Assembly: GCA_964435035.1 (NCBI GenBank) | Contig: CAYSXR010000001.1 | Span: 144,192 to 208,191, forward strand | Source of the DNA: an uncultured Gammaproteobacteria bacterium | GTDB lineage: Bacteria; Patescibacteriota; Patescibacteriia; Magasanikbacterales; UBA922 | Direction: 5' to 3' | Length of the DNA stretch: 64,000 nucleotides | In this document: piece after piece, positions 1-64,000 of the stretch | Numbering within the stretch: the first letter of the stretch is position 1 | Layout: every line of letters starts with the position of its first letter | Notes under the pieces: generated by a model | Seen by the model: only the letters and a program-made list of their open reading frames with translations | The model's database searches: none | What the model was told of the DNA's origin: nothing | Made by a program: the position numbers and the translations under genes

Positions 1-117
1 GTCGAAAGTAAAATACGCAACTGGTTGCGTCTAGTATGGTAGGTAGTATATACTAATTTCACCTCAAAATCAACCAGAATAAAGTTTAAAAGACCTAAAA
101 GGTTAAAGTAAGATTTT

Positions 118-219
118 ATCCGTTTCAATCCGTCAAATCCGTGTTATCTGTGTTCTATTGCACAACATTCGCTTAATGGAACACGGATTGAACGGATAAC
201 ACGGATATACACGGATTTT
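118..219. promoter_or_regulatory. Array of 7 ACGGAT/ATCCGT hexamers (3 as ATCCGT at ~10-bp spacing, then a 30-bp core, then 4 as ACGGAT at 9-10-bp spacing), upstream of the phosphohexomutase gene
   Basis: Direct reading: atccgtttcaatccgtcaaatccgtg ... aacacggattgaacggataacacggatatacacggatt. The same octamer AACGGATT recurs at 3968-3997 and 6014-6021. Confidence 0.4.
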
Positions 220-239
220 AATCAATGTAAATCAATATT

Positions 240-1604
240 ATGGTTTATCCAAAACACATATTTAAAGCATACGACATTCGTGGGCTTGCAGAATCAGAAC
301 TTTCAGAAGAACTCGCTTGGTCAGTAGGGCACACATTTGCTCATATACTTGAAAAAAACGGAGTAGCATTGTCGGGTCGCTCCATTGTGGTTGGGTATGA
401 CATGAGACCAACAAGTATTCCCTTTGCCAAAAAAGTAATTGAAGGAATCCAGGCGCATGGAGTGTCGGTCGTGGATATTGGGCTTACCTCGACTCCGGTA
501 TTTAATTTTGCGTGTGCACATTACCCAGCTCATGCGGGGGGAATTATGGTGACTGCAAGTCATAATCCTGCAGAATACAATGGATTCAAGTTGACGTATG
601 AAAACGGATTGGCATTGGGTACCGGAAGCGGGATGGAAGAACTCCGTGATTTGATTATTTCCAATTATCGAGAAGAAAAACCAGAAAAAGGAGGGTATAC
701 AACATATGCGGTAGTGGATGAATATGTAGCATATATTTTGAGCTTAGTAGATACCTCAAAAATTAGACCCATGAAAATCGTGGTCGATGCGGGAAATGGA
801 ATGGCAAGTGTCTCAATTCCAAAATTACTCGAAAAACTTCCAGTCACTGTTGAGTATCTATTTCTCGAACCAGATGGGACATTCCCAAATCATGAAGCAA
901 ATCCACTGAAAGAGGAAACATTGAGAGATCTTCAAAAGAAAGTAATAGAAAATAACGCAGATTTTGGATTTGCACTTGATGGTGATGCTGATCGTATTGG
1001 ATTGGTAGATGAAATGGGCGAAGTGGTACCTGCATCATTTGTGGGTGGGCTGGTAGGGCTTGAAATTTTGAAATTACATCCAGGAGCACACATGTTCTAC
1101 GATCTTCGTATGAGTCGAAGTGTCAAAGAAGCATGGGAATCACATGGAGCAACTACTGAGATATGTAAGGTAGGGCATGCCAATATTAAGCGTATGATGA
1201 AAGATAAGAAAGCAATATTTGCGGCTGAGCTATCACTTCATTTGTTCTATCAAGATACGCATGATGTGGAGTCTACTGATTTTTCATTATTACTTGTCTT
1301 ATTGATGCTTTCGGGCACCGATAAAAAATTAAACGAATTGTGGAGGCCATTGCAAAAATATGCACATTCAGGAGAAATTAATTTTCATGTGGAGAATGCC
1401 GATGTGATTATTTCAGAATTAAAAGAAACGTATGCGGATGCAAAAATTAACGAACTTGACGGGGTATTATTTGAATATCCCGAATGTTGGATTAGCGTAC
1501 GCAAGAGTAATACTGAGCCGGTATTAAGGTTGATTATTGAAGCTGAAGACAAAAAGAAAATGGACCAATTGGTCAAAGAGATTTCCGCGAGTATCAGTGC
1601 ATAG
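240..1604 (+). CDS. Phosphomannomutase/phosphoglucomutase (alpha-D-phosphohexomutase family)
   Basis: 454-aa ORF with the TASHNPAEYNGFK active-site Ser loop and a DGDADR Mg-binding loop characteristic of PMM/PGM. Confidence 0.85.
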   Translation: MVYPKHIFKAYDIRGLAESELSEELAWSVGHTFAHILEKNGVALSGRSIVVGYDMRPTSIPFAKKVIEGIQAHGVSVVDIGLTSTPVFNFACAHYPAHAGGIMVTASHNPAEYNGFKLTYENGLALGTGSGMEELRDLIISNYREEKPEKGGYTTYAVVDEYVAYILSLVDTSKIRPMKIVVDAGNGMASVSIPKLLEKLPVTVEYLFLEPDGTFPNHEANPLKEETLRDLQKKVIENNADFGFALDGDADRIGLVDEMGEVVPASFVGGLVGLEILKLHPGAHMFYDLRMSRSVKEAWESHGATTEICKVGHANIKRMMKDKKAIFAAELSLHLFYQDTHDVESTDFSLLLVLLMLSGTDKKLNELWRPLQKYAHSGEINFHVENADVIISELKETYADAKINELDGVLFEYPECWISVRKSNTEPVLRLIIEAEDKKKMDQLVKEISASISA

Positions 1605-1608
1605 AATT

Positions 1609-3060
1609 TTAAGACTTTAATTCCTGCTGTAGTTCAATTAGAATAATTTTTTTGATGTCATCGACTAAACCTTCCTCATCTGTATAAGAGTCTTCAATTT
1701 CTTGCTCAAAGGAATCTTCGGAAATAGTTATGCCAGTACCGGCAAATTGTTCGTGGAAACTTCCAAATACATGAAGATCATTTTTTATCTGAAGAGTTGG
1801 AAATGTTTGGTGTAATTTATGTATGATTGTGTCAGCTAGTAAAATATCCTGCTCTCTGTTTCTTTCGGGTGAAACAAAGCTGTGGTACGTGGGAGTTTTT
1901 GCAGGTTCAACAGATGTATGGTAAACAGAATTATAGGTTTCTCCTATACCGAGATTGATTTTGACGGACTCTGTTGCGTAGGCACTTTTTTCTGGGAATA
2001 CCATTAACACGTCATTCCAAATGGTGATTGCACGTTCTTGTGCCAAAAAGCCTAACTCGAGCATAGCAGCCGTAGTCATTTTACTTTTTCCTAGGAATAT
2101 TTCATTAAATGCCTCTATTTTCCGATGCAAAGAGTAACGTTGTGCGTCTTTTTCAATAAGTTGTGCTTGTATAGTTTCCACTGCTTCTCTGCAGCTAGAG
2201 CGTTTATATGAAAATAAAATTGCCTTCATCTCTTTTTTTTTGGTGCGTCCTACGACATCGCCGACCATATCTTTATCATCGCAGGTTTTTAAAAATTCGA
2301 TAACTTCGTTATATAACAAAATTACCTCTGTTTCGGTAATATATTTATTTTGTAATTTTGTTGCGATTTCATTTTTTTTATAAATGTAATCTCGAATTTG
2401 TTGTTGGGTCCACTTGTCTAAGATCGTATCAATATCAATCATTCCTTCAGTCATCAAATTTTCAATGAGGGTGTGTGTAGGAATTTTCTCTTCGTTGTAG
2501 TGATAACGTGGTGTATATATTTTATTTTTAGGATCGGTAATATTAGTGAGTTCTCCGCGATTTCCAAAATTAGGATAATGAGGTGAAGAGCCATGTACCT
2601 CAATTTGATTGCCTTCAAATAATCCATACTGTCCGTCATATTGACAAGATAGGATAATCAGGTGGGCTGGGCGTATCGAAATAGAAAATTCATTGGGTTC
2701 TTTTTTTTGTCTATCAGACTGTGTTTGGTTGACTTGGGTTGATGGAGATTCAATAAGTCTGATTAATCTTCGTAAAAAGGAGGTAGTCAATTTTTTTTCA
2801 TGAGTAAGATCAACAGAAGTAATCTCATTCGGAGGAATTTTATTAGATAAATCTGGAATCAGTGCAGCTAGTTCTGCATCAATACAGCATGAAGATGTAT
2901 CTTTATCCCAGTCAACATCTTCTTCAAAAGAATCCAATGTTGCGTTTAACCATTGAAGCACGTGTTCACGAACTTCTCGTTTTTTTTCAGTTTCTAGATT
3001 AGGTTTTGTTTCGATTTTATTAAATTCGTCTGGTCTATGGTGAGACTCTGGGTTAGACAT
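1609..3060 (-). CDS. Hypothetical protein (483 aa), no recognizable family
   Basis: Long uninterrupted ORF with host-like AT-rich codon usage. The C-terminal VFGSFHEQFAGTG segment vaguely resembles a nucleotidyltransferase GS motif, but no DxD follows it. Confidence 0.55.
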   Translation of the reverse strand: MSNPESHHRPDEFNKIETKPNLETEKKREVREHVLQWLNATLDSFEEDVDWDKDTSSCCIDAELAALIPDLSNKIPPNEITSVDLTHEKKLTTSFLRRLIRLIESPSTQVNQTQSDRQKKEPNEFSISIRPAHLIILSCQYDGQYGLFEGNQIEVHGSSPHYPNFGNRGELTNITDPKNKIYTPRYHYNEEKIPTHTLIENLMTEGMIDIDTILDKWTQQQIRDYIYKKNEIATKLQNKYITETEVILLYNEVIEFLKTCDDKDMVGDVVGRTKKKEMKAILFSYKRSSCREAVETIQAQLIEKDAQRYSLHRKIEAFNEIFLGKSKMTTAAMLELGFLAQERAITIWNDVLMVFPEKSAYATESVKINLGIGETYNSVYHTSVEPAKTPTYHSFVSPERNREQDILLADTIIHKLHQTFPTLQIKNDLHVFGSFHEQFAGTGITISEDSFEQEIEDSYTDEEGLVDDIKKIILIELQQELKS

Positions 3061-3070
3061 ATGTATTATC

Positions 3071-3943
3071 TTACATTGTTCTCAGTCTCTTAACTCTTTC
3101 CTCAATCGGTGGGTGAGTAGAAAAAGCATTCGCAAACATTTTGCCTTTAAACGGATTTGAAATGAATAGATGAGCCGTTGCAGAGTTTGCAGTTTTCAAG
3201 GGTACATTTGATTGTTGAATTTTCTCGAGTGCCTTTGCTAGGCCTTCAGGGTATCGGGTCATGAGAGCCCCAGACGCATCAGCTAGATATTCACGTTTGC
3301 GTGAAACTGCAAGCTTGATAAGCTCTGCAATAATCGGGGAGAGGATGAGTAATACAATCCCAACGATTGCGAGAACTCCACCTGCTTTACTATCAGAATC
3401 ACGTTTTCCGCCAAAAAGACCAAATCGGAAAAACATATCAGCGAGAAGCGATACGGTTCCTACTAGTACAATGACAATGGTCATGACGCGAATATCAAAA
3501 TTTTTGACGTGTGATAATTCGTGTGCGAGTACCCCTTCAAGCTCTTCATTTTCAAGTGCATTGATAAGTCCGGTAGTAACGGCAATTGAAGCATGTTCAG
3601 GATCTCGTCCAGTCGCAAATGCATTTAAGGCAGGAGAATCGATAATGTGTACGCGTGGCGTAGACATGCCATTGGCAATTGCGAGGTTTTCTACCATGCG
3701 ATACACATAGGGATTATCTTCTTTTTTAATTTCCTTGGCACCGGTGGATCGGAGTGCAATTGCATCACCTTTGTAATACGAGATAAGAGTCATAACAATC
3801 GAGATGATGAATGCGAGGAAAACAGACTCGTATCCAAGACCAAGATAACTCGCGCCAAGCCAGCCAAGTCCAATGATGAATGCACAAAAAATTGCGATAA
3901 GCATTCTCGTTTTTCGTTTATTACTGTCGATTTGGCTATACAT
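3071..3943 (-). CDS. htpX: Zinc metalloprotease HtpX (peptidase M48)
   Basis: N-terminal TM helices, HELSHV (HExxH) motif, downstream Glu, about 290 aa. Adjacent to lemA as in many genomes. Confidence 0.85.
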   Translation of the reverse strand: MYSQIDSNKRKTRMLIAIFCAFIIGLGWLGASYLGLGYESVFLAFIISIVMTLISYYKGDAIALRSTGAKEIKKEDNPYVYRMVENLAIANGMSTPRVHIIDSPALNAFATGRDPEHASIAVTTGLINALENEELEGVLAHELSHVKNFDIRVMTIVIVLVGTVSLLADMFFRFGLFGGKRDSDSKAGGVLAIVGIVLLILSPIIAELIKLAVSRKREYLADASGALMTRYPEGLAKALEKIQQSNVPLKTANSATAHLFISNPFKGKMFANAFSTHPPIEERVKRLRTM

Positions 3944-3965
3944 ACATTAATAATAGAACACAGAT

Positions 3966-4026
3966 CTAACGGATTGAACGGAATTGAAACGGATTTAATT
4001 TCTTAATTTCCAATTTCTCAATTTCG
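3966..4026. promoter_or_regulatory. Two adjacent direct-repeat arrays in the htpX upstream region: AACGGATT x3 (9-10-bp spacing) then AATTTC x4 (7-8-bp spacing)
   Basis: Direct reading of aacggattgaacggaattgaaacggatttaatttcttaatttccaatttctcaatttcg. Confidence 0.35.
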
Positions 4027-4057
4027 TATTTATTTTATCTGTGGTGAGAGGCTAATC

Positions 4058-4621
4058 CTAGAAAGTAACCTTCACATTTTCCCTCTCCTTCGCATCTTCG
4101 ATTTCGAAGTATTCAAACTTAGTGAATTTCAATTGTCCTGCAATCATGTTGTTTGGGAATGATTCAATTTTGGTATTGAAATCACGAACCATGGTGTTAT
4201 AGAAGCGACGCGATGCTTGTATTTTGTTCTCAGTATCTGATAATTCATCCATCAATTGTGCAACATTCGTATTTGCCTTGAGATCTGGATATGCTTCGAA
4301 AGCGACTTGTAATTTACCAAGACTACTTCCGAGCATGCTTTCAGCTGAGGCAAGAGCCTGAGTGTCGCCACTGCTTTGAGCAGACATTGCTGCTGTTCGG
4401 TATTTGGTTACATTTTCAAGAATTTCACGTTCATGAGTCATGAATCCTTTGACACTAGCGATTAAGTTGGGGATGAGATCATGGCGGCGTTTGAGCTGTA
4501 CATCAATATCACTCCATCCTTCTTGGGTACGGTTGCGAAGCCGGATAAGAGCGTTATAGAGAAAAATAACCCAGAGCACAATTACTCCTACTACTATTAA
4601 TACAATAACAAGTGGGGGCAT
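4058..4621 (-). CDS. lemA: LemA family membrane protein
   Basis: N-terminal TM followed by the LemA signature NALIRLRN...WSDIDVQLKRRHDLIPNL. Confidence 0.85.
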   Translation of the reverse strand: MPPLVIVLIVVGVIVLWVIFLYNALIRLRNRTQEGWSDIDVQLKRRHDLIPNLIASVKGFMTHEREILENVTKYRTAAMSAQSSGDTQALASAESMLGSSLGKLQVAFEAYPDLKANTNVAQLMDELSDTENKIQASRRFYNTMVRDFNTKIESFPNNMIAGQLKFTKFEYFEIEDAKERENVKVTF

Positions 4622-4812
4622 AGAGACATGATTAAGATTAACAATTTAAAATGAGTAACTAACAAGTGGTATTATGTTAGCCTTTCGCTGTTTAACGTTG
4701 CTTAAATGAAATTCATTCGGCTATTGAATAAAGGGCCTATGTGTGAAATAATTAGAACCGTACAATTTAATTGTAGAGAAAGTTTAACATTTGGTCAATA
4801 CTAAGCGAATTT

Positions 4813-5982
4813 ATGGTCACTATCCTATTGTTTATTGTTATACTTGGTGTTTTGGTAGTAGTACATGAATGGGGACATTATTACAGTGCAAAAAAATTTG
4901 GTATCAAAGTCCATGAATTTGGTTTTGGCTATCCACCGCGCGCTTTTGGGTGGTATCGTGATCCAAAGACCAAAAAGATCGTCTGGATCTGGGGAAAAGG
5001 TAAAAGTAGTCTCAAAGAGACGGTATCGGGTAATGAACAAAATTCTGAATTTCCTGGAATGCTTTGGAGTATAAATTGGCTTCCACTTGGTGGATTTGTG
5101 CGTATCAAGGGTGAGAATGGCGAACGAGCTAAGGAAGCTGATAGTTTTGGATACCATAAAGCGTGGAAACGAATTACTGTGTTAGCGGCTGGTGTCATTA
5201 TGAATTTTATTCTTGCTGCAGTGGTGCTGGGGTTTGGATTTATGATTGGACTTCCCACAGATCTGTCGGAGGGAATAGATAAACATGCACAAATCGTTGA
5301 AGCTCCAAGTGTTATCGTAGAATCAGTAGAAGAAGGATTGCCCGCTGATGTTGCAGGTATGGTATTTGGGGACAAAATTACTTCAGTCGATGGAGTTCTT
5401 GTAGCTGGGGCGAACGACTTAATTGAATATATCAAGACACATGGAGACAATGAAGTCACGGTGCGTATCATGCGTGGACAAGAAGAGCTTGATATAAAAC
5501 TTACGCCTACCGTGACAGATGGGGAGAGCGCTCCTCGACTTGGAATTTCGATTGCTGAAGCGGGAATCATTAGATACCCATGGTACATAGCAATCTATAA
5601 AGGATTTGCTGCGGCAGGAATTGGTCTTATAACGATATTTGTTTCATTTTATTATCTCATTGGAAGCCTTGTTACTGGGCAGGGTCTCATGTTTGATATC
5701 GCAGGGCCTGTGGGAATTGCGCAGATTGTAGGACAGAGCGCAAAACTTGGTTTCCATTATGTGTTAAATGTCGTCGCCATGCTCTCTCTTAGTCTTGCGG
5801 CGATTAATATTTTACCTATTCCAGCGCTAGATGGGGGACGTATCTTGTTTATCATCATTGAAAAAATTATTGGTCGACCAGTATCCATGAAATACGAGCA
5901 ACTTGCACATACGATTGGATTTCTATTATTAATGGCCCTTGTTGTAGTGGTCACCTGGAGAGATATCGCAAAACTCTTTTAA
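4813..5982 (+). CDS. rseP: RIP (site-2) zinc metalloprotease RseP, peptidase M50 with PDZ
   Basis: HEWGHY (HExxH) in TM1, a PDZ-like middle region, and the NILPIPALDGGRI motif near the C-terminus. Confidence 0.85.
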   Translation: MVTILLFIVILGVLVVVHEWGHYYSAKKFGIKVHEFGFGYPPRAFGWYRDPKTKKIVWIWGKGKSSLKETVSGNEQNSEFPGMLWSINWLPLGGFVRIKGENGERAKEADSFGYHKAWKRITVLAAGVIMNFILAAVVLGFGFMIGLPTDLSEGIDKHAQIVEAPSVIVESVEEGLPADVAGMVFGDKITSVDGVLVAGANDLIEYIKTHGDNEVTVRIMRGQEELDIKLTPTVTDGESAPRLGISIAEAGIIRYPWYIAIYKGFAAAGIGLITIFVSFYYLIGSLVTGQGLMFDIAGPVGIAQIVGQSAKLGFHYVLNVVAMLSLSLAAINILPIPALDGGRILFIIIEKIIGRPVSMKYEQLAHTIGFLLLMALVVVVTWRDIAKLF

Positions 5983-6066
5983 AACATTGATTTAGACAGA
6001 TTAAAACGGATTACGCAGAAAATATTTATCAGTCTAAATCAATTGAATCTGTGTAATCAATGTTAT

Positions 6067-7098
6067 ATGATTGAAAAATTAGAAAGTATAAAAAAAGAAG
6101 CAATTACTGAGGTCAAAAAAGTAACGTCACTTATTGACCTTGAAGCTGTGCGTGAACGTTTTTTTTCTCGGAAAACGGGCACCTTTACAGTGCTTGTAAA
6201 AAACATGAAAGGATTGTCAGATGCTGAACGCAAAGCAGTGGGGCAAAAAATAAATGAAGTGAAAGTCGCGATTGAATCTGAATTTGAAAACAAAAAAGGA
6301 GAGTTTGAAAGCCAAGTATGGGATTCAATTGGAAAAACTGAGGTGCTTGATGTAACCCAACCAAAAGTTGAAGGAGTTAGTCGGGGCCATGTTCATCCAA
6401 TGTCTGCTGTCCACACTGAACTTGAGGATTTGTTTACCTCAATGGGATTCATTCTTCTTGATGGTCCTGAGCTTGAGAGTGAATATTATAATTTTGATGC
6501 CTTGAATATTCCAGAGAACCATCCAGCAAGAGATTCACAAGATACTTTTTTTATCAAAGATCATACTGAATGGGTGATGCGCACACACACCAGTCCGGTA
6601 CAGATCCGTGCAATGCAAAAATATGGCGCACCTTTGCGTGCAGTCGTCTCTGGTCGCTGTTTTAGAAATGAGTCAACTGATGCAAGTCACGAACATACAT
6701 TTTATCAAATGGAAGGTATTGTAATTGATAAAAATATTTCAATTGCAAACCTAATCGGGGTTATGAAAGAATTATTAAAAGGTGTACTCCGAAAAGATGT
6801 TGAAGTACGATTGCGCCCTGGATATTTTCCTTTTGTTGAACCGGGATTTGAACTTGATATGAAATGTTTGGTATGTGCGGGGGTAGGATGTGGTGCATGC
6901 AAACATAGTGGTTGGATCGAAACTTTGCCATGCGGTTTAGTTCACCCGAAAGTAATTGAAGCAGGAGGACTTGATCCGAAAGTATGGAGCGGTTTTGCAT
7001 TTGGTCTAGGATCCATGCGTCTCTGTATGCAAAAATATGGAATTGAAGATATTCGCCAATTGCATGGTGGAAATTTAAGTTTTCTTGAACAGTTTTAA
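6067..7098 (+). CDS. pheS: Phenylalanine--tRNA ligase alpha subunit
   Basis: Class II aaRS motifs (FRNESTDASHEHTFYQMEG, GLGSMR). The ORF track starts at a TTG at 6043; the first in-frame ATG is 6067. Confidence 0.9.
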   Translation: MIEKLESIKKEAITEVKKVTSLIDLEAVRERFFSRKTGTFTVLVKNMKGLSDAERKAVGQKINEVKVAIESEFENKKGEFESQVWDSIGKTEVLDVTQPKVEGVSRGHVHPMSAVHTELEDLFTSMGFILLDGPELESEYYNFDALNIPENHPARDSQDTFFIKDHTEWVMRTHTSPVQIRAMQKYGAPLRAVVSGRCFRNESTDASHEHTFYQMEGIVIDKNISIANLIGVMKELLKGVLRKDVEVRLRPGYFPFVEPGFELDMKCLVCAGVGCGACKHSGWIETLPCGLVHPKVIEAGGLDPKVWSGFAFGLGSMRLCMQKYGIEDIRQLHGGNLSFLEQF

Positions 7099-7100
7099 TT

Positions 7101-9566
7101 ATGCTTATTTCATACAAGTGGCTCAAACAATACGTCGATCTTCCAGACTCTCTGTCGCCTGCAGAGCTGGGTTTGGCATTGACTATGTCGACGGTCGAAG
7201 TCGAAGGAGTGGAGTATCAGGGAAAACAATTTGAAAATTTGGTCGTTGGTATCATACAAAAAGTAAAAAAACATGAAAATGCTGACTCGCTCAAAGTGTG
7301 TGATGTAGATGCGGGGAGTGAAATAGTACAAATTGTGTGTGGTGGATCAAATGTACGTGAAGGAATGAAAGTTATTTTAGGAAAAGTTGGTGCACGGGTG
7401 AAATGGCATGGGGAAGGAGAGCTTGTGGAACTTGCTCCAACAAAAATTCGCGGAGTTGAATCATTTGGCATGATTTGCGGGTCAGATGAAGTTGGTCTCC
7501 TTGAAATGTTTCCAAAAAAAGAAGAAAAAGAAATCGCAGACTTATCAAAAGTCAAAGCAAAGGCAGGGACTCCGCTTGCAGAAGCGCTGGAGCTTAATGA
7601 TGTGGTAATTGAGGTGGATAATAAATCAATCAATCATCGTCCAGACCTGTGGGGGCACTATGGAATGGCTCGTGAAGTTGCTGCAAAATACCGAAAGAAA
7701 TGGTCAGTGTACACAGTTCCTGAGATAAAAGAAGGTGGTGAGAAAAAAATTAAAGTCACGATTGAGGATGCGGCGAATTCAATGAAATATACGGCGGTTG
7801 CACTGGATGGGATAACTATTGGTCCATCGCCCGAAAAACTGCAAGCGCGCCTCCGAGCTGTGGGAATTCGTCCGATCAATAATATTGTCGACATTACTAA
7901 CTACGTCATGTGTGATTTGGGTCAGCCAATGCATGCATTCGATAGTTCAAAACTCAAAAGTCAAAAGTCGAAACTAGAGATTTCAGTTAGAAGGGCAAAG
8001 CCTGGAGAGACACTGGTTGGAATTGATGGAAAAGAGCGAAATTTAAATGAAGAGATGCTTGTTATTGCAGATAGTGAAAAGCCAATCGCGCTTGCTGGAA
8101 TTATTGGTGGAAAAGAGACTGAAATTACTGATTCTACTACTTCAATTATTTTTGAGTCGGCTCATTTTAATGCTGCATTGATCAGAAAAACTACCACCAA
8201 ACTTGGACTCCGGACTGATTCAAGTTCTCGATTTGAAAAAAGTTTGGATCCGAATAATTGTATCTATGCACTTAAACGTGCGGTTGAACTCACACTCGAA
8301 GTCTGTTCTGGGGCACGAGTAGTGAGTAATATTGCTGAAAAGGGAAAATCAATTGTGTTCACGGGTCCAATTACTATTACCAAAAAATTTATTGATACAA
8401 AAATAGGAGCGAGTATTCCTACCAAAGAATGTGTACGAATTTTGGAAAATCTAGGATTTGGTGTTGCGGTTAGTGGTAAAAAAGAGGAAGAAACTCTGAA
8501 GATTGAGGTACCAAGCTGGAGAGGGACTAAAGATATCTCAACCCCCGAAGACATGGTTGAAGAAATCGCACGCATGTATGGATATGGAAATGTGGAAACA
8601 ACACTGCCTATGTTTACGATTACTCCACCCGAGCGAAATGAAGTGAAAATGGTGGAAAGAAAAGTTAGAAACACACTTTCGACCATGTTTGGGTTTACTG
8701 AAACTTTGAATTATTCTTTTGTTTCACCGCGATTGCTGCAGTTATTACATCTTGATGTGTCAGAACATATCGAACTTGCAAATCCAATTGCAAGTGACCG
8801 TCCATATCTTCGTCGAAGTTTATTGCCAAATATATTGGAATTAGTAGAAAGAAATTCGCATGAATATGATGAGGTGAAAGTGTATGAAATTGGAAAAACG
8901 TATCTGAGAGAAGAAGCGGGTCCACGTGTATCTGAAAGTGGTGATGATTTATTACCACGACAAGATGTGGTGTTGGGAATTGCCTGTTTGAAAAAAGGGG
9001 AAAACACTCCATTCTTTACTGTTGCAGAAGCAATTCGAGAAATTGGAAAAGTCTCTGGGGTTGAGCTCGTAATTGAACCAATGGTTGCTTCAGCTGACTA
9101 TATACACCCAGGTCGTGTTGCAAGAGTTGCAACAGCATCCGGAGACTATGTGGGTGATATGTTTGAACTTCACCCGAAGATTGCACAGGATTTTGGTTTT
9201 TCTGATCGAGTTGCATATGCAGAATTAAATCTACGTGTACTATCTGAATTCGCTCGTACTCATTCAAATTATAAGGCACTTTCATTATATCCAGTAGTTG
9301 TCCGTGATGTTGCATTTGCTGTACAGACTATGGTATTCCATCGTGATATCCACACAGCACTTGTAGAAGCTCATCCATTAATTACCTCAGTAACACTTTT
9401 TGATGTGTTTGAGGGAAAAAATGTGGGAGAGGGGAAGAAAAGTATGGCATATCGGATTACATATCAATCAAAAGAAAAAACACTGGAGACGTCTGAAATT
9501 GATGAGGCACATAAAACAGTAGAAAAAATTCTCAAAGAAAAATTCAAAGCTGAAATTCGAACCTAA
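7101..9566 (+). CDS. pheT: Phenylalanine--tRNA ligase beta subunit
   Basis: 821 aa with the typical PheT N-terminus (MxISYKWLKQYVDL, tRNA-binding domain) and B3/4, B5 and FDX-ACB-like regions. Immediately follows pheS. Confidence 0.9.
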   Translation: MLISYKWLKQYVDLPDSLSPAELGLALTMSTVEVEGVEYQGKQFENLVVGIIQKVKKHENADSLKVCDVDAGSEIVQIVCGGSNVREGMKVILGKVGARVKWHGEGELVELAPTKIRGVESFGMICGSDEVGLLEMFPKKEEKEIADLSKVKAKAGTPLAEALELNDVVIEVDNKSINHRPDLWGHYGMAREVAAKYRKKWSVYTVPEIKEGGEKKIKVTIEDAANSMKYTAVALDGITIGPSPEKLQARLRAVGIRPINNIVDITNYVMCDLGQPMHAFDSSKLKSQKSKLEISVRRAKPGETLVGIDGKERNLNEEMLVIADSEKPIALAGIIGGKETEITDSTTSIIFESAHFNAALIRKTTTKLGLRTDSSSRFEKSLDPNNCIYALKRAVELTLEVCSGARVVSNIAEKGKSIVFTGPITITKKFIDTKIGASIPTKECVRILENLGFGVAVSGKKEEETLKIEVPSWRGTKDISTPEDMVEEIARMYGYGNVETTLPMFTITPPERNEVKMVERKVRNTLSTMFGFTETLNYSFVSPRLLQLLHLDVSEHIELANPIASDRPYLRRSLLPNILELVERNSHEYDEVKVYEIGKTYLREEAGPRVSESGDDLLPRQDVVLGIACLKKGENTPFFTVAEAIREIGKVSGVELVIEPMVASADYIHPGRVARVATASGDYVGDMFELHPKIAQDFGFSDRVAYAELNLRVLSEFARTHSNYKALSLYPVVVRDVAFAVQTMVFHRDIHTALVEAHPLITSVTLFDVFEGKNVGEGKKSMAYRITYQSKEKTLETSEIDEAHKTVEKILKEKFKAEIRT

Positions 9567-9580
9567 TTTAGTTAATTTAA

Positions 9581-10822
9581 ATGCCTGTTATGAAAATTAT
9601 TGAGATATTTGTGTGGTCAATTATAGTGACACTTGCTTTTGTCTACGCAGTAATTTTTCAGTGGATAATAAATCCACCCACTGTGCGAATGTCCAAGGTG
9701 GTTGCTCCAACTTCAACACCTGAAAATCAATTAGTAGAAAATGCTGAGAAAAAAGAGGGTATATGGGCTTTGCGATGGAAAGATGGTGAAGGTGAGGTAA
9801 TTCTCACAACATCAACAAATAAGAATGCGTGGTTAGGTTATTATCCAGATTCACTTGTTGTGCACTATAAGAAAGAAAACAAAGATCTTGTAGCTTTTTT
9901 CAAAGAGACCATAAGTCTTAAAGATGACACAAATATAATTTCTCATCAGCTTGTTTTGTTTGATGTGCTTACTAAAAAATCGAGTATTATTTTTGAATTA
10001 GAAAAGAAGGAGGGTGTTGTACCGCAGCAATTGGTATTAATTGGTGATACGGTGTACTTCTCTTTTACACGTGGGGAAGATGTGCTTGATAATAGTGTGA
10101 ATTATATCGATCTTTCAGAAAATAACATTTCGGTAAAAAAAATAATGGCTTCGGGTGCGAATCATTTGATTCAAAGATGGGGATATTATTGGTTAGAGGG
10201 TGGGTATGGGCATGCGGGAGCGTATGATAGTACTATGGTTTTTTTTGACACCGTTTCAAAGAAAACGGGTGAAGTCATTATTAGTGGATATGGGGGTGAG
10301 GAAGGATCGGATCTATTGGGTGTGACAAAGGATGGCATGGTTGTAATAGGATTTAAAAAGGAAGTAGGGGAAGAAGGGGGATGGGATATCACTGTTTATA
10401 ATAAGGTAACTACACATTTATTGAATAATGAAAATAAAAATACTGTAACACTCTTTGACGTAAGCGACATGCCGACGAATGTAGAAGATATTTTTTATAG
10501 AGAGGAAGAAAATGACCTATACTTAGTAGGTGATGAAGTGTGGTTATATGATTTTGATACCAAAAATACGGTAAAGATACGTCTCGATCAAAGTATGGTA
10601 GGTTTACGTATAACAAAATTTTTCGAGGGAGGTAGAAAGGTATGTTTGAGCAGTAGTCGATCCTGGAATGTAGGGGTACGCGCAATATGGAATACAGAAA
10701 ATAATTCAGTAGACTATTCTGATGTTTTATCATGCGAATCAAAAGCAGAAGATGAATCTATCAAAGCTCATTCGTTATTGCGTGAAGAGCTACCATTACA
10801 ATTGGAAGTTGTGGAAATATAG
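9581..10822 (+). CDS. Hypothetical membrane-anchored protein (413 aa)
   Basis: N-terminal TM helix and a long ORF with host-like composition. No family recognized. Confidence 0.55.
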   Translation: MPVMKIIEIFVWSIIVTLAFVYAVIFQWIINPPTVRMSKVVAPTSTPENQLVENAEKKEGIWALRWKDGEGEVILTTSTNKNAWLGYYPDSLVVHYKKENKDLVAFFKETISLKDDTNIISHQLVLFDVLTKKSSIIFELEKKEGVVPQQLVLIGDTVYFSFTRGEDVLDNSVNYIDLSENNISVKKIMASGANHLIQRWGYYWLEGGYGHAGAYDSTMVFFDTVSKKTGEVIISGYGGEEGSDLLGVTKDGMVVIGFKKEVGEEGGWDITVYNKVTTHLLNNENKNTVTLFDVSDMPTNVEDIFYREEENDLYLVGDEVWLYDFDTKNTVKIRLDQSMVGLRITKFFEGGRKVCLSSSRSWNVGVRAIWNTENNSVDYSDVLSCESKAEDESIKAHSLLREELPLQLEVVEI

Positions 10823-10884
10823 TGATCATAAAAAATGAGTATCTTAGAACCGGGATGATTTGATAATGTGAAATAAGTACTTAT

Positions 10885-10915
10885 ACACACCTGAATTCAG
10901 GTGTGTTTATTTTTG
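10885..10915 (+). terminator. Rho-independent terminator (perfect 11-bp stem acacacctgaa/ttcaggtgtgt plus T-run)
   Basis: acacacctgaattcaggtgtgtttatttttg, directly downstream of the 9581-10822 ORF. Confidence 0.6.
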
Positions 10916-10963
10916 ATCAACAAATTATGGTATACTGTATTTATTAACTTTGTATGCCTGTCT

Positions 10964-11290
10964 ATGTTTGAAACTAGCCGCGACTTATTATATGTAGTGC
11001 TCTCACTCGCCATCATCTGGTTTACGGTATTTTTGTGCTGGCTCATGTATCAGGCAGGTAGAACACTTCGAAATGTAAATAGAATTGTAGAAACTGCGCT
11101 TGAAAAGATGGAATTGATATCTACCGCAGTAGAATTTATACGAAAAAAAGTAGATAATATGTCGAGTCACCTCGGAGCAGTGTCAGGAATTGCATCAGGG
11201 TTATTTGAAAAGTTCGTGGTAAGTAAGTTGTCTGACAAACTGGATGAAAAACTTTCAGGAAAGAAAGGAAAATCTAGAAAAGAAGATTAA
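10964..11290 (+). CDS. Small membrane protein (108 aa), TM followed by a coiled-coil; DUF948-like architecture (uncertain)
   Basis: The ORF-track start at 10901 lies inside the upstream terminator, so I use the first ATG (MFETSRDLL...). An extended -10 tggTATACT sits at 10928-10936. Confidence 0.45.
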   Translation: MFETSRDLLYVVLSLAIIWFTVFLCWLMYQAGRTLRNVNRIVETALEKMELISTAVEFIRKKVDNMSSHLGAVSGIASGLFEKFVVSKLSDKLDEKLSGKKGKSRKED

Positions 11291-11328
11291 TTTACCCGCC
11301 TGTTTAGGGAGGGATTAAAAAAATTTAT

Positions 11329-11895
11329 ATGAGGAGGGGAGCAGCAATCTTTATTTTAATTGGATTGTTTTTTGTGTTTGTAATTAGTGGAGTGGTGTAT
11401 TTTTTGAGTCTCGAAAATACGCGCACTTCTGAAACAACGGACGTCCCAGTTGTCTCGGGAGTTCTTCCACAAGGTGTGCGTATTATCGAAAAAGAAGGTA
11501 ATAGAATATTGAAGGACGAACGAGCGGGTTATGAGATGGAGTTACCAGAAGAAATTAGTGCCGTTGTTGGTAAAGATAATACAGTCTTATTTTATTCCGA
11601 TAGCAGTATTCCCGACTATGGGACAGTACTTGGAGGTATCGGTATTTTTGATAGGGATAATTTATCTCTCGAAGATTGGGTTGCGCGGTTGCACAAAGAA
11701 ACGTTTTTGGTCTTCTTTGAAGAAAGAGAAAGAATTGACAAGGGTGATTTAGAAATTATAAAAATTAAGATGGATGGACCAGGTGAACCTTATGACTATT
11801 TTTTTCTGCATAAGGATAAAATTATTAACGTATCGTGGGTCACAGGGGATTACCTGGATACCTATATTCAAAATATAGTTTTTATGAACTTATAA
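11329..11895 (+). CDS. Hypothetical protein with N-terminal TM (188 aa)
   Basis: A GGGAGGG RBS lies 8 nt upstream. TM anchor; no family recognized. Confidence 0.5.
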   Translation: MRRGAAIFILIGLFFVFVISGVVYFLSLENTRTSETTDVPVVSGVLPQGVRIIEKEGNRILKDERAGYEMELPEEISAVVGKDNTVLFYSDSSIPDYGTVLGGIGIFDRDNLSLEDWVARLHKETFLVFFEERERIDKGDLEIIKIKMDGPGEPYDYFFLHKDKIINVSWVTGDYLDTYIQNIVFMNL

Positions 11896-11899
11896 TTAT

Positions 11900-14800
11900 A
11901 TGAATAAAAGGAGGGGGAAGAAAACACAATTCTTAAGTTATTTTTTATTCTGCTTATTCATTTCTATTATTTTTGGAAAAAATGCGTTCGCTAGTCAGGA
12001 GATACAAAGGTTTCTTATCTTACCTTTTTCTAGTGAAATAAGGTTATTGCAGGGCTGGGAATATACTATGCTAGTTCGAGGTAATAAGATACATGGAGGG
12101 ATTGATTATGATTGTAATTTAGGAGATCCGATTTATGCATCATATGATGGTGAAGCAATGACATCGGTTCAAGTTGAAAAAAAGTCTGGAGCTGGTTATG
12201 GAAATTTTGTTTTTATAAAACACCATAATGGATATGCAACATTGTATGGACACTTAAACAAAGTTGCAGAACATATTACTTTGTATCCTTCTGGGCTACG
12301 AAGTAATACTAATTATGTTGAATGGACGTCAGTTCTGAAAGGAGATTATATTGGTGACTGCGGGACTTCTGGAACCGACAATGTGCATCTGCATTTTGAA
12401 GTGACTACGGGAAAATATTCAACAGGTAGAATAGATAGCTATGATCTATACAAGACCAAACAATTTTATCCACCGAATGCGTCATACACTACCATGGGGG
12501 AAAAACATTTGTGGATGAGCGATCCTCCCCAATATCTAGAAGCAAAACATGTCGAGAATCAAAAAGGTAGGGCAACTGAAGAAAATAAAAATATTTGGGA
12601 GACAATAAAAGATTGGTTTGCGTCAAAAGAATCTAAGTCAGTTGGTGTGGTGTTAGGTGGAGAAAAAGAGTTACCAGAGAAAAAGGAAGAATTAGGGTTA
12701 TCTTTTGTTGATAGAAAAATTTTTGTATCGTCCACCGCCACCACTGAGGATATCTCAGTGGTGGTACAAGCAAAAAATACTGGTTCAAAAATTTGGAAAA
12801 AACAGGAAATCTCGCTTAATGTAATTGGAGGACGTGAAGCAAATGCGCCATTTAGGCATGCCTCATGGATTACCGATCTGCGTCCTGCGCTTCTCGATAA
12901 TACAGATATAAAACCAGGAGAAACAGGTTCGTTTAGTTTTAGTATTAAAAGTTTGCCTGAAGGTCTACATACAATAAAATTAATGGTAGTAGAAGTGGGG
13001 ACATGGAAACAAATAGGGAGTGAATATGTTGAGATTGAAATATTGGTTGCTAAACCAGTTAAAGAGCTGACTGAAGAGAGCAGAGAAGAGGGAATAGCTG
13101 AAGGAGTTATTCATGGAATAAAAGAATTTGCTGAAACAGTGGTGGACAAGGTGGTCGATGTAATCAAATCAGTACCAAAAATTTTTAGAGGTGGAGGAGG
13201 GAGTGGTGGTTCTCGACAATCGAATGAGAGTGTTGATACTATCACCGAAAGTCCTACTGAAGAAGTGATCCTGATAGAAGAAGATAATATAGTAGATGAA
13301 GATAGTGAAATCGAAAGTGTTTCTGACATGAGTAGAGAAATCATATTCAATGAAATTGCATGGTCCGGGTCAAGTTCGGTCTGCACTGATCGAGAATGGA
13401 TTGAAATATATAATGCATCGAGTACAGTCCTCTCACTTGAAAATTGGAAATTAGATATTTCTACTGCAGAGTCTACAAGTAGTATTGCGTTAGTCGGATC
13501 AATTGAAGCATATGGATATTATCTCATCTCACACGCAAATATATTTTCTTCGTTTATTACAACAGATGCGATATTACCTCAGCAGATACAAATTCCAGAT
13601 AGTGGTGCGAGATTGGTATTAAAAAATCAAGATGGTGAAAACATTGATGAGATAGACCAAACCAATGGGTGGCTTGGTGGAGATATGGGGCAATTCCCAC
13701 ATACGCTTGAGCGTGTTGCATCAAGTACATGGGGCACTAGTAACTCAGTGCGATATGGGGCACAATCAGGCAATTGTGGACAAATCACTGGTAGTCCTCG
13801 AATGGAAAATGATGGATATGCATTTATTTCAGATGCCACGTTGGGCTTTTATTCAAGGAATGTAGAAGGAAATATAATACTTACTCAAGAGGAAAATCCG
13901 TATTTATTTTCTAGTGTTACGATACCAGAAGATGAGGTGGTCGAAATTGGTTCAGGTGTGGTTTTTGTAGGCACTAATCCAGAGTCAAGAATGGTGGTGC
14001 AAGGTGAATTGGTCTTGAAGGGGGAAGAAAATGATCCAGTTGTAGTTACTTCGAGACACGATCATGAAGTTGTGACAACAAGTGCGTTATTTTCTAGTAT
14101 CTTTACCGGAGACTTCGCACAAGCAGGAGATTGGCAAAATATTGAAGTTTTGGAAAGTGGAAAATTAAAGATTGATCACAGTGTGTTGAAATATGGGGGA
14201 AATAAATTTGGTGTGAGTGCATTCTGTCAGGGTTGTAGTCGTTCACAAGTAATTACTAATATTGGTGGTGAGGTTGTATTACAAAATGTTGAAATTGGAA
14301 ATGGATTTGAATTAGGAAGTGGCGCGGGTCCAGATGTACTAGTCTATTCAAACAATGGAACTCTTAACTTACAAAATGTACAACTCCATAATGGAAAACG
14401 GGCGCTGCATAGTGAGGGAAATACAGAAGTTTTAGCGAGGTCTGTAGATGTGCATAATTTTGATTTGTCAGATAAGGTAATATATGTTGAACAGAAAATG
14501 CCTGCTGTATGGGAAGATGTAGATTTTTTAGAAAATACACCCTCGTATGCGTATAGTCCTGCATTAGTTGTAACTAGTTCGTACACACTTTCACCTGATC
14601 ATGCGTTTGAGTTTGGTATGGTATCCATAGAATCAGGTGGAGAGCTTGTGCTCGACGGGGGAAATTTGTATGCGCGTGAAATTACCGTACAAGGAAACTT
14701 GCGTTCTGGTGAAAATGAACACATGAGTGAAATAGCAGGTGGTGTATCACCTTCATCAACATTTTCTCGAATATTATTTTCAGTTGGATCATTGGGTAAT

Positions 14801-15238
14801 CTTGAGAATATAAAAATTCGAGGCGGGGGATATTTTCAAAGTACTTCGGGTTATCCATTTTCTTCACCTCGTCCCTATATGATATGGGTTGATGGGGCGA
14901 CGGTCTCAATTTCGCATTCTCAGTTGATTGATTCAAGACGTCCTGGCGGAATAATGGTAGTTCGAAATGGAAAAGTAGATATACAGGACACGGAGATAGG
15001 ATGGAATAGTGGGTATAATAAATTAAACAGTTTCGTAGAATATGGAATGGTATTGAATACTCAATCAGTTGGTCATATTGAAAATGTAAACTTCAGAAAA
15101 ATGGATTATGTGGTCGAATTGAATCAAGGGTCAACTGTAACCTTTGATCGGATGAGTAAAGCAAATTTGATTGATTTGTATCCTGCATTTTTTCCGAGCA
15201 AAAATTGGTTCCCGACAAGTATATTTCCATTTCAATAG
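11900..15238 (+). CDS. Large secreted M23 peptidase (LytM-type) fused to a lamin-tail domain and right-handed beta-helix repeats (1112 aa)
   Basis: Signal peptide; M23 motifs HGGIDYD ... HxxxD and GTSGTDNVHLHFEV (HxH). An LTD segment IIFNEIAWSGSS...EWIEIYNASSTVLSLENWKLD. Long G/N/V-rich beta-helix-like C-terminus. Confidence 0.8.
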   Translation: MNKRRGKKTQFLSYFLFCLFISIIFGKNAFASQEIQRFLILPFSSEIRLLQGWEYTMLVRGNKIHGGIDYDCNLGDPIYASYDGEAMTSVQVEKKSGAGYGNFVFIKHHNGYATLYGHLNKVAEHITLYPSGLRSNTNYVEWTSVLKGDYIGDCGTSGTDNVHLHFEVTTGKYSTGRIDSYDLYKTKQFYPPNASYTTMGEKHLWMSDPPQYLEAKHVENQKGRATEENKNIWETIKDWFASKESKSVGVVLGGEKELPEKKEELGLSFVDRKIFVSSTATTEDISVVVQAKNTGSKIWKKQEISLNVIGGREANAPFRHASWITDLRPALLDNTDIKPGETGSFSFSIKSLPEGLHTIKLMVVEVGTWKQIGSEYVEIEILVAKPVKELTEESREEGIAEGVIHGIKEFAETVVDKVVDVIKSVPKIFRGGGGSGGSRQSNESVDTITESPTEEVILIEEDNIVDEDSEIESVSDMSREIIFNEIAWSGSSSVCTDREWIEIYNASSTVLSLENWKLDISTAESTSSIALVGSIEAYGYYLISHANIFSSFITTDAILPQQIQIPDSGARLVLKNQDGENIDEIDQTNGWLGGDMGQFPHTLERVASSTWGTSNSVRYGAQSGNCGQITGSPRMENDGYAFISDATLGFYSRNVEGNIILTQEENPYLFSSVTIPEDEVVEIGSGVVFVGTNPESRMVVQGELVLKGEENDPVVVTSRHDHEVVTTSALFSSIFTGDFAQAGDWQNIEVLESGKLKIDHSVLKYGGNKFGVSAFCQGCSRSQVITNIGGEVVLQNVEIGNGFELGSGAGPDVLVYSNNGTLNLQNVQLHNGKRALHSEGNTEVLARSVDVHNFDLSDKVIYVEQKMPAVWEDVDFLENTPSYAYSPALVVTSSYTLSPDHAFEFGMVSIESGGELVLDGGNLYAREITVQGNLRSGENEHMSEIAGGVSPSSTFSRILFSVGSLGNLENIKIRGGGYFQSTSGYPFSSPRPYMIWVDGATVSISHSQLIDSRRPGGIMVVRNGKVDIQDTEIGWNSGYNKLNSFVEYGMVLNTQSVGHIENVNFRKMDYVVELNQGSTVTFDRMSKANLIDLYPAFFPSKNWFPTSIFPFQ

Positions 15239-15324
15239 TAGTCGTTGAGGATTTGTTAAGGGGTATTTTGTATATAGAAATGCATTTTTTTGGCTTATTT
15301 TAGGGAAATTATAGTACAAAAGTA

Positions 15325-15353
15325 TTGACAAATTGTCTCACGTGTGATACTAT
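15325..15353 (+). promoter_or_regulatory. Sigma70-type promoter (TTGACA-17-TACTAT) with a perfect palindrome TCACGTGTGA in the spacer
   Basis: attgacaaattgtctcacgtgtgatactat, upstream of the GC-elevated islet genes. Confidence 0.4.
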
Positions 15354-15430
15354 TTTACATTCCAAGTGAAGAGGCGTCTGCCTTTTTACCTCTGGGATAT
15401 AACAAGATCCTTAGGTTATAGGTGTAACTC

Positions 15431-15772
15431 ATGGCTCGTTTGATCGACATGTACTTCACTGCCCCCGTGGTCAACCACTGGACTACCTTCTACGAGAAGG
15501 CGTTCATGGGGGAGCTGATCATGGTTTACATCCATGGGGTGGGACGTCGCTGGGTACTTCTCCAGGACTTTCGCAGTAACGAGGAGGCTAAGAAACTTGA
15601 GTTCAGGGTACAGATTGTGCCGGAGCCGGGTAAAAAAAACCGGGACTCGATACCAAACAGCTGGTTTACTGGCACCTACTCCTGGGAGACCAACGATGGT
15701 TACCTCAAACTGCCGTCGGTTATGCGGCCATTGCCGTCGGTTATCCTCTCAAGCTGGATCAACCACGCCTGA
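15431..15772 (+). CDS. Hypothetical protein (113 aa) in the GC-elevated islet
   Basis: An AGGTG RBS lies 7 nt upstream. Protein-like composition, whereas the overlapping alternative ORF is Arg-rich. No family assignable. Confidence 0.4.
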   Translation: MARLIDMYFTAPVVNHWTTFYEKAFMGELIMVYIHGVGRRWVLLQDFRSNEEAKKLEFRVQIVPEPGKKNRDSIPNSWFTGTYSWETNDGYLKLPSVMRPLPSVILSSWINHA

Positions 15773-15850
15773 GGCAATAGCACACCCGACGCGTGCACAA
15801 GATTTGTTCCCACATGGGCACAAAATCGCGCACGCGTCGGGAACAATCTA

Positions 15851-15882
15851 CCCTATACCATGATTGGTATGGGGTTTTTGTT
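15851..15882 (+). terminator. Rho-independent terminator (10-bp stem ccctatacca/tggtatgggg, loop tgat, T-run)
   Basis: ccctataccatgattggtatggggtttttgttt. It is preceded by larger nested inverted repeats (cccgacgcgtgc ... gcacgcgtcggg). Confidence 0.55.
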
Positions 15883-15975
15883 TACAAAAATATTTTTTAC
15901 ACGTAAAATATCTCACGTTGATTCTGCAATACATAGTGCAGAAATGGCTCCATCGAAAAAGAGGGGGTTCGCAAA

Positions 15976-16392
15976 ATGGTCTACGATAAAAAATACTCGG
16001 TCGTGCACGAATGGCTGAGACGATTCAATCTGCATGAGGTGGAAGGTCTCCTGGAGCTCTACGTTGAGAAGCCCGCTCATACCTCTATGGATATCAAAAA
16101 AGCACACCCGAAGACGTACGGCACTATCTATGGAAGGACCCCGCTGTCCCAGTGGTGGTACCGGTGCTTCGAGTGCGATCCGAATCTCAGGTACGAGATG
16201 GATCTGTACCTCTCGTCTGGAGGAGACACTGCAGTACTCGTCTACTTCGAGGGGGTCGGTGGTGGAAATCCTCCAGCACATCGGATGATCACCTTCACCT
16301 TCGAGGGTCTCCTGATCAAGAGTACGAAGACTGAAGATGTGGACGATCATAGTTCACACATTCGTGGTGCAATCAACCCACGAGCCAACTGA
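15976..16392 (+). CDS. SnoaL/NTF2-like (ketosteroid-isomerase-fold) protein, 138 aa
   Basis: The pattern VVHEWLRRFN...D.EGLLELY...WW..F..DP.L..E......GDTAVLV.FEG.GG......H.MITFTFEGLLI fits the SnoaL_2/NTF2-like fold. RBS AGAGGGGG upstream. Confidence 0.5.
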   Translation: MVYDKKYSVVHEWLRRFNLHEVEGLLELYVEKPAHTSMDIKKAHPKTYGTIYGRTPLSQWWYRCFECDPNLRYEMDLYLSSGGDTAVLVYFEGVGGGNPPAHRMITFTFEGLLIKSTKTEDVDDHSSHIRGAINPRAN

Positions 16393-16538
16393 GTCTCACG
16401 GGGGGCACACTGACAAAAATAGCCCCCCAACCTGTACATATTGGTATATAGCAAGTATCTACAGGTTGGGAGGGAAAATGGGCTATGTTGTGATGCATGT
16501 AGTGCTACCCGATGCGTATCGTATTGATTAGATACAAT

Positions 16539-16573
16539 AAAACTCTGAGTAATTTCAGAGTTTTATTGTTTTT
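16539..16573. terminator. Hairpin terminator (aaaactctga/tcagagtttt) between the islet and tRNA-Lys, possibly bidirectional
   Basis: aaaactctgagtaatttcagagttttattgtttttg. Confidence 0.5.
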
Positions 16574-16574
16574 G

Positions 16575-16647
16575 TGACCCCGGTGGGGATCGAACCCACG
16601 ACCATTGGCTTAAAAGGCCACTGCTCTACCAGCTGAGCTACAGGGTC
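16575..16647 (-). tRNA. tRNA-Lys (anticodon UUU)
   Basis: Manual fold of the reverse complement gives a 7-bp acceptor stem, a GGTTCGATCC T-arm, and anticodon loop CU-UUU-AA. 73 nt, no encoded CCA. Confidence 0.85.
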
Positions 16648-16654
16648 TTAAATT

Positions 16655-16736
16655 AGTTCATAGCTAATAGCAAGAAAGTTCATAGGAAAATACAAATTCG
16701 TATTTCCATTGGCTATCCATCTATTGGCTATGAACT
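16655..16736. repeat. Palindromic intergenic element (arms AGTTCATAGCTAATAG / CTATTGGCTATGAACT); homologous copy at 34224-34298
   Basis: A 16-bp inverted repeat with one mismatch. The internal segment cataggaaaatacaaattcgtat is shared with 34239-34260 (aataggaggaaaatgcgaatcggtac). It lies in the divergent region between tRNA-Lys and the ATPase gene. Confidence 0.5.
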
Positions 16737-16794
16737 ACGAGAGACGCGAATATGATATACTAAGTAAACATAAAAGTCAAGTAAACTTTATCTC

Positions 16795-19470
16795 ATGAAA
16801 AAACAAGATTTTCATTCATTAAGTATCGCACATTCGCTCGATATTTTAAAGAGCAGTAAACAAGGCATCACTCATGAGGAGGCACGCCGACGACTGCAGG
16901 TCAACGGTAAAAATGAAATTCCCTCGGGAGATCGGGATGTTACTGGTTGGAAAATCTTTGGTGAGCAATTTGCAAGTCCACTTATTATTATTCTGATTGT
17001 TGCAACAGCAATCAGTTTTTTGCTCGGCGAATGGGTCGATGTAATGGTGATCGGTATAACTATCGGAGTAAATGTATTGGTTGGGTTTATTCAAGAATAT
17101 CAGGCAAATGCAGCACTTAAAAAACTGAAAAACATGGTGACGTATAATGCGACTGTAATTCGAAAAGGAGAATCAATGCGCATACCAAGTCGGGAAATAG
17201 TAGTAGGGGATATCATGATTATTCTTGCTGGGGACAAAATTCAAGCTGATGGTCGAGTAATTGAAGTGTCTGAATGCGAAGTAAATGAGTCTGTTCTCAC
17301 TGGTGAAGTAGAACCACAGAAAAAAATAAGCAATACGGTTCTCAAGAAACATATTCCCATAGCAGATCGAATGAATATGGTGTACCGTGGTACAGTCGTT
17401 ACTCGCGGGCGTGCACAGGTGGTAGTGACTGCAATTGGTGGGTCTACTGAAATTGGAAAAATCGCTGAGATGGTTGGAAGTATGGATGAGGAGTCTACTC
17501 CGTTGCAAAAACAAATTTCAAAATTAGGGAAAACATTAGGTGTATTGGTGGTAGTTATGTGCACAGGCATTCTCATGCTGGGATTTTTTTTACAATCTGA
17601 ACATAGTGAAAAAGGAATTGAATTATTTAAGACAGCGGTCGCAGTTGCAGTGGCTGCTATTCCTGAAGGATTGGCAATTTCAATGACTATTATTCTTGCA
17701 ATCGGAATGAAAAATATTCTCAAAAGAAAAGCGTTGGTCCGGAAATTACTTGCCGCAGAAACACTAGGTTCGGTTTCGGTGATTTGTACAGATAAAACAG
17801 GTACCTTGACTGAAGGAAATATGTCAGTCGTAAAAATAGTCACATCCCGTGCAGTATTTGGTGCATCAGATTTTATTGGTAAAGAGATAGGCGATGATTC
17901 TCTGGAACATGACGCGAGATATGCACTCAAGCTAGGAATACTCTGTAATGATGGGATGATTGAAAATTATACTAAGCCAGAAAGCGAATGGACAGTATCT
18001 GGAAATCTTACTGATTCCGCACTCATACGTTATGGTGCAAAAATAGGGTTATATAAGACTGAACTCGATCATGTATACGAACGCTTATCTGATATTCCGT
18101 TTGATAGTAAGAAGAAATACATGGGGGTATTAACTAATGAAAGCACTTCTCGGCTGGTGATTATGAAGGGTGCCCCTGAAAAAATGTATTCACGTGTGCG
18201 TTCGTATCAAGCTGAAGGAAAAGTATATGCGTGGGGTAAAAAAATTGAAGAGTATATTAAAGAAAAAGAAAGAGCACTTACAGGGGAAGGACTGCGAGTC
18301 ATCGGGGTGGCGTATAAAGAAACATATTCAGGAAAAAGAGTAGTAACTGAACATGATTTTTCTGACTTGGTATTTGTAGGATTGATTGCGTTTGCAGATC
18401 CACTACGGTCAGACGTACCGAAGACTGTTCAGGCTGCAAAGAAAGCTGGAATTCGGGTTATTATGATGACCGGAGATCATGCAGTGACTGCACATACGAT
18501 TGCGCAAAGTGCGGGAATAGGCGGACGTTTAGAGCGAGTTTGTGAGGGGGTTGAATTAGATCTATTATCTGATCGTGAATTGGAAGAAAAAATTAAAAAT
18601 ACTTCAGTATTTGCACGGGTTGAACCAAAACATAAAATGAGAGTAATCCAGACACTTCAATCAGAGGGGCATGTAGTCGCTATGACGGGGGACGGAGTAA
18701 ATGATGCTCCAGCACTTAAAGCTGCTGATATTGGGGTTGCAGTAGGGTCAGGAACTGATGTGGCAAAAGAAATTGCTGATGTAATTTTATTAGATAATTC
18801 ATTTACGACGATTGTGTCATCAGTCGAAGAAGGAAGGGGGATTTATCAGAACATTAAAAAAGTGGTGTTATATTTACTTTCCAGTAGTTTTTCCGAAGTA
18901 TTGTTGATTGCTTCAAGTATTATCGCGGGCATGCCACTACCAGTACTTCCAGTGCAGATTTTGTGGGTCAATTTGATCCAAGATACCTTTCCGGTAATTG
19001 CACTTGCCTTTGACCGTGGGAGTACACAGGTTATGGAAGAGCGTCCGCGCAAAAGAAATGCACCTATTATTGATCCTGAAATCAGGACCATTATTATTGC
19101 AAAAACAATTTTTGCGAATATTCTTTTATTTGGAATGTTTTTCTATTTTCATACCACAAGTGACGATATCGCACATACTCGCACCATCATGTTCCTCGCG
19201 TTTGCAGTGAATTCGCTGTTCTATATTTATGCAATTAGGGATTTAAGAAAACCAATGATTAAAATGCGATGGTTTGATAATCACTATCTCACGGCTGCGG
19301 TAATTTTTGGGTGGACGATGTTACTTCTTGCTACCTACGTCGCGCCATTCCAGAAAATTTTACACACGGTCCCACTGGGTGTGAATGAGTGGATCATATT
19401 GCTCGGATTCGGTGTAGCAAATTTGTTATTTATAGAAATACTCAAAGTAGTGATGAATAGAAAAAAGTAA
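16795..19470 (+). CDS. P-type cation-transporting ATPase (P2-type, Ca2+/Mg2+-like)
   Basis: DKTGTLT phosphorylation motif, TGDGVNDAPAL hinge motif, and about 10 TM helices in 891 aa. Confidence 0.9.
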   Translation: MKKQDFHSLSIAHSLDILKSSKQGITHEEARRRLQVNGKNEIPSGDRDVTGWKIFGEQFASPLIIILIVATAISFLLGEWVDVMVIGITIGVNVLVGFIQEYQANAALKKLKNMVTYNATVIRKGESMRIPSREIVVGDIMIILAGDKIQADGRVIEVSECEVNESVLTGEVEPQKKISNTVLKKHIPIADRMNMVYRGTVVTRGRAQVVVTAIGGSTEIGKIAEMVGSMDEESTPLQKQISKLGKTLGVLVVVMCTGILMLGFFLQSEHSEKGIELFKTAVAVAVAAIPEGLAISMTIILAIGMKNILKRKALVRKLLAAETLGSVSVICTDKTGTLTEGNMSVVKIVTSRAVFGASDFIGKEIGDDSLEHDARYALKLGILCNDGMIENYTKPESEWTVSGNLTDSALIRYGAKIGLYKTELDHVYERLSDIPFDSKKKYMGVLTNESTSRLVIMKGAPEKMYSRVRSYQAEGKVYAWGKKIEEYIKEKERALTGEGLRVIGVAYKETYSGKRVVTEHDFSDLVFVGLIAFADPLRSDVPKTVQAAKKAGIRVIMMTGDHAVTAHTIAQSAGIGGRLERVCEGVELDLLSDRELEEKIKNTSVFARVEPKHKMRVIQTLQSEGHVVAMTGDGVNDAPALKAADIGVAVGSGTDVAKEIADVILLDNSFTTIVSSVEEGRGIYQNIKKVVLYLLSSSFSEVLLIASSIIAGMPLPVLPVQILWVNLIQDTFPVIALAFDRGSTQVMEERPRKRNAPIIDPEIRTIIIAKTIFANILLFGMFFYFHTTSDDIAHTRTIMFLAFAVNSLFYIYAIRDLRKPMIKMRWFDNHYLTAAVIFGWTMLLLATYVAPFQKILHTVPLGVNEWIILLGFGVANLLFIEILKVVMNRKK

Positions 19471-19477
19471 TAATACA

Positions 19478-19549
19478 AAACACCACCTACATCCTCCCTT
19501 TGCTGCTTCAAAATATTTTGGAGCAATAAAGGGTATGCAGGTGGTGTTT
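19478..19549. other. 72-bp imperfect palindrome immediately after the ATPase stop (possible bidirectional terminator or structured element)
   Basis: aaacaccacctacatcc ... ggtatgcaggtggtgttt, with an inner near-palindrome cttcaaaatattttggag. Confidence 0.45.
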
Positions 19550-19582
19550 GAAAACATCCTCCTCATACCTTGTAAAGACTAG

Positions 19583-19783
19583 TCACTCTACGGACTCTCC
19601 TTCGGTAGTGGCTTTCTCCGACTCTGAGTCGGGGTTGGTATCCTGCGGGCGCGCACGAGCGATCGTATCACTCATGGGACGCCGGATACATTTTCCATTT
19701 TTATCGTAGATCCACACTTTGCCGACGCCATTCTCGATCTCAAGGCGCATTGTCTTGCCGTCGGGTCTAGGAAAAAGTCCCAT
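19583..19783 (-). CDS. Small hypothetical protein (66 aa) in a locally GC-elevated segment (about 52% by eye)
   Basis: Good RBS (GAGGTG, 5-nt spacer). Composition differs from the flanking DNA. Confidence 0.4.
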   Translation of the reverse strand: MGLFPRPDGKTMRLEIENGVGKVWIYDKNGKCIRRPMSDTIARARPQDTNPDSESEKATTEGESVE

Positions 19784-19914
19784 AGCTCACCTCGTTGTTG
19801 TGTCGTAGAAAGGACCTATCTCAGACAGTATACTAAAGTAAATAAACTGTAAATAGTATCGTATTGCCCCTTTTCTTCTTTCACGATACACTATGTTCAT
19901 CCTAATTTTTATAT

Positions 19915-21360
19915 ATGTCTAAAAGAATAAAACAAACAAAAATCGTTGCAACCATTGGTCCAGCATGTGAAAGTATCGAAATTCTTGAGCGCATGGTACA
20001 TGCAGGTATGAATGTTGCTCGATTGAATTTTTCCCACGGTACTCATGAAAATCATGCGATGCTTATCAAAAATATTCGTGAAGTGGAAAAGCGCACGGGA
20101 GAGCCAGTGGCAATTCTACAGGATTTGCAAGGGCCAAAATTACGACTAGGGGAATTGCCGCCTGAGGGTATTGAAATAGAAAAAGGCACAGAAATTGTGT
20201 TTGCATATAATCCCGAAACATCGGTGGAAATTCCAATTGGTTTTAAAGAATTGTGTGAATTTATGAAACCAGGAGAGCGTATTTTACTCGATGATGGGAA
20301 ATGCGAAGCACGTGTCTTCCGAATTGAAAAAGAAAAAATTATCACCACTGTAGTGGTGGGTGGAAAGCTCACGTCACACAAGGGAATCAATGTGCCTGAT
20401 ACTGATTTGAAAACACTTAAAGTGTTAACTGAAAAAGATAAAGAAGATTTGAAATTTGGTGTAGAACACGGAGTTGATTTGGTCGCATTGTCTTTTGTGA
20501 TGGACGCACAAGATATTCTTGACGTGAAGTTTTTTATTACTGAAATCGAGCAATCAACAAAAAAAGTGGGAAATAATCCAATTCGTATTATTGCAAAAAT
20601 AGAAAAACACGAAGCAGTACAGAAAATTGAAAAAATTATTGATGTTGCTGATGGAATCATGGTGGCACGTGGAGATTTGGGTATTGAAATACCTGCAGAG
20701 GAAGTGCCGCTTATTCAGAAAAGAATTATTGATTTGGCGCGTGAGGGAGCAAAGCCTGTGATTGTAGCAACTCAAATGCTTGATTCTATGCAACATAACC
20801 CTCGTCCGACGCGTGCAGAGGTGTCAGATGTGTCAAATGCGGTAATCGATCATACTGATGCAGTAATGCTTTCAAATGAGACGGCGACAGGAGAATATCC
20901 AGTTGAGACCATTGAAACTATGGCTTCAATCATCCGATCTGCAGAAGAATCAGATTATGATGATGTGAGTGTGGCTACAAGCTCTAGTTCAAAACGAAAA
21001 AATATTGATACGACGATTAGTGGATTATCAAAATTAGTTGCCGAAGAAGTGGGTGCAACATTGATTTTGGCAGCATCACTTTCCGGGGACACAGGTCGTC
21101 TGATCTCAAAATATCGTCCAGAGCTCCCCATTGCTGTTGCTGCAAGCTCGGATCGGGTACTTCGTCAGCTCAATCTTTCATGGGGCGTGAGACCATTTAT
21201 TCTCGAGGAATGCAAAACTATCGAAGAGCTGATTGAACGCTCAATTCTGATACTCAAAGATAGAAAAATGGTAGAAAAAGAAGATCGGATTATTATCGTT
21301 GCTGGGGAGCCAGTTGGGCAAGCAGGACATGTAAATTTACTGGAAGTTCGTGAGGTATAG
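19915..21360 (+). CDS. pyk: Pyruvate kinase
   Basis: TKIVATIGPA N-terminus, the MVARGDLGIEIP active-site motif, and the C-terminal allosteric domain. 481 aa. Confidence 0.9.
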   Translation: MSKRIKQTKIVATIGPACESIEILERMVHAGMNVARLNFSHGTHENHAMLIKNIREVEKRTGEPVAILQDLQGPKLRLGELPPEGIEIEKGTEIVFAYNPETSVEIPIGFKELCEFMKPGERILLDDGKCEARVFRIEKEKIITTVVVGGKLTSHKGINVPDTDLKTLKVLTEKDKEDLKFGVEHGVDLVALSFVMDAQDILDVKFFITEIEQSTKKVGNNPIRIIAKIEKHEAVQKIEKIIDVADGIMVARGDLGIEIPAEEVPLIQKRIIDLAREGAKPVIVATQMLDSMQHNPRPTRAEVSDVSNAVIDHTDAVMLSNETATGEYPVETIETMASIIRSAEESDYDDVSVATSSSSKRKNIDTTISGLSKLVAEEVGATLILAASLSGDTGRLISKYRPELPIAVAASSDRVLRQLNLSWGVRPFILEECKTIEELIERSILILKDRKMVEKEDRIIIVAGEPVGQAGHVNLLEVREV

Positions 21361-21377
21361 TTTTTATAAGAATATAA

Positions 21378-21406
21378 AAAGACCCTGTAAAAGGGGCTTT
21401 TTTTAT
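21378..21406 (+). terminator. Probable rho-independent terminator after pyk
   Basis: aaaagaccctgtaaaaggggcttttttta. Confidence 0.5.
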
Positions 21407-21472
21407 ACACAAAATTGTTTAAAAATAACTGAAAAAGAGGTATACTATATCTGTGTTTGAAAACTATGACAC

Positions 21473-24400
21473 ATGACTAGATTAACATTTTATCGAAGAC
21501 TTTCAATTGTCTCAGGTTTAGTATTGGTATTACTAAACCATTTTGCGTTTGGTTTTTTGGGATTTTTTATTCCAGTCGCAAAGGCCGATGCGATAACATG
21601 GGTAGGTCCATCAACGGGTTATTGGGATAATCCAACAAATTGGAGTAGTGGCACTATACCAACTGCTTCAGATGAGGTGATAATCTCAGGGGACGACATG
21701 TTTATATTAGCAACATCAACTATTAATTTTGCTTCGCTTACTCTTGCGGGTCCTGATGTGCGTTTCAGTCTGTTGGGGGGTATTGGAACTGGAGGTGACC
21801 TTACGATCTCTGAGAGTTTGTTTATACAATCCACGTCAACACGTCAGACGATCAGTGGGACTTTAACAATTAATGATGGGGTGATGCAGCATCTACAAAA
21901 CACTTCAACAACGTTATATAAGCTTGATTTTGTGGCGGAAAATATTGTTATCGAGCCGGGCGGACATGTACGAGTGGATAATGAGGGTTCACCGGGAGGT
22001 GAAATAGGAGAAGACGGGTATGGAAATGGAGGGGGTGATGGAGATTCAAATATAAGTGCTGGTGCAGGTGGAAGCAATGCTGGGACCGGAGGATCGAGTA
22101 GTTCAGGAAACTATGGAGGGTTTTCAACCTGTACTTTTTCTGATGTTGGACCATCCTATGGCGGAAGTGGGGGAGGCGGAAGTGCTACCTCTACTGGAGG
22201 GGATGGGGGAGGATTTGTGCGTCTTGAAGCAAATAATACATTTACGATAAATGGACGTATTACCGCAGACGCTGATCATACTTCGGGGCAGACTGCAGGC
22301 GAAGGTGCGGGGGGTGGATCTGGAGGAACTATTTATCTAGTCGCTGATACGATTAGCGGAGTTCCAGAAGCTCCAATTTCTGCTCGTGGGGGAAATAGTT
22401 TTGATGCAAATGGAGGAGCTGGAGGTGGTGGGTGTGTCCGCTTACAATATACCACAACAAGTACCATCGATGGTGCAAATATTATTGTTGATGGTGGAGT
22501 TGGTTTTGAAAACGGTGGTGCTGGAGTTGCACTGGTAGAAAAAGAAGATCAGTCAATTCGAAAAATGTATGTAACTGCAACAACAACACTTAATTATGGA
22601 GTTGGACAGCTTTATAGCACTGCTGGTACAAATTTTATTTCCTTATCCGGCGCTGAGGAACTCACGACCTTGTCAGTCTCAACTTCTTCTGTATATATCA
22701 TTGGAGATTTTTTAGGTGCAAGTGAACTCACACTTACGGGGGCTACTCCATTTCAAGGCAGTAGTCCATCAGGTACCGTACGAATTCAGGGTGACGTAAA
22801 ATTAAAGCTGTCTTCAGGGGCAAGTATTGAGGATGTAACTCTGGAACTGTATCACGAAGATGTGTCTCGGCGTGCGCGTCTCGTAGATCGTGCTACAGAC
22901 GAATCAGCTACTCTTGATATTGTAATTGGTGACCAAGGGACGCTTCTTTTAAATAATTTCAATTCCACAACTCCCTTGATGGTTGAGACATTTACTGTTG
23001 CAGCCGGTGGAGTCGTGACTCATGAACAAAATAGTATCTCACCGGAACAAAGAGAAATGGTGAATATACAGGCTGAAAATATTACCATTGAGAGTGGTGG
23101 ATCTATTAATGTAGCTGGAAAAGGATACAGTGGGGGTAGAGGTTTAGGAGGTAGTGGCGATGGGCTTGGTGGTGGAGCCTATACGTCGAATGTAGGTGTA
23201 GGTGCGGGACATGGTGGAGATGGTACAGCAAATAATCTTGATGGCTCGTCTGCTGGAGCTGGTGGCACATCATATTGTGATGTTTCTAATCCTTCTACTA
23301 TTGGTTCAGGGGGAAGCTCAGGGTTGTTTAGTGGGAGCTTAGGGCGTAGAGGTGGAAATGGTGGGGGGATGGTATGGCTCGTAGCGACAAATACAATTAC
23401 GCTTGCAGGAGATATTTTTGCAGATGGCGAAAATGGGTCGTTTGACTCGTATGCAGGTGAAGAAACTTTTGAATCTATTTCCGGTGCAGGTTCAGGGGGG
23501 AGTGTAAAATTATTTGCTCCCACTATTGGAGGAGCAGGAGAAATTTTTGTAAGAGGTGGAAATAATGGGGTTGATCCAAGTCCGGCTCCTTCAGAATATG
23601 GCGGAGGCGGAGGCGGATGTGTATTGATAAACTATACGTATGACAATTCAGTTGTCACATCAAGTATATATATTACTGGAGGTGGACTTGATGCTGGGGT
23701 CGCAGAAGATGGACAATTGAGTATTGTGGAAGAAAATGAAGTTCCTGAGTTGTTTTTGAATTTTCATAAACCGGAATTTGTAGCTCGAGTTACAAGTACT
23801 ATTATTGATGGAGCTGGTGACCTGGCAGTTTCGGGCGATTATGCATATGTGGGAGGATTGATGGGTTCGAGTTTTGCGATTATCAATATCTCTAGTACTA
23901 CCAATCCGGCCGTAGTAGGAACCATAGAAACTACATCTGATTTGGCAGGTATATATGGAGTCGAGGTTTCGGGTAATTATGCGTATGTTGTTAATAGTTT
24001 TGACAATAGTTTTCGAGTGATCGATATTTCTAGTAGTACCAACCCGACTATTGTTGCAGGGATAGAGTTCGATACACCGATTCCAGAATTAATGAGCATT
24101 GCAGTATTAGGGAATTATGCTTATGTGATAGTAGGAGAAGATGGATACAGTTCACTCCGTGTGATAAATATTTCAAATCCGCTTTCTCCAACAGTAGTCG
24201 GGAGTATCATTAATGATTCTGACTTAGATTTTCTGAGTGATATTGTAGTTTCTGGAAGTTATGCATATGTTTCAACATTAGCAGCACAGTTTTCAATTAT
24301 TAATATCTCAAATCCAAGTTCGCCTGCCGTGGTAGGAAGTGTGCATGATACAACAATCCTTGATAATTCATTTGGTGTCGCAGTATCAGGAAATTACGCG

Positions 24401-27400
24401 TATGTAACTTCAGATGATAATAGTTCTGTTGCAGTTATTGATATTTCTGATCCAGAGAATCCGGATATAGTGAAAGTGGTGACTGGTGGTGAGTCGATAG
24501 TTGATAGTCTTCGGATGATTGTGATTGAGGGAGATTATGCGTATGTGGGAATGATTAGCCCTAATCCAGGAATTGGGATAATTGATATTACAAATCCACT
24601 CACTGCTAATTTTGTAGGGTATATTTTAGATCCAGATTTACTCACTACGCCAGCTAGAATGCAGGTAGCAGAGGGGGTGGTGTATATGACAGATTTTTCT
24701 GAGGATTCATTGAATATATTTAATGTATCACTGCCTTATTCGGTAAATCCTATTGTTCCATTTGATATTTCAGATGGTGATCGAGAAACACTCTCGGTGA
24801 AGGCAGAGTTTGTTCCTGGATCATGCGCGTACAGTGGTACGACATATGCAACGTTTGTTACCTCGACCGCAACATCAACCTATGGGGTTGCAATAGATAA
24901 TTCTGCAGTTGATAATCGAAGAATTAAAGATATTATCATTGACCCAGTTTCTGATTTTCCAATTACACAAGTAACCACCACATGGCACACCTCAGTAGAT
25001 ATTCCCGGTGATGAAGGGGAATATTGTATGTTTATGACTCCTTATGACGGTGAAGATGAAGGAATACGTGTAGCGGGTACGCTATTTGTCGATGATCCAT
25101 TACTCGCCCCAAACGCCCCTTCTCTCTCTGCCACCAAAACTCAAACCTCGATTACGCTTTCTTGGCCTGTGGCAAATGGGGCTAATCATTATGTGATTGT
25201 ATCAAGTATTTCGGGTATTCCTACAGAAACAGATGAAACTTCGGTGACTTACGCGGGTTTGGTAGCAGGGAATGAATATACTTTTCAGGTTAAATCGGTG
25301 GATAATTATGGTAATGAAAGTGCGTATTCAGAAGTATTTCCTGTTACTACTGTTGCACTAGGATCCTCTCCTCAACCCAGTGCACCCCCTCCTCCGTCAG
25401 ACACCACTCCTTCATCAACGACGACTTCAACGGTCTCGAATCCTTCTAGTCTCATTGTTATTAATAGTGGAGCATACTATACCAAATCACGAGAAGTGAA
25501 CGTGTTATTTAATACTGATTTTACGTCGGCGTATATGCTCGCAGACACTTTTGATTTTTCAGGAAAGATATACAAACCAATCGTTTCCTCAACAACCTAC
25601 ATACTCACTCCAGGAGACGGGGAAAAAAGAATTTATGCTCGTTTTAGTAATAATTATGGTATTTATGATGCGTATGATGTGATTGTGCTTGATACCGTGC
25701 CACCGAGCCAACCTACTATTAATGCAATTAGTTCTCCTGATTTTGTTCTAAAAACTGAAGGAGTGTATGGGCGAAAGAATACGAGTAGTACTGTGCGCAT
25801 CAAACCAACACTTGGAGGTACTGCTGAGCCAGGAAAACGAATTATGATCACTGTCTCCTATGGAGGAACAAATATGGTGATGATGATGTTAGCTGCAGTA
25901 GAAACATACTACACCACTGCAGACAGTAATGGAAATTGGTCGTTTACGTTTCCGAACGAACTTCAAAATACGTATTATACTATTTCGGTACAAACACAAG
26001 ATGAAGCAGAAAATAACTCAAGTGCAGTAGAAATAGAGCTTGACTTACGTAGTCTGGAGACTCTTCCTTGTACTATAAATTGTGAACCATTAGACGAACC
26101 TCCTCTAGAGGAGCCCCCTGAAGATCTGCTGCCAGTCGAAGAGCCATTAGACGAACTTCCTCCTATTGAAACAGCTGAAGAGATTCCTTCCTGTACGATT
26201 GATTGTGGGGGAGAAGAATCTTCACCTGTAGATACGGGAGGAGAGAGTTCAGGTACTGAAGAAGAAAATACAACTGATGCTACGAGTGGAGGTGATACAG
26301 AGGGTAATGTAGACAATAGTTCAAATGAACCAATAGGCGAGCAAGTTATTTCGAGTATTACTGATTCAGTGTCTATTATTTCAGATACAATTGAAACTTT
26401 TTTTACTGAAGTTGGTAACTTATTACAAGAGATACCTATGGTGCGGGGGATAGTAGAAACTGCATCAGTTGCAGTTGAAAAAACGAGAGAAGTTATTGAT
26501 AATCCAACAATTGAAAAAAGTAATGAAGTAATTGCTGCCCCTATAATCGCTGTAGCTGCAGCAGCAAACGTCGCAGTTGGCGGGGCAGGTCTTCTATCAC
26601 AAGCCATGTTGTATCTTCGTCTTATTTTCTCTCAGCCACTACTTTTACTTAAATTGAGAAAGCGTAAAAGGTGGGGTGTGGTATTCAATGCATACACCAA
26701 ATTACCACTTGATTTAGCAACGGTTCGTCTAGTAAATGGAAAAAGTGATTCAATTATAAGAACACAAGTGACTGATGCAAAAGGTAGATATTTTATGGTT
26801 GCTGAAAATGGTGTATATCGACTTGAAGCAAAAAAGGATGGGTTTGGAACTAATGTTAACGTGACTACGGAGGATTCAGCGTTTCCAAATGTGTACCATG
26901 GAGAAGAGTTGGAATTAGCAGAGGAATCGAATAATCTTAATTACAATATCCCACTCGAACCTATCGTAGAAGAAAAATCAAATACGCACGTGCTCCGAGA
27001 ATATGCGAGGAAAGCTACTCATAAAACGGTTAGTTTGATCGGAGCGGTGGCAACCATTGTTTCGCTGATTATTTCTCCGAAGCCATGGATCACTGCATTG
27101 CTTGTATTCCATATTGTCCTGTATAGCCTCATGAGGCGCCTTGCTCATAAAAAGATCAAAGGAACCTTTGGTTTAGTTACTGATAAAAAAACAGGTAAAG
27201 AGATTGGTAAAGTGGTAATCCGTGTTTTTGATGCAGCGTACAATAAGCTAGTTGAAACCGGAGTTACAGATTCAAAAGGTAGGTATGCAATTCTGGTAGG
27301 TCCAAGTATCTACTATATTACTGCAGAAAAAGAAGGTTTTATTACCTATCAATCACCAACGATAGATTTTTCAAGTGAGAAGACGGATGGTCTCGGAGGT

Positions 27401-27466
27401 GTAATTTCTGAGTCATGTAGTTTAAAACCCATTGATTTTCATGAGAAAAATGGCGACACGCTTTGA
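21473..27466 (+). CDS. Giant cell-surface protein (1997 aa): signal peptide, Gly-rich region, LVIVD-repeat beta-propeller, fibronectin-III domain, acidic Pro/Glu linker, and a C-terminal TM plus two carboxypeptidase-regulatory-like (prealbumin-fold) domains
   Basis: Many GNYAYV...VIDIS...NP repeats (LVIVD type). An FN3-like block (SITLSWP...YTFQVKSVDNYGNES). The C-terminal about 380 aa are paralogous to the C-terminus of the next gene. Confidence 0.85.
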   Translation: MTRLTFYRRLSIVSGLVLVLLNHFAFGFLGFFIPVAKADAITWVGPSTGYWDNPTNWSSGTIPTASDEVIISGDDMFILATSTINFASLTLAGPDVRFSLLGGIGTGGDLTISESLFIQSTSTRQTISGTLTINDGVMQHLQNTSTTLYKLDFVAENIVIEPGGHVRVDNEGSPGGEIGEDGYGNGGGDGDSNISAGAGGSNAGTGGSSSSGNYGGFSTCTFSDVGPSYGGSGGGGSATSTGGDGGGFVRLEANNTFTINGRITADADHTSGQTAGEGAGGGSGGTIYLVADTISGVPEAPISARGGNSFDANGGAGGGGCVRLQYTTTSTIDGANIIVDGGVGFENGGAGVALVEKEDQSIRKMYVTATTTLNYGVGQLYSTAGTNFISLSGAEELTTLSVSTSSVYIIGDFLGASELTLTGATPFQGSSPSGTVRIQGDVKLKLSSGASIEDVTLELYHEDVSRRARLVDRATDESATLDIVIGDQGTLLLNNFNSTTPLMVETFTVAAGGVVTHEQNSISPEQREMVNIQAENITIESGGSINVAGKGYSGGRGLGGSGDGLGGGAYTSNVGVGAGHGGDGTANNLDGSSAGAGGTSYCDVSNPSTIGSGGSSGLFSGSLGRRGGNGGGMVWLVATNTITLAGDIFADGENGSFDSYAGEETFESISGAGSGGSVKLFAPTIGGAGEIFVRGGNNGVDPSPAPSEYGGGGGGCVLINYTYDNSVVTSSIYITGGGLDAGVAEDGQLSIVEENEVPELFLNFHKPEFVARVTSTIIDGAGDLAVSGDYAYVGGLMGSSFAIINISSTTNPAVVGTIETTSDLAGIYGVEVSGNYAYVVNSFDNSFRVIDISSSTNPTIVAGIEFDTPIPELMSIAVLGNYAYVIVGEDGYSSLRVINISNPLSPTVVGSIINDSDLDFLSDIVVSGSYAYVSTLAAQFSIINISNPSSPAVVGSVHDTTILDNSFGVAVSGNYAYVTSDDNSSVAVIDISDPENPDIVKVVTGGESIVDSLRMIVIEGDYAYVGMISPNPGIGIIDITNPLTANFVGYILDPDLLTTPARMQVAEGVVYMTDFSEDSLNIFNVSLPYSVNPIVPFDISDGDRETLSVKAEFVPGSCAYSGTTYATFVTSTATSTYGVAIDNSAVDNRRIKDIIIDPVSDFPITQVTTTWHTSVDIPGDEGEYCMFMTPYDGEDEGIRVAGTLFVDDPLLAPNAPSLSATKTQTSITLSWPVANGANHYVIVSSISGIPTETDETSVTYAGLVAGNEYTFQVKSVDNYGNESAYSEVFPVTTVALGSSPQPSAPPPPSDTTPSSTTTSTVSNPSSLIVINSGAYYTKSREVNVLFNTDFTSAYMLADTFDFSGKIYKPIVSSTTYILTPGDGEKRIYARFSNNYGIYDAYDVIVLDTVPPSQPTINAISSPDFVLKTEGVYGRKNTSSTVRIKPTLGGTAEPGKRIMITVSYGGTNMVMMMLAAVETYYTTADSNGNWSFTFPNELQNTYYTISVQTQDEAENNSSAVEIELDLRSLETLPCTINCEPLDEPPLEEPPEDLLPVEEPLDELPPIETAEEIPSCTIDCGGEESSPVDTGGESSGTEEENTTDATSGGDTEGNVDNSSNEPIGEQVISSITDSVSIISDTIETFFTEVGNLLQEIPMVRGIVETASVAVEKTREVIDNPTIEKSNEVIAAPIIAVAAAANVAVGGAGLLSQAMLYLRLIFSQPLLLLKLRKRKRWGVVFNAYTKLPLDLATVRLVNGKSDSIIRTQVTDAKGRYFMVAENGVYRLEAKKDGFGTNVNVTTEDSAFPNVYHGEELELAEESNNLNYNIPLEPIVEEKSNTHVLREYARKATHKTVSLIGAVATIVSLIISPKPWITALLVFHIVLYSLMRRLAHKKIKGTFGLVTDKKTGKEIGKVVIRVFDAAYNKLVETGVTDSKGRYAILVGPSIYYITAEKEGFITYQSPTIDFSSEKTDGLGGVISESCSLKPIDFHEKNGDTL

Positions 27467-27627
27467 ATATAATTACCGAAGAAGTAGAAAAGATTGTGTG
27501 ATGTAGTTAGTATGGTCTATTCACAAGAATATATGGGAAGTATTGATTAGTAGCTGGTGTGAATGTTTAAAAGTCGATTTATTAGTAGAATAAACGTATA
27601 CTTATTAGGGTAATCTATTATTACAAC

Positions 27628-29610
27628 ATGAGTAGTTTGATTAAAAAAATAATTTTCGCAGCTTTTCTTCTGTGGCTTGTGCCTTCAGTAATTTTTGCTT
27701 CAGATAGTAATGGTACAATCAATACAAGTCATAAATATGGATGGGGAGAAAACTTGGGTTGGATTAATTTTGCCCCAACTGATGGGTCGAGTAATTATCA
27801 CGGGCTTACCATTACTGATTCTGCTGTTACTGGCTATGCATGGTCAGAAGCCTATGGCTGGATTAATTTTGCTCCAAGTAATGGCGGAGTAACTAATAGC
27901 TGTACCGGACAACTTGGTGGTTGGGCATGGTCTACACAATTGGGCTGGATTTCCATGAGCGGAGTAACAATTGGATCGACCGGAGAATTTAATGGTGTAT
28001 CAGGTGGAACAACGCTTCCTTCGGGTAGAATTACCTTTGATTGTGATAATTGTGATGTGCGTACTGATTGGATTCCTTGCGCTGAGCGTGAAGAAGAAGG
28101 TGGTGGAGGCCCTCCGCCCACCTGTTCCAATGGCGCGTCAGATTATCCAACCTGTACACCACCCACTCCACCAACCTGTTCTAATGGTGCTTCGGATTAT
28201 CCTACCTGCACACCTCCTCCAGATCCCACCTGTTCCAATGGCGCATCAGATTATCCAACCTGTACACCACCCACTCCACCTCCAGATCCAGTCTGCTCTA
28301 ATGGCGCATCAGACTACCCAACTTGTACGCAGCCACCAGATCCCACCTGTTCCAATGGTGCATCAGACTACCCAGCTTGTACTGCCTCTACCGATGGGGG
28401 TGATGGAGGTACCGGAGAGGGTGATGGAGGTGCTAGTGATGGGGGAGAAAGTGAAGGGGCGGGGAGTAGTGGAGGCGGAGGTGGTGGTGTTGCCACAGAA
28501 ATAATTTCAAATATTACTGATTCAGTTGGGGTAGTGGCTGATGCAACAGTAGCTGTTTTGCAAGATGTAGCAGAAGTGCTGGTTACTATTCCCGGAGTAC
28601 AAACTGTAGTTAATGCGGCCCAAGTTGCTATAGAAAGAACAGAAAAAGTTATTAATAATCCTACGGTTGAAAAAATAGATGAAGCAGTTTCAACTCCAGT
28701 GCTCACAGCAACAGCTGTAGTAAACGTAGTAGTAGGTGGTGCAACATTATTTTCGCAGATTTTAATATTTCTCCGTTTATTGTTTTTGCAGCCCTTACTA
28801 TTATTATTCAAACGTCATAAACAAAAAACATGGGGAACGGTTTTCAATAGTCATACAAAGCAACCTCTTGATTTGGCAATGGTGCGTCTGGTGCATGGAG
28901 AAAATGACACAATTGTACGCACCCAGGTGACTGATGCCCAGGGTCGTTATTTTATGGCTGCAGGAAGTGGTACGTATATTTTGAAGACTACTAAAGAAGG
29001 TTTTGGTCCACATAGTGGAACGCAAGCTGAAGATTCGGTATATCCAAATTTGTATCGTGGAGAAAAATTGGAATTAGTGGACAGAGAAAGTGAACTTAAT
29101 TACAACATCCCGCTTGAACCAGTGTATGAGGCAAAGAGTACTGCTGATATAATCAAAGAATATTCGAGAAAAACATTCCAAAAAACGTTGAGTTTGATTG
29201 GTGCAATTGCAACGGTGGCATCACTGATTATTTCTCCAAACATTTGGATGGCTGCTCTTTTGGTAGTACATCTGCTTATCTATGTGGTCATGAAACGGTT
29301 TGCACAAAAAAAAGTAAAAGGTGATCGTGGAATAGTAGTGGATAGTAAAACTAAAAAACCAATGAAGAAGGTGGTGATCCGTGTGTTTGATAATGCATAC
29401 AATAAATTGGTGGACACTGCAATTACTGATAACAATGGGTGTTATGCGGTTCTAGTGGGTCCTAGTACTTATTATATTACTGCAGAAAAAGAAGGGTATG
29501 CTCCATATCAGTCTGATACGATTGATCTAACGAGTAAAAAGACTAATGGAATTGGAGGTGTTATTACAGAAAACTTCTCTTTGATGTCAGTTGATGAAAA
29601 GAAAAAGTAA
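27628..29610 (+). CDS. Surface protein (660 aa) with signal peptide, GWINFAP repeats, a 5x Cys-containing tandem peptide repeat, a Gly-rich spacer, and the same C-terminal anchor module as the upstream giant protein
   Basis: Long blocks of alignable identity to the C-terminus of the 21473-27466 product (e.g. ISSITDSV...VGGAGLLSQAMLYLRLIFSQPLLLL... versus ISNITDSV...VGGATLFSQILIFLRLLFLQPLLLL...). Confidence 0.8.
   Translation: MSSLIKKIIFAAFLLWLVPSVIFASDSNGTINTSHKYGWGENLGWINFAPTDGSSNYHGLTITDSAVTGYAWSEAYGWINFAPSNGGVTNSCTGQLGGWAWSTQLGWISMSGVTIGSTGEFNGVSGGTTLPSGRITFDCDNCDVRTDWIPCAEREEEGGGGPPPTCSNGASDYPTCTPPTPPTCSNGASDYPTCTPPPDPTCSNGASDYPTCTPPTPPPDPVCSNGASDYPTCTQPPDPTCSNGASDYPACTASTDGGDGGTGEGDGGASDGGESEGAGSSGGGGGGVATEIISNITDSVGVVADATVAVLQDVAEVLVTIPGVQTVVNAAQVAIERTEKVINNPTVEKIDEAVSTPVLTATAVVNVVVGGATLFSQILIFLRLLFLQPLLLLFKRHKQKTWGTVFNSHTKQPLDLAMVRLVHGENDTIVRTQVTDAQGRYFMAAGSGTYILKTTKEGFGPHSGTQAEDSVYPNLYRGEKLELVDRESELNYNIPLEPVYEAKSTADIIKEYSRKTFQKTLSLIGAIATVASLIISPNIWMAALLVVHLLIYVVMKRFAQKKVKGDRGIVVDSKTKKPMKKVVIRVFDNAYNKLVDTAITDNNGCYAVLVGPSTYYITAEKEGYAPYQSDTIDLTSKKTNGIGGVITENFSLMSVDEKKK
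28120..28392 (+). repeat. Coding tandem repeat, 5 copies of about 51-66 bp (peptide CSNGASDYPTCTPPTPP(P)DPT)
   Basis: Direct reading: acctgttccaatggcgcgtcagattatccaacctgtacacc... repeated five times with third-position variation. Confidence 0.7.
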
Positions 29611-29664
29611 TAAACAGGTATATATTTTTGAAAAAAACTGAAATATGATATACTACTTGCATCT

Positions 29665-32600
29665 ATGAAATTGAGTATAAAAAAAGGTAAAAATAAAAAA
29701 AATAGTGCACGAGAATCCGCACATATTTTGTGGTTTGAAGAAATTGGAATTACTGATATTCCATTGGTTGGTGGAAAAAATGCGTCATTGGGGGAAATGT
29801 ATACTGGACTCAGATCAAAAAATATTGCAGTTCCGAATGGTTTTGCAATTACCGCAAAAGCGTATTGGGATTTTTTCGAAGCTCATGGATTAAATAAGAT
29901 AATCAAGAAAGAAATTAAAGGATTGAATGTACTTAAAATTAAAGATTTGAATCGAGTGGGAAAAAAGATACGATCACTCATTATTAACGCAAAATTTCCT
30001 GACGATTTACAAAAAGAAATTATTGAAGCGTACGAATCACTTAAAAAACAAGAAGGAGTAACTCATCTTTCAGTAGCGGTGCGATCGAGTGCAACTGCAG
30101 AAGATTTACCTGATGCAAGCTTTGCGGGTCAGCAAGAAACATATTTGAATATCGAAGGCCATGATGAATTATTGATTGCGGTAAAAAAATGTATTGCATC
30201 TCTATTCACTGATCGTGCGATTTCTTATCGTGAAACCAAAGGATTTGATCACATGGCAGTTGCTCTCTCGGTGACCGTGCAGACTATGGTTCGGTCAGAT
30301 GTGGGAGTCTCAGGAGTAATGTTCACGATTGATACTGAATCTGGTTTCCCTGGAGTAGTGCTTATTAATGCGTCATACGGGTTGGGTGAATATGTAGTCA
30401 AAGGTCAGGTAACTCCGGATCAGTTTTATGTGTTTAAAGAAGGTGTAAGAAAAGGGAAATCAGCAATTATCAGTAGAATCTTTGGTTCAAAAGAAGTGAA
30501 GTTGGTATATGGAAAACGCCTCACTACTCAAAATATTGTTCCGGCTGCTGATCGTCATAGATTGTGTATTTCAGATGAAGATGTGCTCACTCTTGCAAAA
30601 TGGGGGATGGAGATTGAGAAATTTTATAATAAAGCCCAAGATATTGAATGGGCAAAAGATGGTGTTACTGGGAAATTATATATCGTTCAGGCACGACCTG
30701 AAACAGTTCAGTCCCAAGCAAATCATGCGGTTATTGAGTCGTACGAGCTGAAAGAAAAAGGAAAATTAATTGCTCGCGGTATCTCAATTGGACAAAAAAT
30801 TGGGGCAGGTGTCGCGCGTATTATCAATGATCCTCGAGACATGAAGCTGTTTAAAAAAGGTGAAGTATTGGTAACCCGTATCACTGATCCTGATTGGGAG
30901 CCGATTATGCGTCTTGCGAGTGCAATTGTAACTGAACAAGGAGGAAAAACAAGTCATGCAGCAATTGTATCTCGTGAATTGGGAGTCCCTTGTGTAGTGG
31001 GTACCAAACAAGCACGTGCACTGATCAAAACAGGAGTAAAAGTAACGGTTTCGTGTGCTGAAAGCGAAGAGGGGCATGTGTATAAAGGCATGCTTCCGTT
31101 TGAAGTAAAAAAAACCACAATTACTGATATTGCAAAGACCAAGACTAAAATCATGATGAATGTGGGAGATCCGGATCATGCATTTGCATTATCATATTTA
31201 CCAAACGATGGAGTAGGACTTGCGCGCGAAGAATTTATATTTTCTAATTTTATTAGAATTCATCCACAAGCTCTCCTTAATTTTGACAAACTTAAAGATA
31301 AAAAAGCAAAAAAGAAAATTTCTGAATTAACTGTCGGGTACAAAGATAAACGCCAGTACGGAGTGGATAAACTCGCCGATGGTATTGCACGTATTGCTGC
31401 TGCATTCTACCCTCGCGATGTCATTGTACGTCTGTCTGATTTCAAAACCAATGAATACGCCACCTTGATTGGGGGGCTCGAATTTGAACCTAAAGAAGAA
31501 AATCCAATGATTGGTTGGCGTGGAGCTTCTCGGTATTATTCAGAGGAATATAAGACTGCATTTGGTATCGAGTGTGAAGCATTGAAAAAAGTTCGAAGCG
31601 ATTGGGGACTCAATAATGTAATTGTCATGGTGCCATTTTGTCGTACTCCAGAAGAAGGGAAGAATGTATTGAAAACCATGGCGGATTTTGGACTCAAACA
31701 AGGTGAAGATAAATTACAGGTCTATGTCATGTGTGAAATCCCATCAAACGTCATACTTGCAGAAGAATTCGCGAAAATTTTTGATGGATTCAGTATCGGA
31801 TCTAATGATTTAACGCAGTTGACGCTTGGGGTAGATCGTGATTCTGCATTAGTAAGCCATGTGTATGATGAGAAGAATAGTGCGGTAATGACACTGATCA
31901 AGCAGGTGATCAGAGTAGCTCATAAACATAAACGAAAAATTGGAATTTGTGGCCAAGCGCCAAGTGATTATCCAGAGTTTGCTGAATTTCTTGTGCGTGA
32001 AGGAATCGATAGCATCTCACTCAATCCAGATACGGTATTAGCAACACGCGCACGCATTGCAAAGACAGAAAAGAAAGTAGGTATGCGTGGCGGTACCACG
32101 AATCATAAATTTTTGACACTAGTATTTCTACTTGGGGTTTGCTCAGCAAGTATGATACTTCTTGGTGGTGGTTGCGGTGCAATCAAATCTGACAATTCGG
32201 TAAATACAATTACAACAGAATTAAGTCCGGCGCAAGTGAGAGCACAGTTTGAAGCGCGTGCATTGAGTGAGGCAGAAGAGCGTATTGAATCGAAACGAAG
32301 CACAATGACTATCTCCTCGCTAGGGTCATTTAAAGTTTCGTATCCACAAACGTGGGCAGTTGAAGAGCTTTCGAGTGTGCCAGGATATATGTTTTCAAAA
32401 CCTGAATCAAAAGCGCAGGTCGTAGTGGTAAAACAGAAAAAGTCTTCGACTACTGTGTCAGATGGTACTTCCTCCGTAGAGACTGCCGATACAGGTTTGT
32501 CTGCTGGAACAGTTGATAAGAATACTGCAAGCTCATACATCATAGTTGGTGAAAATACGCTAGAAGTCGAATATCGAAAAACTGAAGAGGGAACTGTTCT

Positions 32601-32802
32601 TACTGCAGTACATATTCCTCTTGATGAGGAAGAAGAATTATTTGTGTATGGGACACCAGGAAATGAATTTAATGACATTGTAGAAAGTCTTACGTTCACT
32701 GATCCTGAGGTGGCACCACCTCAAATATTACCAGATGCAGGAGAAGCTTGTATCCATGTAACACCTGATTCGGGTGGAAGTGATGCTGTTAGTTGTTACT
32801 AA
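29665..32802 (+). CDS. ppsA: Phosphoenolpyruvate synthase (pyruvate,water dikinase), continuous in frame with a 239-aa C-terminal lipoprotein-like module
   Basis: The first about 806 aa carry the ATP-grasp, phosphohistidine (GGKTSHAAIVSRELGVPCVVG) and PEP-utilizer (GSNDLTQLTLGVDRDS) domains. An internal ATG at 32083 begins MRGGTTNHKFLTLVFLLGVCSAS...GGGC, a signal peptide/lipobox-like segment, with no intervening stop codon. Confidence 0.85.
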   Translation: MKLSIKKGKNKKNSARESAHILWFEEIGITDIPLVGGKNASLGEMYTGLRSKNIAVPNGFAITAKAYWDFFEAHGLNKIIKKEIKGLNVLKIKDLNRVGKKIRSLIINAKFPDDLQKEIIEAYESLKKQEGVTHLSVAVRSSATAEDLPDASFAGQQETYLNIEGHDELLIAVKKCIASLFTDRAISYRETKGFDHMAVALSVTVQTMVRSDVGVSGVMFTIDTESGFPGVVLINASYGLGEYVVKGQVTPDQFYVFKEGVRKGKSAIISRIFGSKEVKLVYGKRLTTQNIVPAADRHRLCISDEDVLTLAKWGMEIEKFYNKAQDIEWAKDGVTGKLYIVQARPETVQSQANHAVIESYELKEKGKLIARGISIGQKIGAGVARIINDPRDMKLFKKGEVLVTRITDPDWEPIMRLASAIVTEQGGKTSHAAIVSRELGVPCVVGTKQARALIKTGVKVTVSCAESEEGHVYKGMLPFEVKKTTITDIAKTKTKIMMNVGDPDHAFALSYLPNDGVGLAREEFIFSNFIRIHPQALLNFDKLKDKKAKKKISELTVGYKDKRQYGVDKLADGIARIAAAFYPRDVIVRLSDFKTNEYATLIGGLEFEPKEENPMIGWRGASRYYSEEYKTAFGIECEALKKVRSDWGLNNVIVMVPFCRTPEEGKNVLKTMADFGLKQGEDKLQVYVMCEIPSNVILAEEFAKIFDGFSIGSNDLTQLTLGVDRDSALVSHVYDEKNSAVMTLIKQVIRVAHKHKRKIGICGQAPSDYPEFAEFLVREGIDSISLNPDTVLATRARIAKTEKKVGMRGGTTNHKFLTLVFLLGVCSASMILLGGGCGAIKSDNSVNTITTELSPAQVRAQFEARALSEAEERIESKRSTMTISSLGSFKVSYPQTWAVEELSSVPGYMFSKPESKAQVVVVKQKKSSTTVSDGTSSVETADTGLSAGTVDKNTASSYIIVGENTLEVEYRKTEEGTVLTAVHIPLDEEEELFVYGTPGNEFNDIVESLTFTDPEVAPPQILPDAGEACIHVTPDSGGSDAVSCY

Positions 32803-32812
32803 AAAATAAATC

Positions 32813-32838
32813 AAACACCTCCTTGTGGGGTGTTTTTG
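32813..32838 (+). terminator. Rho-independent terminator after ppsA
   Basis: aaacacctccttgtggggtgtttttg (7-bp stem aaacacc/ggtgttt plus T-run). Confidence 0.55.
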
Positions 32839-32898
32839 TAATACTTTGTTCTCATTGAATAAAACATAAAAAATTGGTATTCTAAGAATACTAATTCT

Positions 32899-34224
32899 AT
32901 GAAAAAATGGTCCCAAAAAATAACTTGCATTCTCATGCTTTTTAGCATGTCTATTGTGGTTTTTTTTGGTAGACCTGTGTATAGTTCAATCGAAGAACAG
33001 AAAGAGTTACAACAGGAGCTCAAAAATATCGAAGCAGAGATTGGGAAGCTTGAACAAGAAATTACAACTACAAAAGGCGAAAAGAAAACACTTGCAAGTA
33101 AGATTCAACAACTTAAACAAGAACAAAATAAAATTAAGCTTCAGATACAGGCAACTGCCCTGCACATTAAAGACCTGGAAAATAAAATTGATGTCACTCT
33201 TGATGAAATACAAAAGAATGAAGAAAAAAGTGAGGAGCTTAAAAATAATTTAGGCGTATTACTTCGTCTCTTGTACCAGAGAAATCAGGAAGCGCGGGCG
33301 TTTCGATTAATATTGCAGGGAAAGCTTAGTGATGCGATTGTTGAAGTAAGAAATTTGGAACGGTTGTCTGATTCAATCGGGGAGTTACTGGATGATGCAA
33401 AAAAAGTACGGAAAGATCTTGAAGTGCAGAAAGAGAAGTATGCGACTGACCAGGAAGACGCAAGTGAACTTTTGAAGCTTGTAGAAGCGGAGGGTGGTTC
33501 ACTTACGGGTAAGCTGCAGGAACAAGCAAAATTATTGAAGAGTACACAAGGCAAAGAAGAAAATTATCAGAGTCAGCTTCAGGATAATAAAAAACGCGCA
33601 GCAGAAATCAAGAGTCGAATTTATGAGCTTCTTGATGTGGGTACGCAAATTACCTTTGGTGAAGCGGTAACCATTTCTGAATGGGTGAGTGGACAGATTG
33701 GTGTGCCAGCTTCGCTTCAGCTCGCAATTCTGACCCAAGAATCAAATCTAGGTAAAAATGTAGGAACCTGTAATCGTCTGGGCGACCCCCCTGAAAAAAG
33801 CTGGAAAGTGATTATGAAGCCTGAACGGGACCAAGAGCCGTTCAAAAAAATTACCGAAGAATTGGGAAAAGATCCGGATATTACACCGGTGTCTTGTCCT
33901 ATGCGGAATAAAGATGGTAGTCAGCTCGGATGGGGAGGTGCTATGGGTCCAGCACAATTTATTCCTTCGACATGGGTGGGGTATAAGGCTAAAGTTTCAG
34001 CAATTACGGGTAAAACTCCAGCAGACCCTTGGGATATTCGAGATGCATTTCTCGCCTCTGCCTTGCTTCTCAAGGCAAATGGAGCTGATGGTACTCGTGA
34101 CGGGAATTGGAAAGCCGCAATGCGCTATTTTTCAGGTGGAATCAATCCAAAATATAGTTTTTATGGGGATAATGTGATAGCTCTTTCGGATAAGTACGAG
34201 GAAGATATTAAAGCGTTGAAATAG
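32899..34224 (+). CDS. Secreted coiled-coil protein with a C-terminal lytic-transglycosylase-like domain (441 aa)
   Basis: Signal peptide, about 250 aa of heptad-rich coiled coil, then LQLAILTQESNLG and GAMGPAQFIPSTW motifs reminiscent of the MltB/SLT glycosidase fold. Confidence 0.65.
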   Translation: MKKWSQKITCILMLFSMSIVVFFGRPVYSSIEEQKELQQELKNIEAEIGKLEQEITTTKGEKKTLASKIQQLKQEQNKIKLQIQATALHIKDLENKIDVTLDEIQKNEEKSEELKNNLGVLLRLLYQRNQEARAFRLILQGKLSDAIVEVRNLERLSDSIGELLDDAKKVRKDLEVQKEKYATDQEDASELLKLVEAEGGSLTGKLQEQAKLLKSTQGKEENYQSQLQDNKKRAAEIKSRIYELLDVGTQITFGEAVTISEWVSGQIGVPASLQLAILTQESNLGKNVGTCNRLGDPPEKSWKVIMKPERDQEPFKKITEELGKDPDITPVSCPMRNKDGSQLGWGGAMGPAQFIPSTWVGYKAKVSAITGKTPADPWDIRDAFLASALLLKANGADGTRDGNWKAAMRYFSGGINPKYSFYGDNVIALSDKYEEDIKALK

Positions 34225-34298
34225 CTCATAGCCAATAGGAGGAAAATGCGAATCGGTACTCTTAATTGGCTTTCTTGCTTTCTCTCTATGAACTAATT
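34224..34298. repeat. Second copy of the AGTTCATAGCYAATAG palindromic element, filling the gap between two convergent genes
   Basis: gctcatagccaataggaggaaaatgcgaatcggtac...ttaattggct...ctctatgaactaatt. It overlaps both stop codons. Confidence 0.45.
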
Positions 34299-34866
34299 AA
34301 AATTGTTTCATTATCCACATCACCTCGTCAGGGTAGGATGGGATCACGGTGCCATTGTAGTAGTATAATTTTCTTTTGACCGAAGGAGTCGAATACCATC
34401 GAGCAGTTCTCGGATTATCTCCACACAAATTTTTGCCTACTTCCTGTATTGCTTCATCAATATTTTTGAAAGGAATTTGGGCTCCTCCCCAACCAAAAGG
34501 ATTATTATACTGCATCCGCTTTCCACCAGTGGATTCGCGTACTGCAATTGCAGGAAGCAATCGCCAATCCAGTCCGCAGCTATCAGCAACTGCAATAAAA
34601 CTTTTACCATATCCAGCAAGCGGCATGTTATATTTTTCAAAATACGCATCAATCCTGTCTGCTCGCTCGTCGGCAATTGTTGGCTCTGTATATATGCGTG
34701 CAATAATATATATTGTAAGTCCTCCGAGTATACTCAAGATAAGAATTGTGCTCATGAGGTGTCTGCGATAACGAAGAAAAAGTACGGGGAATACTGGCTG
34801 TTTTTTGATGCGACGGTTTTTTTTCTGTTGAATAGAAAGAGTACTTCGTTTTTTTGTACGGGGCAT
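34297..34866 (-). CDS. Membrane-anchored glucosaminidase-like (PF01832-type) peptidoglycan hydrolase domain protein (189 aa)
   Basis: Basic N-terminus, a TM helix, then AIAVRESTGGKRMQYNNPFGWGG, which matches the ESgwG...NNlFG core of mannosyl-glycoprotein endo-beta-N-acetylglucosaminidase domains. Confidence 0.5.
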   Translation of the reverse strand: MPRTKKRSTLSIQQKKNRRIKKQPVFPVLFLRYRRHLMSTILILSILGGLTIYIIARIYTEPTIADERADRIDAYFEKYNMPLAGYGKSFIAVADSCGLDWRLLPAIAVRESTGGKRMQYNNPFGWGGAQIPFKNIDEAIQEVGKNLCGDNPRTARWYSTPSVKRKLYYYNGTVIPSYPDEVMWIMKQF

Positions 34867-34941
34867 ACAAATATGTTATTGCACTAGTATACCATAACAT
34901 ACCCCGTGGGTGGGGTATGTTATGGTAGGTGTAGGGTGTGA

Positions 34942-36417
34942 TTAGAGTTTTCCCAAATTTAATTCTTCAGTGATACGAATTTGTTCGACAAAATCTGGCA
35001 TATGAGATACGAGGATGATTGTTCCTTCATATTCATTGATAGCTTCTGCAATCACCGGGATGTGTCTGAAATTGATATGGTTGGTAGGCTCATCAAGAAT
35101 GAGAAGTCCAGGTTTTTGCAATACAAATCGGGCATAGCAGAGTAATCCTTTTTGTCCTTCTGAGAGTGACCCGACCGTATTTTTCATAATGTCAGAAGTC
35201 AGAAGAAATTGTGCACCTGTCGCATATATTTCCTGATTATCAGGCACGTCCATCATCTGAGCAAGAGAATCATACACCGTAGCTTCAAAATCAAGCCCAG
35301 AGAAGTCTTGTCGGTAATAACCAATCTTTATTCCCGGAGCAATAGTCGCGTGATCAGCAGGTTCAAGTGCAAGTTCTTTCAAAAGCGTGCTTTTCCCAAC
35401 GCCATTAGGTCCGACAATTTGTAGTCTGTTTCCTTTCCACAGTTTAATGTCCACTTTTTTACTGATGCGTTTATGATTAATAATAGCGCCCACATTTGAA
35501 ATAGTCACAACCACTTCAGACCATGATTGCGCAGGAATTGTAAATGGGCGGATGGTTTTGTCATCACGTTTTACCTCAACCATGTTATCTTCATCCTCTT
35601 CAACTTGGTCTTTGAGTTTGCTTGCGAGTTTTCGCATCTTACCTCCTTTGTGTGCAAAGAAGTTTACTTTATCTTTTTTGTCTTGGATATTTTTTCGGAG
35701 TTGTGCATTTTTTCGTTCTTCACGTTCAATTTGCGCTTTAATTTCCTCGATCACATCGAAATAGTTTCCCACATATTGCTCAACTTTTTTGGTATGAAAG
35801 TCTACGTTCAAAACTCCATCAGTAAATGAATTCAAAAATGCTGCATCATGGGAAATAACAATAACCGTTCCTTCATACATCACGAGGAAGGCAGTGAGAT
35901 GTGCAATACCATCAGCATCAAGATTATTGGTAGGTTCATCAAGTAGAAGAATGTCAGGTTTCTGTATGAGTGCATATGCCAAGAGCAGGCGCGCGTGTTG
36001 TCCACCTGAGAGTTCTTTTACTTTCTTTTCAAGTGGAATGCTGAGGTCAACTACTGAAAGTACATCAGTAACCAGTTTTTCAAGGTTATACAGATGTTCA
36101 GAAAATGCAGTCGCAAAATATTCAAGAATAGTTAAATCAAAAAATTCTTTGGGCATGACCTGGAGCCCGATCGCAATAGTTGCGTTGTCTGTAATATGTA
36201 TATTACCTGAATTTGGTTTGAGGATGTCAGGTTTGGTAGAGCCAGAAGCACCGAGAATAAGCTTGAATATCGTACTTTTTCCTACACCATTTTGTCCCAT
36301 GATGGTAATTTTTGCATTTTCACGAACCGAAAAAGAAGCCCCATCAAGGATTTGTTTATCATCGGTATAGGCGAATGATACGTTATCAAAACGCACAATA
36401 ACATTGCCGTGGCTCAT
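34942..36417 (-). CDS. ABC-F family ATPase (two tandem ABC cassettes, no TM domain)
   Basis: Two Walker A motifs (GQNGVGKST, GPNGVGKST) and two signature motifs (LSGGQ, LSEGQ) separated by a charged linker. 491 aa. Confidence 0.85.
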   Translation of the reverse strand: MSHGNVIVRFDNVSFAYTDDKQILDGASFSVRENAKITIMGQNGVGKSTIFKLILGASGSTKPDILKPNSGNIHITDNATIAIGLQVMPKEFFDLTILEYFATAFSEHLYNLEKLVTDVLSVVDLSIPLEKKVKELSGGQHARLLLAYALIQKPDILLLDEPTNNLDADGIAHLTAFLVMYEGTVIVISHDAAFLNSFTDGVLNVDFHTKKVEQYVGNYFDVIEEIKAQIEREERKNAQLRKNIQDKKDKVNFFAHKGGKMRKLASKLKDQVEEDEDNMVEVKRDDKTIRPFTIPAQSWSEVVVTISNVGAIINHKRISKKVDIKLWKGNRLQIVGPNGVGKSTLLKELALEPADHATIAPGIKIGYYRQDFSGLDFEATVYDSLAQMMDVPDNQEIYATGAQFLLTSDIMKNTVGSLSEGQKGLLCYARFVLQKPGLLILDEPTNHINFRHIPVIAEAINEYEGTIILVSHMPDFVEQIRITEELNLGKL

Positions 36418-36492
36418 AGTGAAATAGTTCTAAAATAAATAACTCGCACGTAGGAGTTATTCTGGTGGACAGGTTTTTAGTAAAACAATAAG

Positions 36493-36566
36493 CGGGCTGG
36501 ACGGGACTCGAACCCGCAACTTCTGCCGTGACAGGGCAGTGCTCTAACCAGTTGAACTACCAGCCC
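36493..36566 (-). tRNA. tRNA-Asp (anticodon GUC)
   Basis: The reverse complement folds with acceptor gggctgg/ccagccc, a GGTTCGAGTCC T-arm and anticodon loop CU-GUC-AC. 74 nt. Confidence 0.85.
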
Positions 36567-36607
36567 GCTTATTGTTTTACACATGTAAGGAAAAGGCCTT
36601 GGATGAC

Positions 36608-36727
36608 TTATTTCTGTGCGGTTGCAGCAGCCTTACGTACGCGCTTCAACTTTTTTTTGTCGCGTGTAACTTTGTCCACTTTCCATTGTGCCTTCATTTT
36701 ATTTCTCATTTTTTTGCGCATTCCCAT
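36608..36727 (-). CDS. Very small basic ORF (39 aa, MGMRKKMRNKMKAQWKVDKVTRDKKKLKRVRKAAATAQK), possibly a ribosome-associated peptide
   Basis: Lys/Arg-rich ORF in the same orientation and just downstream of infC-rpmI-rplT. Weak RBS. No match to a known r-protein family by eye. Confidence 0.3.
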   Translation of the reverse strand: MGMRKKMRNKMKAQWKVDKVTRDKKKLKRVRKAAATAQK

Positions 36728-36831
36728 ATGAGGTAAAGATAACCAATTAAATATCTGTGTGAATGAAATATATAATACGTTTTTTTTACACGTTTGTCAA
36801 TATGTAGAGGGTCGTCTACAAAACAAAAGAC

Positions 36832-36905
36832 CCTTAGTGTGTCCGGCGCGGCAAGGGAGCGAAGGAGGGGGCGCTCCCGCCATCGCCAAACACACTAAGA
36901 GTCTT
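36832..36905. other. GC-rich long hairpin in an AT-rich spacer (cttagtgtgt...acacactaag with internal GC-rich arms)
   Basis: Terminal 10-bp perfect inverted repeat enclosing ccggcgcggcaagggagcg / ggcgctcccgccatcgcc, about 70% GC locally. Lies between rplT and the small basic ORF. Confidence 0.5.
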
Positions 36906-37151
36906 TAAGTGTTAGTATACAAAATAGTACCATCCCAGAATAAGACGTGTCAAGGGTAATTAAGCGAAAAAAATTCTTATTTTTAGGGGATTGTAAACTG
37001 TATACTAATTAGATAGTAAAAAATTTTTAAGTATTAGTTTATGTAATAATTTCACCGGGAATATTACGTATGAAGTGTTGCTGTGTATAAAATAATCCCC
37101 CAGAATGGGGGATTAGATACTGTTGAGGAATTTTGTACTGCTTGTAAGTGT

Positions 37152-37496
37152 TTAGGAAACTGATTTTACTATTGCAGCAAATACTTTTGGATGTTTTTCA
37201 GCAATCTGTGAGAGTACTTTGCGGTCAAATACCATATCATTCTTTTTCAATGCTCCCATGAATTTACTATAAGACATTCCGTGCTTGCGGATTTCAGCAT
37301 TGATCTTTACCTGCCATAGATTTCGTGTCGTACGTTTTTTTACTCGACGATCACGATATGCGTGTGCTCCAGCTTTAGTATCTGCAGTTTTTGCAAGTTT
37401 CAATAATTTTTTGCGACCACCTTCAAATCCTTTCACCCGTTTGAGAATGTTTGAACGTCTTTTGGCATGTCGCATTCCTCGTTTTACTCGTGGCAT
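37152..37496 (-). CDS. rplT: 50S ribosomal protein L20
   Basis: MPRVKRG...HAKRRSNILK N-terminus; 114 aa. Confidence 0.9.
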   Translation of the reverse strand: MPRVKRGMRHAKRRSNILKRVKGFEGGRKKLLKLAKTADTKAGAHAYRDRRVKKRTTRNLWQVKINAEIRKHGMSYSKFMGALKKNDMVFDRKVLSQIAEKHPKVFAAIVKSVS

Positions 37497-37523
37497 ACTA
37501 TCTTAAATAAGTCTTTTAATGGG

Positions 37524-37742
37524 TTAGTTTGAAGCAGCGTAGGGGAGTGCTTTCAATACGGTGCGCTGCAACGGGGTAGAAGTACTTCGATCCCGGCGTT
37601 TGTTTCTGCGTACGCTTCCTGATTCACGGGAATTAAAATGGTCCTGTCCGTCAGTGCGTTTGAGGACTTTTAATCCGTTCTTTCGTGATTTCTTTACTTG
37701 AAATCTTTTTGCGGTTGCTTTATGAGTTTTGAGTTTAGGCAT
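37524..37742 (-). CDS. rpmI: 50S ribosomal protein L35
   Basis: MPKLKTHKATAKRF N-terminus; 72 aa. Lies between infC and rplT. Confidence 0.9.
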   Translation of the reverse strand: MPKLKTHKATAKRFQVKKSRKNGLKVLKRTDGQDHFNSRESGSVRRNKRRDRSTSTPLQRTVLKALPYAASN

Positions 37743-37797
37743 ACAAATTCATTATGTGCGGGCTAGTATATAGTATTTTGTGTCAGGAGTCAAGAGC

Positions 37798-38346
37798 TTA
37801 TTTCCGCACCACGACTGCAGTCACTTTCTTGCCCTGTCTCGTGATTTCTTGCTCAAATTTTACGGGGACCTTTGGTTCGAGCTTTTTGACCATGGTATCG
37901 ATGATTTCGTTCGCCAAATCACCTCTTGCATTCTCTCGTCCTTTGAGTACGACTTCAAGTCGTACCTTGTCCCCACGTAAGAGGAATTTCTCAGCCTGAT
38001 CAGCTTTGATCGTGAGATCATGATCGCTAATGCGGATAGAGAGACGGATTCCCTTGATTTCACTCACATGTGAATGAGCTTTTTGTTTGCGAGCTTCTTT
38101 TTCTTTTTGATACTTAAATTCAGTAAAATCAATCAGTTTTACGACGGGAGGAGTGCTTTTAGGGTTGATTTCAACTAGATCCAGTTCTTTCTCTTCTGCA
38201 AGAGCAAGTGCTTCTTTCGCAGTCATGACATTGATTCGTTTACCTTCTTCATCAAGAACCATAACTTCAGGAGAGTCAATTTCCTGATTTTTTCGATAGT
38301 GTGCAATGAGCGGCTTATCTGGTCTTTTTTTACGGGAAATTCGCAT
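37798..38346 (-). CDS. infC: Translation initiation factor IF-3
   Basis: IF3 N- and C-domains (VMVLDEEGK..., IKGIRLSIRISDHDL...). Classic infC-rpmI-rplT order. Confidence 0.9.
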   Translation of the reverse strand: MRISRKKRPDKPLIAHYRKNQEIDSPEVMVLDEEGKRINVMTAKEALALAEEKELDLVEINPKSTPPVVKLIDFTEFKYQKEKEARKQKAHSHVSEIKGIRLSIRISDHDLTIKADQAEKFLLRGDKVRLEVVLKGRENARGDLANEIIDTMVKKLEPKVPVKFEQEITRQGKKVTAVVVRK

Positions 38347-38374
38347 AGTTTAAAGTGAAAGGTAAATTTAAGTT

Positions 38375-38647
38375 CTACAAAGTTGAGTTATTTTCTAGAT
38401 AATATCTTAATTGTTTTTTTAAAAACTTCCATCCTGATCCACTTTTAAGAAATTTTTCTCTTCCGGTAGCATCTTTTTTGTTTAGATACAGTTCTGCATA
38501 AATTAATTTCCATGGCATGTGTTTTTTTGTTGATATCGTTGAACCTTGATTATGTTGAATTATTCTACGTTTAATATCCGTAGTCCAGCCGATATAATGC
38601 CGATTTGGGTCTTTAATTGATTCAATAAAATAAACTACATAATACAT
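38375..38647 (-). CDS. GIY-YIG nuclease-domain protein (YhbQ/UPF0213-like, 90 aa)
   Basis: YVVYFIES...HYIGWTTDIKRRIIQHN motif set. AAGGAGG RBS with a 5-nt spacer. Confidence 0.75.
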   Translation of the reverse strand: MYYVVYFIESIKDPNRHYIGWTTDIKRRIIQHNQGSTISTKKHMPWKLIYAELYLNKKDATGREKFLKSGSGWKFLKKQLRYYLENNSTL

Positions 38648-38776
38648 ACTTCCTCCTTAAAAAAGTTGTATTGGCAGTGCCACGAGGGCGCGCTGTGCTT
38701 AGTAATGTTGCTGCCACGTAAAGTCGCTACGCTCCTACGTGGCACTCAAAGGCGCTCTGAGAATCGCGCCTTTTCG

Positions 38777-39173
38777 TGGAGATGCCGGGAGTCGAACCCG
38801 GGTCTAGACGGGTTACCCCGATACTCTACATGTGTATCGATGTTTGGTGTTTCGCATACGAATATGAAACATCGAAAAATATCGCATGCTATCGCATGAA
38901 TGGTTTCAACTAACTTCCATACGAACAAAGTTAGTCTACGCTCGAACTAGGGTTGGCACCGTGGATCCACCATCGAGTATCGTGGGTACGATGGTCGTAG
39001 TGATTTAGGCTACAACAGAAGCAAAGCTAGGCATACTGAAAGCTTTCGCTACAGTGTTTTTAGCTCGCTCGAACAAGTTTGCACTTGTGGAATTGCCTAT
39101 TTGTTACAGAGACAGGCACTCTGACATGCATATACAAGATAACAGAATCCATCTATCGAAGCCTGTCATCCCC
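38777..39173 (-). ncRNA. ssrA: tmRNA (SsrA), about 397 nt
   Basis: 5' GGGGAUGACAGGCUUCGAUAG... pairs with 3' ...GGUUCGACUCCCGGCAUCUCCA(CG), giving a 7-bp acceptor stem and a T-arm GGUUCGACUCC. It sits directly upstream of smpB. The tag reading frame is not securely assigned. Confidence 0.8.
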
Positions 39174-39198
39174 GTTGGTCTTTTGTAAAGGACGCTCA

Positions 39199-39690
39199 TT
39201 AGTCGTCTCTTCCGTGCTTCAATATTCGTTGGAGCGATCGTTTGCTCTCTCGTTCTTTTATCGTACGGCGCTTGTCATGGGTTTTTTTACCTTTGGCAAT
39301 ACCGATCTCAAGTTTGATTAAAGTTCCCTTAGTATAGAGGGAAAGTGGCACGATTGTCAAGCCTTTTTCCTCGGTTTTTCCGCGTAAATAATTGATTTCT
39401 TTGGTACTCAAAAGTAATTTTCTGGTGGCATCGGGGACATAATGGGGATTGGTCGCGTACCGATAGGCTCCAATATGCATGTTTACGATTGTCGCACTTC
39501 GGCCTCTCACCATCACAAAACTCCCGTCTAATTTGGCACTGCCATTGCGGATAGATTTTACCTCGGCTCCAGTCAATACCAAACCTGCCTCGAGACTCTC
39601 AAGGATTTCATAGTCGAATCGTACTTTTTTATGAGTGGCGAGTGTAGGCATAATCAGTGCCAAGTATAGCGTATTTTTGCTATTTTGCAA
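39199..39690 (-). CDS. smpB: SsrA-binding protein SmpB
   Basis: VRFDYEILE..GLVLTGAEVKS...KLLL conserved core; 163 aa. Confidence 0.9.
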   Translation of the reverse strand: MQNSKNTLYLALIMPTLATHKKVRFDYEILESLEAGLVLTGAEVKSIRNGSAKLDGSFVMVRGRSATIVNMHIGAYRYATNPHYVPDATRKLLLSTKEINYLRGKTEEKGLTIVPLSLYTKGTLIKLEIGIAKGKKTHDKRRTIKERESKRSLQRILKHGRDD

Positions 39691-39704
39691 GATAGAGGGG
39701 AAAA

Positions 39705-40187
39705 GTGTATACTTACCGTTACTTTATCGTATACCTAATCGTTTATATGGACACTGAATTCTCATCAACCAGAAAAATACCAGTCGTTATGTGGATTGTT
39801 TTAGGAGTAGTATTGGTCTCCGCCATTGCATTGGGAATATGGGCATTCCGTCATAAGGGTGAGATTTTGCCAGGTGGATTTGGTGGTACGAATGATTCAG
39901 GAAGTGCAACTACCCCTGTTCTCACGGAAAAAGAAATTAAAGATCGGTATGTGGCGTCACTTACTGCGATCGCGACCGAAGTTCAGACAATGAATGTTAC
40001 AAGTCAGGCTGAACTAGTAGAAAAAGTAGAAGAGAAACTGATGGAAGTTCGGGTACCAGGTGAGCGGAGAGATCTGTTTATACACACATTTTTAGCAATT
40101 GGAAAATTACGAGAGACAGGAGAGAATAGTGATGTGCTCAAAACAAAAATTCTGCAATTAATTAACTCATTGCGTACATCAACATAA
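39705..40187 (+). CDS. Hypothetical membrane-anchored protein (160 aa). The true start may be the internal Met at 39747.
   Basis: One TM helix followed by a soluble domain. No family recognized. Confidence 0.5.
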   Translation: MYTYRYFIVYLIVYMDTEFSSTRKIPVVMWIVLGVVLVSAIALGIWAFRHKGEILPGGFGGTNDSGSATTPVLTEKEIKDRYVASLTAIATEVQTMNVTSQAELVEKVEEKLMEVRVPGERRDLFIHTFLAIGKLRETGENSDVLKTKILQLINSLRTST

Positions 40188-40212
40188 GTTCTTGGTTGAT
40201 TGAGAAGTAGCT

Positions 40213-40968
40213 ATGAATAAAACGTTTACTATCAAAATAATTTCATGGCTTCTGCCATCGGTGGTACTTCTTGTTATTTTATTATTTCCCGATCTTTTTG
40301 TTGCACTCCTTGCGAGTGCAGTATGGTTTGGGTACATGGCGTATGTAGCAATCGTGTACCGGAGCCAGATTTATGAGCTACTTACCCAAGTCTTCACCAT
40401 GTTTTCACTGTTGTGGCTTCTGTTTCTGGTAGAGTCGTTGACCCTTCGGTGGTTTTTGGTCGGCATCTCACTTCCATTTTTCTTCTTTTTGATCTGGATG
40501 AGCTCAGAGCTTACGGGGATGCTCGTGCATATACAGGAGAAGCCGCTTCGCCGTATACGCATGATGATTCATGTGTTCAATATGTATGCAGGATGTCTTG
40601 CGTTATTTGCGGTAAATATTTTTTTTCCAGGAATTCCGTTTGTGGCTGTTGCAGTGATTGGAGGAATGTATGCGGCAATCATCTCATTACTTATTTGGAA
40701 ATTATATTTCAAAGTACCCATTCGTGAATTTGCCTTGCCTCTTCTTGCAGTATCAGTCGGTGTGACCGAACTTATGTGGGCATTGCATTTGATGCCATTT
40801 GGATATCTCGCACAAGGGCTGCTCGTGGTATGGGTATGGTATATATTACAGCTCTTAGTTCGTTTTCATCGAAGTCCTCGGGGAATTGTGTGGAAAGAAC
40901 AGGCTATTTTTTTGGGTATCAACGCTGTATTATTTATGTCAGTACTTGCATTTATTCGCTGGGTTTGA
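40213..40968 (+). CDS. Hypothetical polytopic membrane protein (251 aa, about 7 TM helices)
   Basis: Hydrophobic segments span the whole ORF. Confidence 0.6.
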   Translation: MNKTFTIKIISWLLPSVVLLVILLFPDLFVALLASAVWFGYMAYVAIVYRSQIYELLTQVFTMFSLLWLLFLVESLTLRWFLVGISLPFFFFLIWMSSELTGMLVHIQEKPLRRIRMMIHVFNMYAGCLALFAVNIFFPGIPFVAVAVIGGMYAAIISLLIWKLYFKVPIREFALPLLAVSVGVTELMWALHLMPFGYLAQGLLVVWVWYILQLLVRFHRSPRGIVWKEQAIFLGINAVLFMSVLAFIRWV

Positions 40969-41016
40969 GAAGTTTAGAGTAGTTTAGGTTAATTAGAATA
41001 ATTTGTATTAATTTGT

Positions 41017-42069
41017 ATGTCCCATCCTCCACATCTACCACTTCCTGAAAAAGATTCTTCAATACAGGTGCAACAGCAGAGGATGTTTGTCATACTGGTA
41101 AATGTGGTATTATCTCTTGGTGCAGGGATAGTTGGGGCACTGAGTGTATTCGCGTGGATTATTCCTGGCGGGTATATAGATGGTGGAGTATTAGTTTCTA
41201 GAGGACAATCTGGATTCAATACTGCTGTATATAATGAGCCAGAAATTTCAGTAATACGAAAAGTGAAAAATGTTACTGCTGATGTATTTCAGAAAAGTCA
41301 GATTCTTCCGAATGGGTATTATGGAAGTGAGGCGCAAGTTGGTAGTGGTGTGATGCTTACCTCTAATGGGTGGGGGGTAGTGTATGCTCCACAATTAGTG
41401 AGTGCAGGAACAATTCCCGCACTCACCGTGCGAGATGCTCAGGGTGTGTGGTACACACCAGACATGGTAGTTGCAGATAAAGAAAATGGACTCGTGTATT
41501 TCAAACTCACGGGAAACGAATTTTATGTAACGACTTTTCCTGATTGGCGGACCCTTGCAACGGGAGGCGAAGTTTGGACTTTTACCGGACGTGAATGGAG
41601 AGGTCGAGTCTTAGGAGAAATGGAGCCTGTTTCAGATGAGATGGTGTTTGCTGCGGTAGACGAACACACTCGATTTAGGTTGTCTCCGGTGAGTACGATA
41701 AATACGGGCACCGTTATTTCAGATGCAGGAGATTTTATTGGATTTAGTGATGCAAATGGAGTATTGCATGATGCATGGATTATTGAATATTCAATTCCAA
41801 AATTACTCGAGTTGGGTGTAATCGAAAAAGCAGAGATAGAGTGGAAAGGTTCGATAGTCGAAGCAATGGAAGAGGGAAAATTAGTCAAAGGATTTTTGGT
41901 TGATCAACCAGGGAAAACAACGGTGAATGGGCTCAAGCGGGGGGATATTGTACGTGCAGTTAATGGGACTCCTGTTACTGAAATGAATCTCTATCGTCTA
42001 GTGAGGGAAACACCACTAAACGCGACGATATGGAGAGATGGGCAAGTTTTTGATATACTAGTACCGTAA
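41017..42069 (+). CDS. Membrane-anchored trypsin-fold/PDZ-like protein (HtrA-like, probably non-catalytic), 350 aa
   Basis: GSGVMLTSNGWGVV resembles the HtrA GSGfii..G.ilTN segment but lacks the His. The C-terminal GDIVRAVNGTPV...LVRETPLNATIWRDGQVFDILVP is PDZ-like. Confidence 0.45.
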   Translation: MSHPPHLPLPEKDSSIQVQQQRMFVILVNVVLSLGAGIVGALSVFAWIIPGGYIDGGVLVSRGQSGFNTAVYNEPEISVIRKVKNVTADVFQKSQILPNGYYGSEAQVGSGVMLTSNGWGVVYAPQLVSAGTIPALTVRDAQGVWYTPDMVVADKENGLVYFKLTGNEFYVTTFPDWRTLATGGEVWTFTGREWRGRVLGEMEPVSDEMVFAAVDEHTRFRLSPVSTINTGTVISDAGDFIGFSDANGVLHDAWIIEYSIPKLLELGVIEKAEIEWKGSIVEAMEEGKLVKGFLVDQPGKTTVNGLKRGDIVRAVNGTPVTEMNLYRLVRETPLNATIWRDGQVFDILVP

Positions 42070-42070
42070 G

Positions 42071-42184
42071 TAAATTCAAAACTTAAATCTCAAAATTCAA
42101 AACTGGAATTCAAAATTCCGGGAGATGAAAGTTTTAAGATTTAAGTTATAGTTTTGAACTTTGAGTTTTACATTTTGAATTTAA
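42071..42184. repeat. AT-rich long hairpin element (arms about 50 bp built from AAATTCAAAACTTAAA / TTTGAGTTTTAC units), immediately after the stop codon
   Basis: taaattcaaaacttaaatctcaaaattcaaaactggaattcaaaattccggg | ...gttttaagatttaagttatagttttgaactttgagttttacattttgaattt. Related copies at 51671-51728 and 61796-61843. Confidence 0.55.
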
Positions 42185-42220
42185 TATATTATTTCCATCA
42201 CTATTTAAACTTAGTCTACT

Positions 42221-42832
42221 ATGGACCTCCCCATGACTCATTCACCAATGAAACGCCTCGCCAGATCAAAAAAATTGCTTATTGCGGTCGGAATACTCTG
42301 TGGATTGATTGCGGGAGGGGCAACATTAGCATTTCCACTCAAATATCGGGCAGACGCACAGGTTTATATTCTTTCTCAGGCACGTTTTGGAGTTGATCCC
42401 TATACGGTTGCAAAATCAGGAGAACGAATTGCCGAGAATTTGGCACAGATCATGAAGACCGAAGATTTTTATGAAAAAACAAAATCAGAAACCAGCTACG
42501 CAGTAGACTGGAGTTATTTTGAAAACAAGACGCTAAGAGATCGAAAAAAAATGTGGGAGAAAACAATTGATCCAGCGGTAGTGTATGGATCAAGCGTGCT
42601 CACGGTAAGCGCGTATCACGAAGAACCTGCACAGGCAATCGCAATTGCAGGTGCAGCAGCGACTGCTCTCGTCACCAAGACAAGTGAGTACGTAGGTGGT
42701 GATGTATCGATTCGATTGGTGAGTCGCCCTATCGCGACACAGTTTCCGGTAAAACCAAATCCACTCGTGAATGCATTTCTGGGAGCCGGAGTGGGAATAC
42801 TTTTTGCGGCTCTGCTATTACTTAGAAAATAG
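42221..42832 (+). CDS. Wzz/YveK-like polysaccharide chain-length determinant (PCP) protein, TM at both ends (203 aa)
   Basis: N-terminal TM (LLIAVGILCGLIAGG), a periplasmic segment, a proline-rich C-terminal motif (RPIATQFPVKPNP) and a C-terminal TM (GAGVGILFAALLLL). Confidence 0.45.
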   Translation: MDLPMTHSPMKRLARSKKLLIAVGILCGLIAGGATLAFPLKYRADAQVYILSQARFGVDPYTVAKSGERIAENLAQIMKTEDFYEKTKSETSYAVDWSYFENKTLRDRKKMWEKTIDPAVVYGSSVLTVSAYHEEPAQAIAIAGAAATALVTKTSEYVGGDVSIRLVSRPIATQFPVKPNPLVNAFLGAGVGILFAALLLLRK

Positions 42833-42848
42833 ATATTAATTTTTTTCT

Positions 42849-43172
42849 ATGCCTGGTCCGCTTTATTTTACTGATGAATATATTCGGAAACTGTTGGTAG
42901 AAGAATCGATTACATTTTCAGAAGCTGAAAGCAGGGTGTATATCCCGCGTTTTGTTGCACTGATAGAAGAAAAACTGGGTGGCGTACTCATGGAAAAACT
43001 CACTGATGCTCAACTTACTGAATTCGAAAAGCTATTTTCAGATGCACAGACTACTGGAGAACAGTGGAAAATATTTTGGAACAAAAGTATTCCGAATTTT
43101 TCTCTGTTTGTGGAGGAATACTTGCATAGCTGCACCGGAGAACTCAAAGGGCTTTTGAAAAATAATGTATAG
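42849..43172 (+). CDS. Hypothetical protein (107 aa)
   Basis: ORF with host-like composition; no family recognized. Confidence 0.4.
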   Translation: MPGPLYFTDEYIRKLLVEESITFSEAESRVYIPRFVALIEEKLGGVLMEKLTDAQLTEFEKLFSDAQTTGEQWKIFWNKSIPNFSLFVEEYLHSCTGELKGLLKNNV

Positions 43173-43377
43173 AGGTATGTCGCAGATGAAAGATTTTGGT
43201 GTACAAAAATCAACCCTGCATGAAGCGGATGTGCTTCTTGGTGAGTACGAAGAATTAATGGTAGAAATTAGGGATTTGAAAAAGAAAGCGATGCGTCTAT
43301 ACTCGGAGGTAGAGAAAGACCAGAATAAATCAGAAGTCGTACAAGCTCTTGGAAAAATTTTAGAAATTCCTGAATAA
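43165..43377 (+). CDS. Hypothetical small protein (70 aa)
   Basis: Short ORF overlapping the previous stop by 8 nt; coiled-coil-like. Confidence 0.35.
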   Translation: MYRGMSQMKDFGVQKSTLHEADVLLGEYEELMVEIRDLKKKAMRLYSEVEKDQNKSEVVQALGKILEIPE

Positions 43378-43393
43378 ATTATTTTTTAAATCT

Positions 43394-46240
43394 GTGTGTA
43401 TGGTAGCGATATCCCCCGAACAATCAGTACCGCAAGAATCACGAAAGAAAAAAACACCTGATACGGTAAAAATAGAGAAATATAGTGAGGTGTGGGAGCA
43501 TGCAAAAAATCTGGAGGGTAAAATAAAAAAACTCAAAGAACATGCAATCGATGCGGATGAAATCGGAGAAATAGAAGGTATTCTCAAAGATGCAAAAGGA
43601 TATTTTTCTAGATTTGGAGAGAAAAAAGATAAAGGCAGAAGTGTTGCTCAGCTTGAAGAGAGGCGTAAGGCTGCAGTAGAAAAACTTACTGACCTTAATC
43701 GGCGCATGGTGTCGATGCTTGAAAAATTAGGACAACCAATTCCTAATACTCTTTTGTCGTACAAAGACAGTGGATTTGTTGATATTGTAAAAGAATCTAA
43801 TAAAGAAGGGTTGTCTGAAGAAAAAAAAGAAGAAGTGTCTGAAGTTGTGGGTGCTCATATAATTCAGCCCCCTGAAAATTATTCTAAAGAGTCATTGGGT
43901 GATTCAGAAATTGGTGGTGTGAATAGTATCGAGGCGCCAGAGAAGAAGGAAGAAGTGTTGGTTTCTGCCGAAGAGTCGCCTGTAAATGTACGAGAGGAAT
44001 CATCCTCACCTGAAACACCAATAGAAGATGTTATCAAGATTTCTTCAGGAGGAAAAACATATGAATTCGGCTGGCACGAACAGGTGGTTTACACTACTGC
44101 AAAGGGTAAGCAGCTTGAGTGTATTGTGCTTGGAAAATCAAATGATGAGAATAAGCCGGGGCTTATTTTGAAAGATCTTGAAAAAGGAAAAGTATTTGCT
44201 CTTGGTGCAGATGCGGTTGCAAAACGGGTACATGTTTCTGATGGTGAAATAGTTTCTCCACGTGTAGAAAATAATAAGGCCGATTCTGGTCAATCTGCTG
44301 AAGGTGAAGATATTGATAGAGAAGAAAAAGCTGCTCTTGAAAAAATGAAAAAAGACCAGAGGGAAGTAGAAGAGAAAAAAGCTCAAGAATTAAGTGAATT
44401 ATTAGCACAAGCTGGAAAGTCTGCCGAAGATGACACTTCATTTGTACACACAAGCACAGATGAGAGGGGAAGTTTCGATCAGAAGATGGTTGATAAACTT
44501 GTAGCTGATGGATCGATTGAAAAAATTAACACGTTATTGAAAAATAAATCCGAGGTGTGGGTACAGGAAGATGGTAAATGGTATCAGGGTGTAGTGCAAG
44601 ATATTACCGGAGCACAGGTGGGTGTTACTGTAGGAGAGGAGGGTCGAGAGAAAAAATATTTCTATGTGGATGCTGAAGAATTTTTGGGCATGCAGGATCG
44701 AGCGAAAAAATTGTTGAAATACAAAAAAGAATTAGAGCTTCCCTCGGTGGTGGTGGACACCGAATTCCTCGCTCGTCCAGATACGATCACCAAAGGTGAA
44801 ATTTTTACTCCTCCGACCGAGAGAAAGACCGTACCTGACGTGCCTCTAGTGAGTATTGATACTCCATTGCCGGTACGAGAACGAAAAACCTACCCAGAAG
44901 TTTCAGAAAAAAAAGCAATACAGATGATTCAATCAGTCGCTGAAGAATTTGAAAAAACATGGAAAGGAATGCGCATGATGACGACAGAAAAACAAAAGAC
45001 CGGATGGCTCCAGAGTAAGGAAGTTGAACGAGAGATGACGGTGACAGAAAAAAAGGAGCAATTAGAAGCGTGGCTTGATATGGTGGAGCAGGCATTTGAT
45101 TCACTCGACAAGCAAAAAGATGGGACACACATGGAAAAACCAGTACTCATGTGGCATCAGGCACAGGCATTAATTCGCGCATTAGAAAATGAACTTCGGT
45201 ATACAGAAGAAACGAATAAAAGTGAAGAGTGGGATCACGCACTTGAGGCTTTTAGTAGTATAATTAATGAAAGAAGCACACGTCTCAAGGAAAAAAAGAA
45301 AGGGTCATTGATTGCACCGTGGGCCATGAAAACGACACTTGCTGCCTTGGGTGCTTTTGCAATCGGAAATGCAACAAACAATCGAATAGAAGATGTGGCT
45401 GCAGTGAGTGAACGATATATGGAAGCAGGTGAAAAAAAATATGAATTACCCAGAGAAGAACATACGGGTGATGCACAGAGAAATATGCTAGATTTTGTAA
45501 TTAATATGAATCGGATGATAAACGAGCCCACACTTTCGATAACACCCGTTGCAATTGATGCTCGACTTACTCCACAGATCAAGGATAAAATATCAGGGAA
45601 AGTTCCGGGTTTGGCTGGTGCAGAAATAGCATCTGATGGAAAATCAGTTACATTGACTTTTGATAATAACCAAACAGTTGAAAGTCGTCCTGAAAAAATA
45701 CAAAAGTCGGGTCGCGATAGTTGGAAACTGAAGACAGCTGAGAAAAAGGGTCCGGAGTATGGCGAACAAATGTTGAGAGAATTAAGGAAAGTATTGGGTG
45801 AAGTAAAGCAAGAGTTTCCTGATATGTTTCGTGGACCAGAATCATCTTCCAAGCAAAAGAGAGTAGTAAGAACAGTAGTACAGGCCGAAAAGAAATTACG
45901 AGAAGCAGAGGTAGTAATACCGAGAAGTGGTGAGGCGAGAAGACAGTTGGAACAAGTAAAACAGGTGTTGGAACAAGTAAAACCAGGACTCGAATCTATT
46001 TCAAAAGAGATTGTAGATGAGATTAAGGCAGAGGATCTCGAATTGCCACAGGATGTATTTGTGCGTTTTAGTCGAGAGGTTACGTTTGATCCAAAGGCAG
46101 ATGCTCTATTTGAGGAATGGGGAAATGCACGAAATTCTCTCAAAGCAGCACAGGAAGCAGGAGATCAAGAGGGGGTAAAGAAAAGTAACGAGGAGTTGCG
46201 TAAGGTTATTGAAAAAATAACGAAAGAGTATAGTAAATAA
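43394..46240 (+). CDS. Large Lys/Glu-rich coiled-coil protein (948 aa)
   Basis: Long ORF with low-complexity charged coiled-coil segments; no enzymatic motifs. Confidence 0.6.
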   Translation: MCMVAISPEQSVPQESRKKKTPDTVKIEKYSEVWEHAKNLEGKIKKLKEHAIDADEIGEIEGILKDAKGYFSRFGEKKDKGRSVAQLEERRKAAVEKLTDLNRRMVSMLEKLGQPIPNTLLSYKDSGFVDIVKESNKEGLSEEKKEEVSEVVGAHIIQPPENYSKESLGDSEIGGVNSIEAPEKKEEVLVSAEESPVNVREESSSPETPIEDVIKISSGGKTYEFGWHEQVVYTTAKGKQLECIVLGKSNDENKPGLILKDLEKGKVFALGADAVAKRVHVSDGEIVSPRVENNKADSGQSAEGEDIDREEKAALEKMKKDQREVEEKKAQELSELLAQAGKSAEDDTSFVHTSTDERGSFDQKMVDKLVADGSIEKINTLLKNKSEVWVQEDGKWYQGVVQDITGAQVGVTVGEEGREKKYFYVDAEEFLGMQDRAKKLLKYKKELELPSVVVDTEFLARPDTITKGEIFTPPTERKTVPDVPLVSIDTPLPVRERKTYPEVSEKKAIQMIQSVAEEFEKTWKGMRMMTTEKQKTGWLQSKEVEREMTVTEKKEQLEAWLDMVEQAFDSLDKQKDGTHMEKPVLMWHQAQALIRALENELRYTEETNKSEEWDHALEAFSSIINERSTRLKEKKKGSLIAPWAMKTTLAALGAFAIGNATNNRIEDVAAVSERYMEAGEKKYELPREEHTGDAQRNMLDFVINMNRMINEPTLSITPVAIDARLTPQIKDKISGKVPGLAGAEIASDGKSVTLTFDNNQTVESRPEKIQKSGRDSWKLKTAEKKGPEYGEQMLRELRKVLGEVKQEFPDMFRGPESSSKQKRVVRTVVQAEKKLREAEVVIPRSGEARRQLEQVKQVLEQVKPGLESISKEIVDEIKAEDLELPQDVFVRFSREVTFDPKADALFEEWGNARNSLKAAQEAGDQEGVKKSNEELRKVIEKITKEYSK

Positions 46241-46416
46241 CATTTTGATATAGAGAAGAAAAATCACTGATAGCAGTCGGTGATTTTTTGTTTTTTTAAG
46301 GTGTTTGGGCTAGAAATGTGCTAAAAAGTATGAGAGTAGTCAAAAGGGGCTACACCCTTTACTTTTTGTCAAAATTTGCATAAAGTACGTTAATGCTTAT
46401 TGTGGCAGGGGTATAC

Positions 46417-46445
46417 TTGACAAAAAGGTATAAATATGCTATAGT
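46417..46445 (+). promoter_or_regulatory. Strong sigma70-type promoter TTGACA-17-TATAGT (cassette type P: cTTGACAaaaaggtataaatatgcTATAGTac)
   Basis: Perfect -35 and a 17-bp spacer. Near-identical cassettes occur at 49347-49375 and 63780-63808. It lies about 210 nt upstream of the first high-GC gene. Confidence 0.55.
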
Positions 46446-46655
46446 ACTGCGTTATTTCAAAAGCCCTACATAGGTCTTCGAAATAGCAATCCAGGGGCCC
46501 CATCAGAGAGGATATGTGTCCCTTCTGATGGAGTCCCTGGTCTAGGAGCTCCCACTGTGGCCCGTTCGGGCAATAGTGAGAGCCTTAGGCTCATTACAAT
46601 CGAAGAAGCTAGAACACGTGCCCCTATGAAAGGGGTGTAAACGAGGAGATCAGAA

Positions 46656-48104
46656 ATGATTGACCGCAACAAGAAGAGCAACAAGAAGAGCACGCCCGTG
46701 AAGGGCGGCGCTGCGGCGAACCCGCAGGCGATGGCAACCGTGGCGTCTCACAAGGACGACACGGCTCAGATCGATGTGGTGGTCGAGACCAATCCCGAGG
46801 CCGACAAGGTCGAGGGTGAGGTCAAGGCCGATGAAGAGGCGAAGGTCGAAGAGACCGTCGCCACCGCCCCGACCGAGAACGTCGAGAAGAGCGAGGAGCC
46901 GGCCGTTGTGGTCGACCCCGAGCCCGAGCTCGAGCAGAAGCGGAACTTCCGTAAGGAAGACCTCCGCCTCCGGTACAACGACAACCCGCAGGTGCTGCTC
47001 ACCTCCGCGGATCTCAGCGAAGAGGACAAGGTCCTCATCGGCGAGATCGCGAGCGAGCAGAACCAGGTCGTCCGCGACTATGCCGCGCTGGCACAGGAGC
47101 TGACCGACGAGAAGGACCAGCTCGAGCAGAAGCTCGACGCGACCAACTCCAAGCTGGGGAACGTCACCAACCTCATCGCGACCACGGTCAAGGAGACCGT
47201 GGGACAGGTGGACAAGGAGACGTCGGCCTTGATCGAAGGTCTGAAGATCGAGATCGAGGGCGTCATCGGCAAGGGTAACGGCGTGAAGAACGCCGTCACG
47301 AAGATCGGGGACGATGTCAACAAGGACATCGGCTCGCTCAAGGGTCAGGTCAACGCCAACGCCAAGTCGGTCAACGACAAGGTCGATGGGATGGCCGCGA
47401 TGCTCGGGAAGATCGACGAGAAGATCTCCGAGATCAAGTCCCCGCCGCCCCCGCAGCAGCCGCCGGCTCAGTCCAGCACCACCCCGTCCTCCGGATCCTC
47501 CGGGTGGCCGTGGGTCGTGGCCGTGGGCATCTTGCTCGCGGCCGTGATCGCGGTCTTCCTCCTGAACAAGGATGTGAAGATCGAGGTCCAGGTGCAGCAG
47601 CCGGCGGTGAACACCGTGAAGGGTGTGGTGCCGCCGGTGGTGGACAACGCTCTCGGGGTGACCTCGCAGCAGGTGACCCCGGGTGGACCGGGGAATCCGA
47701 TCGTGCCCACGGTGGTCGGTGCCACGTCCGAGGATCCCTGCAAGGGGAAGGTCGGTGGGGAGCTCGGGTCGTGTGTCCTTCAGCTGGAGAAGTTCCGGCC
47801 GAAGGGGTTCACTGATGCGCACTGGAACACGGTCGTCGAGACCTTCCAGAACGTCATCATGGTCCCCTTGAGCGTTCCGTTCAAGGACATCAAGCACCAC
47901 GACAAGGCCATCGAGCACAACATGAGGAAAGACGCGGCACTGCAGGCGTGCGTCGACGCATACGTCTTGAAGACGGATGATGTCGAGTCGAACGTCCGGT
48001 GTCAGCGGGCGGTCGATTGTCTGTTCACTTCGGTGGACGAGGCAGCACAGTGCTACATGACGCATACGCGCTCGATCACGGGCGTTTTGGTCACTGTCAA
48101 CTGA
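46656..48104 (+). CDS. Island gene 1: bitopic membrane protein (482 aa) with a cytoplasmic 11-mer-repeat/coiled-coil N-domain, one TM, and an extracytoplasmic Cys-containing C-domain
   Basis: Protein-like composition on the + strand versus R/L/D/G-rich junk on the antisense strand. TM WPWVVAVGILLAAVIAVFLL preceded by a PPPPQQPPAQ linker. Confidence 0.65.
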   Translation: MIDRNKKSNKKSTPVKGGAAANPQAMATVASHKDDTAQIDVVVETNPEADKVEGEVKADEEAKVEETVATAPTENVEKSEEPAVVVDPEPELEQKRNFRKEDLRLRYNDNPQVLLTSADLSEEDKVLIGEIASEQNQVVRDYAALAQELTDEKDQLEQKLDATNSKLGNVTNLIATTVKETVGQVDKETSALIEGLKIEIEGVIGKGNGVKNAVTKIGDDVNKDIGSLKGQVNANAKSVNDKVDGMAAMLGKIDEKISEIKSPPPPQQPPAQSSTTPSSGSSGWPWVVAVGILLAAVIAVFLLNKDVKIEVQVQQPAVNTVKGVVPPVVDNALGVTSQQVTPGGPGNPIVPTVVGATSEDPCKGKVGGELGSCVLQLEKFRPKGFTDAHWNTVVETFQNVIMVPLSVPFKDIKHHDKAIEHNMRKDAALQACVDAYVLKTDDVESNVRCQRAVDCLFTSVDEAAQCYMTHTRSITGVLVTVN

Positions 48105-48159
48105 ACCTCAACCCAACTAGTCCGACCTCCCTCGGGAGGTCGGACACAGGAGAACAGAC

Positions 48160-49095
48160 ATGAAGCAGCTCGTCGCGAAGATCGTGGTTTATTACATCGT
48201 ACTTCTCTCGGCGTCGGCCTTCGGCTCGACGCCGAACCCCGGTGACCAGTTCGACCTGATCCAGGGAGGGATCCCGGCGAAGGTCGAGGTCACGCAGCAG
48301 GAGATCAAGGCGATGGACACGTCCATCGACCAGCTCCTGAAGCGCACCGGCGGTCTCCTCAAGAAGGACGCCGAGCTCAAGAAGGAGCTCGAGGACCTCA
48401 AGAAGGAGCTCGAGGACCTCAAGAGCAAGCTCGACAAGGTGGTGAAGCCGGGTGATCTCACGGTCATCCGAGTGGATCTGGGAAGGTTGTGGACGCAAGT
48501 CAACAACCATGGACAGCGCCTCACCGAGCTCGAGCAGGACGTCGAAGATCTGAAGAGGAGCGACAAGGCTCAGGACGATCGACTCGGTGATCACGACCAG
48601 AAAATCGAGGACATCAACAAGCGCCTCGATCGAGGTCTCGGAGTGAAGTTCGGCATCGGAGCCTATGGCGTCTACGGGACGCAAGGCTCGATCAACGGTG
48701 GAGCTTCGGCTCGGCTGAGGATCCCGCTGTCCGGTGGATGGCAAGCGATCGTCAATGGCGGAGTCGGCGGCAACCATCAGGGAGCTTCAGGATTCGCCGA
48801 TCTGTCGGTCGGCTACCAGTTCGCGAGCGGCATCTACCTGGGGGCAACCCTCGGTATCGACGCCAACTGCGACGGTATGTGCACCAGGCTCCTCACGGAG
48901 ATCTGGGGCGCAGGTCCCGACATCGGCTACCTGTCCGACGATGGACTCTTCATCCGGGCTCGTGTGCTCTTCGGGAGCGAGTGGATCAAGGGTCCGACGA
49001 TGCAGATCGAGTACCCGGATCGTACGGTCTTCAAGACCGACGAGTCCCGGGAGTTCGGCATCTCGGCTTTGATCCAGCTCGGTCACGAGTTCTAG
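48160..49095 (+). CDS. Island gene 2: secreted protein (311 aa) with signal peptide, a KKELEDLKKELEDLK coiled-coil, and a Gly-rich amphipathic beta C-terminal region ending in Phe (possible outer-membrane beta-barrel)
   Basis: Signal peptide LLSASAFG; alternating hydrophobic pattern GVKFGIGAYGVYG...ADLSVGYQFASGIYLGATLGIDA...; terminal ...LGHEF. Confidence 0.6.
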   Translation: MKQLVAKIVVYYIVLLSASAFGSTPNPGDQFDLIQGGIPAKVEVTQQEIKAMDTSIDQLLKRTGGLLKKDAELKKELEDLKKELEDLKSKLDKVVKPGDLTVIRVDLGRLWTQVNNHGQRLTELEQDVEDLKRSDKAQDDRLGDHDQKIEDINKRLDRGLGVKFGIGAYGVYGTQGSINGGASARLRIPLSGGWQAIVNGGVGGNHQGASGFADLSVGYQFASGIYLGATLGIDANCDGMCTRLLTEIWGAGPDIGYLSDDGLFIRARVLFGSEWIKGPTMQIEYPDRTVFKTDESREFGISALIQLGHEF

Positions 49096-49346
49096 ACTTC
49101 AAGATTCGGGGAGTGTCTCTACTCCCCGGACCCCTCACCTCGCCGACTTCAAGGCAGAAGGGATAAGACAATGAGACAAACACTCGAGTAAACGGCGTGG
49201 TCGCACAACGCGGCCCCCAATACTGGAGCATGGGCGATATTTCGAAAGAAATGTCGCCCCTCGCACAGCGTATATCAGTCTCTGGTATGCGATGACGAGA
49301 AAAGCATCTCACGTAAATCCCGACTAAATCGGGACACGTGACAAGC

Positions 49347-49375
49347 TTGACAAACGAGAGTATTTATGCTATACT
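49347..49375 (+). promoter_or_regulatory. Promoter cassette type P (cTTGACAaacgagagtatttatgcTATACTaag) within an AT-rich patch inside the island
   Basis: TTGACA-17-TATACT, highly similar to 46417 and 63780. Confidence 0.5.
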
Positions 49376-49500
49376 AAGCTGTTACAAAATAAAGAAGTGC
49401 CATGGGAAATCTCGATGTAGTCGGGGTATCTATGGTAGATCGTCATGCACTGCATGGTGGTCCATTGAACCTTACAATATATGCGAAATGTATAAAAAGC

Positions 49501-49544
49501 TTGAAAGGCTAGAAAGGCCGGAAAGGCTTGAAATGCTAGAGAAC
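49501..49544 (+). repeat. Tandem 9-mer direct repeats (ttgaaaggc tagaaaggc cggaaaggc ttgaaatgc tagagaac) in the leader of island gene 3
   Basis: Direct reading; about 5 units with core GAAAGGC. Confidence 0.5.
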
Positions 49545-49685
49545 GTATCTTGTGACGTGAAGAAAGAAATTTTCAATAAGAATTTTTTCTTAGCGTCACG
49601 AGGAGTTCTCAGGCGTGAAAACTTCTCGTGTGGTACACGAGGAAGCAACAACAAAACCCCGATTGAATCGGGGAGGAGAAGAGTC

Positions 49686-51452
49686 ATGAAGAAGTTCAAC
49701 AAGTTCCTGTTCGTCGTCATGTTCATCTCGTTCGTCGCGGCCATCACGGGCTGCGCCGATCACGGTGGCGAGACGGTCGTCGTCAAGGGTGACGATGGGG
49801 AGAGCGTCAAGCTCTGCCCCGAGGAGCATCAGTGCTCCTCGGCCGAGTTCTGCAACTCGCAGGGTCTCTGCGTCATCCCCGGTGCCAACGGCACCAACGG
49901 CGAGGACTTCGAGCGATGCTCGAATAGTCGTGGTGACTGTGTCGGTAACGAGCTCTGCAACTCGCAGGGCGTGTGTGTGCTCGAAGGTCCGCAAGGGCCG
50001 GCGGGGGAGTCCTGTACCGTGTCGACGAAGGTCGACGGGTGCTTCTTCCTCTACTGTGGCGCAAGCGTCACGGAGATCTGCGACGGCGAGGACGGTGTGT
50101 CCTGCACGGTCGCAGGGCAGCCGGACGGCAGCGCTCAGGTCGAGTGCTCGGACGGTTCGTTCGCGACCATCCTCCCCGGACAAGACGGCGAGGACGGTCT
50201 CAACGGCACGAGCTGCACGGCCTCGACGGTCAAAGGTTGCCTCGTGGTGACCTGCGGAACGCAGTCGACGGAGATCTGCCCGGAGGATCTTCCGGATCCC
50301 GAGCCGGTCGACGGCTGCCAGAAGGACTCGGACTGCACGGACGGCAGCGAGTGCACCAACGACATCTGCGATCTCAACACCGGCACCTGCCGGTACGTGT
50401 CGCAGGTGTGTGATGACGGCGTCGCCTGCACCAACGACTGGTGTGACACGAACGGCTACTGCCGTTCGACCGCGGACAATGATCAGTGCAGCGGCGGCGA
50501 CTTCTGCTTGCCGACCGGTTACTGGTTTTGGTCCTCGGCGGTGGGTTCTGAGGAACTCGCTGACGGAGGCTGTTACGAGTGCCGCTGGGACTCTGATTGT
50601 GCCGACGGCGACGCGTGTACGGTCGACACCTGCGACGCGGGTGTTTGCAAGAAGGAAACGCGCGAGTGCCCCACGGGTGCGACGTGCGTCGAGTACTCGA
50701 GCAACTACTACGACGACTCGGAGTGGAACTACGTGTGCCAGGACAATCCGTCGTGCAGCAACAACAGCCAGTGCGACGACGGCAAGTACTGGACGACGGA
50801 TGCGTGCGTGGCCGGGGAGTGTGTCTACACCCAGGTGTCGTGCAACGACAACAACGCATGCACCGTGGACACGGTGAACTCGAGTGGGCAGTGCACCTAC
50901 GCCCAGATCTCGTGCGACGATGGCAAATCCGCCACGGTCGACACGTGCTCTGCGAATACGGGGTGCGTACACACGCCGGTGAACACCGGCTGCGAGCACG
51001 ATCTCGATTGCGATGACGTCGACGGTACGACCACGGACCTGTGCGAGGACAACGGGAGCTGTACACATACTCCCAATGCCCAGTGCAAGTCCCTGACGGT
51101 CAAGGTCGGCTGGGCCATCCTGTGGTCGCGCGGTCCCGAGATCGGAACCACCAATGTCCCGATGGGCAACTGGCGTAGCTGCGAGGAAGACGAGGCGGAG
51201 AACTGCCGTACCATGTCGTGGTGCGGTGACGACATCGTGGAGTTCAATGTTCAGCAGATGCCGAACGTGGCAGGTGCCGACTGGCTCGTGAAGAACGAGA
51301 AAGGCGACAGCCCTTGCACGTCGAACGCAGATGCGACCTTGAACTACACGCCCGCTGATCTCTTCGTCGGGGCGACGCCGGTGCAGAAGGGCTGTTCGCT
51401 CTTCTGCGACCCGAACGGGTACACCAACTACACCTGCGATTCCGCGGAGTAG
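49686..51452 (+). CDS. Island gene 3: Cys-rich repeat lipoprotein (588 aa; start at ATG 49686 with a GGAGG RBS)
   Basis: Lipoprotein signal MKKFNKFLFVVMFISFVAAITGC. Many C-x-x-D-x-D-C / C-T-N-D-x-C-D repeats (e.g. CQKDSDCTDGSECTNDICDLNTGTCRY, CDDGVACTNDWCDTNGYC). The ORF track's upstream extension from 49338 is AT-rich non-coding leader. Confidence 0.7.
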   Translation: MKKFNKFLFVVMFISFVAAITGCADHGGETVVVKGDDGESVKLCPEEHQCSSAEFCNSQGLCVIPGANGTNGEDFERCSNSRGDCVGNELCNSQGVCVLEGPQGPAGESCTVSTKVDGCFFLYCGASVTEICDGEDGVSCTVAGQPDGSAQVECSDGSFATILPGQDGEDGLNGTSCTASTVKGCLVVTCGTQSTEICPEDLPDPEPVDGCQKDSDCTDGSECTNDICDLNTGTCRYVSQVCDDGVACTNDWCDTNGYCRSTADNDQCSGGDFCLPTGYWFWSSAVGSEELADGGCYECRWDSDCADGDACTVDTCDAGVCKKETRECPTGATCVEYSSNYYDDSEWNYVCQDNPSCSNNSQCDDGKYWTTDACVAGECVYTQVSCNDNNACTVDTVNSSGQCTYAQISCDDGKSATVDTCSANTGCVHTPVNTGCEHDLDCDDVDGTTTDLCEDNGSCTHTPNAQCKSLTVKVGWAILWSRGPEIGTTNVPMGNWRSCEEDEAENCRTMSWCGDDIVEFNVQQMPNVAGADWLVKNEKGDSPCTSNADATLNYTPADLFVGATPVQKGCSLFCDPNGYTNYTCDSAE

Positions 51453-51670
51453 TCGTACCCACAAACATTTCGTGTAAAAGCTTTGAGTAGCCTAGCTACC
51501 AGACTCAAAGTTCAATCAACGTAGCGGGAGGGGGCACAAGCGTTCATCTGAATTGCGCAAGCGATTCAGTGACGAGTGCCTCCCTCCCATTCCAACATAT
51601 CTTTATCAAAATTCAGAACTCAGATTACAGTGAGAGACTAGTGAGTATTGGTAGAGAGATGTGGGGATGG

Positions 51671-51728
51671 AAAATTCAAAACTTAAAACTTAAAACTCAA
51701 AATTTAGATTTAAGTTGTGAGTTATTAC
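51671..51728. repeat. Copy of the AT-rich AAAACTTAAAACTCAAA hairpin element inside the high-GC island
   Basis: aaaattcaaaacttaaaacttaaaactcaaaatttagatttaagttgtgagttattac. Same unit as 42071-42184. Confidence 0.5.
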
Positions 51729-51795
51729 AAACCCTTTCCATCATTATGATGGTTTCAATTCCCCTCAACCGCGACGACAGAAATGTCACGCGCGG

Positions 51796-51821
51796 AAAAA
51801 ACCCGCGCATGCGGGTTTTTT
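51796..51821. terminator. Rho-independent terminator (cccgcgcatgcggg stem flanked by an A-run and a T-run; potentially bidirectional)
   Basis: ggaaaaaacccgcgcatgcgggttttttaaa. Confidence 0.6.
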
Positions 51822-51913
51822 AAATTCCATTACCTCGGGTATATCGTATAATGATGGTATATCTATGGTAGAGGAATTCTACACGCCAGTTCACAAAAAC
51901 CAGGAGGGGACAC

Positions 51914-52651
51914 ATGTTGGGTATGACGTTTCGTTTGTTTGTTTTCTGTCTCACCGTGTTCACCGCCGCATGCATCGAGGATATGCGGCGGGAGGAAGCG
52001 TCCATGGTCCAGGTCGATACGTCGACTGGCATCATGGATATGGTGGAGGAAGTCAAAGACGTACCAGATTCACGGGTCCGTGATCGGTATGATATCGAAT
52101 TTCCTCCTACAGCCGACGAGTGTGTCGTCGATGAATTCATCGCAGAGGGAAGCCCTTGCGATGATGGCGATGCATGCACGATCGATGTCTGTATCCAGGG
52201 CATGTGTCGTAATCGAGCTATCGACTGCGACGACGGAAATCCCTGGACGGATGACGAGTGCATCGTCGACACTGGGGCGTGCTCCAGTGTACATCGGGTG
52301 ACTCATTTCACCGTTCGCGCGGAGCGTCCGGGAAAGGTGAAGCTTTGGTATGGGAATCACACCGAGCCAGAGACCTATCCCATGAACTCGAGCTTCGAGA
52401 TCCAGAAGATGGATCTCTGCGTCGAGAACCGTGTGCTCACGCTCGCGGTAGAGGACGAAGAGTTCCCGGGAACCTACTGGGGTTGTAACCCTGGCCTTCC
52501 TTCGAAGAGGGAACTCGCAGTCGAGATCGACGGGGTGGACACGCCCGGTTATTTCGCTGCGGATCTCGGATGGGAGGTGCCCAACTCTGCGTGTGGTGGG
52601 AAGGGAGAGGGTGACCTCTACTTCTTGCGGGCGCAACTCGCATGTGACTGA
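51914..52651 (+). CDS. Island gene 4: small Cys-rich lipoprotein (245 aa) sharing the CTxDxC motif and a C-terminal CNPGLPSK domain with genes 3 and 5
   Basis: Signal/lipobox FRLFVFCLTVFTAAC. The segment CDDGDACTIDVCIQGMCRNRAIDCDDGNPWTDDEC. C-terminal GCNPGLPSKRELAVEIDGV aligns with LDCNPGFPSKSTLTVMVNGV of gene 5. CAGGAGGGG RBS. Confidence 0.65.
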   Translation: MLGMTFRLFVFCLTVFTAACIEDMRREEASMVQVDTSTGIMDMVEEVKDVPDSRVRDRYDIEFPPTADECVVDEFIAEGSPCDDGDACTIDVCIQGMCRNRAIDCDDGNPWTDDECIVDTGACSSVHRVTHFTVRAERPGKVKLWYGNHTEPETYPMNSSFEIQKMDLCVENRVLTLAVEDEEFPGTYWGCNPGLPSKRELAVEIDGVDTPGYFAADLGWEVPNSACGGKGEGDLYFLRAQLACD

Positions 52652-52739
52652 TGACCGGGTGTCTCGCGAAGGATAGGATGGCGTATACGCTATGCTGTCC
52701 ACCTTCGCGAGCACCACTAATTCAACAAATAGAATTATA

Positions 52740-52768
52740 TTGACAAAATACTCTTTTCCTGATATGTT
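52740..52768 (+). promoter_or_regulatory. Candidate promoter TTGACA-17-TATGTT for island gene 5
   Basis: attgacaaaatactcttttcctgatatgttg. Confidence 0.4.
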
Positions 52769-52878
52769 GATACGATTGTATCTACGCATATCGGATATCT
52801 AGAGAGGTATCTGGTATGCGCCACTGGAGAATCATTCTCAAGTGTGTATGTTCATTATAATCACATAAGTTTTTTGTT

Positions 52879-52946
52879 CAGCTAGAGGATGGGTGCAGAT
52901 AGAGGTATATGTAACATATCTTGTATCGATAGCCACCCTCTAGCTG
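52879..52946 (+). promoter_or_regulatory. Nested palindromes in the gene-5 leader (outer 13-bp arms cagctagaggatg/caccctctagctg enclosing atatgtaacatat)
   Basis: Direct reading. A second nested set (gtctcgcgaagg ... gcgtatacgc ... ccttcgcgagc) lies at 52660-52712, just after the gene-4 stop. Confidence 0.45.
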
Positions 52947-52998
52947 AGACACAGTGTCACTGCTGGAGTTCAACGGCCTCACAACGGAGGAAGGCCAA

Positions 52999-55041
52999 AT
53001 GCGTCTGAAGAACAACAACAACCGGATGTTCATCATCACGGTTGCCCTCGCCATGGGGTTCATGGCGGCGTGCACGGAACACGGCGGCGACGAGCCGATC
53101 GTGGTCGTGATGAAGGCGGACCTCGACCTCGACGAGGTCCCCAACAACGTCGACAACTGCCCGGGGGACAACAACCCCGATCAGTTGGACACCGACGGCG
53201 ACGGCATGGGCGATGCGTGCGACAACGACGTCGACGGCGACGGGGTCTTGAACCCCGCCGACAACTGCCCCGACAACTTCAACCCCGACCAGGCGAACCT
53301 CGACAAGGTCCTGGCCGACAGCGGCAACGTCACCGTGGTCGCGGATCTCTTCGGAGACGTCTGCGACAACGACGACGACGGCGACGTGGTCTGCGACCCC
53401 TGGCTCGGCGTGGACGGGTGGGAAGAATTCCATCCCGGTCAGGGCGAGACGTGTCAGGGCGAGGACAACTGTCCCGACGTCGCCAACGCCGACCAGGCGA
53501 ACCTCGACAAGGACTTCGAGGGCGACGTCTGCGACAACGACGTCGACGGCGACGGCGACCTCAACGGCGCAGACAACTGCCCGCTCGTGACCAACGCCGA
53601 CCAGGCAAACCTGGATCGGGACGACTGGGGCGACGCCTGCGACACCGACGACGACAACGACAGCTTCTGCGACGAAGCTGCCCCCGTCTCGATGCCGCGA
53701 AATGCGCCCGCGATGCCCCTCTGCGAGGGCGAGGACAACTGCCCCCGCTTCAAGAACGCGGGACAGGAAGACATGGACGAGGACGGCATGGGCGACGTCT
53801 GCGACGACGACTGCGACGGGGACCTCTACCCCGAAGCGTCGCCCTGGGATTTCCCCAACCTGTCGTGCTTCGTGTATTGCAATCCGGAAGGTCCGGGAAC
53901 CGAGTGCGACGACGCGAACACGTGCACCACGGACACCTGCAACGGGCAGGGCGTTTGCGAGTACGTGTTCACGCAGTCCGAGACGTGCGAATGCGTCTTG
54001 GACTCCGACTGCGAGCCGACCGACGCCTGCGTCACCGAGATGGCGTGCGTGGAAAACACGTGCGTCGAGACCGGATGGAAGGTCCTGACCGACGGGGACA
54101 ACTGCACCATCGACACCTGTGATCCCTCGACCGGCGTGGTCACCCACGTCGAGAAGGACTGTGGTGGGGACCTCTGCGGAGGAGGCCTCTCGTGTAACCG
54201 CATGACCGGAGAGTGCAGCACACCCGTGCCGCAAATTCCGATCAACGACAGCAACGCCTGCACCACCGACGCGTGCGATCCCGAGACCGGCGTGGTCACC
54301 CACGTCGCGATCGTCTGCGACGATGGGAACGCATGCAACGGCACCGAGACGTGCAACCCGGCTTCCGGGTGCGTCGCGGGTACGCCGCTCACGTGCGATG
54401 ACGGAAGCGTCTGCACGATCGACAGTTGTTCGGCAAACACCTGCCAACACGTGGCGGTGACGACGAACGACAACAACATGTGCACCACCGACACCTGCGA
54501 TCCCGAGATGGGGGTGCAGCACACGGCGGTGGTGTGCAACGACGTGAACTCCAACACCACCGACACCTGCGATCCGGCGACGGGTTGCGTGCACACGCCG
54601 ACGGGGAACTGCACGGTCAACGCGGATTGCAACGACAGCAATCCCCTGACCTACGACACCTGCGTCGCGCTCGTCTGCCAACATGTGGAAGGTGTCCGCG
54701 TGCAGGTCTCGTCGACCGACACGTCGGAGACCTGGCAGGTCAATTTCTACTACAACGGTACGACGATCTCCGGCAACCTGCCCTTCGACGGGACCTTGCC
54801 GAAGACGCTCGCATGCAGCTGGGGCGCCGACATCGCCGTCAACCGTCCGAGCACGAACTTGTTCTTGGACTGCAACCCGGGGTTCCCCTCGAAGTCCACC
54901 CTGACCGTCATGGTCAATGGTGTCACGAAGGCGAACGACTTCCAGGTTCGTTCGCAGGCATGCGACGGCGCTCCGCCGGGCAACCTGTGGCTCTCCGACG
55001 AGAGCGGTGACAACGACCTGGGATGCCCCGCGGCACCCTAG
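52999..55041 (+). CDS. Island gene 5: lipoprotein (681 aa) with at least 5 thrombospondin type-3 Ca-binding repeats followed by CTTDxCDPxTG Cys-rich repeats and the shared C-terminal domain
   Basis: Signal/lipobox MFIITVALAMGFMAAC. DNCPGDNNPDQLDTDGDGMGDACDNDVDGDG-type TSP3 repeats (five DNCP motifs). Repeated CTTDTCDPETGVVTHV/CDDG units. RBS GGAGGAAGG upstream of ATG 52999. Confidence 0.75.
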   Translation: MRLKNNNNRMFIITVALAMGFMAACTEHGGDEPIVVVMKADLDLDEVPNNVDNCPGDNNPDQLDTDGDGMGDACDNDVDGDGVLNPADNCPDNFNPDQANLDKVLADSGNVTVVADLFGDVCDNDDDGDVVCDPWLGVDGWEEFHPGQGETCQGEDNCPDVANADQANLDKDFEGDVCDNDVDGDGDLNGADNCPLVTNADQANLDRDDWGDACDTDDDNDSFCDEAAPVSMPRNAPAMPLCEGEDNCPRFKNAGQEDMDEDGMGDVCDDDCDGDLYPEASPWDFPNLSCFVYCNPEGPGTECDDANTCTTDTCNGQGVCEYVFTQSETCECVLDSDCEPTDACVTEMACVENTCVETGWKVLTDGDNCTIDTCDPSTGVVTHVEKDCGGDLCGGGLSCNRMTGECSTPVPQIPINDSNACTTDACDPETGVVTHVAIVCDDGNACNGTETCNPASGCVAGTPLTCDDGSVCTIDSCSANTCQHVAVTTNDNNMCTTDTCDPEMGVQHTAVVCNDVNSNTTDTCDPATGCVHTPTGNCTVNADCNDSNPLTYDTCVALVCQHVEGVRVQVSSTDTSETWQVNFYYNGTTISGNLPFDGTLPKTLACSWGADIAVNRPSTNLFLDCNPGFPSKSTLTVMVNGVTKANDFQVRSQACDGAPPGNLWLSDESGDNDLGCPAAP

Positions 55042-55227
55042 AACTTCTCCTGCGACGACTGCAGGAGCATCTCGAAGTGAACGTGTGATTCGCTTCTGTA
55101 GGTGAATGTTCGAAGACAATCACACAAACCGGGGGAAGTGCGCTCGCTACTACAGCGACCGCTTCCTCCCCTCTACTCTGAATTCAAGTACGATCTTGAG
55201 AATAGAGTAGAAGGGCACGCTAGAATA

Positions 55228-64000: not shown

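What the first reader, a model, noticed from the sequence alone, without database searches (positions are those of the whole stretch)
15250..16575. 1.3-kb GC-elevated islet wedged between the M23 gene and tRNA-Lys
The region between 15.40 and 16.53 kb is about 52% GC by eye against 38% background. It has its own TTGACA-17-TACTAT promoter with a perfect TCACGTGTGA palindrome in the spacer. It encodes a SnoaL/NTF2-like protein plus an unknown 113-aa protein. It ends in strong terminators with nested inverted repeats and abuts the 3' end of tRNA-Lys, a classic integration target. It looks like a small horizontally acquired cassette, or a remnant of one whose integrase is gone.
Basis: partly seen in the sequence, partly recalled or inferred. 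Interest (0 to 1): 0.55.

Follow-up and report, generated by a model that had tools for sequence, protein, structure and literature searches.

The report
Swappable GC-rich gene slot beside tRNA-Lys
The GC-rich islet is real, but it is not a one-off insertion: it is this genome's version of a small hotspot next to tRNA-Lys that related Magasanikbacteria (ultra-small CPR bacteria) all carry and fill with different tiny GC-rich genes. That makes it an ordinary kind of variable region with a few odd details.

Summary
Bases 15400-16450 are 50% GC against a 40% background. The excess sits in third codon positions: GC3 is 0.72 and 0.61, against 0.33 in host genes. There are two separate one-gene units, each with its own promoter, ORF, long hairpin and terminator, and they end 5 nt from the 3' end of tRNA-Lys. 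One detail is wrong: TCACGTGTGA is not a perfect palindrome.

- There is no integrase or transposase anywhere in the 64 kb.
- No tRNA-Lys fragment is duplicated (no att site).
- Four related Candidatus Magasanikbacteria assemblies carry a GC-rich islet at the same place.

The content differs between relatives. Slot 1 holds orphan family A or an unrelated family B. Slot 2 holds the SnoaL_2 gene, or an unrelated gene on the opposite strand. One relative adds an orotate-phosphoribosyltransferase-like gene.

Similarity inside the islet contradicts similarity in the flanks:
- Relative L006: ATPase 91% identical to the window, SnoaL 38%.
- Relative L001: ATPase 76%, SnoaL 68%.

Breakpoints fall at a conserved double hairpin and beyond the tRNA.

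Best reading: a core-gene-flanked recombination hotspot that exchanges cassettes from a lineage-restricted, GC3-rich gene pool. The protein functions remain unknown. Interest is modest.

The parts
15325..15353 (+). Promoter P1 (TTGACA-17-TGn-TACTAT) of the slot-1 unit
   Evidence: Consensus scan scores 10/12 with a TG extension. TTGACA-17-(TGC)-10 recurs at the homologous place in L006, L010 and L001. The left homology breakpoint with the closest relative lies just upstream, at about 15237.
15431..15772 (+). ORF1, 113 aa, orphan 'family A' protein (slot-1 cargo)
15785..15841 (+). Hairpin A: long imperfect hairpin. The outer stem CCGACGC/GCGTCGG is invariant in four genomes and is a mosaic breakpoint.
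   Evidence: Inverted repeat I10 has 12-nt perfect arms. The fold with hairpin B has z = -8.9. The structure is conserved in window, L001, L006 and L010. Homology between window and L001 begins in its 3' arm, and L001-L006 similarity is confined to hairpins A and B. It is single-copy: the covariance model finds no other copy in 123 kb. It has no attC core motifs.
15850..15885 (+). Hairpin B plus T-run: intrinsic terminator of the slot-1 unit
   Evidence: Terminator scan. Nine of its 11 stem pairs show compensatory changes across the four genomes.
15881..15909 (+). Promoter P2 (TTTACA-17-TAAAAT) of the slot-2 unit
   Evidence: Consensus scan scores 10/12. Both hexamers are identical in L001.
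15922..15943 (+). Small 5'-UTR hairpin before ORF2
   Evidence: Inverted repeat I23. L001 keeps it with a changed pair, UGCA/UGCA becoming UGCG/CGCA. Fold significance is weak, z = -1.65.
15976..16392 (+). ORF2, 138 aa, SnoaL_2 / NTF2-like protein (slot-2 cargo)
   Evidence: Pfam SnoaL_2 scores 23.9 bits, below the gathering score of 27. The L006 orthologue scores 37.9 bits, above it. A three-sequence profile hits PDB 3h3h, a SnoaL-like protein, at E 3e-8. GC3 is 0.61. Against L001: dN/dS 0.35 and dS 0.66, while flanking genes have dS 1.6-2.2. The AF2 model is unusable at pLDDT 44.
16400..16473 (+). G-run plus hairpin C (CCCCCCAACCTGT...ACAGGTTGGGAGG) 3' of ORF2
   Evidence: Inverted repeat I2 has 18-nt arms. 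The stem base CCCCCAAYC/GGTTGGGRGG is kept even in the 38%-identical L006 cassette.
16534..16569 (.). Terminator shared by the converging slot-2 unit and tRNA-Lys
   Evidence: 15-nt perfect arms (I3). Terminator scan. The hairpin arms and loop are identical in L001.
16574..16647 (-). tRNA-Lys(UUU), the right anchor of the hotspot
   Evidence: ARAGORN and Rfam, 70.4 bits. Identical in L001 and one substitution in L006. Present at the same place in L005, L006, L007 and L010.
16648..16745 (-). About 90-nt inverted-repeat insert in the tRNA-Lys leader. It is shared with L001 but absent from L006 and marks the right-hand mosaic breakpoint.
   Evidence: Inverted repeat I1. Three-way alignment and sliding identity.
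16752..16780 (-). Promoter of tRNA-Lys (TTGACT-17-TATCAT), inside the block conserved in all relatives
   Evidence: Consensus scan scores 10/12. The block ACGCGAATATGATATACTA...AAAAGTCAAGTAAACTTT is conserved in L001, L005 and L006.

Best explanation
The islet is one allele of a small variable-gene hotspot that the Candidatus Magasanikbacteria clade keeps between the M23/LTD surface-protein gene and tRNA-Lys.

Layout:
- The locus has a conserved scaffold: promoter P1, the double hairpin A+B, and tRNA-Lys with its promoter.
- Between these anchors lie two slots.
- Each slot holds a self-contained one-gene unit: a sigma-70-type promoter, a small ORF of about 110-140 aa with GC-rich third codon positions, a long GC-rich hairpin, and an intrinsic terminator.
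- In this window, slot 1 holds an orphan alpha+beta protein (family A) and slot 2 holds a SnoaL_2/NTF2-like protein. The two units read towards tRNA-Lys and share its terminator.

Shown: different, unrelated genes occupy the same slots in sister genomes, and similarity inside the islet disagrees with similarity in the flanking core genes.

Inferred: cargo is exchanged among related lineages by homologous recombination anchored in the conserved scaffold and flanks. A tRNA-targeting integrase is not involved.

Inferred: the GC3-rich codon usage marks a separate, lineage-restricted accessory gene pool of unknown source.

Guess: the proteins are cytoplasmic accessory factors, either small-molecule binding or enzymatic (NTF2-like) or involved in conflict. 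They act independently and not as a cognate pair.
For: - Same position in four relatives, all with GC-rich islets of 50-62% GC: L001/L007, L006, L005 and L010.
- Unrelated cargo in slot 1: family A in window, L006 and L010; family B in L001, which gives no BLASTP alignment to family A.
- Unrelated cargo in slot 2: SnoaL_2 on the + strand in window, L001 and L006; a 'WELCPGAL' family on the - strand in L005 and L010. L010 carries an extra pyrE-like gene.
- Profile comparisons show the families are unrelated to each other.
- Every islet gene has GC3 0.59-0.80, against 0.26-0.36 in host genes.
- Incongruence. By flanking genes the window is closest to L006 (86-91%), then L005 (87%), L001 (64-76%) and L010 (59-64%). 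Yet SnoaL is 68% identical to L001 and 38% to L006, and gene 1 is 49.5% identical to L010 and 28.6% to L006.
- Sliding identity places the switches at about 15237, about 15835-15872 (hairpins A and B) and about 16745.
- SnoaL dS is 0.66 against L001, while the flanks have dS 1.6-2.2.
- Hairpins A and B are structurally conserved with 13 compensated pairs.
- No integrase or transposase. No att repeat.
- Published work reports genomic islands in Patescibacteria, with most transfers occurring between Patescibacteria (PMC12455944).
Against: - Only five genomes or contigs were available. No formal phylogenetic or recombination test was run.
- Window-L001 SnoaL identity (68%) lies within the range of the flanks (63-76%), so part of the pattern could reflect acceleration or replacement in L006 alone.
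- Strong GC3 bias can depress dS estimates.
- Homologous recombination at the anchors is inferred from where the breakpoints fall. It was not observed.
- The invariant stem sequence of hairpin A hints at a sequence-specific factor, which this explanation does not need.
- The source of the GC-rich pool is unknown. There are no hits in viral contigs, plasmids, phages or JGI metagenomes.
- No function was established for either protein.
Confidence: 0.6

Rival explanations
1. Ancestral, vertically inherited locus. Under this reading the genes are old residents that evolve fast. Their high GC3 is maintained locally, by recombination-associated GC bias or by selection on synonymous sites, and nothing is acquired horizontally.
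For: - The islet occupies the same position in all relatives.
- Window-L001 SnoaL identity of 68% is comparable to the flanking M23 (63%) and ATPase (76%).
- GC1 and GC2 of islet genes are near host values, and only GC3 is extreme.
- All homologues come from close relatives.
- A positive link between recombination rate and GC content is documented in bacteria, though its mechanism is debated (PMC11879095).
Against: - Unrelated protein families, and opposite gene orientation, occupy the same slot in sister genomes.
- L006 is the nearest relative by flanks but the most distant in both islet genes.
- SnoaL dS is about a third of flank dS.
- From my own knowledge, reported recombination-associated GC effects in bacteria are a few percent. 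The shift here is about 35 GC3 points.
Confidence: 0.15
2. Remnant of a classical integrative element. Under this reading a phage or island integrated at the 3' end of tRNA-Lys via a tyrosine integrase, then lost its integrase and most of its genes.
For: - The islet is adjacent to the 3' end of tRNA-Lys and has atypical composition.
- In L005 a 14-nt duplicate of the tRNA-Lys 5' end flanks a 77-nt insert on the other side of the tRNA. This shows that tRNA-associated insertions do happen at this locus.
Against: - No repeat of the tRNA 3' part: the best match is 9 nt, equal to the null.
- No integrase in the 64 kb window or in the related loci examined.
- No empty site in any relative.
- The islet has host-type promoters and a scaffold conserved across species that differ by 25-40% in flanking proteins.
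- No phage-family hits for the window's islet proteins or the other small cassette proteins.
Confidence: 0.1
3. Hairpin-directed, site-specific cassette exchange, working like an integron. Under this reading hairpin A (and perhaps hairpin C) is a recombination site recognised by an unidentified recombinase encoded elsewhere, and the cassettes move as units bounded by these hairpins.
For: - Hairpin A's outer stem sequence is invariant in four genomes, while the neighbouring terminator hairpin B covaries freely.
- Mosaic breakpoints fall in or next to hairpin A. L001 and L006 share about 84% identity there, with 25-35% on either side.
- The base of hairpin C is also conserved in sequence across SnoaL cassettes that are only 38% identical.
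Against: - No attC core motifs (RYYYAAC / GTTRRRY) on either strand in any of the four copies.
- No integron integrase or other recombinase in the window.
- The cassettes carry their own promoters.
- There is only one copy of hairpin A per locus and none elsewhere in 123 kb searched.
- Conserved hairpins can equally be RNA processing or stability elements.
Confidence: 0.08
4. A two-gene toxin-antitoxin or toxin-immunity module. Under this reading ORF1 and the SnoaL-like protein are a cognate pair.
For: - Two small adjacent genes in a variable region.
- NTF2-like folds are used by some immunity proteins (my own knowledge).
Against: - Each gene has its own promoter and terminator.
- The partners assort independently: A+SnoaL, B+SnoaL and A+W.
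- No PADLOC or Pfam toxin or immunity hits.
- The structural match is weak, and the model is only of moderate confidence.
Confidence: 0.04

Closest known systems
Chromosomal hotspots of gene exchange flanked by core genes, often next to tRNA genes (as described by Oliveira, Touchon, Cury and Rocha, 2017; cited from my own knowledge)
   Same: The same pair of core flanks is kept in several species while the gene content between them differs. A tRNA sits at the border. There are no self-mobility genes. Exchange is best explained by homologous recombination in conserved flanks.
   Different: It is very small (about 1.3 kb, two one-gene slots). It has an internal conserved scaffold of promoter and double hairpin. 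All alternative cargos share a strong GC3 excess in an AT-rich CPR genome. The cargo families are orphans restricted to this clade.
tRNA-targeting genomic islands and prophage remnants
   Same: It lies at the 3' end of a tRNA gene and has atypical base composition.
   Different: It has no integrase and no direct repeat of the tRNA 3' end. No empty site occurs in relatives. It has host-type promoters and a scaffold conserved across species.
Integron cassette arrays and attC clusters lacking an integrase (CALINs)
   Same: Short ORFs are each followed by an imperfect hairpin of about 55-60 nt. Content is variable at a fixed locus.
   Different: It has no R''/R' core motifs and no IntI. The cassettes have their own promoters and terminators. 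There are only two slots, and one cargo type is inverted.
SnoaL_2 / NTF2-like superfamily (Pfam PF12680; PDB 3h3h)
   Same: ORF2 and its orthologues match the SnoaL_2 profile and a solved SnoaL-like protein over about 85-100 residues.
   Different: The window protein itself scores below Pfam's gathering threshold. No catalytic residues or ligand can be assigned. The subfamily is known only from three Magasanikbacteria genomes.
Genomic islands reported in Patescibacteria (PMC12455944)
   Same: Islands occur in CPR genomes, and most inferred exchange is between Patescibacteria. A restriction-modification system has been inserted nearby in relative L006.
   Different: That study describes larger islands predicted by composition tools. 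It does not describe a conserved mini-locus with swappable single-gene slots.

Membership tests
Core-gene-flanked recombination hotspot | The same flanking core genes in several genomes, with different gene content between them | tested here: met
   M23/LTD (or its remnant) and tRNA-Lys/ATPase flank the islet in window, L001 and L006; L010 shows M23 and the tRNA before its contig ends, and L005 shows only the tRNA/ATPase side. Cargo differs between them.
Core-gene-flanked recombination hotspot | Similarity of the content is incongruent with similarity of the flanks | tested here: met
   Pairwise identities and sliding identity agree. Only five loci were available and no formal tree test was run.
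Core-gene-flanked recombination hotspot | No self-mobility genes in or next to the variable segment | tested here: met
   Pfam scans of nearly all window ORFs of 120 aa or more, plus the small islet ORF1, and of the islet genes in relatives found none.
tRNA-targeting integrative island | Integrase (tyrosine or serine recombinase) gene at one end | tested here: not met
   No recombinase domain in the window ORFs scanned.
tRNA-targeting integrative island | Direct repeat of the tRNA 3' part at the distal end (attL/attR) | tested here: not met
   The best local match is 9 nt; the shuffle mean is 8.7 +/- 1.0 with a maximum of 12.
tRNA-targeting integrative island | Empty site in close relatives | tested here: not met
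   All four relatives carry a GC-rich islet at this place.
tRNA-targeting integrative island | Adjacent to the tRNA 3' end, with atypical composition | tested here: met
Integron gene cassette / attC | R'' (RYYYAAC) and R' (GTTRRRY) core sites bounding an imperfect hairpin | tested here: not met
   A regular-expression search on both strands of hairpin A in four genomes gave no match.
Integron gene cassette / attC | Integron integrase nearby, or arrays of several attC sites | tested here: not met
   No IntI-like protein. Hairpin A is single-copy.
Integron gene cassette / attC | Promoterless ORFs expressed from a common Pc promoter | tested here: not met
   Each unit has its own promoter-like site and terminator. 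P2 is conserved in L001.
SnoaL_2 (PF12680), NTF2-like superfamily | Score at or above Pfam's gathering threshold | tested here: inconclusive
   Window ORF2 scores 23.9 bits against 27. The 38%-identical L006 orthologue scores 37.9 bits.
SnoaL_2 (PF12680), NTF2-like superfamily | Profile similarity to a solved SnoaL-like structure | tested here: met
   The profile of three orthologues against PDB 3h3h gives E 3.3e-8 over query positions 10-93.
SnoaL_2 (PF12680), NTF2-like superfamily | Alpha+beta cone fold (three helices packed on a curved sheet) | tested here: inconclusive
   The AF2 model from a two-sequence alignment has pLDDT 44 and is unusable.
Type II toxin-antitoxin or toxin-immunity pair | Co-transcribed adjacent genes whose partners co-vary | tested here: not met
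   The units have separate promoters and terminators. Partners assort independently across genomes. No PADLOC hits.

The most novel reading that the evidence does not exclude
Hairpin A (and possibly hairpin C) may be the recognition site of an as yet unknown sequence-specific factor that moves single-gene cassettes in and out of a fixed chromosomal dock in CPR bacteria. That would be an integron-like exchange system with no attC motifs and no known integrase, drawing on a GC-rich cassette pool. Some of the cargo may serve as orphan immunity or anti-conflict proteins for these episymbionts.
Probability: 0.1. Interest if true: 0.7.

Novelty: new member of a known kind. Interest (0 to 1): 0.35.

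Why it matters
CPR/Patescibacteria have tiny genomes, and it is poorly understood how they gain and swap genes. This locus is a compact, well-delimited example of gene exchange within the clade at a fixed place, without any mobile-element machinery.

It also shows that a GC-rich patch in a CPR genome need not be contamination or a recent foreign insertion. Here the GC3 excess is a stable hallmark of a whole set of alternative accessory genes.

The locus offers three orphan protein families and a conserved hairpin as concrete targets for follow-up. As it stands it is a new example of a known phenomenon.

Tried and rejected
- att site: local alignment of the tRNA-Lys 3' part, in both orientations, against 14.9-16.57 kb and the whole window found nothing above chance.
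- Known RNAs: Rfam at E <= 1 on 14.8-17.0 kb, and at gathering threshold on the whole window, found only the tRNAs and tmRNA.
- Wider homologues:
  - Three word-index searches found only self and one relative.
  - The full HMMER search of 1.84 billion representatives with ORF1 found one true relative, P0004. It also hit a 1503-aa repeat protein, P0005, through a short motif repeated three times. I regard that hit as spurious.
- Mobile-element origin:
  - IMG/VR scans with SnoaL, family A and W-family profiles found nothing.
  - tblastn against plasmids and phages found nothing.
  - PHROGs and PADLOC gave no hit for the small proteins.
- JGI metagenomes: neither the SnoaL profile nor the exact tRNA-Lys sequence matched.
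- Structure:
  - The ORF2 model was unusable at pLDDT 44.
  - The afdb50 library was unavailable.
- Relationships between cargo families: hhalign found none.
- Paralogues elsewhere in the window or the loci: none.
- attC motifs in hairpin A: none.
- Mini-ORF after hairpin C (MGYVVM...): rejected as a conserved gene, because the reading frame and length are not kept in L001 or L006.
- Shared operator 'TCTCACGT' in P1 and P2: not conserved in the P1 of relatives, so it was dropped.
- Big-island protein look-up: no exact record was found.
Full report
**1. The observation**

Composition. A 300-bp sliding profile shows GC rising from about 34-38% to 51-54% between about 15.40 and 16.45 kb, with a dip to about 44-46% at 15.70-16.15 kb. 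Over 15400-16450 the GC content is 50.1%. The window outside the two GC-rich regions is 40.0% GC, and equally long windows have sd 2.3% and never exceed 47.4%.

Genes and RNAs. The region contains ORF1 (15431-15772, 113 aa) and ORF2 (15976-16392, 138 aa). tRNA-Lys(UUU) lies on the minus strand at 16574-16647 with its 3' end facing the islet.

Codon position. The GC excess is almost entirely in third codon positions.
- ORF1 GC3 is 0.72 and ORF2 GC3 is 0.61.
- Thirty-one host genes have mean GC3 0.326 (sd 0.044).
- The z-scores are 9.0 and 6.5.
- GC1 and GC2 are host-like.
This periodicity also argues that both ORFs really are coding.

Signals.
- Terminators lie at 15850-15875 and 16534-16569.
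- Consensus promoter matches are no more frequent here than in shuffles (4 found vs 4.5 expected). Their credibility comes from conservation in relatives (section 2).
- TCACGTGTGA is not a perfect palindrome.
- So the locus is two separate one-gene units and not one operon.

**2. Relatives**

Protein searches.
- Word-index searches of 5.8 billion proteins found only the window's own proteins and one 67%-identical SnoaL homologue.
- A full HMMER search of 1.84 billion representatives with ORF1 added one 49%-identical protein, P0004.

Loci recovered. Fetching the encoding contigs and scanning GTDB species genomes with the neighbouring P-type ATPase gave four related loci. The record titles of L005 and L007 place them in Candidatus Magasanikbacteria.
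- L001/L007: JBPOJQ010000004.
- L006: CAYUTO010000002. It is labelled Gammaproteobacteria, but its ATPase and two partial flanking proteins are 86-91% identical to the window's.
- L005: DAORJA010000071.
- L010: a Logan contig from SRR12404947.

Shared position. The GC-rich islet adjoins tRNA-Lys in every locus. The tRNA-Lys/ATPase side is seen in L001, L005 and L006. The M23/LTD gene, or its remnant, is seen in L001, L006 and L010. Both short contigs (L005, L010) end within or just beyond the islet. No empty site was seen.

**3. The content varies**

| Locus | Slot 1 | Slot 2 | Extra |
|---|---|---|---|
| Window | family A (ORF1) | SnoaL_2, + strand | none |
| L006 | family A | SnoaL_2, + strand | none |
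| L001 | family B (110 aa) | SnoaL_2, + strand | none |
| L010 | family A | 'WELCPGAL' family, - strand | pyrE-like gene, - strand |
| L005 | not seen (contig ends) | 'WELCPGAL' family, - strand | not seen |

- ORF1 is 49% identical to the L010 family A gene and 27% identical to the L006 one (E 5e-7).
- Family B gives no BLASTP alignment to family A.
- The two 'WELCPGAL' proteins are about 113 aa and 46% identical to each other.
- The extra gene in L010 is orotate-phosphoribosyltransferase-like.
- Profile-profile comparisons show the families are unrelated.
- Every one of these genes has GC3 between 0.59 and 0.80, whatever its family, strand or host genome. Host genes have GC3 0.26-0.36.

**4. 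Mosaic structure**

| Comparison with the window | L006 | L005 | L001 | L010 |
|---|---|---|---|---|
| Flanking proteins (pheT, M23, ATPase) | 86-91% | 87% | 64-76% | 59-64% |
| SnoaL | 38% | n/a | 68% | n/a |
| Gene 1 (family A) | 28.6% | n/a | unrelated | 49.5% |

Inside the islet the order of similarity is reversed relative to the flanks.

Breakpoints. A three-way alignment and 60-column sliding identity locate the switches.
- Left of about 15237 the window follows L006.
- From the 3' arm of hairpin A or hairpin B (about 15835-15872) to about 16745 the window follows L001 at 73-97% identity, against 35-62% to L006. This stretch includes SnoaL, its UTRs, tRNA-Lys and a 90-nt inverted-repeat insert in the tRNA leader that L006 lacks.
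- Right of about 16745 the window is about equally similar to L006 and L001 (87% and 85%).

Synonymous divergence. SnoaL dS between window and L001 is 0.66, and third-position identity is 0.66. The flanking genes have dS 1.6-2.2 and third-position identity of about 0.49. SnoaL dN/dS is 0.35.

Caveats. Only five loci were available. L006 is the odd one out in both genes. GC3 bias can lower dS. The presence of unrelated families and opposite orientation in the same slots does not depend on these caveats.

**5. The scaffold**

Hairpins A and B. Between the two units lies a double hairpin.
- Hairpin A is 15785-15841 and has 12-bp perfect outer arms.
- Hairpin B is the terminator at 15850-15875.
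- Each genome's copy folds far better than shuffles, z about -9.
- On a four-genome alignment, 13 of 31 pairs show compensatory changes, mostly in hairpin B.
- The outer stem of hairpin A (CCGACGC/GCGTCGG) is invariant.
- L001 and L006 share about 84% identity across the hairpins, with unrelated sequence on both sides.
- A covariance model finds no further copy in the window or in any locus, 123 kb in total.
- Hairpin A lacks integron attC core motifs.

Hairpin C. A second long hairpin follows SnoaL at 16423-16473. Its base sequence (CCCCCAAYC/GGTTGGGRGG) is kept even in the 38%-identical L006 cassette.

Promoter P1. TTGACA-17-(TGn)-10 is recognisable in all four loci that include it.

tRNA-Lys promoter. 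On the minus strand it lies at 16780-16752, inside the block conserved in all relatives.

**6. What it is not**

- Not an integrative element. There is no repeat of the tRNA 3' part: the best match is 9 nt, against a null of 8.7 +/- 1.0.
- No mobility genes. No integrase, transposase or other recombinase domain turned up in the window ORFs scanned, which were nearly all ORFs of 120 aa or more plus the small islet ORF1.
- No match to known mobile elements. There were no hits in IMG/VR, plasmids or phages, and no PHROGs or PADLOC hits for the small islet proteins.
- No known RNA family beyond the tRNA.
- Not an assembly artefact. Identical ORFs occur in contigs from two other sequencing runs, and the architecture recurs in independent assemblies.

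**7. The proteins**

ORF2.
- It belongs to the SnoaL_2/NTF2-like superfamily on sequence grounds.
- The window protein is just below Pfam's threshold at 23.9 bits against 27.
- The L006 orthologue is above it at 37.9 bits.
- A three-sequence profile matches PDB 3h3h at E 3e-8.
- The structure model was unusable.

ORF1.
- The moderate-confidence model (pLDDT 72) is an alpha+beta domain.
- I leave its fold unassigned.

Relationship between the two.
- I saw no evident signal peptide or transmembrane segment in either sequence; no predictor was run.
- The units are separately transcribed, and their partners assort independently across genomes. This argues against a cognate toxin-antitoxin or toxin-immunity pair.

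**8. Best explanation and rivals**

Best explanation, confidence 0.6.
- The islet is a conserved, core-gene-flanked hotspot with two slots.
- Its self-contained cassettes are exchanged among related Magasanikbacteria.
- The exchange is most simply explained by homologous recombination in the conserved scaffold and flanks.
- The cargo comes from a lineage-restricted, GC3-rich accessory gene pool.
- This agrees with published evidence that most transfers into Patescibacteria come from other Patescibacteria (PMC12455944).

Rivals.
- Pure vertical descent with fast evolution and locally maintained GC3: 0.15. A link between recombination rate and GC content is documented in bacteria but its cause is debated (PMC11879095). 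From my own knowledge the known effect sizes are far smaller than the 35-point GC3 shift seen here.
- Hairpin-directed, site-specific exchange: 0.08.
- A toxin-antitoxin or toxin-immunity pair: 0.04.

**9. Novelty and verdict**

- Variable regions bordered by core genes and tRNAs are well known, so this is a new member of that kind.
- Mildly unusual features:
  - the miniature size;
  - the internal scaffold with a sequence-invariant hairpin;
  - the uniform GC3 excess of all alternative cargos in an AT-rich CPR genome;
  - three orphan protein families.
- Interest is 0.35.

Noticed in passing
window 46400-55350: A much larger GC-rich block, 59-61% GC with peaks of 69%, against a 40% background. 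Its plus-strand ORFs have GC3 0.77-0.88 (0.65 for the shortest, 51914-52651). They lie at 46656-48104, 48160-49095, 49338-51452, 51914-52651 and 52954-55041. Some have hydrophobic, signal-like N-termini, and they contain thrombospondin type-3 and Dicty_CTDC repeats, so they look like secreted or surface repeat proteins. The block sits between polysaccharide genes: Wzz at 42221-42832, a GT4 glycosyltransferase at 55417-56493, and Wzy_C at 56501-57976. An exact-protein look-up of one ORF found no other record.
   Followed up: partly
L006 2198-6546: In the closest relative, most of the M23/LTD gene is gone. Only a 118-aa C-terminal remnant is left, 86% identical to the window. In its place are a GC3-rich (0.70) B12-binding radical-SAM gene and an AT-rich Eco47II-type restriction endonuclease plus C5-methyltransferase pair. 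The whole pheT-to-tRNA-Lys interval is therefore plastic.
   Followed up: partly
L005 589-693: An exact 14-nt duplicate of the tRNA-Lys 5' end plus 2 nt (AGCTACAGGGTCAT, at 589-602 and 680-693) brackets a 77-nt insert between the tRNA and its promoter. It looks like a target duplication or att-like scar on the 5' side of the tRNA.
   Followed up: no
window 16648-16745: A roughly 90-nt insert with 17-nt inverted-repeat ends (TAGTTCATAGCTAATAG / CTATTGGCTATGAACTA) lies in the tRNA-Lys 5' leader. L001 shares it; L006 lacks it, and L005 has a different insert there. It may be a miniature mobile element or a leader structure.
   Followed up: partly
L006 (CAYUTO010000002.1): The public record is titled 'uncultured Gammaproteobacteria bacterium'. 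However, its ATPase, pheT C-terminal part and M23 remnant are 86-91% identical to this window and 72-76% to a Magasanikbacteria MAG. The taxonomic label is probably wrong.
   Followed up: no
window 16466-16532: A strong Shine-Dalgarno-like GGGAGGG, sequestered in the 3' arm of hairpin C, is followed by a mini-ORF (MGYVVMHVVLPDAYRID). L001 keeps MGYVVM and then diverges; L006 has only MVMLLQ. It is probably not a conserved peptide. The 5' G-run at 16400-16405 could pair alternatively with the C-run of hairpin C.
   Followed up: partly
window 9581-10822: A 413-aa ORF with no Pfam hit lies between pheT and the M23 operon. L001 has no counterpart there. L010 has a 36%-identical homologue at the same place. 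This is another variable gene upstream of the hotspot.
   Followed up: no
window 19476-19825: A 350-bp patch of 49% GC (peak 54%) lies in the 445-bp spacer between the ATPase and pyruvate kinase genes. No ORF of 120 aa or more and no Rfam family was found there.
   Followed up: no
window 15431-15772: The exact ORF1 protein is on record only from Logan assemblies and not from the NCBI annotation of the same genome, whereas ORF2 is in both. ORF1 is apparently unannotated, or called differently, in the deposited MAG.
   Followed up: no
window 38776-39173: The tmRNA has a long predicted tag peptide, ANLFERAKNTVAKAFSMPSFASVVA. SmpB lies just past the tmRNA gene, on the same (minus) strand, at 39199-39690.
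   Followed up: no

Follow-up and report, generated by a model that had tools for sequence, protein, structure and literature searches.

Two adjacent genes of the same orientation, here called A and B, lie in the window (the whole 64,000-nt stretch of DNA that was analysed), and the ORF list placed both at exactly the coordinates given in the original prediction (Table 1). Orthologs of both were found in a syntenic locus (L001), encoding proteins of 2014 and 724 aa, respectively, the latter being 79% identical to B. The LVIVD and fibronectin type III domains previously read in the A ectodomain were recovered with Pfam, which also gave a Big_13 domain. The LVIVD region contained six G(D/N/S)YAYV units by motif position and a sub-threshold NCBIfam match to TIGR04312 (choice-of-anchor B), and another sub-threshold match, to gliding_AgmC_N (35.6 bits vs a cutoff of 275), fell at residues 541-729. 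In B, a sequence pattern search retrieved the repeats that had been described, namely three GW(I)NF-type repeats and five CSNGASDYP(T/A)CT units. These Cys repeats are more numerous in the L001 ortholog, and no Pfam family matched the B repeat domain at E<=1. A terminator-like hairpin with a T-run (~21380-21405, by eye) lies after the upstream gene and before the promoter-like site of A. The proposal of similar -10 regions at the two genes was barely borne out: GTATACT occurs 25-26 nt before the ATG, together with TGTTTAAAA, in both 5' regions, but sigma-70-like spacing (17 nt) was found only at A, the spacing at B being 25 nt with no -35 element at 16-18 nt from the TATACT hexamer. The scan gave fewer promoter-like sites here than after shuffling of the sequence.

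Table 1. Features of genes A and B and of their C-terminal modules (positions in the window; residues are those of the protein, and AF2 helix and PF13620 stretch numbers those of the module)
Feature	Position	Strand	Basis and remarks
Promoter-like site upstream of A, TTTAAA-17 nt-TATACT	21418..21446	+	consensus scan and sequence; consensus match only
Gene A	21473..27466	+	ORF list; 1997 aa; signal peptide, ectodomain, C-terminal module
A signal peptide, residues 1-39 (...VAKA/DA)	21473..21589	+	hydrophobic segment 10-36; cleavage site read by eye
A Gly-rich repeat regions, residues ~150-345 and ~535-735	21920..23677	+	sequence
A LVIVD repeat region, residues ~760-1105	23750..24787	+	PF08309, 107.7 bits, 6 stretches
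A fibronectin type III domain, residues 1216-1289	25118..25339	+	PF00041, 27 bits vs cutoff 25
A Big_13 Ig-like domain, residues 1440-1520	25790..26032	+	PF19077, 35.9 bits vs cutoff 27
A acidic Pro/Glu/Gly-rich linker, residues 1527-1620	26051..26332	+	sequence
Module copy A, residues 1621-1997	26333..27463	+	BLASTP vs B, AF2 model, Pfam
Module A predicted helical stalk, ending in VIDNPxVEK	26333..26521	+	AF2 helices 2-31 and 35-56, low confidence
Module A first hydrophobic region (Ala/Val/Gly-rich half, then LRxLFxQPLLLL half)	26522..26650	+	hydropathy
Module A first CarboxypepD_reg / transthyretin-like beta-sandwich	26672..26968	+	Pfam; AF2 pLDDT ~90 or more; Foldseek
Module A TM helical hairpin, S-P turn, conserved His/Gln	27026..27136	+	AF2 helices 217-247 and 251-272
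Module A second CarboxypepD_reg beta-sandwich	27161..27427	+	PF13620 best stretch 280-351; AF2 pLDDT 93-96
TATACT hexamer 25 nt upstream of B	27597..27602	+	sequence; not reported by scan
Gene B	27628..29610	+	ORF list; 660 aa
B repeat domain, G(E)NxGWINF type, residues 25-160	27700..28107	+	repeats in sequence
B tandem Cys-peptide repeats (P)TCSNGASDYPTCT, five units	28112..28382	+	Tandem Repeats Finder (period 54 nt, 4.9 copies); regex
Module copy B, residues 288-660	28489..29607	+	BLASTP, Pfam, coordinates
Module B stalk	28489-28677	+	
Module B hydrophobic region	28678-28809	+	
Module B CPD1	28831-29127	+	
Module B TM hairpin	29182-29295	+	
Module B CPD2	29320-29583	+	

Residues 1621-1992 of A and 288-660 of B aligned with 205 of 373 positions identical (55%), 75% positives and one gap (BLASTP, E 9e-123), and nothing further aligned in the rest of the two proteins (next best E 1.5). 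A common C-terminal module with unrelated ectodomains, as originally proposed, was thus recovered, only the last ~375 residues being alignable; the window contains just these two copies. The peptides quoted in its favour (RTQVTDAKGRYFMVA / RTQVTDAQGRYFMAA and ITAEKEGF / ITAEKEGY) fall inside the alignment, and stalk, hydrophobic region, beta-sandwich, TM pair and beta-sandwich are collinear along its whole length, so the similarity is not one of low complexity. CarboxypepD_reg is a widespread domain, which might suggest chance or low-complexity matching or a generic Pfam domain in common, but 373 collinear residues at this E value, including the stalk and TM parts outside Pfam, and 24 invariant columns among 23 homologs make such a reading virtually impossible. 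The high identity that had been claimed held for the proteins but not for the DNA, which was 66.7% identical over 957 nt (blastn); codon alignment gave 62% nucleotide identity, 44% at third positions and 80% in the best 60-nt window. The adjacency and common orientation of A and B would suit a recent tandem duplication or gene conversion, the event that high DNA identity would have implied. These values, together with the separate ortholog of each paralog in L001, make it extremely improbable and point to an old duplication which, judged from the sequences, is older than the divergence from the L001 relative.

The module runs from a helical stalk through a hydrophobic region, a CarboxypepD_reg beta-sandwich and a helical TM hairpin to a second beta-sandwich. 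This is the domain order originally described, but the supposed second TM helix proved to be a two-helix hairpin, and the first hydrophobic stretch extends over ~42 residues. Pfam gave two CarboxypepD_reg stretches per module (57.1 and 59.8 bits vs a cutoff of 32.3), and Foldseek matched the beta-sandwich to transthyretin-like domains. The AF2 model contained one helix at module residues 87-109, the hairpin (217-247 / 251-272) and two confident beta-sandwiches, with low confidence at residues 47-83 and a pTM of only 0.36, the helix packing not being fixed by the model. In the VIDNPxVEK motif of the stalk, N, P, V and E were conserved in 67, 89, 88 and 73% of sequences, respectively. The first hydrophobic region of module A is followed by a basic cluster, KLRKRKR, and then by W-G; column conservation there and in the hydrophobic region reached 92% for Q101, 95% for P102, 97% for W114 and 99% for G115, and in the TM hairpin 97% for P249 and 95% for H/Q260. 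The polar residues kept inside the helices (R/Q96, 87%; Q101; H/Q260) suggest, as far as conservation can tell, a role beyond passive anchoring.

Counted as clusters at 50% identity, the hits of a profile search with the module numbered 6016 representatives at E<=1e-3, of which 2138 remained at E<=1e-30, and 124 module loci in species-representative genomes were confirmed by tblastn. The loci with a taxon name belonged to Magasanik-, Falkow-, Uhr- and Buchananbacteria, Parcubacteria or Patescibacteria, and the named source genomes of the family were essentially all Patescibacteria/CPR. In the best profile matches the module stood at the C-terminus or near it, and each of the 83 locus-encoded proteins examined (344-3696 aa) carried it C-terminally, followed by 1-172 residues. 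The N-terminal parts varied greatly, with propellers among them; in 32 members the domains were fn3 (23), Big_13 (12) and TSP_3 (7), as well as SBBP, FG-GAP, LVIVD, Laminin_G_3 and others. In about 4% of members, the last residues behind a charged tail formed a conserved peptide, L(K/R)(D/E)IAQ(Y/F)G(G)K. The whole unit is covered by no Pfam or NCBIfam model, and no description of it was found in the literature. By these searches, the module is a candidate anchor, so far without a name, at the C-terminus of CPR surface proteins that number in the thousands and differ greatly from one another. Upstream of 37 of the 83 module genes, in more distant relatives, lie two conserved genes for secreted or anchored proteins, one for a small, secreted, beta-rich product of ~220 aa and the other for a ~310-aa product that has a signal peptide and, at its C-terminus, a TM; one of the two proteins gave a sub-threshold WxLIP_PGBD match (19.8 bits vs 27.3). 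No such genes adjoin A and B or occur elsewhere in the window.

The B repeat domain has 69 homologs, many of which are small proteins with other C-terminal anchors. P0172, with a B-type ectodomain, ends in a single TM followed by RKRRE, and P0185 and P0171, relatives of the B N-terminal domain, end in IPTL-CTERM (24.6 bits vs 20.8) and a dockerin (30.5 bits vs 22.9), respectively; the module therefore appears to fill the slot of recognised anchoring signals, and we infer an anchor function for it. In the module tree, B-clade modules grouped with A-type modules in 100% of 300 NJ bootstraps and never with the modules of other GWINF-type proteins, to which the B ectodomain is 47-63% identical; the Cys repeats are common to B and P0004. 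Since the B module clusters with A-type modules and the B ectodomain with proteins of another module clade, at least one exchange between A-type and B-type genes would be required, in agreement with the recombination originally suggested. Identity with the L001 orthologs was 86% (A) and 91% (B) for the module and 55 and 70%, respectively, for the ectodomains. C-terminal position, variable partners, alternative anchors and tree incongruence thus support the modular-display reading, in which recombination would reshuffle interchangeable ectodomains on a conserved C-terminal anchor embedded in the membrane.

Over 221 distinct members, the net charge was -1.0 before the first hydrophobic region and +4.8 after it, and +3.4 before the hairpin, +0.2 in its turn and +2.2 after it; by these conserved basic clusters, both beta-sandwiches are probably cytoplasmic. 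C-terminal tails longer than 50 aa contained 11.6% Lys vs 2.2% in ectodomains, although an extra CarboxypepD_reg copy in the ectodomain of some relatives contained 6.7%, near the 8.3 and 10.6% of the module copies in the same proteins, which weakens the argument from composition. By analogy, P0172, with its one TM and basic tail, would be a simple-anchor counterpart in favour of the arrangement proposed below. To our knowledge, CarboxypepD_reg and transthyretin-like domains are almost always extracytoplasmic, which counts against a cytoplasmic placement. We infer the membrane insertion, topology and mechanical role of the module as follows. The signal peptide would direct export of the adhesin-like ectodomain, and a poorly conserved amphipathic helical stalk would lead to the first hydrophobic region, which would cross the membrane once, with the invariant five-residue basic cluster as stop-transfer signal. 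The first beta-sandwich would then fold in the cytoplasm, at most 8 residues from the membrane, a tight helical hairpin would dip out and back, and the second basic cluster and second beta-sandwich would lie in the cytoplasm too. In this scheme, a unit made up of an out-to-in helix, a basic cluster, W-G and a beta-sandwich would have been duplicated to give the module, which may lock very large ectodomains in the membrane, conjecturally like a rivet that cannot pull back through its hole.

Alternatively, both hydrophobic regions could be helical hairpins that leave both beta-sandwiches at the outer surface of the membrane. The beta-sandwiches would then attach to a wall polymer such as peptidoglycan, the basic clusters to wall polymers or anionic lipids, and the module would anchor the protein in membrane and wall at once. 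The length of the first region would allow this by symmetry with the second, as each consists of two ~17-20-residue halves with a short turn between them, and the internal duplication favours equal topology of both units. The fold, moreover, is typical of extracellular stalk domains (SdrD-B, CnaB, carboxypeptidase D) and recurs in the ectodomain of relatives, and the secreted or anchored proteins encoded before 37 of 83 distant module genes, with their sub-threshold WxLIP_PGBD match, would also fit. We nevertheless regard this arrangement as unlikely, because export of three strongly basic flanks kept in 221 members would contradict the positive-inside rule, the turn in the first region has only 1-3 residues, its N-terminal half is poorly predicted, and its second half has only ~16-19 hydrophobic residues, with R/Q and Q-P among them.

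A further reading would extend the cytoplasmic topology rather than exclude it: the module may act less as a passive anchor than as a transmembrane coupling or signalling device, a small folded membrane domain with conserved polar residues that would connect the ectodomain, via the two beta-sandwiches, to cytoplasmic partners for force transmission, clustering or signalling, with the conserved C-terminal peptide contributing in the ~4% of members that carry it. The conservation within the helices (R/Q96, Q101, P102, H/Q260 and also G237, 84%), the juxtamembrane stretch as the most conserved part of the module (mean conservation 0.72) and a module identity far above that of the ectodomains argue for such coupling, but no conserved partner gene adjoins A and B, Pfam and NCBIfam gave no enzymatic or nucleotide-binding signature, and the polar residues may serve helix packing alone, so that we regard it as conceivable but rather unlikely. 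As a sorting signal, the module would be recognised and cut off at maturation by an enzyme of its own resembling a sortase, exosortase or rhomboid. Such a role would suit its place where relatives of the B ectodomain have IPTL-CTERM or a TM tail, the invariant Pro that opens the first hydrophobic region and the invariant Q-P within it. It is rendered highly improbable by a length of ~320 residues with two folded domains, far above any known sorting signal, by the absence of an LPXTG- or PEP-type motif, by the lack of a sorting-signal model above threshold (strep_LAETG, 15.2 bits vs a cutoff of 30) and by the lack of a processing-enzyme gene conserved nearby.

Choice-of-anchor signals (LPXTG/sortase, IPTL-CTERM, PEP-CTERM, and TM with basic tail; the concept behind TIGR04312) are likewise found at the very C-terminal end of secreted proteins with several domains, alternate on the same ectodomain type and combine a hydrophobic stretch with a basic cluster behind it. 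The module differs from them in its size (~320-375 residues vs ~30) and build (three or four helices plus two folded beta-sandwiches), in lacking a recognisable cleavage motif and a dedicated processing enzyme nearby, and, as far as named records show, in being confined to CPR genomes. The gliding 'leg' proteins Gli349 and Gli521 of Mycoplasma mobile, a wall-less or monoderm, genome-reduced bacterium, are also giant, TM-held surface proteins and are coupled to cytoplasmic machinery; the likeness to A and B is one of general description, not of sequence or domains, and nothing points to motility in the host of A and B. Fibrillar adhesins of monoderm bacteria (e.g. PMC8286594) are similarly long and modular, with adhesive and repeat domains and an anchor, and their SdrD-B, CnaB and transthyretin-like domains resemble the module fold by PDB matches. 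In these adhesins the beta-sandwiches build a stalk outside the cell, ahead of the anchor, whereas in the module they come after the first membrane segment, alternate with TM helices and have a predicted cytoplasmic location. The ~220-/~310-aa pair recalls the WxL and DUF916/WxLIP layout of the WxL / Csc clusters of Lactobacillales (PMC1534035, PMC10599100) and, in gene layout only, the pilin and TM-anchored chaperone of the CPR Pam pilus operon (bioRxiv 10.64898/2026.03.03.709456); the module is not part of either system as presented in the available portions of these sources.

Overall, A and B are likely Sec-exported cell-surface proteins of Magasanikbacteria-like CPR (Patescibacteria), fixed in the cytoplasmic membrane through a polytopic anchor module that is C-terminal and lineage-specific. 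Being self-contained, this module could be joined to many ectodomains in evolution, and since its charge distribution would put both prealbumin-like domains on the cytoplasmic side, it may be more than a passive anchor.

The two adjoining surface-protein genes, A and B, were found in the ORF list at exactly the positions originally predicted for two tandem ORFs, and their products shared a C-terminal module of approximately 375 residues. BLASTP aligned residues 1621–1992 of A collinearly with residues 288–660 of B (205/373 identical, 55%; 75% similar; one gap; E = 9e-123) and detected no relatedness between the rest of A and the rest of B, which confirmed the prediction of a common module on unrelated ectodomains (i.e., the parts N-terminal of the module). 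According to tblastn, these were the only two module copies within the 64 kb. The DNA identity of the modules was 66.7% over 957 nt; in a codon alignment it was 62%, with only 44% at third positions and no 60-nt window above 80%. The duplication behind A and B is thus old, and a recent gene conversion, which high DNA identity would have implied, is excluded. By eye, putative P-type ATPase-like and pyruvate-kinase-like genes lie upstream of the pair, and a PEP-synthase-like gene lies downstream. The extra C-terminal part (approximately 250 residues, by eye) of this last ORF starts with a hydrophobic segment, FLTLVFLLGVCSASMILLGGGCG, an uncommon feature in an otherwise cytoplasmic enzyme of this kind.

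The domains originally listed for the two proteins were mostly recovered by Pfam. A belonged to the LVIVD family (PF08309; 107.7 bits against a cutoff of 20.2, 6 stretches), with six G(D/N/S)YAYV units at residues 788–1020, and also contained fn3 and Big_13. Its LVIVD region matched TIGR04312 (choice-of-anchor B) at residues 780–914 with 51.5 bits (E = 8.8e-14), below the curated cutoff of 100 bits; judged by this score, A is related to that family and not a member of it. Both modules belonged to CarboxypepD_reg (PF13620; 57.1 bits in A and 59.8 bits in B against a cutoff of 32.3), with two stretches each. The N-terminal GWINF-type repeat domain of B, with G(E)NxGWINF repeats at window positions 27700–28107, matched no Pfam family, and its AlphaFold model, built with 6 sequences, was too poor for a fold search (mean pLDDT 44.9). 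The five Cys-peptide repeats were confirmed as CSNGASDYP(T/A)CT units forming a 54-nt tandem array. The suggested similarity of the promoters was weak: GTATACT precedes both ATGs by 25–26 nt, and a −35-like hexamer at sigma-70 spacing was found only for A. The two promoter regions had in common only GTATACT and one 9-mer, at differing spacing, and promoter-like sites in the region were fewer than in shuffled sequence.

The module proved to be widespread. A word-indexed search retrieved 25 relatives, and an exhaustive profile search retrieved 6016 cluster representatives at E ≤ 1e-3, 2138 of them with E ≤ 1e-30. Among the best 150 profile matches, the module was located at or near the C-terminus of proteins of 325–3595 aa. 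A one-genome-per-species scan for further genes with this module yielded 124 confirmed loci; the module was C-terminal in all 83 locus-encoded proteins examined, with 1–172 residues after it. The N-terminal parts of 32 members carried fn3, Big_13, TSP_3, SBBP, FG-GAP, LVIVD, Laminin_G_3, DUF7948, and other domains. All informatively named records among the loci were Patescibacteria, or candidate phyla radiation (CPR), including Magasanik-, Falkow-, Uhr-, and Buchananbacteria and Parcubacteria. The generic title ‘uncultured Gammaproteobacteria’ on many other records is regarded as a placeholder, and one ‘Methylomirabilis’ record (42% GC) is probably mislabelled. Several proteins of the initial homolog list that seemed to consist of the module alone (P0003, P0006, and others) are apparently truncated gene calls. 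For P0006, the corresponding ORF has 515 aa, and P0003 is the portion of a B ortholog that follows a run of N in the syntenic closest relative (locus L001), owing to which this public gene call comprises the last 358 aa only.

The element order within the module was as follows. A stalk of approximately 60 residues with two predicted amphipathic helices, low in both AF2 confidence and conservation, ends in the conserved VIDNPxVEK. The first hydrophobic region (approximately 42 residues) begins its Ala/Val/Gly-rich half with an invariant Pro and continues with LRxLFxQPLLLL (Q 92%, P 95%), followed by a first cluster of five near-invariant basic residues, W-G (97 and 99%), and the first beta-sandwich (CPD1). 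A K/R-rich helix then runs into a TM hairpin (turn P, 97%) whose second helix carries a conserved His/Gln (95%), and a second basic cluster and (W)G lead to the second beta-sandwich (CPD2), the last element. A unit of helix, basic cluster, W-G, and beta-sandwich therefore occurs twice. In the AF2 model, both beta-sandwiches had a pLDDT of approximately 90–96, with a pTM of only 0.36 that leaves the domain packing unfixed. Foldseek searches of the module against the PDB returned single-domain relatives only, namely the carboxypeptidase D transthyretin-like domain (domain II), CnaB, SdrD-B, and pilin domains (5aq0_B, a transthyretin-like domain, with a TM-score of 0.79 on the target), and nothing analogous to the complete arrangement. 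When PDB sequences were searched with the profile, only a chance match to NOMO2 appeared (E = 0.13).

No Pfam or NCBIfam model for the whole unit and no published description of it were found. Because these databases see only the generic CarboxypepD_reg, the unit deserves its own family definition, for which we propose, in order and all C-terminal, the VIDNPxVEK stalk end, A-P...LRxLFxQPLLLL, a basic cluster then W-G, CPD1, an S-P hairpin with H/Q, a second basic cluster then (W)G, and CPD2. Every defining element is present in A and B (profile E = 5.9e-168 and 1.4e-184, respectively). The feature is a large, unnamed, CPR-restricted family with an unusual polytopic C-terminal anchor. In approximately 4% of the members, a charged tail after the second beta-sandwich ends in the conserved peptide L(K/R)(D/E)IAQ(Y/F)G(G)K(D/E)..., which in some members follows IPKDPxxFDF and in some is present in duplicate; this peptide, which looks like a short docking motif, occurs in P0016, P0027, P0032, P0048, P0049, P0060, and P0064 and at locus L021, and not in A or B.

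Orthologs of both genes in L001 (2014 and 724 aa for A and B, respectively) indicate that the pair predates the split from this relative. Compared with these orthologs, the modules were much more similar than the ectodomains (86 vs 55% identity for A, 91 vs 70% for B). In a simple neighbor-joining tree of 17 modules based on BLOSUM distances, the clade of B, its L001 ortholog, and P0001 joined the A-type modules in all 300 bootstraps (100%). It never grouped with the modules found on the other GWINF-type proteins; those modules formed a 100% clade of their own. It is exactly with those other proteins that the B ectodomain is 47–63% identical, and the Cys-peptide repeats are common to B and P0004. 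This conflict between module tree and ectodomain kinship requires at least one exchange of modules between A-type and B-type genes, and it supports the original proposal that ectodomains are joined to the anchor by recombination. The Gly/acidic linker is the probable site of the breakpoint. The Cys-repeat array has five copies in the window and at least seven in L001, where the run of N interrupts it. L001 also has an extra gene between the two orthologs, encoding a 1630-aa protein with many LVIVD-like repeats. This protein lacks the anchor module, and its C-terminal segment (...SSERFKHDIETWNEGLATILELRPVTYK...) looks, by eye, similar to the end of phage tail fibres that acts as an intramolecular chaperone (peptidase S74).

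The best comparative test of the anchor role was provided by relatives of the GWINF repeat domain of B. There were 69 of these (P0168–P0236), most of them small (170–240 aa), and one record is labelled Planctomycetota. In P0172, the domain is followed by a single TM helix and RKRRE; in P0181, P0185, and P0200 by an IPTL-CTERM end (above the Pfam cutoff in P0185); in P0171 by a dockerin, above the cutoff; and in some others by a Pro/Thr tail. From these sequence matches, the GWINF domain of B behaves as a ‘choice-of-anchor’ domain that is combined with TM tails, IPTL-CTERM, dockerin, or the CPR module, so that the module fills the slot of recognised anchoring devices. Together with the diverse N-terminal parts, these alternative anchors support the original view of a conserved membrane anchor carrying variable ectodomains. 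Known sorting signals were not found in the two proteins: B has no LPXTG-like motif, and the sole one in A (NPLTA, residue 1041) is far from the C-terminus; the strep_LAETG model reached 15.2 bits against a cutoff of 30, which does not indicate a sortase substrate; the exosortase, IPTL-CTERM, and PEP-CTERM models in Pfam and NCBIfam gave no match; and the PEP tripeptide is absent from both. C-terminal anchoring of modular surface proteins is a known kind of arrangement, of which this module is a new variety. The common module is confirmed, and its interpretation as a modular anchor is supported.

Averaged over 221 distinct members, net charge was −1.0 before and +4.8 just after the first hydrophobic region, and +3.4 before, +0.2 in the turn of, and +2.2 after the hairpin. 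The ectodomain has to lie outside, as it carries a signal peptide and domains of extracellular type; under the positive-inside rule, the first region would then cross the membrane once and the second would form a hairpin, with both beta-sandwiches cytoplasmic. Based on these charge statistics and the AF2 secondary structure, we consider this topology likely. AF2 placed a single 23-residue helix (module residues 87–109) next to the basic cluster, in agreement with one crossing, and little structure in the Ala/Val/Gly-rich half of the region; the region could also form a hairpin instead. The TM helix and basic tail of P0172 may be regarded, by analogy, as a minimal form of the predicted cytoplasmic-side arrangement and agree with a single crossing. 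Counting against cytoplasmic sandwiches, the CarboxypepD_reg or transthyretin-like fold is normally extracytoplasmic. Composition was also considered as a test of compartment: the Lys content was 2.2% in the ectodomains (A 1.4%, B 0.4%) and 6.6 and 11.3% in the module domains, whose composition resembles that of the window's cytoplasmic proteins. In the like-for-like control, extracellular copies of the same fold had 6.7% Lys, which is not clearly different, and this test was therefore not relied on.

Should the cytoplasmic topology be correct, we conjecture that the protein would be locked mechanically by its folded domains, which would lie no more than 8 residues from out-to-in helices. The conserved intramembrane R/Q, Q-P, and H/Q hint at a folded membrane domain, conjecturally one with a role in coupling or signalling. 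We give rather low credence to the further reading, new to description, that the module is a CPR-specific transmembrane coupling unit and not a passive anchor. The membrane domain with its Arg/Gln, Gln-Pro, and His/Gln would then rigidly join giant host-contact proteins to the cytoplasmic sandwiches, with the conserved C-terminal peptide also taking part in some members, and external binding or pulling force would be passed to, or resisted by, cytoplasmic components.

In more distant relatives, 37 of the 83 module genes had one or both members of a conserved gene pair, X and Y, immediately upstream; in all 37, the module was at most approximately 41% identical to that of A. The product of X is secreted and beta-rich, has approximately 220 aa, and ends in ...GSY(S/T)HTVT(L/F)...P; that of Y has approximately 310 aa, with a signal peptide, a C-terminal TM helix, and a basic tail. 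X and Y may form a surface complex or a pilus-like assembly. Their layout is reminiscent of WxL/Csc clusters, and Y of the distant relatives scored 19.8 bits with WxLIP_PGBD, below the cutoff of 27.3. The layout also recalls the TM-anchored chaperones of the recently described CPR pilus operon Pam, compared by its description; as far as that description goes, a single Pam operon encodes donor-strand-exchange pilins together with PapD-like chaperones that have a C-terminal TM (bioRxiv 10.64898/2026.03.03.709456). In the window, tblastn with X and Y gave no match better than E = 0.15, which does not indicate a WxL/Csc cluster, and no conserved partner gene was found next to A and B.

Elsewhere in the window, a sharp composition island has a coding GC of 0.57–0.67, vs approximately 0.40 in the rest, and its intergenic gaps fall back to 0.39–0.45. 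It is not rRNA, and the cluster may have been acquired horizontally; the genes that follow, for a GT4 glycosyltransferase and Wzy_C, are of native GC. Besides one tmRNA and two tRNA genes, no Rfam match in the window exceeded the gathering score.

Features of the window and of related loci (positions are those of the sequence named)
Feature	Sequence	Position	Strand	Description
tRNA gene	window	16575-16647	-	Rfam
A	window	21473-27466	same as B	ORF, 1997 aa
B	window	27628-29610	same as A	ORF, 660 aa
Cys-peptide repeat array	window	28112-28382		in B
PEP-synthase-like ORF	window	29665-32802		1045 aa
tRNA gene	window	36493-36566	-	Rfam
tmRNA gene	window	38774-39173	-	Rfam, 106 bits
GC island	window	46600-55200		five or six + strand ORFs
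482-aa protein	window	46656-48104	+	ordinary composition, 60-67% GC; in GC island
Cys-rich secreted proteins	window	52954-55041	+	TSP_3 and Dicty_CTDC repeats; in GC island
Extra gene	L001	11265-16157		between A and B orthologs
Run of N	L001	~16700-16800		in B ortholog
X/Y pair	L027	7694-9342		directly upstream of module gene; pairs found in L027-L076
X/Y pair	L028	5742-7301		directly upstream of module gene

CPR bacteria are thought to live attached to other microbes. To our knowledge, almost nothing is known outside Saccharibacteria about their contact proteins or how these are held on the cell. One easily recognised C-terminal module marks more than 2000 protein clusters, among which giant proteins with adhesin-type domains are numerous; it could be used to list candidate surface or host-contact proteins in any CPR genome, and the family shows ectodomain exchange on a constant anchor. 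If the predicted topology is true, folded transthyretin-like domains would lie on the cytoplasmic side between membrane helices, a build for which we know of no described anchor, and this would suggest that the two sides of the membrane are linked, mechanically or for signalling, in these very small cells. The cytoplasmic-domain topology and the coupling role, if shown, would raise the significance of the module family, which, if the coupling reading is true, would be a marker of host-attachment proteins across much of the CPR.

What the first reader, a model, noticed from the sequence alone, without database searches (positions are those of the whole stretch)
29665..32802. PEP synthase reads through into a lipoprotein-like module without a stop codon
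A complete PpsA (about 806 aa) is followed in frame by 239 aa. These begin at an internal ATG (32083) with a textbook signal-peptide/lipobox-like segment (LVFLLGVCSAS...GGGC) and continue as a Ser/Thr-rich extracytoplasmic-looking domain. It could be a genuine fusion, which would be odd for a cytoplasmic enzyme. It could be two genes where the ppsA stop was lost by mutation or sequencing error. It could also be a downstream lipoprotein translated independently from the internal start.
Basis: seen in the sequence. Interest (0 to 1): 0.5.

Follow-up and report, generated by a model that had tools for sequence, protein, structure and literature searches.

The report
PEP synthase fused to exported lipoprotein-like tail
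This is a real gene fusion, conserved across a whole clade of tiny Candidate Phyla Radiation (CPR) bacteria, not an error: an intact PEP synthase continues through a membrane-crossing, lipoprotein-type signal into a PsbP-like outer domain, and that outer tail persists even where the enzyme has died or been deleted.

Summary
Window 29665-32802 (+) is one 1045-aa ORF: a complete, catalytically intact PpsA (aa 1-806) followed in frame by 239 aa.

It is not an assembly error. The same protein was assembled from two other sequencing runs. In addition, 116 of 121 closest relatives (59-77% identity, mostly Candidatus Magasanikbacteria, contigs up to 1.17 Mb) carry the extension.

The ATG at 32083 is not conserved, and no internal start/SD signal recurs.

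At least 25 further cluster representatives at the same locus have lost the PpsA catalytic motifs. Their bodies are only 19-48% identical to the window's, yet they keep junction and tail. One genome deleted the body in frame, retaining the ppsA start and the tail.

Best reading: one polypeptide with PpsA inside the cell and the tail exported. The tail is separately selected and depends on the ppsA start. Lipidation and cleavage at Cys837 are plausible but untested.

The parts
29665..32802 (+). Whole fused ORF, 1045 aa (ATG to TAA)
   Evidence: ORF list and sequence. The identical protein is on contigs L001 and L002.
29665..32082 (+). PpsA body (aa 1-806), catalytically intact pyruvate, water dikinase
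   Evidence: NF005057 1191 bits and TIGR01418 1145 bits, both well above cut-off. GGKNASLGEM at aa 36, GKTSHAAI at aa 427 and GICGQ at aa 760 are all present. The full-length AF2 model is confident here.
29761..30735 (+). PPDK_N (ATP/AMP-binding) domain, aa 33-357
   Evidence: Pfam PF01326, E 4.6e-121
30850..31059 (+). PEP-utilizers mobile (phospho-His) domain, aa 396-465; His431 at 30955-30957
   Evidence: Pfam PF00391, E 2.5e-24. The TSH motif is kept in 118 of 118 close relatives.
31132..32070 (+). PEP-utilizers_C (PEP/pyruvate-binding) domain, aa 490-802; Cys762 at 31948-31950
   Evidence: Pfam PF02896, E 1.4e-66. The GICGQ motif is kept in 118 of 118 close relatives.
32068..32109 (+). Positively charged n-region of the internal signal-anchor (aa 802-815, EKKVGMRGGTTNHK). 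It contains the non-conserved Met807 (ATG 32083-32085).
   Evidence: The family consensus is EKTLGKxGKKTxxK. Net charge averages +4.1 in the 15 aa before the hydrophobic stretch. AF2 pLDDT is below 50 at aa 808-812.
32110..32163 (+). Hydrophobic h-region / single transmembrane helix (aa 816-833)
   Evidence: Kyte-Doolittle 19-residue maximum is 2.34 at aa 816-834, and the next best in the protein is 1.14. AF2 predicts a helix at 814-833. The uncharged stretch averages 21 aa across 120 relatives.
32164..32175 (+). Lipobox-like motif G834-G835-G836-C837
   Evidence: G834, G836 and C837 are invariant in 72 full-length relatives and in 35 diverse tails. A PROSITE-type lipobox pattern matches 120 of 121 relatives, with the Cys at a fixed offset in 110.
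32176..32226 (+). Disordered tether (aa 838-854)
   Evidence: AF2 pLDDT is below 50 for aa 834-850. This stretch is variable in length and sequence in alignment A1.
32227..32685 (+). Long helix (aa 855-876) plus Mog1/PsbP-like beta domain (aa 877-1007), with the conserved YPxxW motif (P894, W897)
32440..32532 (+). Ser/Thr-rich insertion loop specific to this subclade (aa 926-956)
   Evidence: It is present only in the window's subclade in alignment A1 and has low pLDDT.
32686..32799 (+). C-terminal Cys-pair region (aa 1008-1045; Cys1029 at 32749-32751, Cys1044 at 32794-32796). It is the 2-Cys form of a Cys-rich module that has 4 Cys in most relatives.
   Evidence: C1029 and C1044 are invariant in 72 relatives. 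The same module occurs as tandem repeats in other secreted proteins or lipoproteins, e.g. P0148. It has no Pfam family, and the model is low-confidence here.
32813..32840 (+). Terminator-like hairpin plus U-run directly after the stop codon of the fused ORF
   Evidence: RNA fold -11 kcal/mol, z -1.95. No terminator-like or +-strand promoter-like site lies between the PpsA body and the tail.

Best explanation
The ORF is a genuine, anciently fixed fusion translated as one polypeptide from the ppsA start codon.

Topology (inferred): the N-terminal 806 aa are an active cytoplasmic PEP synthase. Residues 802-837 act as an internal, N-in/C-out signal-anchor built like a lipoprotein signal peptide, with a basic n-region, a hydrophobic helix of about 20 aa and an invariant G-x-G-C. 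This exports the last ~200 aa, which are a flexible tether, a helix, a Mog1/PsbP-like domain and a disulfide-type Cys pair, to the outer face of the cell membrane.

Functional relationship (inferred from comparative data): the two halves are functionally separable. The tail is the evolutionarily constant part. It has no start codon of its own, so it depends on translation through ppsA. This explains why lineages that lost PpsA catalysis keep an open but fast-evolving and shortened PpsA-like leader, or keep only the first ~50 codons.

Maturation (untested): the tail is probably matured at Cys837, by lipidation and cleavage by signal peptidase II. That would yield a membrane-associated PpsA and a separate surface lipoprotein. 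My estimate for this step is about 45%.

Shown here: the fusion, its conservation, intact catalytic motifs, the single hydrophobic helix, the fold of the tail, and the dead-enzyme and deletion variants.
For: Reality and conservation:
- One ORF. A chance stop-free extension has P about 8.5e-08.
- The identical protein was assembled from two other runs; L002 differs at 7 nt.
- 116 of 121 closest relatives are 970-1076 aa long.

Signal-anchor:
- 120 of 121 match a lipobox pattern, with a fixed Cys offset in 110.
- Net charge is +4.1 before the hydrophobic stretch and -1.0 after the Cys.
- It is the only TM-grade segment in the protein.
- G834, G836 and C837 are invariant.
- AF2 predicts helix 814-833 flanked by disordered linkers.

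Exported-type tail:
- Mog1/PsbP fold shared with the lipoprotein DcrB and the lipid-binding LpqN.
- An invariant Cys pair.
- Stand-alone relatives with their own N-terminal TM helix or a signal peptide plus lipobox.

No independent start:
- Met807 is not conserved.
- No recurrent start/SD signal in 5 loci.
- No internal promoter or terminator.

Separability and dependence on the ppsA start:
- P0140 at the syntenic locus joins PpsA aa ~5-56 (score 77 against shuffles 24.6 +/- 4) directly to an intact tail.
- At least 25 cluster representatives have lost GGKN, and most have lost the phospho-His and the catalytic Cys, but keep junction and tail at orthologous loci.
- Body/junction/tail identity is 24/67/53% for P0126 vs P0127. 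It is 51/61/62% for P0134 vs the intact P0086, whereas intact pairs with 60-80% tail identity have about 90% body identity.
Against: - No experimental or proteomic evidence exists for topology, lipidation or cleavage.
- I could not test whether Lgt and LspA exist in these genomes. No motif for either is in the window.
- The only canonical N-terminal lipoprotein precursors in the window lie in an atypical 55-58% GC block, and none turned up in about 75 kb of relatives' loci.
- The lipobox has Gly at -3, where Leu is most usual (my knowledge). It also fits the small -3/-1 rule of signal peptidase I.
- Most dead-enzyme forms retain at least 690 aa of body rather than collapsing as in P0140. The body may therefore still have a structural role, which fits an uncleaved protein better.
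- One low-coverage contig (L004) has TGA at the junction where its close relative L003 has TGG. The two halves can therefore at least occur split.
- P0090 is a close PpsA that lacks the tail.
Confidence: 0.7

Rival explanations
1. Uncleaved bitopic receptor-enzyme. The protein stays in one piece as a membrane-tethered PpsA whose outer PsbP-like domain senses or binds something outside and controls, localises or oligomerises the cytoplasmic enzyme. Cys837 is conserved for a reason other than cleavage, for example lipid attachment without cleavage or an intersubunit disulfide.
For: - The halves are strictly collinear in more than 116 intact-enzyme relatives.
- Most dead-enzyme forms still keep a full-length, recognisably PpsA-like body of 690-797 aa, which suggests a scaffold role.
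- N-in/C-out single-pass proteins with large cytoplasmic N-domains are common (my knowledge).
Against: - The tail survives loss of catalytic residues and even deletion of the body, so it cannot act only through PpsA activity.
- A plain anchor does not need an invariant G-x-G-C at the helix end.
- The Cys module has an even number of Cys (2 or 4), which leaves C837 without an obvious partner.
Confidence: 0.22
2. Two proteins by internal initiation. PpsA and a lipoprotein are made separately, with the lipoprotein translated from ATG 32083, and the missing stop is incidental.
For: - If translation began at Met807, the product would be a textbook lipoprotein precursor, with Arg at position 2 and Cys at position 31.
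- In L004 a TGA separates the halves while the tail ORF stays intact.
Against: - Met807 is K/R/G in relatives.
- There is no SD-like motif upstream of it and no recurrent internal start in 5 loci.
- There is no internal promoter-like site.
- The reading frame is preserved across hundreds of divergent sequences, including dead-enzyme forms.
- The natural deletion P0140 keeps the ppsA start.
Confidence: 0.05
3. Artefact: a sequencing or assembly error, or a very recent private stop-loss mutation, joins ppsA to a separate downstream lipoprotein gene.
For: This architecture is unusual for a cytoplasmic enzyme. One related contig (L004) does have a stop at the junction.
Against: - The identical ORF is in two other assemblies, one from a slightly different strain.
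- The fusion is conserved in relatives down to 59% identity, on contigs up to 1.17 Mb, and in more distant dead-enzyme forms.
- The junction sequence itself is among the most conserved parts.
Confidence: 0.01

Closest known systems
Canonical PEP synthase PpsA (pyruvate, water dikinase, EC 2.7.9.2; NCBIfam NF005057 / TIGR01418)
   Same: It has the same three domains in the same order. It scores far above the equivalog cut-offs. The ATP-site GGKN, the phospho-His (TSH) and the catalytic Cys (GICGQ) are present.
   Different: Canonical PpsA ends at about aa 790-800 and is soluble (my knowledge). This one continues for 239 aa through a membrane helix into an exported-type domain.
Bacterial lipoprotein precursors (Lgt/LspA substrates; PROSITE PS51257-type signal)
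   Same: It has the same basic n-region, ~20-aa uncharged h-region and small-small-Cys lipobox followed by a disordered tether.
   Different: The signal starts about 800 residues into the protein instead of within the first 35. Position -3 is Gly rather than the usual Leu. Processing is untested.
Mog1/PsbP-like extracytoplasmic proteins (cyanobacterial PsbP, DcrB, LpqN, Apa, T6SS immunity proteins Tsi3/TplEi, BT_1490)
   Different: The window's tail has no significant sequence match to Pfam PsbP families. Its best PDB sequence match is PsbP at E 0.34. It also carries an extra N-terminal helix and a C-terminal Cys module, and it is fused to an enzyme.
Polyproteins split at an internal signal peptide (e.g. 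the Bradyrhizobium FbcH cytochrome b/c1 precursor; my knowledge, not checked here)
   Same: In both, one ORF has an internal signal sequence that exports the C-terminal part. The proposed cleavage here would yield two proteins.
   Different: That precedent uses signal peptidase I and two subunits of one complex. Here the motif is lipoprotein-type and the halves look functionally unrelated. A full-text search for 'internal lipobox' found no paper.
Pseudoenzymes (catalytically dead homologues retained in genomes)
   Same: Orthologous-locus relatives (group B) keep a PpsA-like body without the catalytic residues.
   Different: The window's own protein is not one of them, because its motifs are intact. 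In group B the dead body may be retained mainly as the translated leader of the tail rather than for a new activity.

Membership tests
PEP synthase PpsA (NF005057 / TIGR01418) | Whole-protein score above the curated equivalog cut-off, with near full-length model coverage | tested here: met
   1191 bits against cut-off 598, and 1145 bits against cut-off 740. Model positions 3-793 of 798 are covered.
PEP synthase PpsA (NF005057 / TIGR01418) | Catalytic residues: the phospho-carrier His in TSH and the Cys in GICGQ, plus the ATP-site GGKN | tested here: met
   GGKNASLGEM at aa 36, GKTSHAAI at aa 427 and GICGQ at aa 760. They are conserved in 114-118 of 118 close relatives.
PEP synthase PpsA (NF005057 / TIGR01418) | Enzymatic activity (pyruvate + ATP + H2O -> PEP + AMP + Pi) | not testable with these tools
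   This requires a biochemical assay.
Bacterial lipoprotein precursor (PROSITE PS51257-type rule) | Lipobox pattern {DERK}(6)-[LIVMFWSTAG](2)-[LIVMFYSTAGCQ]-[AGS]-C preceded by a charged n-region | tested here: met
   It is matched at aa 827-837 in the window and in 120 of 121 relatives.
Bacterial lipoprotein precursor (PROSITE PS51257-type rule) | Cys lies within residues 15-35 of the translated precursor (N-terminal signal) | tested here: not met
   The Cys is residue 837 of the ORF. The rule would be met (position 31) only if translation began at the non-conserved ATG 32083.
Bacterial lipoprotein precursor (PROSITE PS51257-type rule) | The organism encodes Lgt and signal peptidase II (LspA) | not tested
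   No Lgt or LspA motif is in the 64-kb window and neither Pfam family is listed in the fetched flanks. Whole genomes could not be searched.
Bacterial lipoprotein precursor (PROSITE PS51257-type rule) | Diacylglyceryl modification of the Cys and cleavage in front of it | not testable with these tools
   This needs labelling, globomycin treatment or mass spectrometry.
Mog1/PsbP-like fold (Pfam PsbP_2 PF18933 / PsbP PF01789) | Sequence match above the Pfam gathering score | tested here: not met
   The window tail has no Pfam hit at E <= 1. Four of 35 family tails give weak PsbP_2 hits, best 0.0044. Stand-alone relatives P0197 and P0199 pass (27.9 and 33.3 bits against 27).
Mog1/PsbP-like fold (Pfam PsbP_2 PF18933 / PsbP PF01789) | Three-dimensional similarity of a confident model to solved members | tested here: met
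Single-pass N-in/C-out membrane protein | One TM-grade hydrophobic segment obeying the positive-inside rule | tested here: met
   Kyte-Doolittle 2.34 at aa 816-834, against a next best of 1.14. Charge is +4.1 before and -1.0 after.
Single-pass N-in/C-out membrane protein | Experimentally determined topology | not testable with these tools
   This needs PhoA/LacZ or protease-accessibility assays.
Dead-PpsA plus tail pseudoenzyme group (group B, defined here) | Loss of the GGKN, TSH and/or GICGQ motifs, with junction and tail retained | tested here: not met
   The window protein retains all three motifs, so it belongs to the intact group A.

The most novel reading that the evidence does not exclude
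An 800-residue cytoplasmic enzyme serves as the n-region of a lipoprotein signal peptide. The single polypeptide is inserted through an internal signal-anchor, lipidated at Cys837 and cut by signal peptidase II. One ORF thus yields a membrane-held PEP synthase and a surface lipoprotein. The arrangement is evolutionarily entrenched, so lineages that no longer need PpsA must keep a decaying PpsA reading frame open merely to translate the lipoprotein.
Probability: 0.35. Interest if true: 0.75.

Novelty: new variant of a known kind. Interest (0 to 1): 0.6.

Why it matters
1. Annotation and metabolism. Source pipelines label both the intact and the dead forms 'pyruvate, water dikinase'. Metabolic reconstructions of these CPR genomes would credit PEP synthesis to lineages whose protein has lost the ATP site, the phospho-His and the catalytic Cys.

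2. Cell biology. If the invariant lipobox about 800 residues into a protein is used, the lipoprotein machinery can act on deeply internal signals. It would be a simple bacterial example of two differently localised proteins made from one ORF.

3. Evolution. The series of intact fusion, dead-enzyme fusion and in-frame-deleted leader plus tail is a natural illustration of how a fusion can make one gene hostage to another's start codon.

4. CPR biology. The tail is a conserved, clade-specific surface module in organisms thought to live attached to hosts (my knowledge). It makes a defined candidate for envelope or host-interface function.

Tried and rejected
Failed or wasted attempts:
- The search for related loci with the tail alignment failed because no stretch was conserved enough.
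- Two hand-pasted degenerate DNA patterns for the junction were mis-spaced: 113 nt and 107 nt instead of 108 nt. The 20 genome loci (L006-L025) and 46 metagenome loci (L029-L074) are chance matches, as verified, and must be ignored.
- The afdb50 fold library was unavailable.
- Literature searches found nothing relevant on Magasanikbacteria plus PEP synthase, internal signal peptide/lipoprotein/polyprotein, Patescibacteria plus lipoprotein signal peptidase, 'internal lipobox', CPR plus PEP synthase plus transmembrane, CPR plus Lgt, or Saccharibacteria plus lspA/lgt.

Considered and rejected:
- Assembly error.
- A chance open frame.
- A conserved internal start.
- An internal promoter or terminator.
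- A significant RNA structure at the junction (z -1.58).

Evidence I first took as support and then downgraded:
- I first took three canonical lipoprotein precursors in the window as evidence of a lipoprotein pathway. All three lie in a 55-58% GC block that may be foreign or chimeric.
- The tail-based NJ tree puts the dead-enzyme forms in about 10 groups. It is rough and has no support values, so I do not claim a number of independent losses.
Full report
**1. The observation**

Window 29665-32802 (+) is one 1045-aa ORF with an ATG start and a TAA stop.
- NCBIfam PpsA equivalogs NF005057 (1191 bits, cut-off 598) and TIGR01418 (1145 bits, cut-off 740) cover aa 17-806, almost the full model (positions 3-793 of 798).
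- Pfam finds PPDK_N at aa 33-357, the mobile domain at 396-465 and PEP-utilizers_C at 490-802.
- The ATP-site GGKNASLGEM, the phospho-His motif GKTSHAAI and the catalytic Cys motif GICGQ are all present.

PpsA is therefore complete and looks active. A further 239 codons follow in frame. From base composition, a stop-free run of that length has P about 8.5e-08. None of 20000 shuffles was stop-free, and the other five frames carry 3-22 stops.

**2. Not an error, and not private to this genome**

The exact 1045-aa protein is also encoded on two Logan contigs from other runs. L001 is 100% identical to the window over 7749 nt. L002 differs at 7 of 6367 positions yet encodes the identical protein.

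Among the 121 closest PpsA relatives with a recognisable C-terminus, 116 are at least 970 aa long. These relatives are 59-77% identical to the window's protein, are mostly labelled Candidatus Magasanikbacteria or Patescibacteria, and sit on contigs up to 1.17 Mb. An exhaustive profile search with the tail found more fusions among representatives of 50%-identity clusters.

**3. Anatomy of the junction**

After the PpsA end (SLNPDTV..TRERIA) the family consensus reads EKTLGKxGKKTxxK, then about 20 uncharged residues, then L-G-[AG]-G-C.
- A PROSITE-type lipobox pattern matches 120 of 121 relatives, and the Cys is at the same offset in 110.
- The uncharged stretch averages 21 aa.
- Net charge is +4.1 in the 15 residues before the hydrophobic stretch and -1.0 in the 15 after the Cys.
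- G834, G836 and C837 are invariant in 72 full-length relatives and in 35 diverse tails.
- Residues 816-834 are the only TM-grade stretch in the protein (Kyte-Doolittle 2.34; next best 1.14).
- The full-length AlphaFold model (mean pLDDT 83.7) shows the last PpsA helix at 788-804, a floppy stretch at 808-812, a helix at 814-833, and a disordered tether at 834-850 that starts exactly at GGGC.

This is the layout of a lipoprotein signal peptide, placed about 800 residues into the protein.

**4. The tail**

The tail-only model (mean pLDDT 80.7, core above 90) has a long helix and a beta-rich domain.
- Foldseek agrees, with BT_1490 at 4e-05 and plant PsbP at 1.5e-04.
- At sequence level the window's tail has no Pfam hit. 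Four family members give weak PsbP_2 hits. The best PDB sequence match is PsbP 2xb3 at E 0.34.
- Homologous stand-alone proteins P0197 and P0199 pass the PsbP_2 gathering score.

The C-terminus carries two invariant Cys residues, C1029 and C1044. In most relatives this module has four Cys (C.QMITYAR......C..F.TPCDVP.GW.VC). The same module occurs as tandem repeats in other secreted proteins or lipoproteins, for example five copies in P0148. It has no Pfam family.

A PsbP-like fold, paired cysteines and stand-alone relatives with N-terminal signals all point to an extracytoplasmic location.

**5. Is the tail translated on its own?**

- Met807 (ATG 32083) is K, R or G in relatives.
- At DNA level, none of five loci (window, L003, L027, L075, L076) shows a recurrent in-frame start with an SD-like motif in the n-region.
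- No +-strand promoter-like or terminator-like site lies between body and tail. The RNA fold around the ATG is not significant (z -1.58). A terminator-like hairpin plus U-run follows the final stop.
- One exception exists. The 2-kb contig L004 has TGA where its close relative L003 has TGG, exactly at the junction, with the tail still in frame and intact. This may be a real nonsense variant or an error in a low-coverage assembly.

**6. Natural experiments**

(a) Tail-only form. P0140 (300 aa, locus L027) sits at the syntenic position: P-type ATPase, a 145-aa gene on the opposite strand, pyruvate kinase, P0140, a 186-aa gene, ABC ATPase, L20, a 72-aa gene, IF3, SmpB (window context). Its first 51 aa align to PpsA residues 5-56 (score 77, against shuffles of 24.6 +/- 4.0) and lead straight into the n-region, helix, GGGC and an intact tail. 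That tail is 40-49% identical to the other subclade tails. This is an in-frame deletion of the enzyme body that kept the ppsA start.

(b) Tail-less form. P0090 (814 aa, locus L026) is a close PpsA that ends at EKSLIKKFSFRQLLTLLLSY and is followed by a small ORF and tRNA-like sequence, with no tail.

(c) Dead-enzyme forms (group B). At least 25 cluster representatives with the tail have a PpsA-like body only 19-48% identical to the window's.
- By alignment, the ATP-site GGKN is lost in all. The phospho-His is lost in most (kept in P0131, P0133, P0157 and P0185). The catalytic Cys is lost in most (kept in P0134, P0185 and P0252).
- By contrast, 114-118 of 118 close relatives of the window keep all three motifs.
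- Group B occupies the orthologous locus. L075 reads FtsA, FtsZ, NrdR, a 98-aa gene, pyruvate kinase, P0126. L076 reads P0151, a 38-aa ORF, L20, a 72-aa gene, IF3, SmpB.
- Measured against the intact P0061, group A averages 73% body identity and 41% tail identity. Group B averages 35% and 32%.
- In close pairs, P0134 vs the intact P0086 gives body 51%, junction 61% and tail 62%. P0126 vs P0127 gives 24%, 67% and 53%. Intact pairs with 60-80% tail identity have about 90% body identity.
- Group-B bodies are also shorter than group A's ~796-800 aa. My estimate from the lipobox positions is about 690-797 aa.
- A rough NJ tree of the tails scatters group B among group A. It has no support values, so I do not claim a number of independent losses.

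**7. Interpretation**

Shown:
- The fusion is real, old and conserved.
- The window's enzyme half is intact.
- A single hydrophobic helix with an invariant lipobox-like end separates it from a PsbP-like, Cys-paired tail.
- Junction and tail remain constrained when the enzyme is dead or deleted.

Inferred:
- The topology is N-in/C-out, with the tail exported.
- The protein is translated as one polypeptide from the ppsA start.
- The tail has a function independent of PpsA catalysis, and it has become dependent on the ppsA start. That dependence would explain why dead bodies are kept as open, fast-evolving, shrinking reading frames.

Open:
- The protein may be lipidated at Cys837 and cut by signal peptidase II, which I estimate at about 45%. 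It may be cut by signal peptidase I, since G-x-G also fits the -3/-1 rule. Or it may stay uncut as a membrane-tethered PpsA.
- I could not test for lgt or lspA in these genomes.
- The window's only canonical lipoprotein precursors lie in an atypical high-GC block.
- About 75 kb of relatives' loci showed none, which is too small a sample to decide.

**8. Comparison with known systems**

The enzyme half meets every testable criterion for PpsA membership. The junction works like a lipoprotein signal peptide but fails the defining positional criterion, because the Cys is at residue 837 rather than 15-35. I therefore do not file the ORF as a standard lipoprotein precursor. The tail shares the Mog1/PsbP fold with the lipoprotein DcrB and the lipid-binding LpqN, but is not a sequence-level member of the Pfam families. 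Polyproteins split at internal signal peptides exist (FbcH, from my knowledge), but I found no report of an internal lipobox or of a membrane-anchored PEP synthase in the searchable literature.

**9. Verdict**

The finding is confirmed and is more interesting than an assembly artefact. It is a clade-wide architecture that appears to be undescribed, and it comes with a series of dead-enzyme and deletion derivatives. It is a new variant built from known parts, not a new kind of system. Interest 0.6.

Noticed in passing
window 46000-56000: A block of about 10 kb has 55-58% GC in a window that is otherwise about 40% GC, with long ORFs on both strands. It may be a horizontally acquired island or a chimeric assembly. 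It contains the window's only three canonical N-terminal lipoprotein precursors (49686-51452, 51914-52651, 52999-55041).
   Followed up: partly
window 19915-21360 and 21473-29610: Pyruvate kinase lies 8 kb upstream of ppsA. In relatives (L026, L027, L075) it is one gene away from the ppsA-tail gene or directly abuts it. In the window two large surface-protein genes lie between them: a 1997-aa LVIVD/Big_13/fn3 protein and a 660-aa CarboxypepD_reg protein.
   Followed up: partly
window 28112-28382: A 54-nt tandem repeat (4.9 copies) inside the upstream 660-aa gene encodes PTCSNGASDYPTCTPP-type Cys/Pro repeats. It coincides with a local GC peak of up to 57%.
   Followed up: no
L004 351-353 versus L003 2255-2257: L004 has an in-frame TGA exactly at the PpsA/tail junction where the close relative L003 has TGG (Trp), and the tail ORF downstream is intact. 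This is either a real nonsense polymorphism that splits the fusion or an error in a 2-kb low-coverage contig.
   Followed up: partly
P0148, and P0156, P0158, P0159, P0164, P0168, P0172 (one search hits): The C-terminal Cys-rich module (C.QVI.Y......GEC..YPTPCDVP.G) occurs as 2-6 tandem copies in unrelated secreted proteins or lipoproteins. It has no Pfam family and appears to be an uncharacterised disulfide-type repeat domain.
   Followed up: partly
P0127, P0272, P0273, P0274 (group B and its cluster members): JGI/IMG names dead-enzyme fusion proteins 'pyruvate, water dikinase' although the catalytic motifs are lost. This is a likely systematic misannotation in CPR metabolic reconstructions.
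   Followed up: partly
window 38776-39173 (-) and 39199-39690 (-): The tmRNA gene (tag peptide ANLFERAKNTVAKAFSMPSFASVVA) lies directly next to smpB. tRNA-Asp is at 36492-36566 (-) and tRNA-Lys at 16574-16647 (-).
   Followed up: no
window 32899-34224 (+) and 34297-34866 (-): The gene after the fusion encodes a 441-aa coiled-coil protein with a weak SLT_2 transglycosylase match and an N-terminal signal-like segment. It is followed by a 189-aa protein with no Pfam hit on the opposite strand. Both are syntenic in L001, L002 (where the 189-aa gene is cut by the contig end), L003 and L005, but the first is absent from L027.
   Followed up: no
L003 1817-1826: A run of N inside ppsA in GCA_964457885.1 explains why that genome's fusion gene was called as two overlapping pieces (630 aa and 363 aa). 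It is not a real split.
   Followed up: yes

Follow-up and report, generated by a model that had tools for sequence, protein, structure and literature searches.

The hairpin that follows gene 41017-42069 in the window (the whole stretch of 64,000 nucleotides that was analysed) is a copy of a dispersed repeat family which, judged by the contigs that carry its relatives, is found in uncultivated bacteria and chiefly in Patescibacteria (CPR). We lean towards reading it as a palindromic repeat at the DNA level, comparable to REP, MITE or STRR sequences, in which case the hairpin formed by the transcript is probably incidental. This reading is carried by comparisons of sequences that show family membership, gain and loss of copies, slippage, insertions into coding sequence and no RNA-type signatures.

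The closest named relatives of the PheT protein encoded in the window belong to Candidatus Magasanikbacteria (85-89% identity) and more distant ones are named 'Patescibacteria group'. Besides PheST, the window genes include IF3, SmpB, tmRNA, pyruvate kinase and a polysaccharide locus with Wzz, GT4 and Wzy. The closest genome record is CAYUTO010000002.1 (L003), in which the protein of the gene upstream of the hairpin is 93% identical. It is collinear with positions 30860-51824 of the window, with 87-93% identity in the flanks and 71-76% in the GC-rich genes.

Positions 42071-42183 form an imperfect inverted repeat with arms of 44 nt each that are 82% complementary and have 25 nt between them (Table 1). 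Folded as RNA it reaches -30.1 kcal/mol, compared to -18.7 +/- 3.0 kcal/mol for dinucleotide shuffles (z = -3.8), and as none of the 200 shuffles folds as well, the hairpin that the preliminary description placed here is real; folded as DNA it reaches -21.7 kcal/mol (z = -4.7). The repeat unit is not 16 nt long, as proposed there, but a heptamer, AAAAYTY in the left arm and its complement in the right (AAAACTY/RAGTTTT). TRF gives a period of 7 for the arms, of which 21 is a multiple, and calls period-7 arrays at 42072-42118, 42152-42182, 51678-51706 and 61794-61841. The left arm begins 1 nt past the TAA (42067-42069) of the upstream gene, while the right arm ends 37 nt upstream of the ATG (42221) of a Wzz-like gene. 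The stem is nearly all A-T and its tail reads AATATATTATTT. The right arm matches the right-arm profile of the family at 42130-42182 (E = 2e-10) and aligns column by column with 20 unrelated copies; the left arm matches the same profile when read on the minus strand (42071-42119, E = 1e-7). Two more assemblies of the same population contain the element base for base, so no slippage is visible at 42.1 kb itself.

Table 1. Parts of the 42.1 kb hairpin and further copies of the repeat in the window.
Feature	Start	End	Strand	Remarks
Left A-rich arm	42071	42114	+	~6 heptamers: AAATTCA AAACTTA AATCTCA AAATTCA AAACTGG ...
Hairpin loop	42115	42139	.	small internal stem possible, GGAATTC...GAATTCC
Right T-rich arm	42140	42183	+	holds family core GTTATAGTTTTGAACTTTGAGTTTT
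Cut-down hairpin copy	51671	51728	+	AT-rich spacer of GC-rich island; profile match 51672-51702, E = 4e-4
Right-arm-only copy	61794	61844	+	T-rich on + strand, ~7 units; profile match 61795-61844, E = 5e-9
Degenerate A-rich array in pheT	7943	7976	+	A-rich strand is sense; profile E = 1e-4

Other copies are present within the window. The pattern (AAAAYTY)x3, with two mismatches or fewer, is matched 15 times where 0.07 matches are expected, and the matches cluster at four places (42071-42183, 51671-51711, 61795-61841 and 7949-7968). A profile built from the right arms of unrelated metagenome copies recovers all window copies, and the 21-mer AGTTTTGAACTTTGAGTTTTA is identical in the 42.1 kb and 61.8 kb copies. 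The related copies reported earlier at 51671-51728 and 61796-61843 are thus found by both pattern and profile. Taken together, the pattern excess, the profile matches and the identical 21-mer indicate that the likeness is positional and not mere A/T richness; low-complexity A/T content lacking positional conservation, an explanation that the preliminary description had itself raised, does not account for it.

The three smaller copies differ in what is left of the hairpin. At 51.7 kb, five A-rich units (51671-51706) are followed by a short inverted arm bearing the AAGTTGTGAG landmark, and the fold is only marginal (z = -2.2). The 61.8 kb copy has no partner arm and forms no hairpin (fold z = +0.4); it ends 10 nt upstream of the ATG (61855) of a gene for a DUF11 surface protein. 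Translated, the array in pheT gives SKLKSQKSKLE, part of a loop that lies between HAFD and I.VRRA and varies in length. In the relative P0007 the same PheT loop reads SKLKTQNSKL, which is the exact translation of (AAAACTC)n, and TRF finds heptamer arrays at the same position of pheT in two further genomes, L127 and L129.

The preliminary description regarded the repeat as host-specific, but the family extends to at least 120 metagenome contigs. These contigs, from groundwater, sediment and activated sludge, have exact matches to the 20-mer AGTTTTGAACTTTGAGTTTT that is common to two window copies. One contig bearing TrmD comes from a second Patescibacteria lineage, with Taylorbacteria and Zambryskibacteria as named relatives. 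Another copy adjoins an acyltransferase/AMP-binding gene in a contig of 64% GC, so the family is not strictly confined to CPR. Among 2.9 million viral contigs the 20-mer has zero matches. Literature on repeat sequences and on heptamer or tandem repeats in Patescibacteria/CPR yielded no description of the family, which is not proof of novelty.

After removal of redundant loci, the matches listed comprise 101 non-redundant contexts. In a full element, about 100-120 nt long, a 7-nt unit (AAAACTC/GAGTTTT type) is repeated in two arrays that are inverted relative to each other, and a non-periodic landmark is conserved (AAAACCACAAC / GTTGTGGTTTT; CCACAAC/GTTGTGG). The 39 strict hairpins among the matches listed have median arms of 48 nt, 38 Watson-Crick pairs, a loop of 25 nt and a span of 121 nt, and the window hairpin gives 44, 36, 25 and 113 by the same measures. 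When copies including that of the window are aligned, both arms (left, AACTCAAAACTCAAAnnTCAAAACCACAACTTAAAACTTAAAAC; right, GTTTTGAGTTTTGAGTTGTGGTTTTGAGTTTTGAACTTTGAGTTTTGAG) show position-specific conservation that goes past the periodicity, with the similarity of the right arms inflated because the sample was picked by one exact 20-mer. A left/right asymmetry, in which AAATCTC faces GAACTTT, recurs among the copies and is the same in the window.

In the same contigs the right-arm profile recovers 46 more family elements that lack the 20-mer; 30 contigs have at least two elements, with seven in a single contig of 10.4 kb (all among the matches listed). Period 7 accounts for 219 of the roughly 335 tandem arrays with three or more copies in these contigs, made of dozens of unit sequences. 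A less biased sample is the DNA around pheT of four other Magasanikbacteria, which was fetched without reference to the repeat. Here L127 contains two full copies, which take up the spacers of LemA-M48 and pheS-pheT, and L131 has the same architecture built from another heptamer, ACAATTA.

The comparisons also show single A-rich arrays in frame within protein loops. The T-rich strand contains TGA in every frame, and the sense strand of copies in genes is the A-rich one in all 40 cases of a first set and in 50 of 51 single arrays among the matches listed. The stop codons suggest that copies would be tolerated only in intergenic DNA or, within genes, with the A-rich strand as sense. Among the matches listed, 25 of the 101 contexts lie deep in conserved proteins, always in this orientation, and 32 of 105 single arrays (~30%) lie deep inside ORFs. 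Proteins with deep copies include aminoacyl-tRNA synthetases, the CCA-adding enzyme, TrmD, topoisomerase I and GuaA. Coding copies use all three frames (KTQSSKL, NSKFKTQ and LKVQNSK). The loop VIKAIEKA-KIIFFSPSGKQ of TrmD ranges from ~6 to ~45 residues among proteins that are 70-88% identical, and the length-variable loops of both TrmD and PheT bear translated-heptamer peptides.

Copies evidently turn over between species that are ~88% identical in DNA. At 51.7 kb the flanks of the window and L003 align cleanly around a heptamer hairpin of ~57 nt that is present in the window only, as a clean indel, and the profile search finds no family copy in 21 kb of L003. At the 42.1 kb site, L003 has a hairpin of different units, AAGATTR/CAATCTT. 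Ready-made units are gained where a stop codon is only a few bases away from the following start, as L127 shows with a 121-nt hairpin exactly between the pheS TAA and the pheT ATG, a gap of only 2-3 nt in the window, L131 and L133. Arrays also lengthen and shorten by whole 7-nt units, with lengths at the same locus in different assemblies that differ by exactly 7 nt in two cases and by 35 nt, or five units, in one. The proposal that the elements are mobile or act as recombination scars is therefore borne out in its first half, indirectly, by the presence or absence at 51.7 kb, the other heptamer of L003 at 42.1 kb and the insertion in L127; the second half finds no support, the flanks being collinear at all sites compared. 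Comparison of empty and filled sites (51.7 kb with L003, and the pheS-pheT gap of L127) gives no clear target-site duplication, and the AT-rich junctions are ambiguous.

We infer that the elements spread at the DNA level by a trans-acting mechanism. An element would enter ready-made, would then be altered by unit slippage and point mutation, and would be kept only where its stop-rich strand is harmless. The 42.1 kb element would in that case probably be without a dedicated function, and the result gives no pointer to a dedicated regulator of the adjoining polysaccharide genes. The consequence of its insertion would be a long A-U-rich mismatched hairpin in the intercistronic RNA before the Wzz-like gene, which could act at most as a leaky terminator or as a site of RNA processing or stability.

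Several known systems resemble this family. Short tandemly repeated repetitive (STRR) heptamers were reportedly described in 1990 by Mazel and co-workers in heterocystous cyanobacteria. Their canonical units are CCCCAGT, TTGGTCA and CAACAGT. Like the present family, STRR are dispersed arrays of tandem 7-nt units, mostly intergenic, with many unit families per genome and no known function. They differ in their units (AAAAYTY/RAGTTTT here) and in phylum (a cyanobacterial host rather than Candidatus Magasanikbacteria), and they are described as direct arrays, whereas the present family typically consists of two inverted arrays that form a hairpin of ~120 nt with a conserved non-periodic landmark. 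Rickettsia palindromic elements, which Ogata and co-workers are said to have reported in 2000, reportedly measure ~100-150 nt and lie in frame in housekeeping genes. They share with the present family the palindrome of about this size in a reduced genome and the addition of in-frame peptide segments. In Rickettsia the whole palindrome is translated, whereas here the stops in all frames of the T-rich arm restrict copies in genes to single A-rich arrays, and the two have no sequence similarity.

The heptamer TAACTGA forms direct repeats in Beggiatoaceae, Cyanobacteria and Bacteroidetes, and as in the present family one strand is closed by stops in every frame, whereas the other can be translated and is found within ORFs (PMC4679880). 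Further shared traits are a position near start codons at the expected ribosome-binding site, mixing with other heptamers and absence from orthologous spacers of close relatives (PMC4679880). These repeats are nearly always direct, and one indirect repeat is reported (PMC4679880), whereas inverted arrays are common in the present family and no orientation bias is seen. REP/BIME sequences and MITEs are likewise small, non-coding, multi-copy imperfect palindromes in intergenic or intercistronic DNA, sometimes within genes, that are gained and lost between relatives (PMC3184786, PMC2229807). However, REPs are GC-rich, non-periodic, 20-40 nt long and linked to RAYT (Y1) transposases, and MITEs are marked by inverted repeats at their termini, by duplication of the target site and by a parent insertion sequence (PMC3184786, PMC2229807). 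In the window and the contigs compared none of these features was found, and the arms of the present family are AT-rich and periodic. The hairpin of the window, with its span of 113 nt and AT-rich periodic arms of 44 nt, is not a short GC-rich palindrome of the REP/BIME type. Finally, the tandem repeats of Borgs are also A-biased and fast-evolving and create repeat peptides in proteins, but within ORFs their unit lengths are multiples of three, and hardly any repeat sequence occurs twice (PMC9879509). The 7-nt unit of the present family recurs across genomes and is, by its length, translated with a period of 21 nt. The family thus shares traits with each of these systems and fails a defining feature of each. 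An integron attC site was also considered and rejected, as the ends misfit the RYYYAAC...GTTRRRY core sites and the neighbours are housekeeping or polysaccharide genes (such as pheS-pheT, LemA-M48 and Wzz) and not cassettes; attC, CRISPR and TIGR-array readings are rejected on the period (7 and 21 nt), the gene context and the absence of associated genes.

A bolder form of the DNA-level reading, which we put forward only tentatively, is that the hairpins represent an undescribed class of non-autonomous mobile elements that is widespread in Patescibacteria, with hairpins inserted precisely between stop and start codons and arrays inserted in frame. The arms would then be 7-nt recognition units for a trans-acting enzyme of the host or of a parasite, or for a single-strand binder with a footprint of 7 nt. 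Single arrays would keep making 7-residue-periodic loops (KTQSSKL, PNSKFQI, KVKSQKS) in proteins such as PheT, TrmD, aminoacyl-tRNA synthetases and topoisomerase I. Clustering of 589 ORFs of copy-bearing contigs, among the matches listed, gave housekeeping families only and no recurrent transposase-like ORF. A BLAST search of plasmids gave no match, although the low-complexity filter may have masked the query.

The hairpin could instead be selected as an RNA element that terminates or insulates in both directions without a factor, stabilises the 3' end of the mRNA or is a site for RNase III. With an A-rich 5' arm and a U-rich 3' arm it would read alike on both strands, and its sequence would be free to change as long as the stem persists. 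We consider this unlikely, but its placement in the genome agrees with such a role. Beyond the position of the window hairpin 1 nt past a stop codon, the base lies between -15 and +16 nt from the stop codon in 23 of 38 hairpins, and gene contexts are co-directional in 18 cases, convergent in 7 and divergent in 1 (both among the matches listed). At the 42.1 kb position L003 has retained a hairpin although the sequence is wholly different, and the family consensus has T-rich sequence after the stem. Hairpins are near gene 3' ends more often than chance suggests, and since a terminator-like role predicts the same, a functional hairpin stays alive as a rival.

The stem itself argues against it. 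On the transcribed strand, G-U mismatches (84) are not in excess of A-C mismatches (94) in the hairpins among the matches listed, so a wobble bias is not seen. Arms pair no better with their own partner (0.505) than with arms of other elements (0.467), a comparison blunted by the 20-mer ascertainment. RNAalifold yields a consensus of -2.2 kcal/mol with a covariation term of -0.13, thus no covariation, in an alignment weakened by register shifts of the units. G-C pairs are few in the stem, and the 42.1 kb hairpin is not called by a terminator consensus scan that asks for 3 or more G-C pairs, 3-8 nt of loop and 5 or more T in 8: it has the position of an intrinsic terminator after a stop codon, but not the G+C-rich stem and U-tract. 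Canonical GC-stem/T-run terminators do occur in this lineage, at 51787-51822 in the window and at 3721-3785 in L003. With Rfam 15 at gathering thresholds only tmRNA and two tRNAs pass in the whole window, and a permissive search at the hairpin gives only a chance-level match to a miRNA precursor (29 bits, with a threshold of 101.7). The neighbourhood of start codons is a further problem for this explanation. In the pheS-pheT copies the start codon follows 12 nt past the stem, and in 12 of 27 cases among the matches listed it is no more than ~18 nt from the stem, which leaves no room for a promoter. That L127 has a hairpin between the essential genes pheS and pheT speaks against efficient termination. 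Lastly, the element is sporadic, with three intergenic copies in the window versus roughly 45 genes.

It seems quite improbable to us that the arrays serve as a binding platform for a cold-shock protein or S1-type OB-fold, or as a tunable spacer with TTGA as movable -35 boxes, in which 7-nt slippage would phase-vary the adjoining surface-polysaccharide and surface-protein genes. The constant period of 7 in unrelated units (AAAACTC, AAGATTG, ACAATTA and many more) keeps this idea alive. In addition, arrays often abut start codons, as at 61844 with its ATG at 61855, unit-number polymorphism is present, and cell-surface genes adjoin all three intergenic copies of the window. One cold-shock protein per heptamer, and heptamers at ribosome-binding positions, are treated in PMC4679880. 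The right arm of the 42.1 kb hairpin also supplies a promoter-like TTGAGT-18-TATATT (42161-42190), but this matches at only 9 of 12 positions and is not conserved in L003. An apparent bias of single arrays towards the T-rich sense strand (29 versus 5) proved an artefact, as the ORF calls had swallowed 15 A-rich-sense arrays that lie no more than 30 codons from a called start; after correction, 17 T-rich-sense arrays stand against ~19 A-rich-sense arrays upstream of starts among the matches listed, and no strand bias is left. Hairpins are rare between divergent genes, where outward promoters would be useful, many copies adjoin housekeeping genes, and the array is identical in three assemblies of the population.

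Very doubtful, too, is an origin free of mobility, in which arrays are born in place from an AT-rich seed by slippage, the inverted arm arises by template switching, and likeness between loci and genomes reflects a shared mutational bias. At 51.7 kb the left flank GAAAATT (51671-51677) is already unit-like where L003 has GAAAATTGCAAG, so birth in situ by slippage may have occurred at this site. The variants of exactly +/-7 nt and the many unrelated heptamer families in the same genomes also fit such an origin. On the other hand, CCACAAC/GTTGTGG and the AAATCTC-GAACTTT asymmetry recur in unrelated contexts, and the complete 121-nt hairpin of L127 stands in a pheS-pheT spacer of 2-3 nt that offers no seed. 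A chance low-complexity A/T match or an assembly artefact, which the AT-rich repetitive sequence and the 61.8 kb copy that folds no better than shuffled sequence might suggest, is refuted by the excess of pattern matches, the 42.1 kb hairpin that no shuffle equals, its identity in two further independent assemblies, profile E-values down to 2e-10 and the presence of the family in more than 100 independent metagenome assemblies.

If the DNA-level reading is confirmed, the small and tightly packed genomes of Patescibacteria would still be colonised, at gene gaps of 2-3 nt and in loops of essential enzymes, and the family would be the sign of an active mechanism by which genomes and protein loops evolve in a major uncultivated lineage. 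The repeats would also be a practical nuisance that breaks contigs, stretches ORF calls too far and yields spurious 'hypothetical' peptides. This raises the question why 7-nt units of differing sequence recur in cyanobacteria, Beggiatoaceae, Bacteroidetes and now Patescibacteria.

The 51.7 kb copy also bears on the GC-rich island in which it lies. GC3 of the five island genes is 0.65-0.88, compared to 0.29-0.42 outside, while the island spacers resemble the remainder of the genome in being AT-rich. The independently assembled L003 has the island in syntenic position, with genes less conserved than the flanks, so the island predates the split of the two species and is not a chimeric join. The preliminary description had rightly argued against an assembly chimera, although it did so from the repeat, and the collinear island in L003 is the stronger evidence. 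The 51.7 kb copy appears to be a later insertion into the island, specific to the lineage of the window; being absent from L003, it shows only that the island has since resided where these elements spread. It is consistent with an island that is not chimeric, yet weaker evidence than synteny. A copy within such a compositionally odd island would, if confirmed, be a useful marker to date the residence of the island in a genome of this kind.

The heptamer copy at 51.7 kb interrupts the middle of a non-coding stretch of the GC-rich island that is well conserved in the independently assembled sister genome L003 (CAYUTO010000002.1). The left part of this stretch is ~95% identical in L003 and the right part ~89%, whereas the adjoining island genes reach only 71-76%. 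The stretch is closed by a canonical bidirectional terminator at 51787-51822. An Rfam search gave no family match for it, and we regard this stretch as a candidate small RNA or leader.

The island block itself is syntenic in L003, but at 71-76% identity versus 87-93% in the flanks it is more diverged. GC3 of the five island genes is 0.65-0.88, against 0.29-0.42 in the neighbouring genes; GC1 and GC2 are similar in both. The encoded products are rich in Cys, Asp and Gly and contain Dicty_CTDC and TSP_3 repeats. The spacers of these genes are AT-rich and hold near-consensus promoter-like sites, one at 46417 (TTGACA-17-TATAGT with an upstream TG) and others resembling it at 49347 and 52740.

L003 is titled ‘uncultured Gammaproteobacteria’, which is probably a taxonomic error: its DNA is 87-93% identical to the window, and the PheT of the window is 85-89% identical to proteins of Candidatus Magasanikbacteria.

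Heptamer arrays also occur inside essential enzymes. Homologues of TrmD (P0121-P0240) and PheT (P0001-P0120) have loops that are hypervariable in length between close relatives. Within these loops are peptides that match a translated heptamer array exactly; PNSKFQI, for instance, corresponds to (CCAAATT)n, and KVKSQKS to (AAAGTCA)n. Separately, the ORF at 27628-29610 contains a tandem repeat (28112-28382) of ~4.9 copies of a 54-nt unit (CTCCACCCACCTGTTCCAATGGCG...).

Inverted arrays with the architecture of the heptamer hairpins are also built from other short units, both in L003 and in L131, one of the Magasanikbacteria sequences retrieved via pheT (see table). The tag peptide predicted for the tmRNA of the window (38776-39173, minus strand), ANLFERAKNTVAKAFSMPSFASVVA, is unusually long.

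Coordinates of the island, GIY-YIG genes and inverted arrays
Feature	Sequence	Position	Strand	Remark
GC-rich island	window	46656-55041		five genes, co-directional
Conserved non-coding stretch	window	51585-51676 and 51759-51824		within island
Small GIY-YIG gene 1	window	61288-61566	+	Pfam E = 4e-14
Region with gene 1	window	61100-61720		
Small GIY-YIG gene 2	window	38375-38647	-	Pfam E = 8e-13
Region with gene 2	window	38348-38771		
Inverted arrays, 9-nt unit AAAGTCTAT	L003	7701-7774		immediately past tmRNA 3' end
Inverted ACAATTA/TTGTTAA arrays	L131	21040-21185		occupy whole 140-nt spacer; flanking genes co-directional

Together with their palindromes or hairpins, the two small GIY-YIG genes resemble mobile mini-elements of a second type. 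Long palindromes sharing the motif CGAGGRATCTTTCCT lie on both sides of the plus-strand gene (61100-61251 and ~61586-61720), and the heptamer copy that has only a right arm is found just 3' of this gene. L003 lacks the minus-strand gene together with its GC-rich hairpins and has only 87 nt at that place. Lastly, the activated-sludge contig L014 carries seven heptamer-family arrays within 10.4 kb, several of which directly adjoin the start codons of successive same-strand genes; one borders a GTCATTCTGAGCG...GAAGAATCCC palindrome of the same kind as that beside the GIY-YIG gene of the window.
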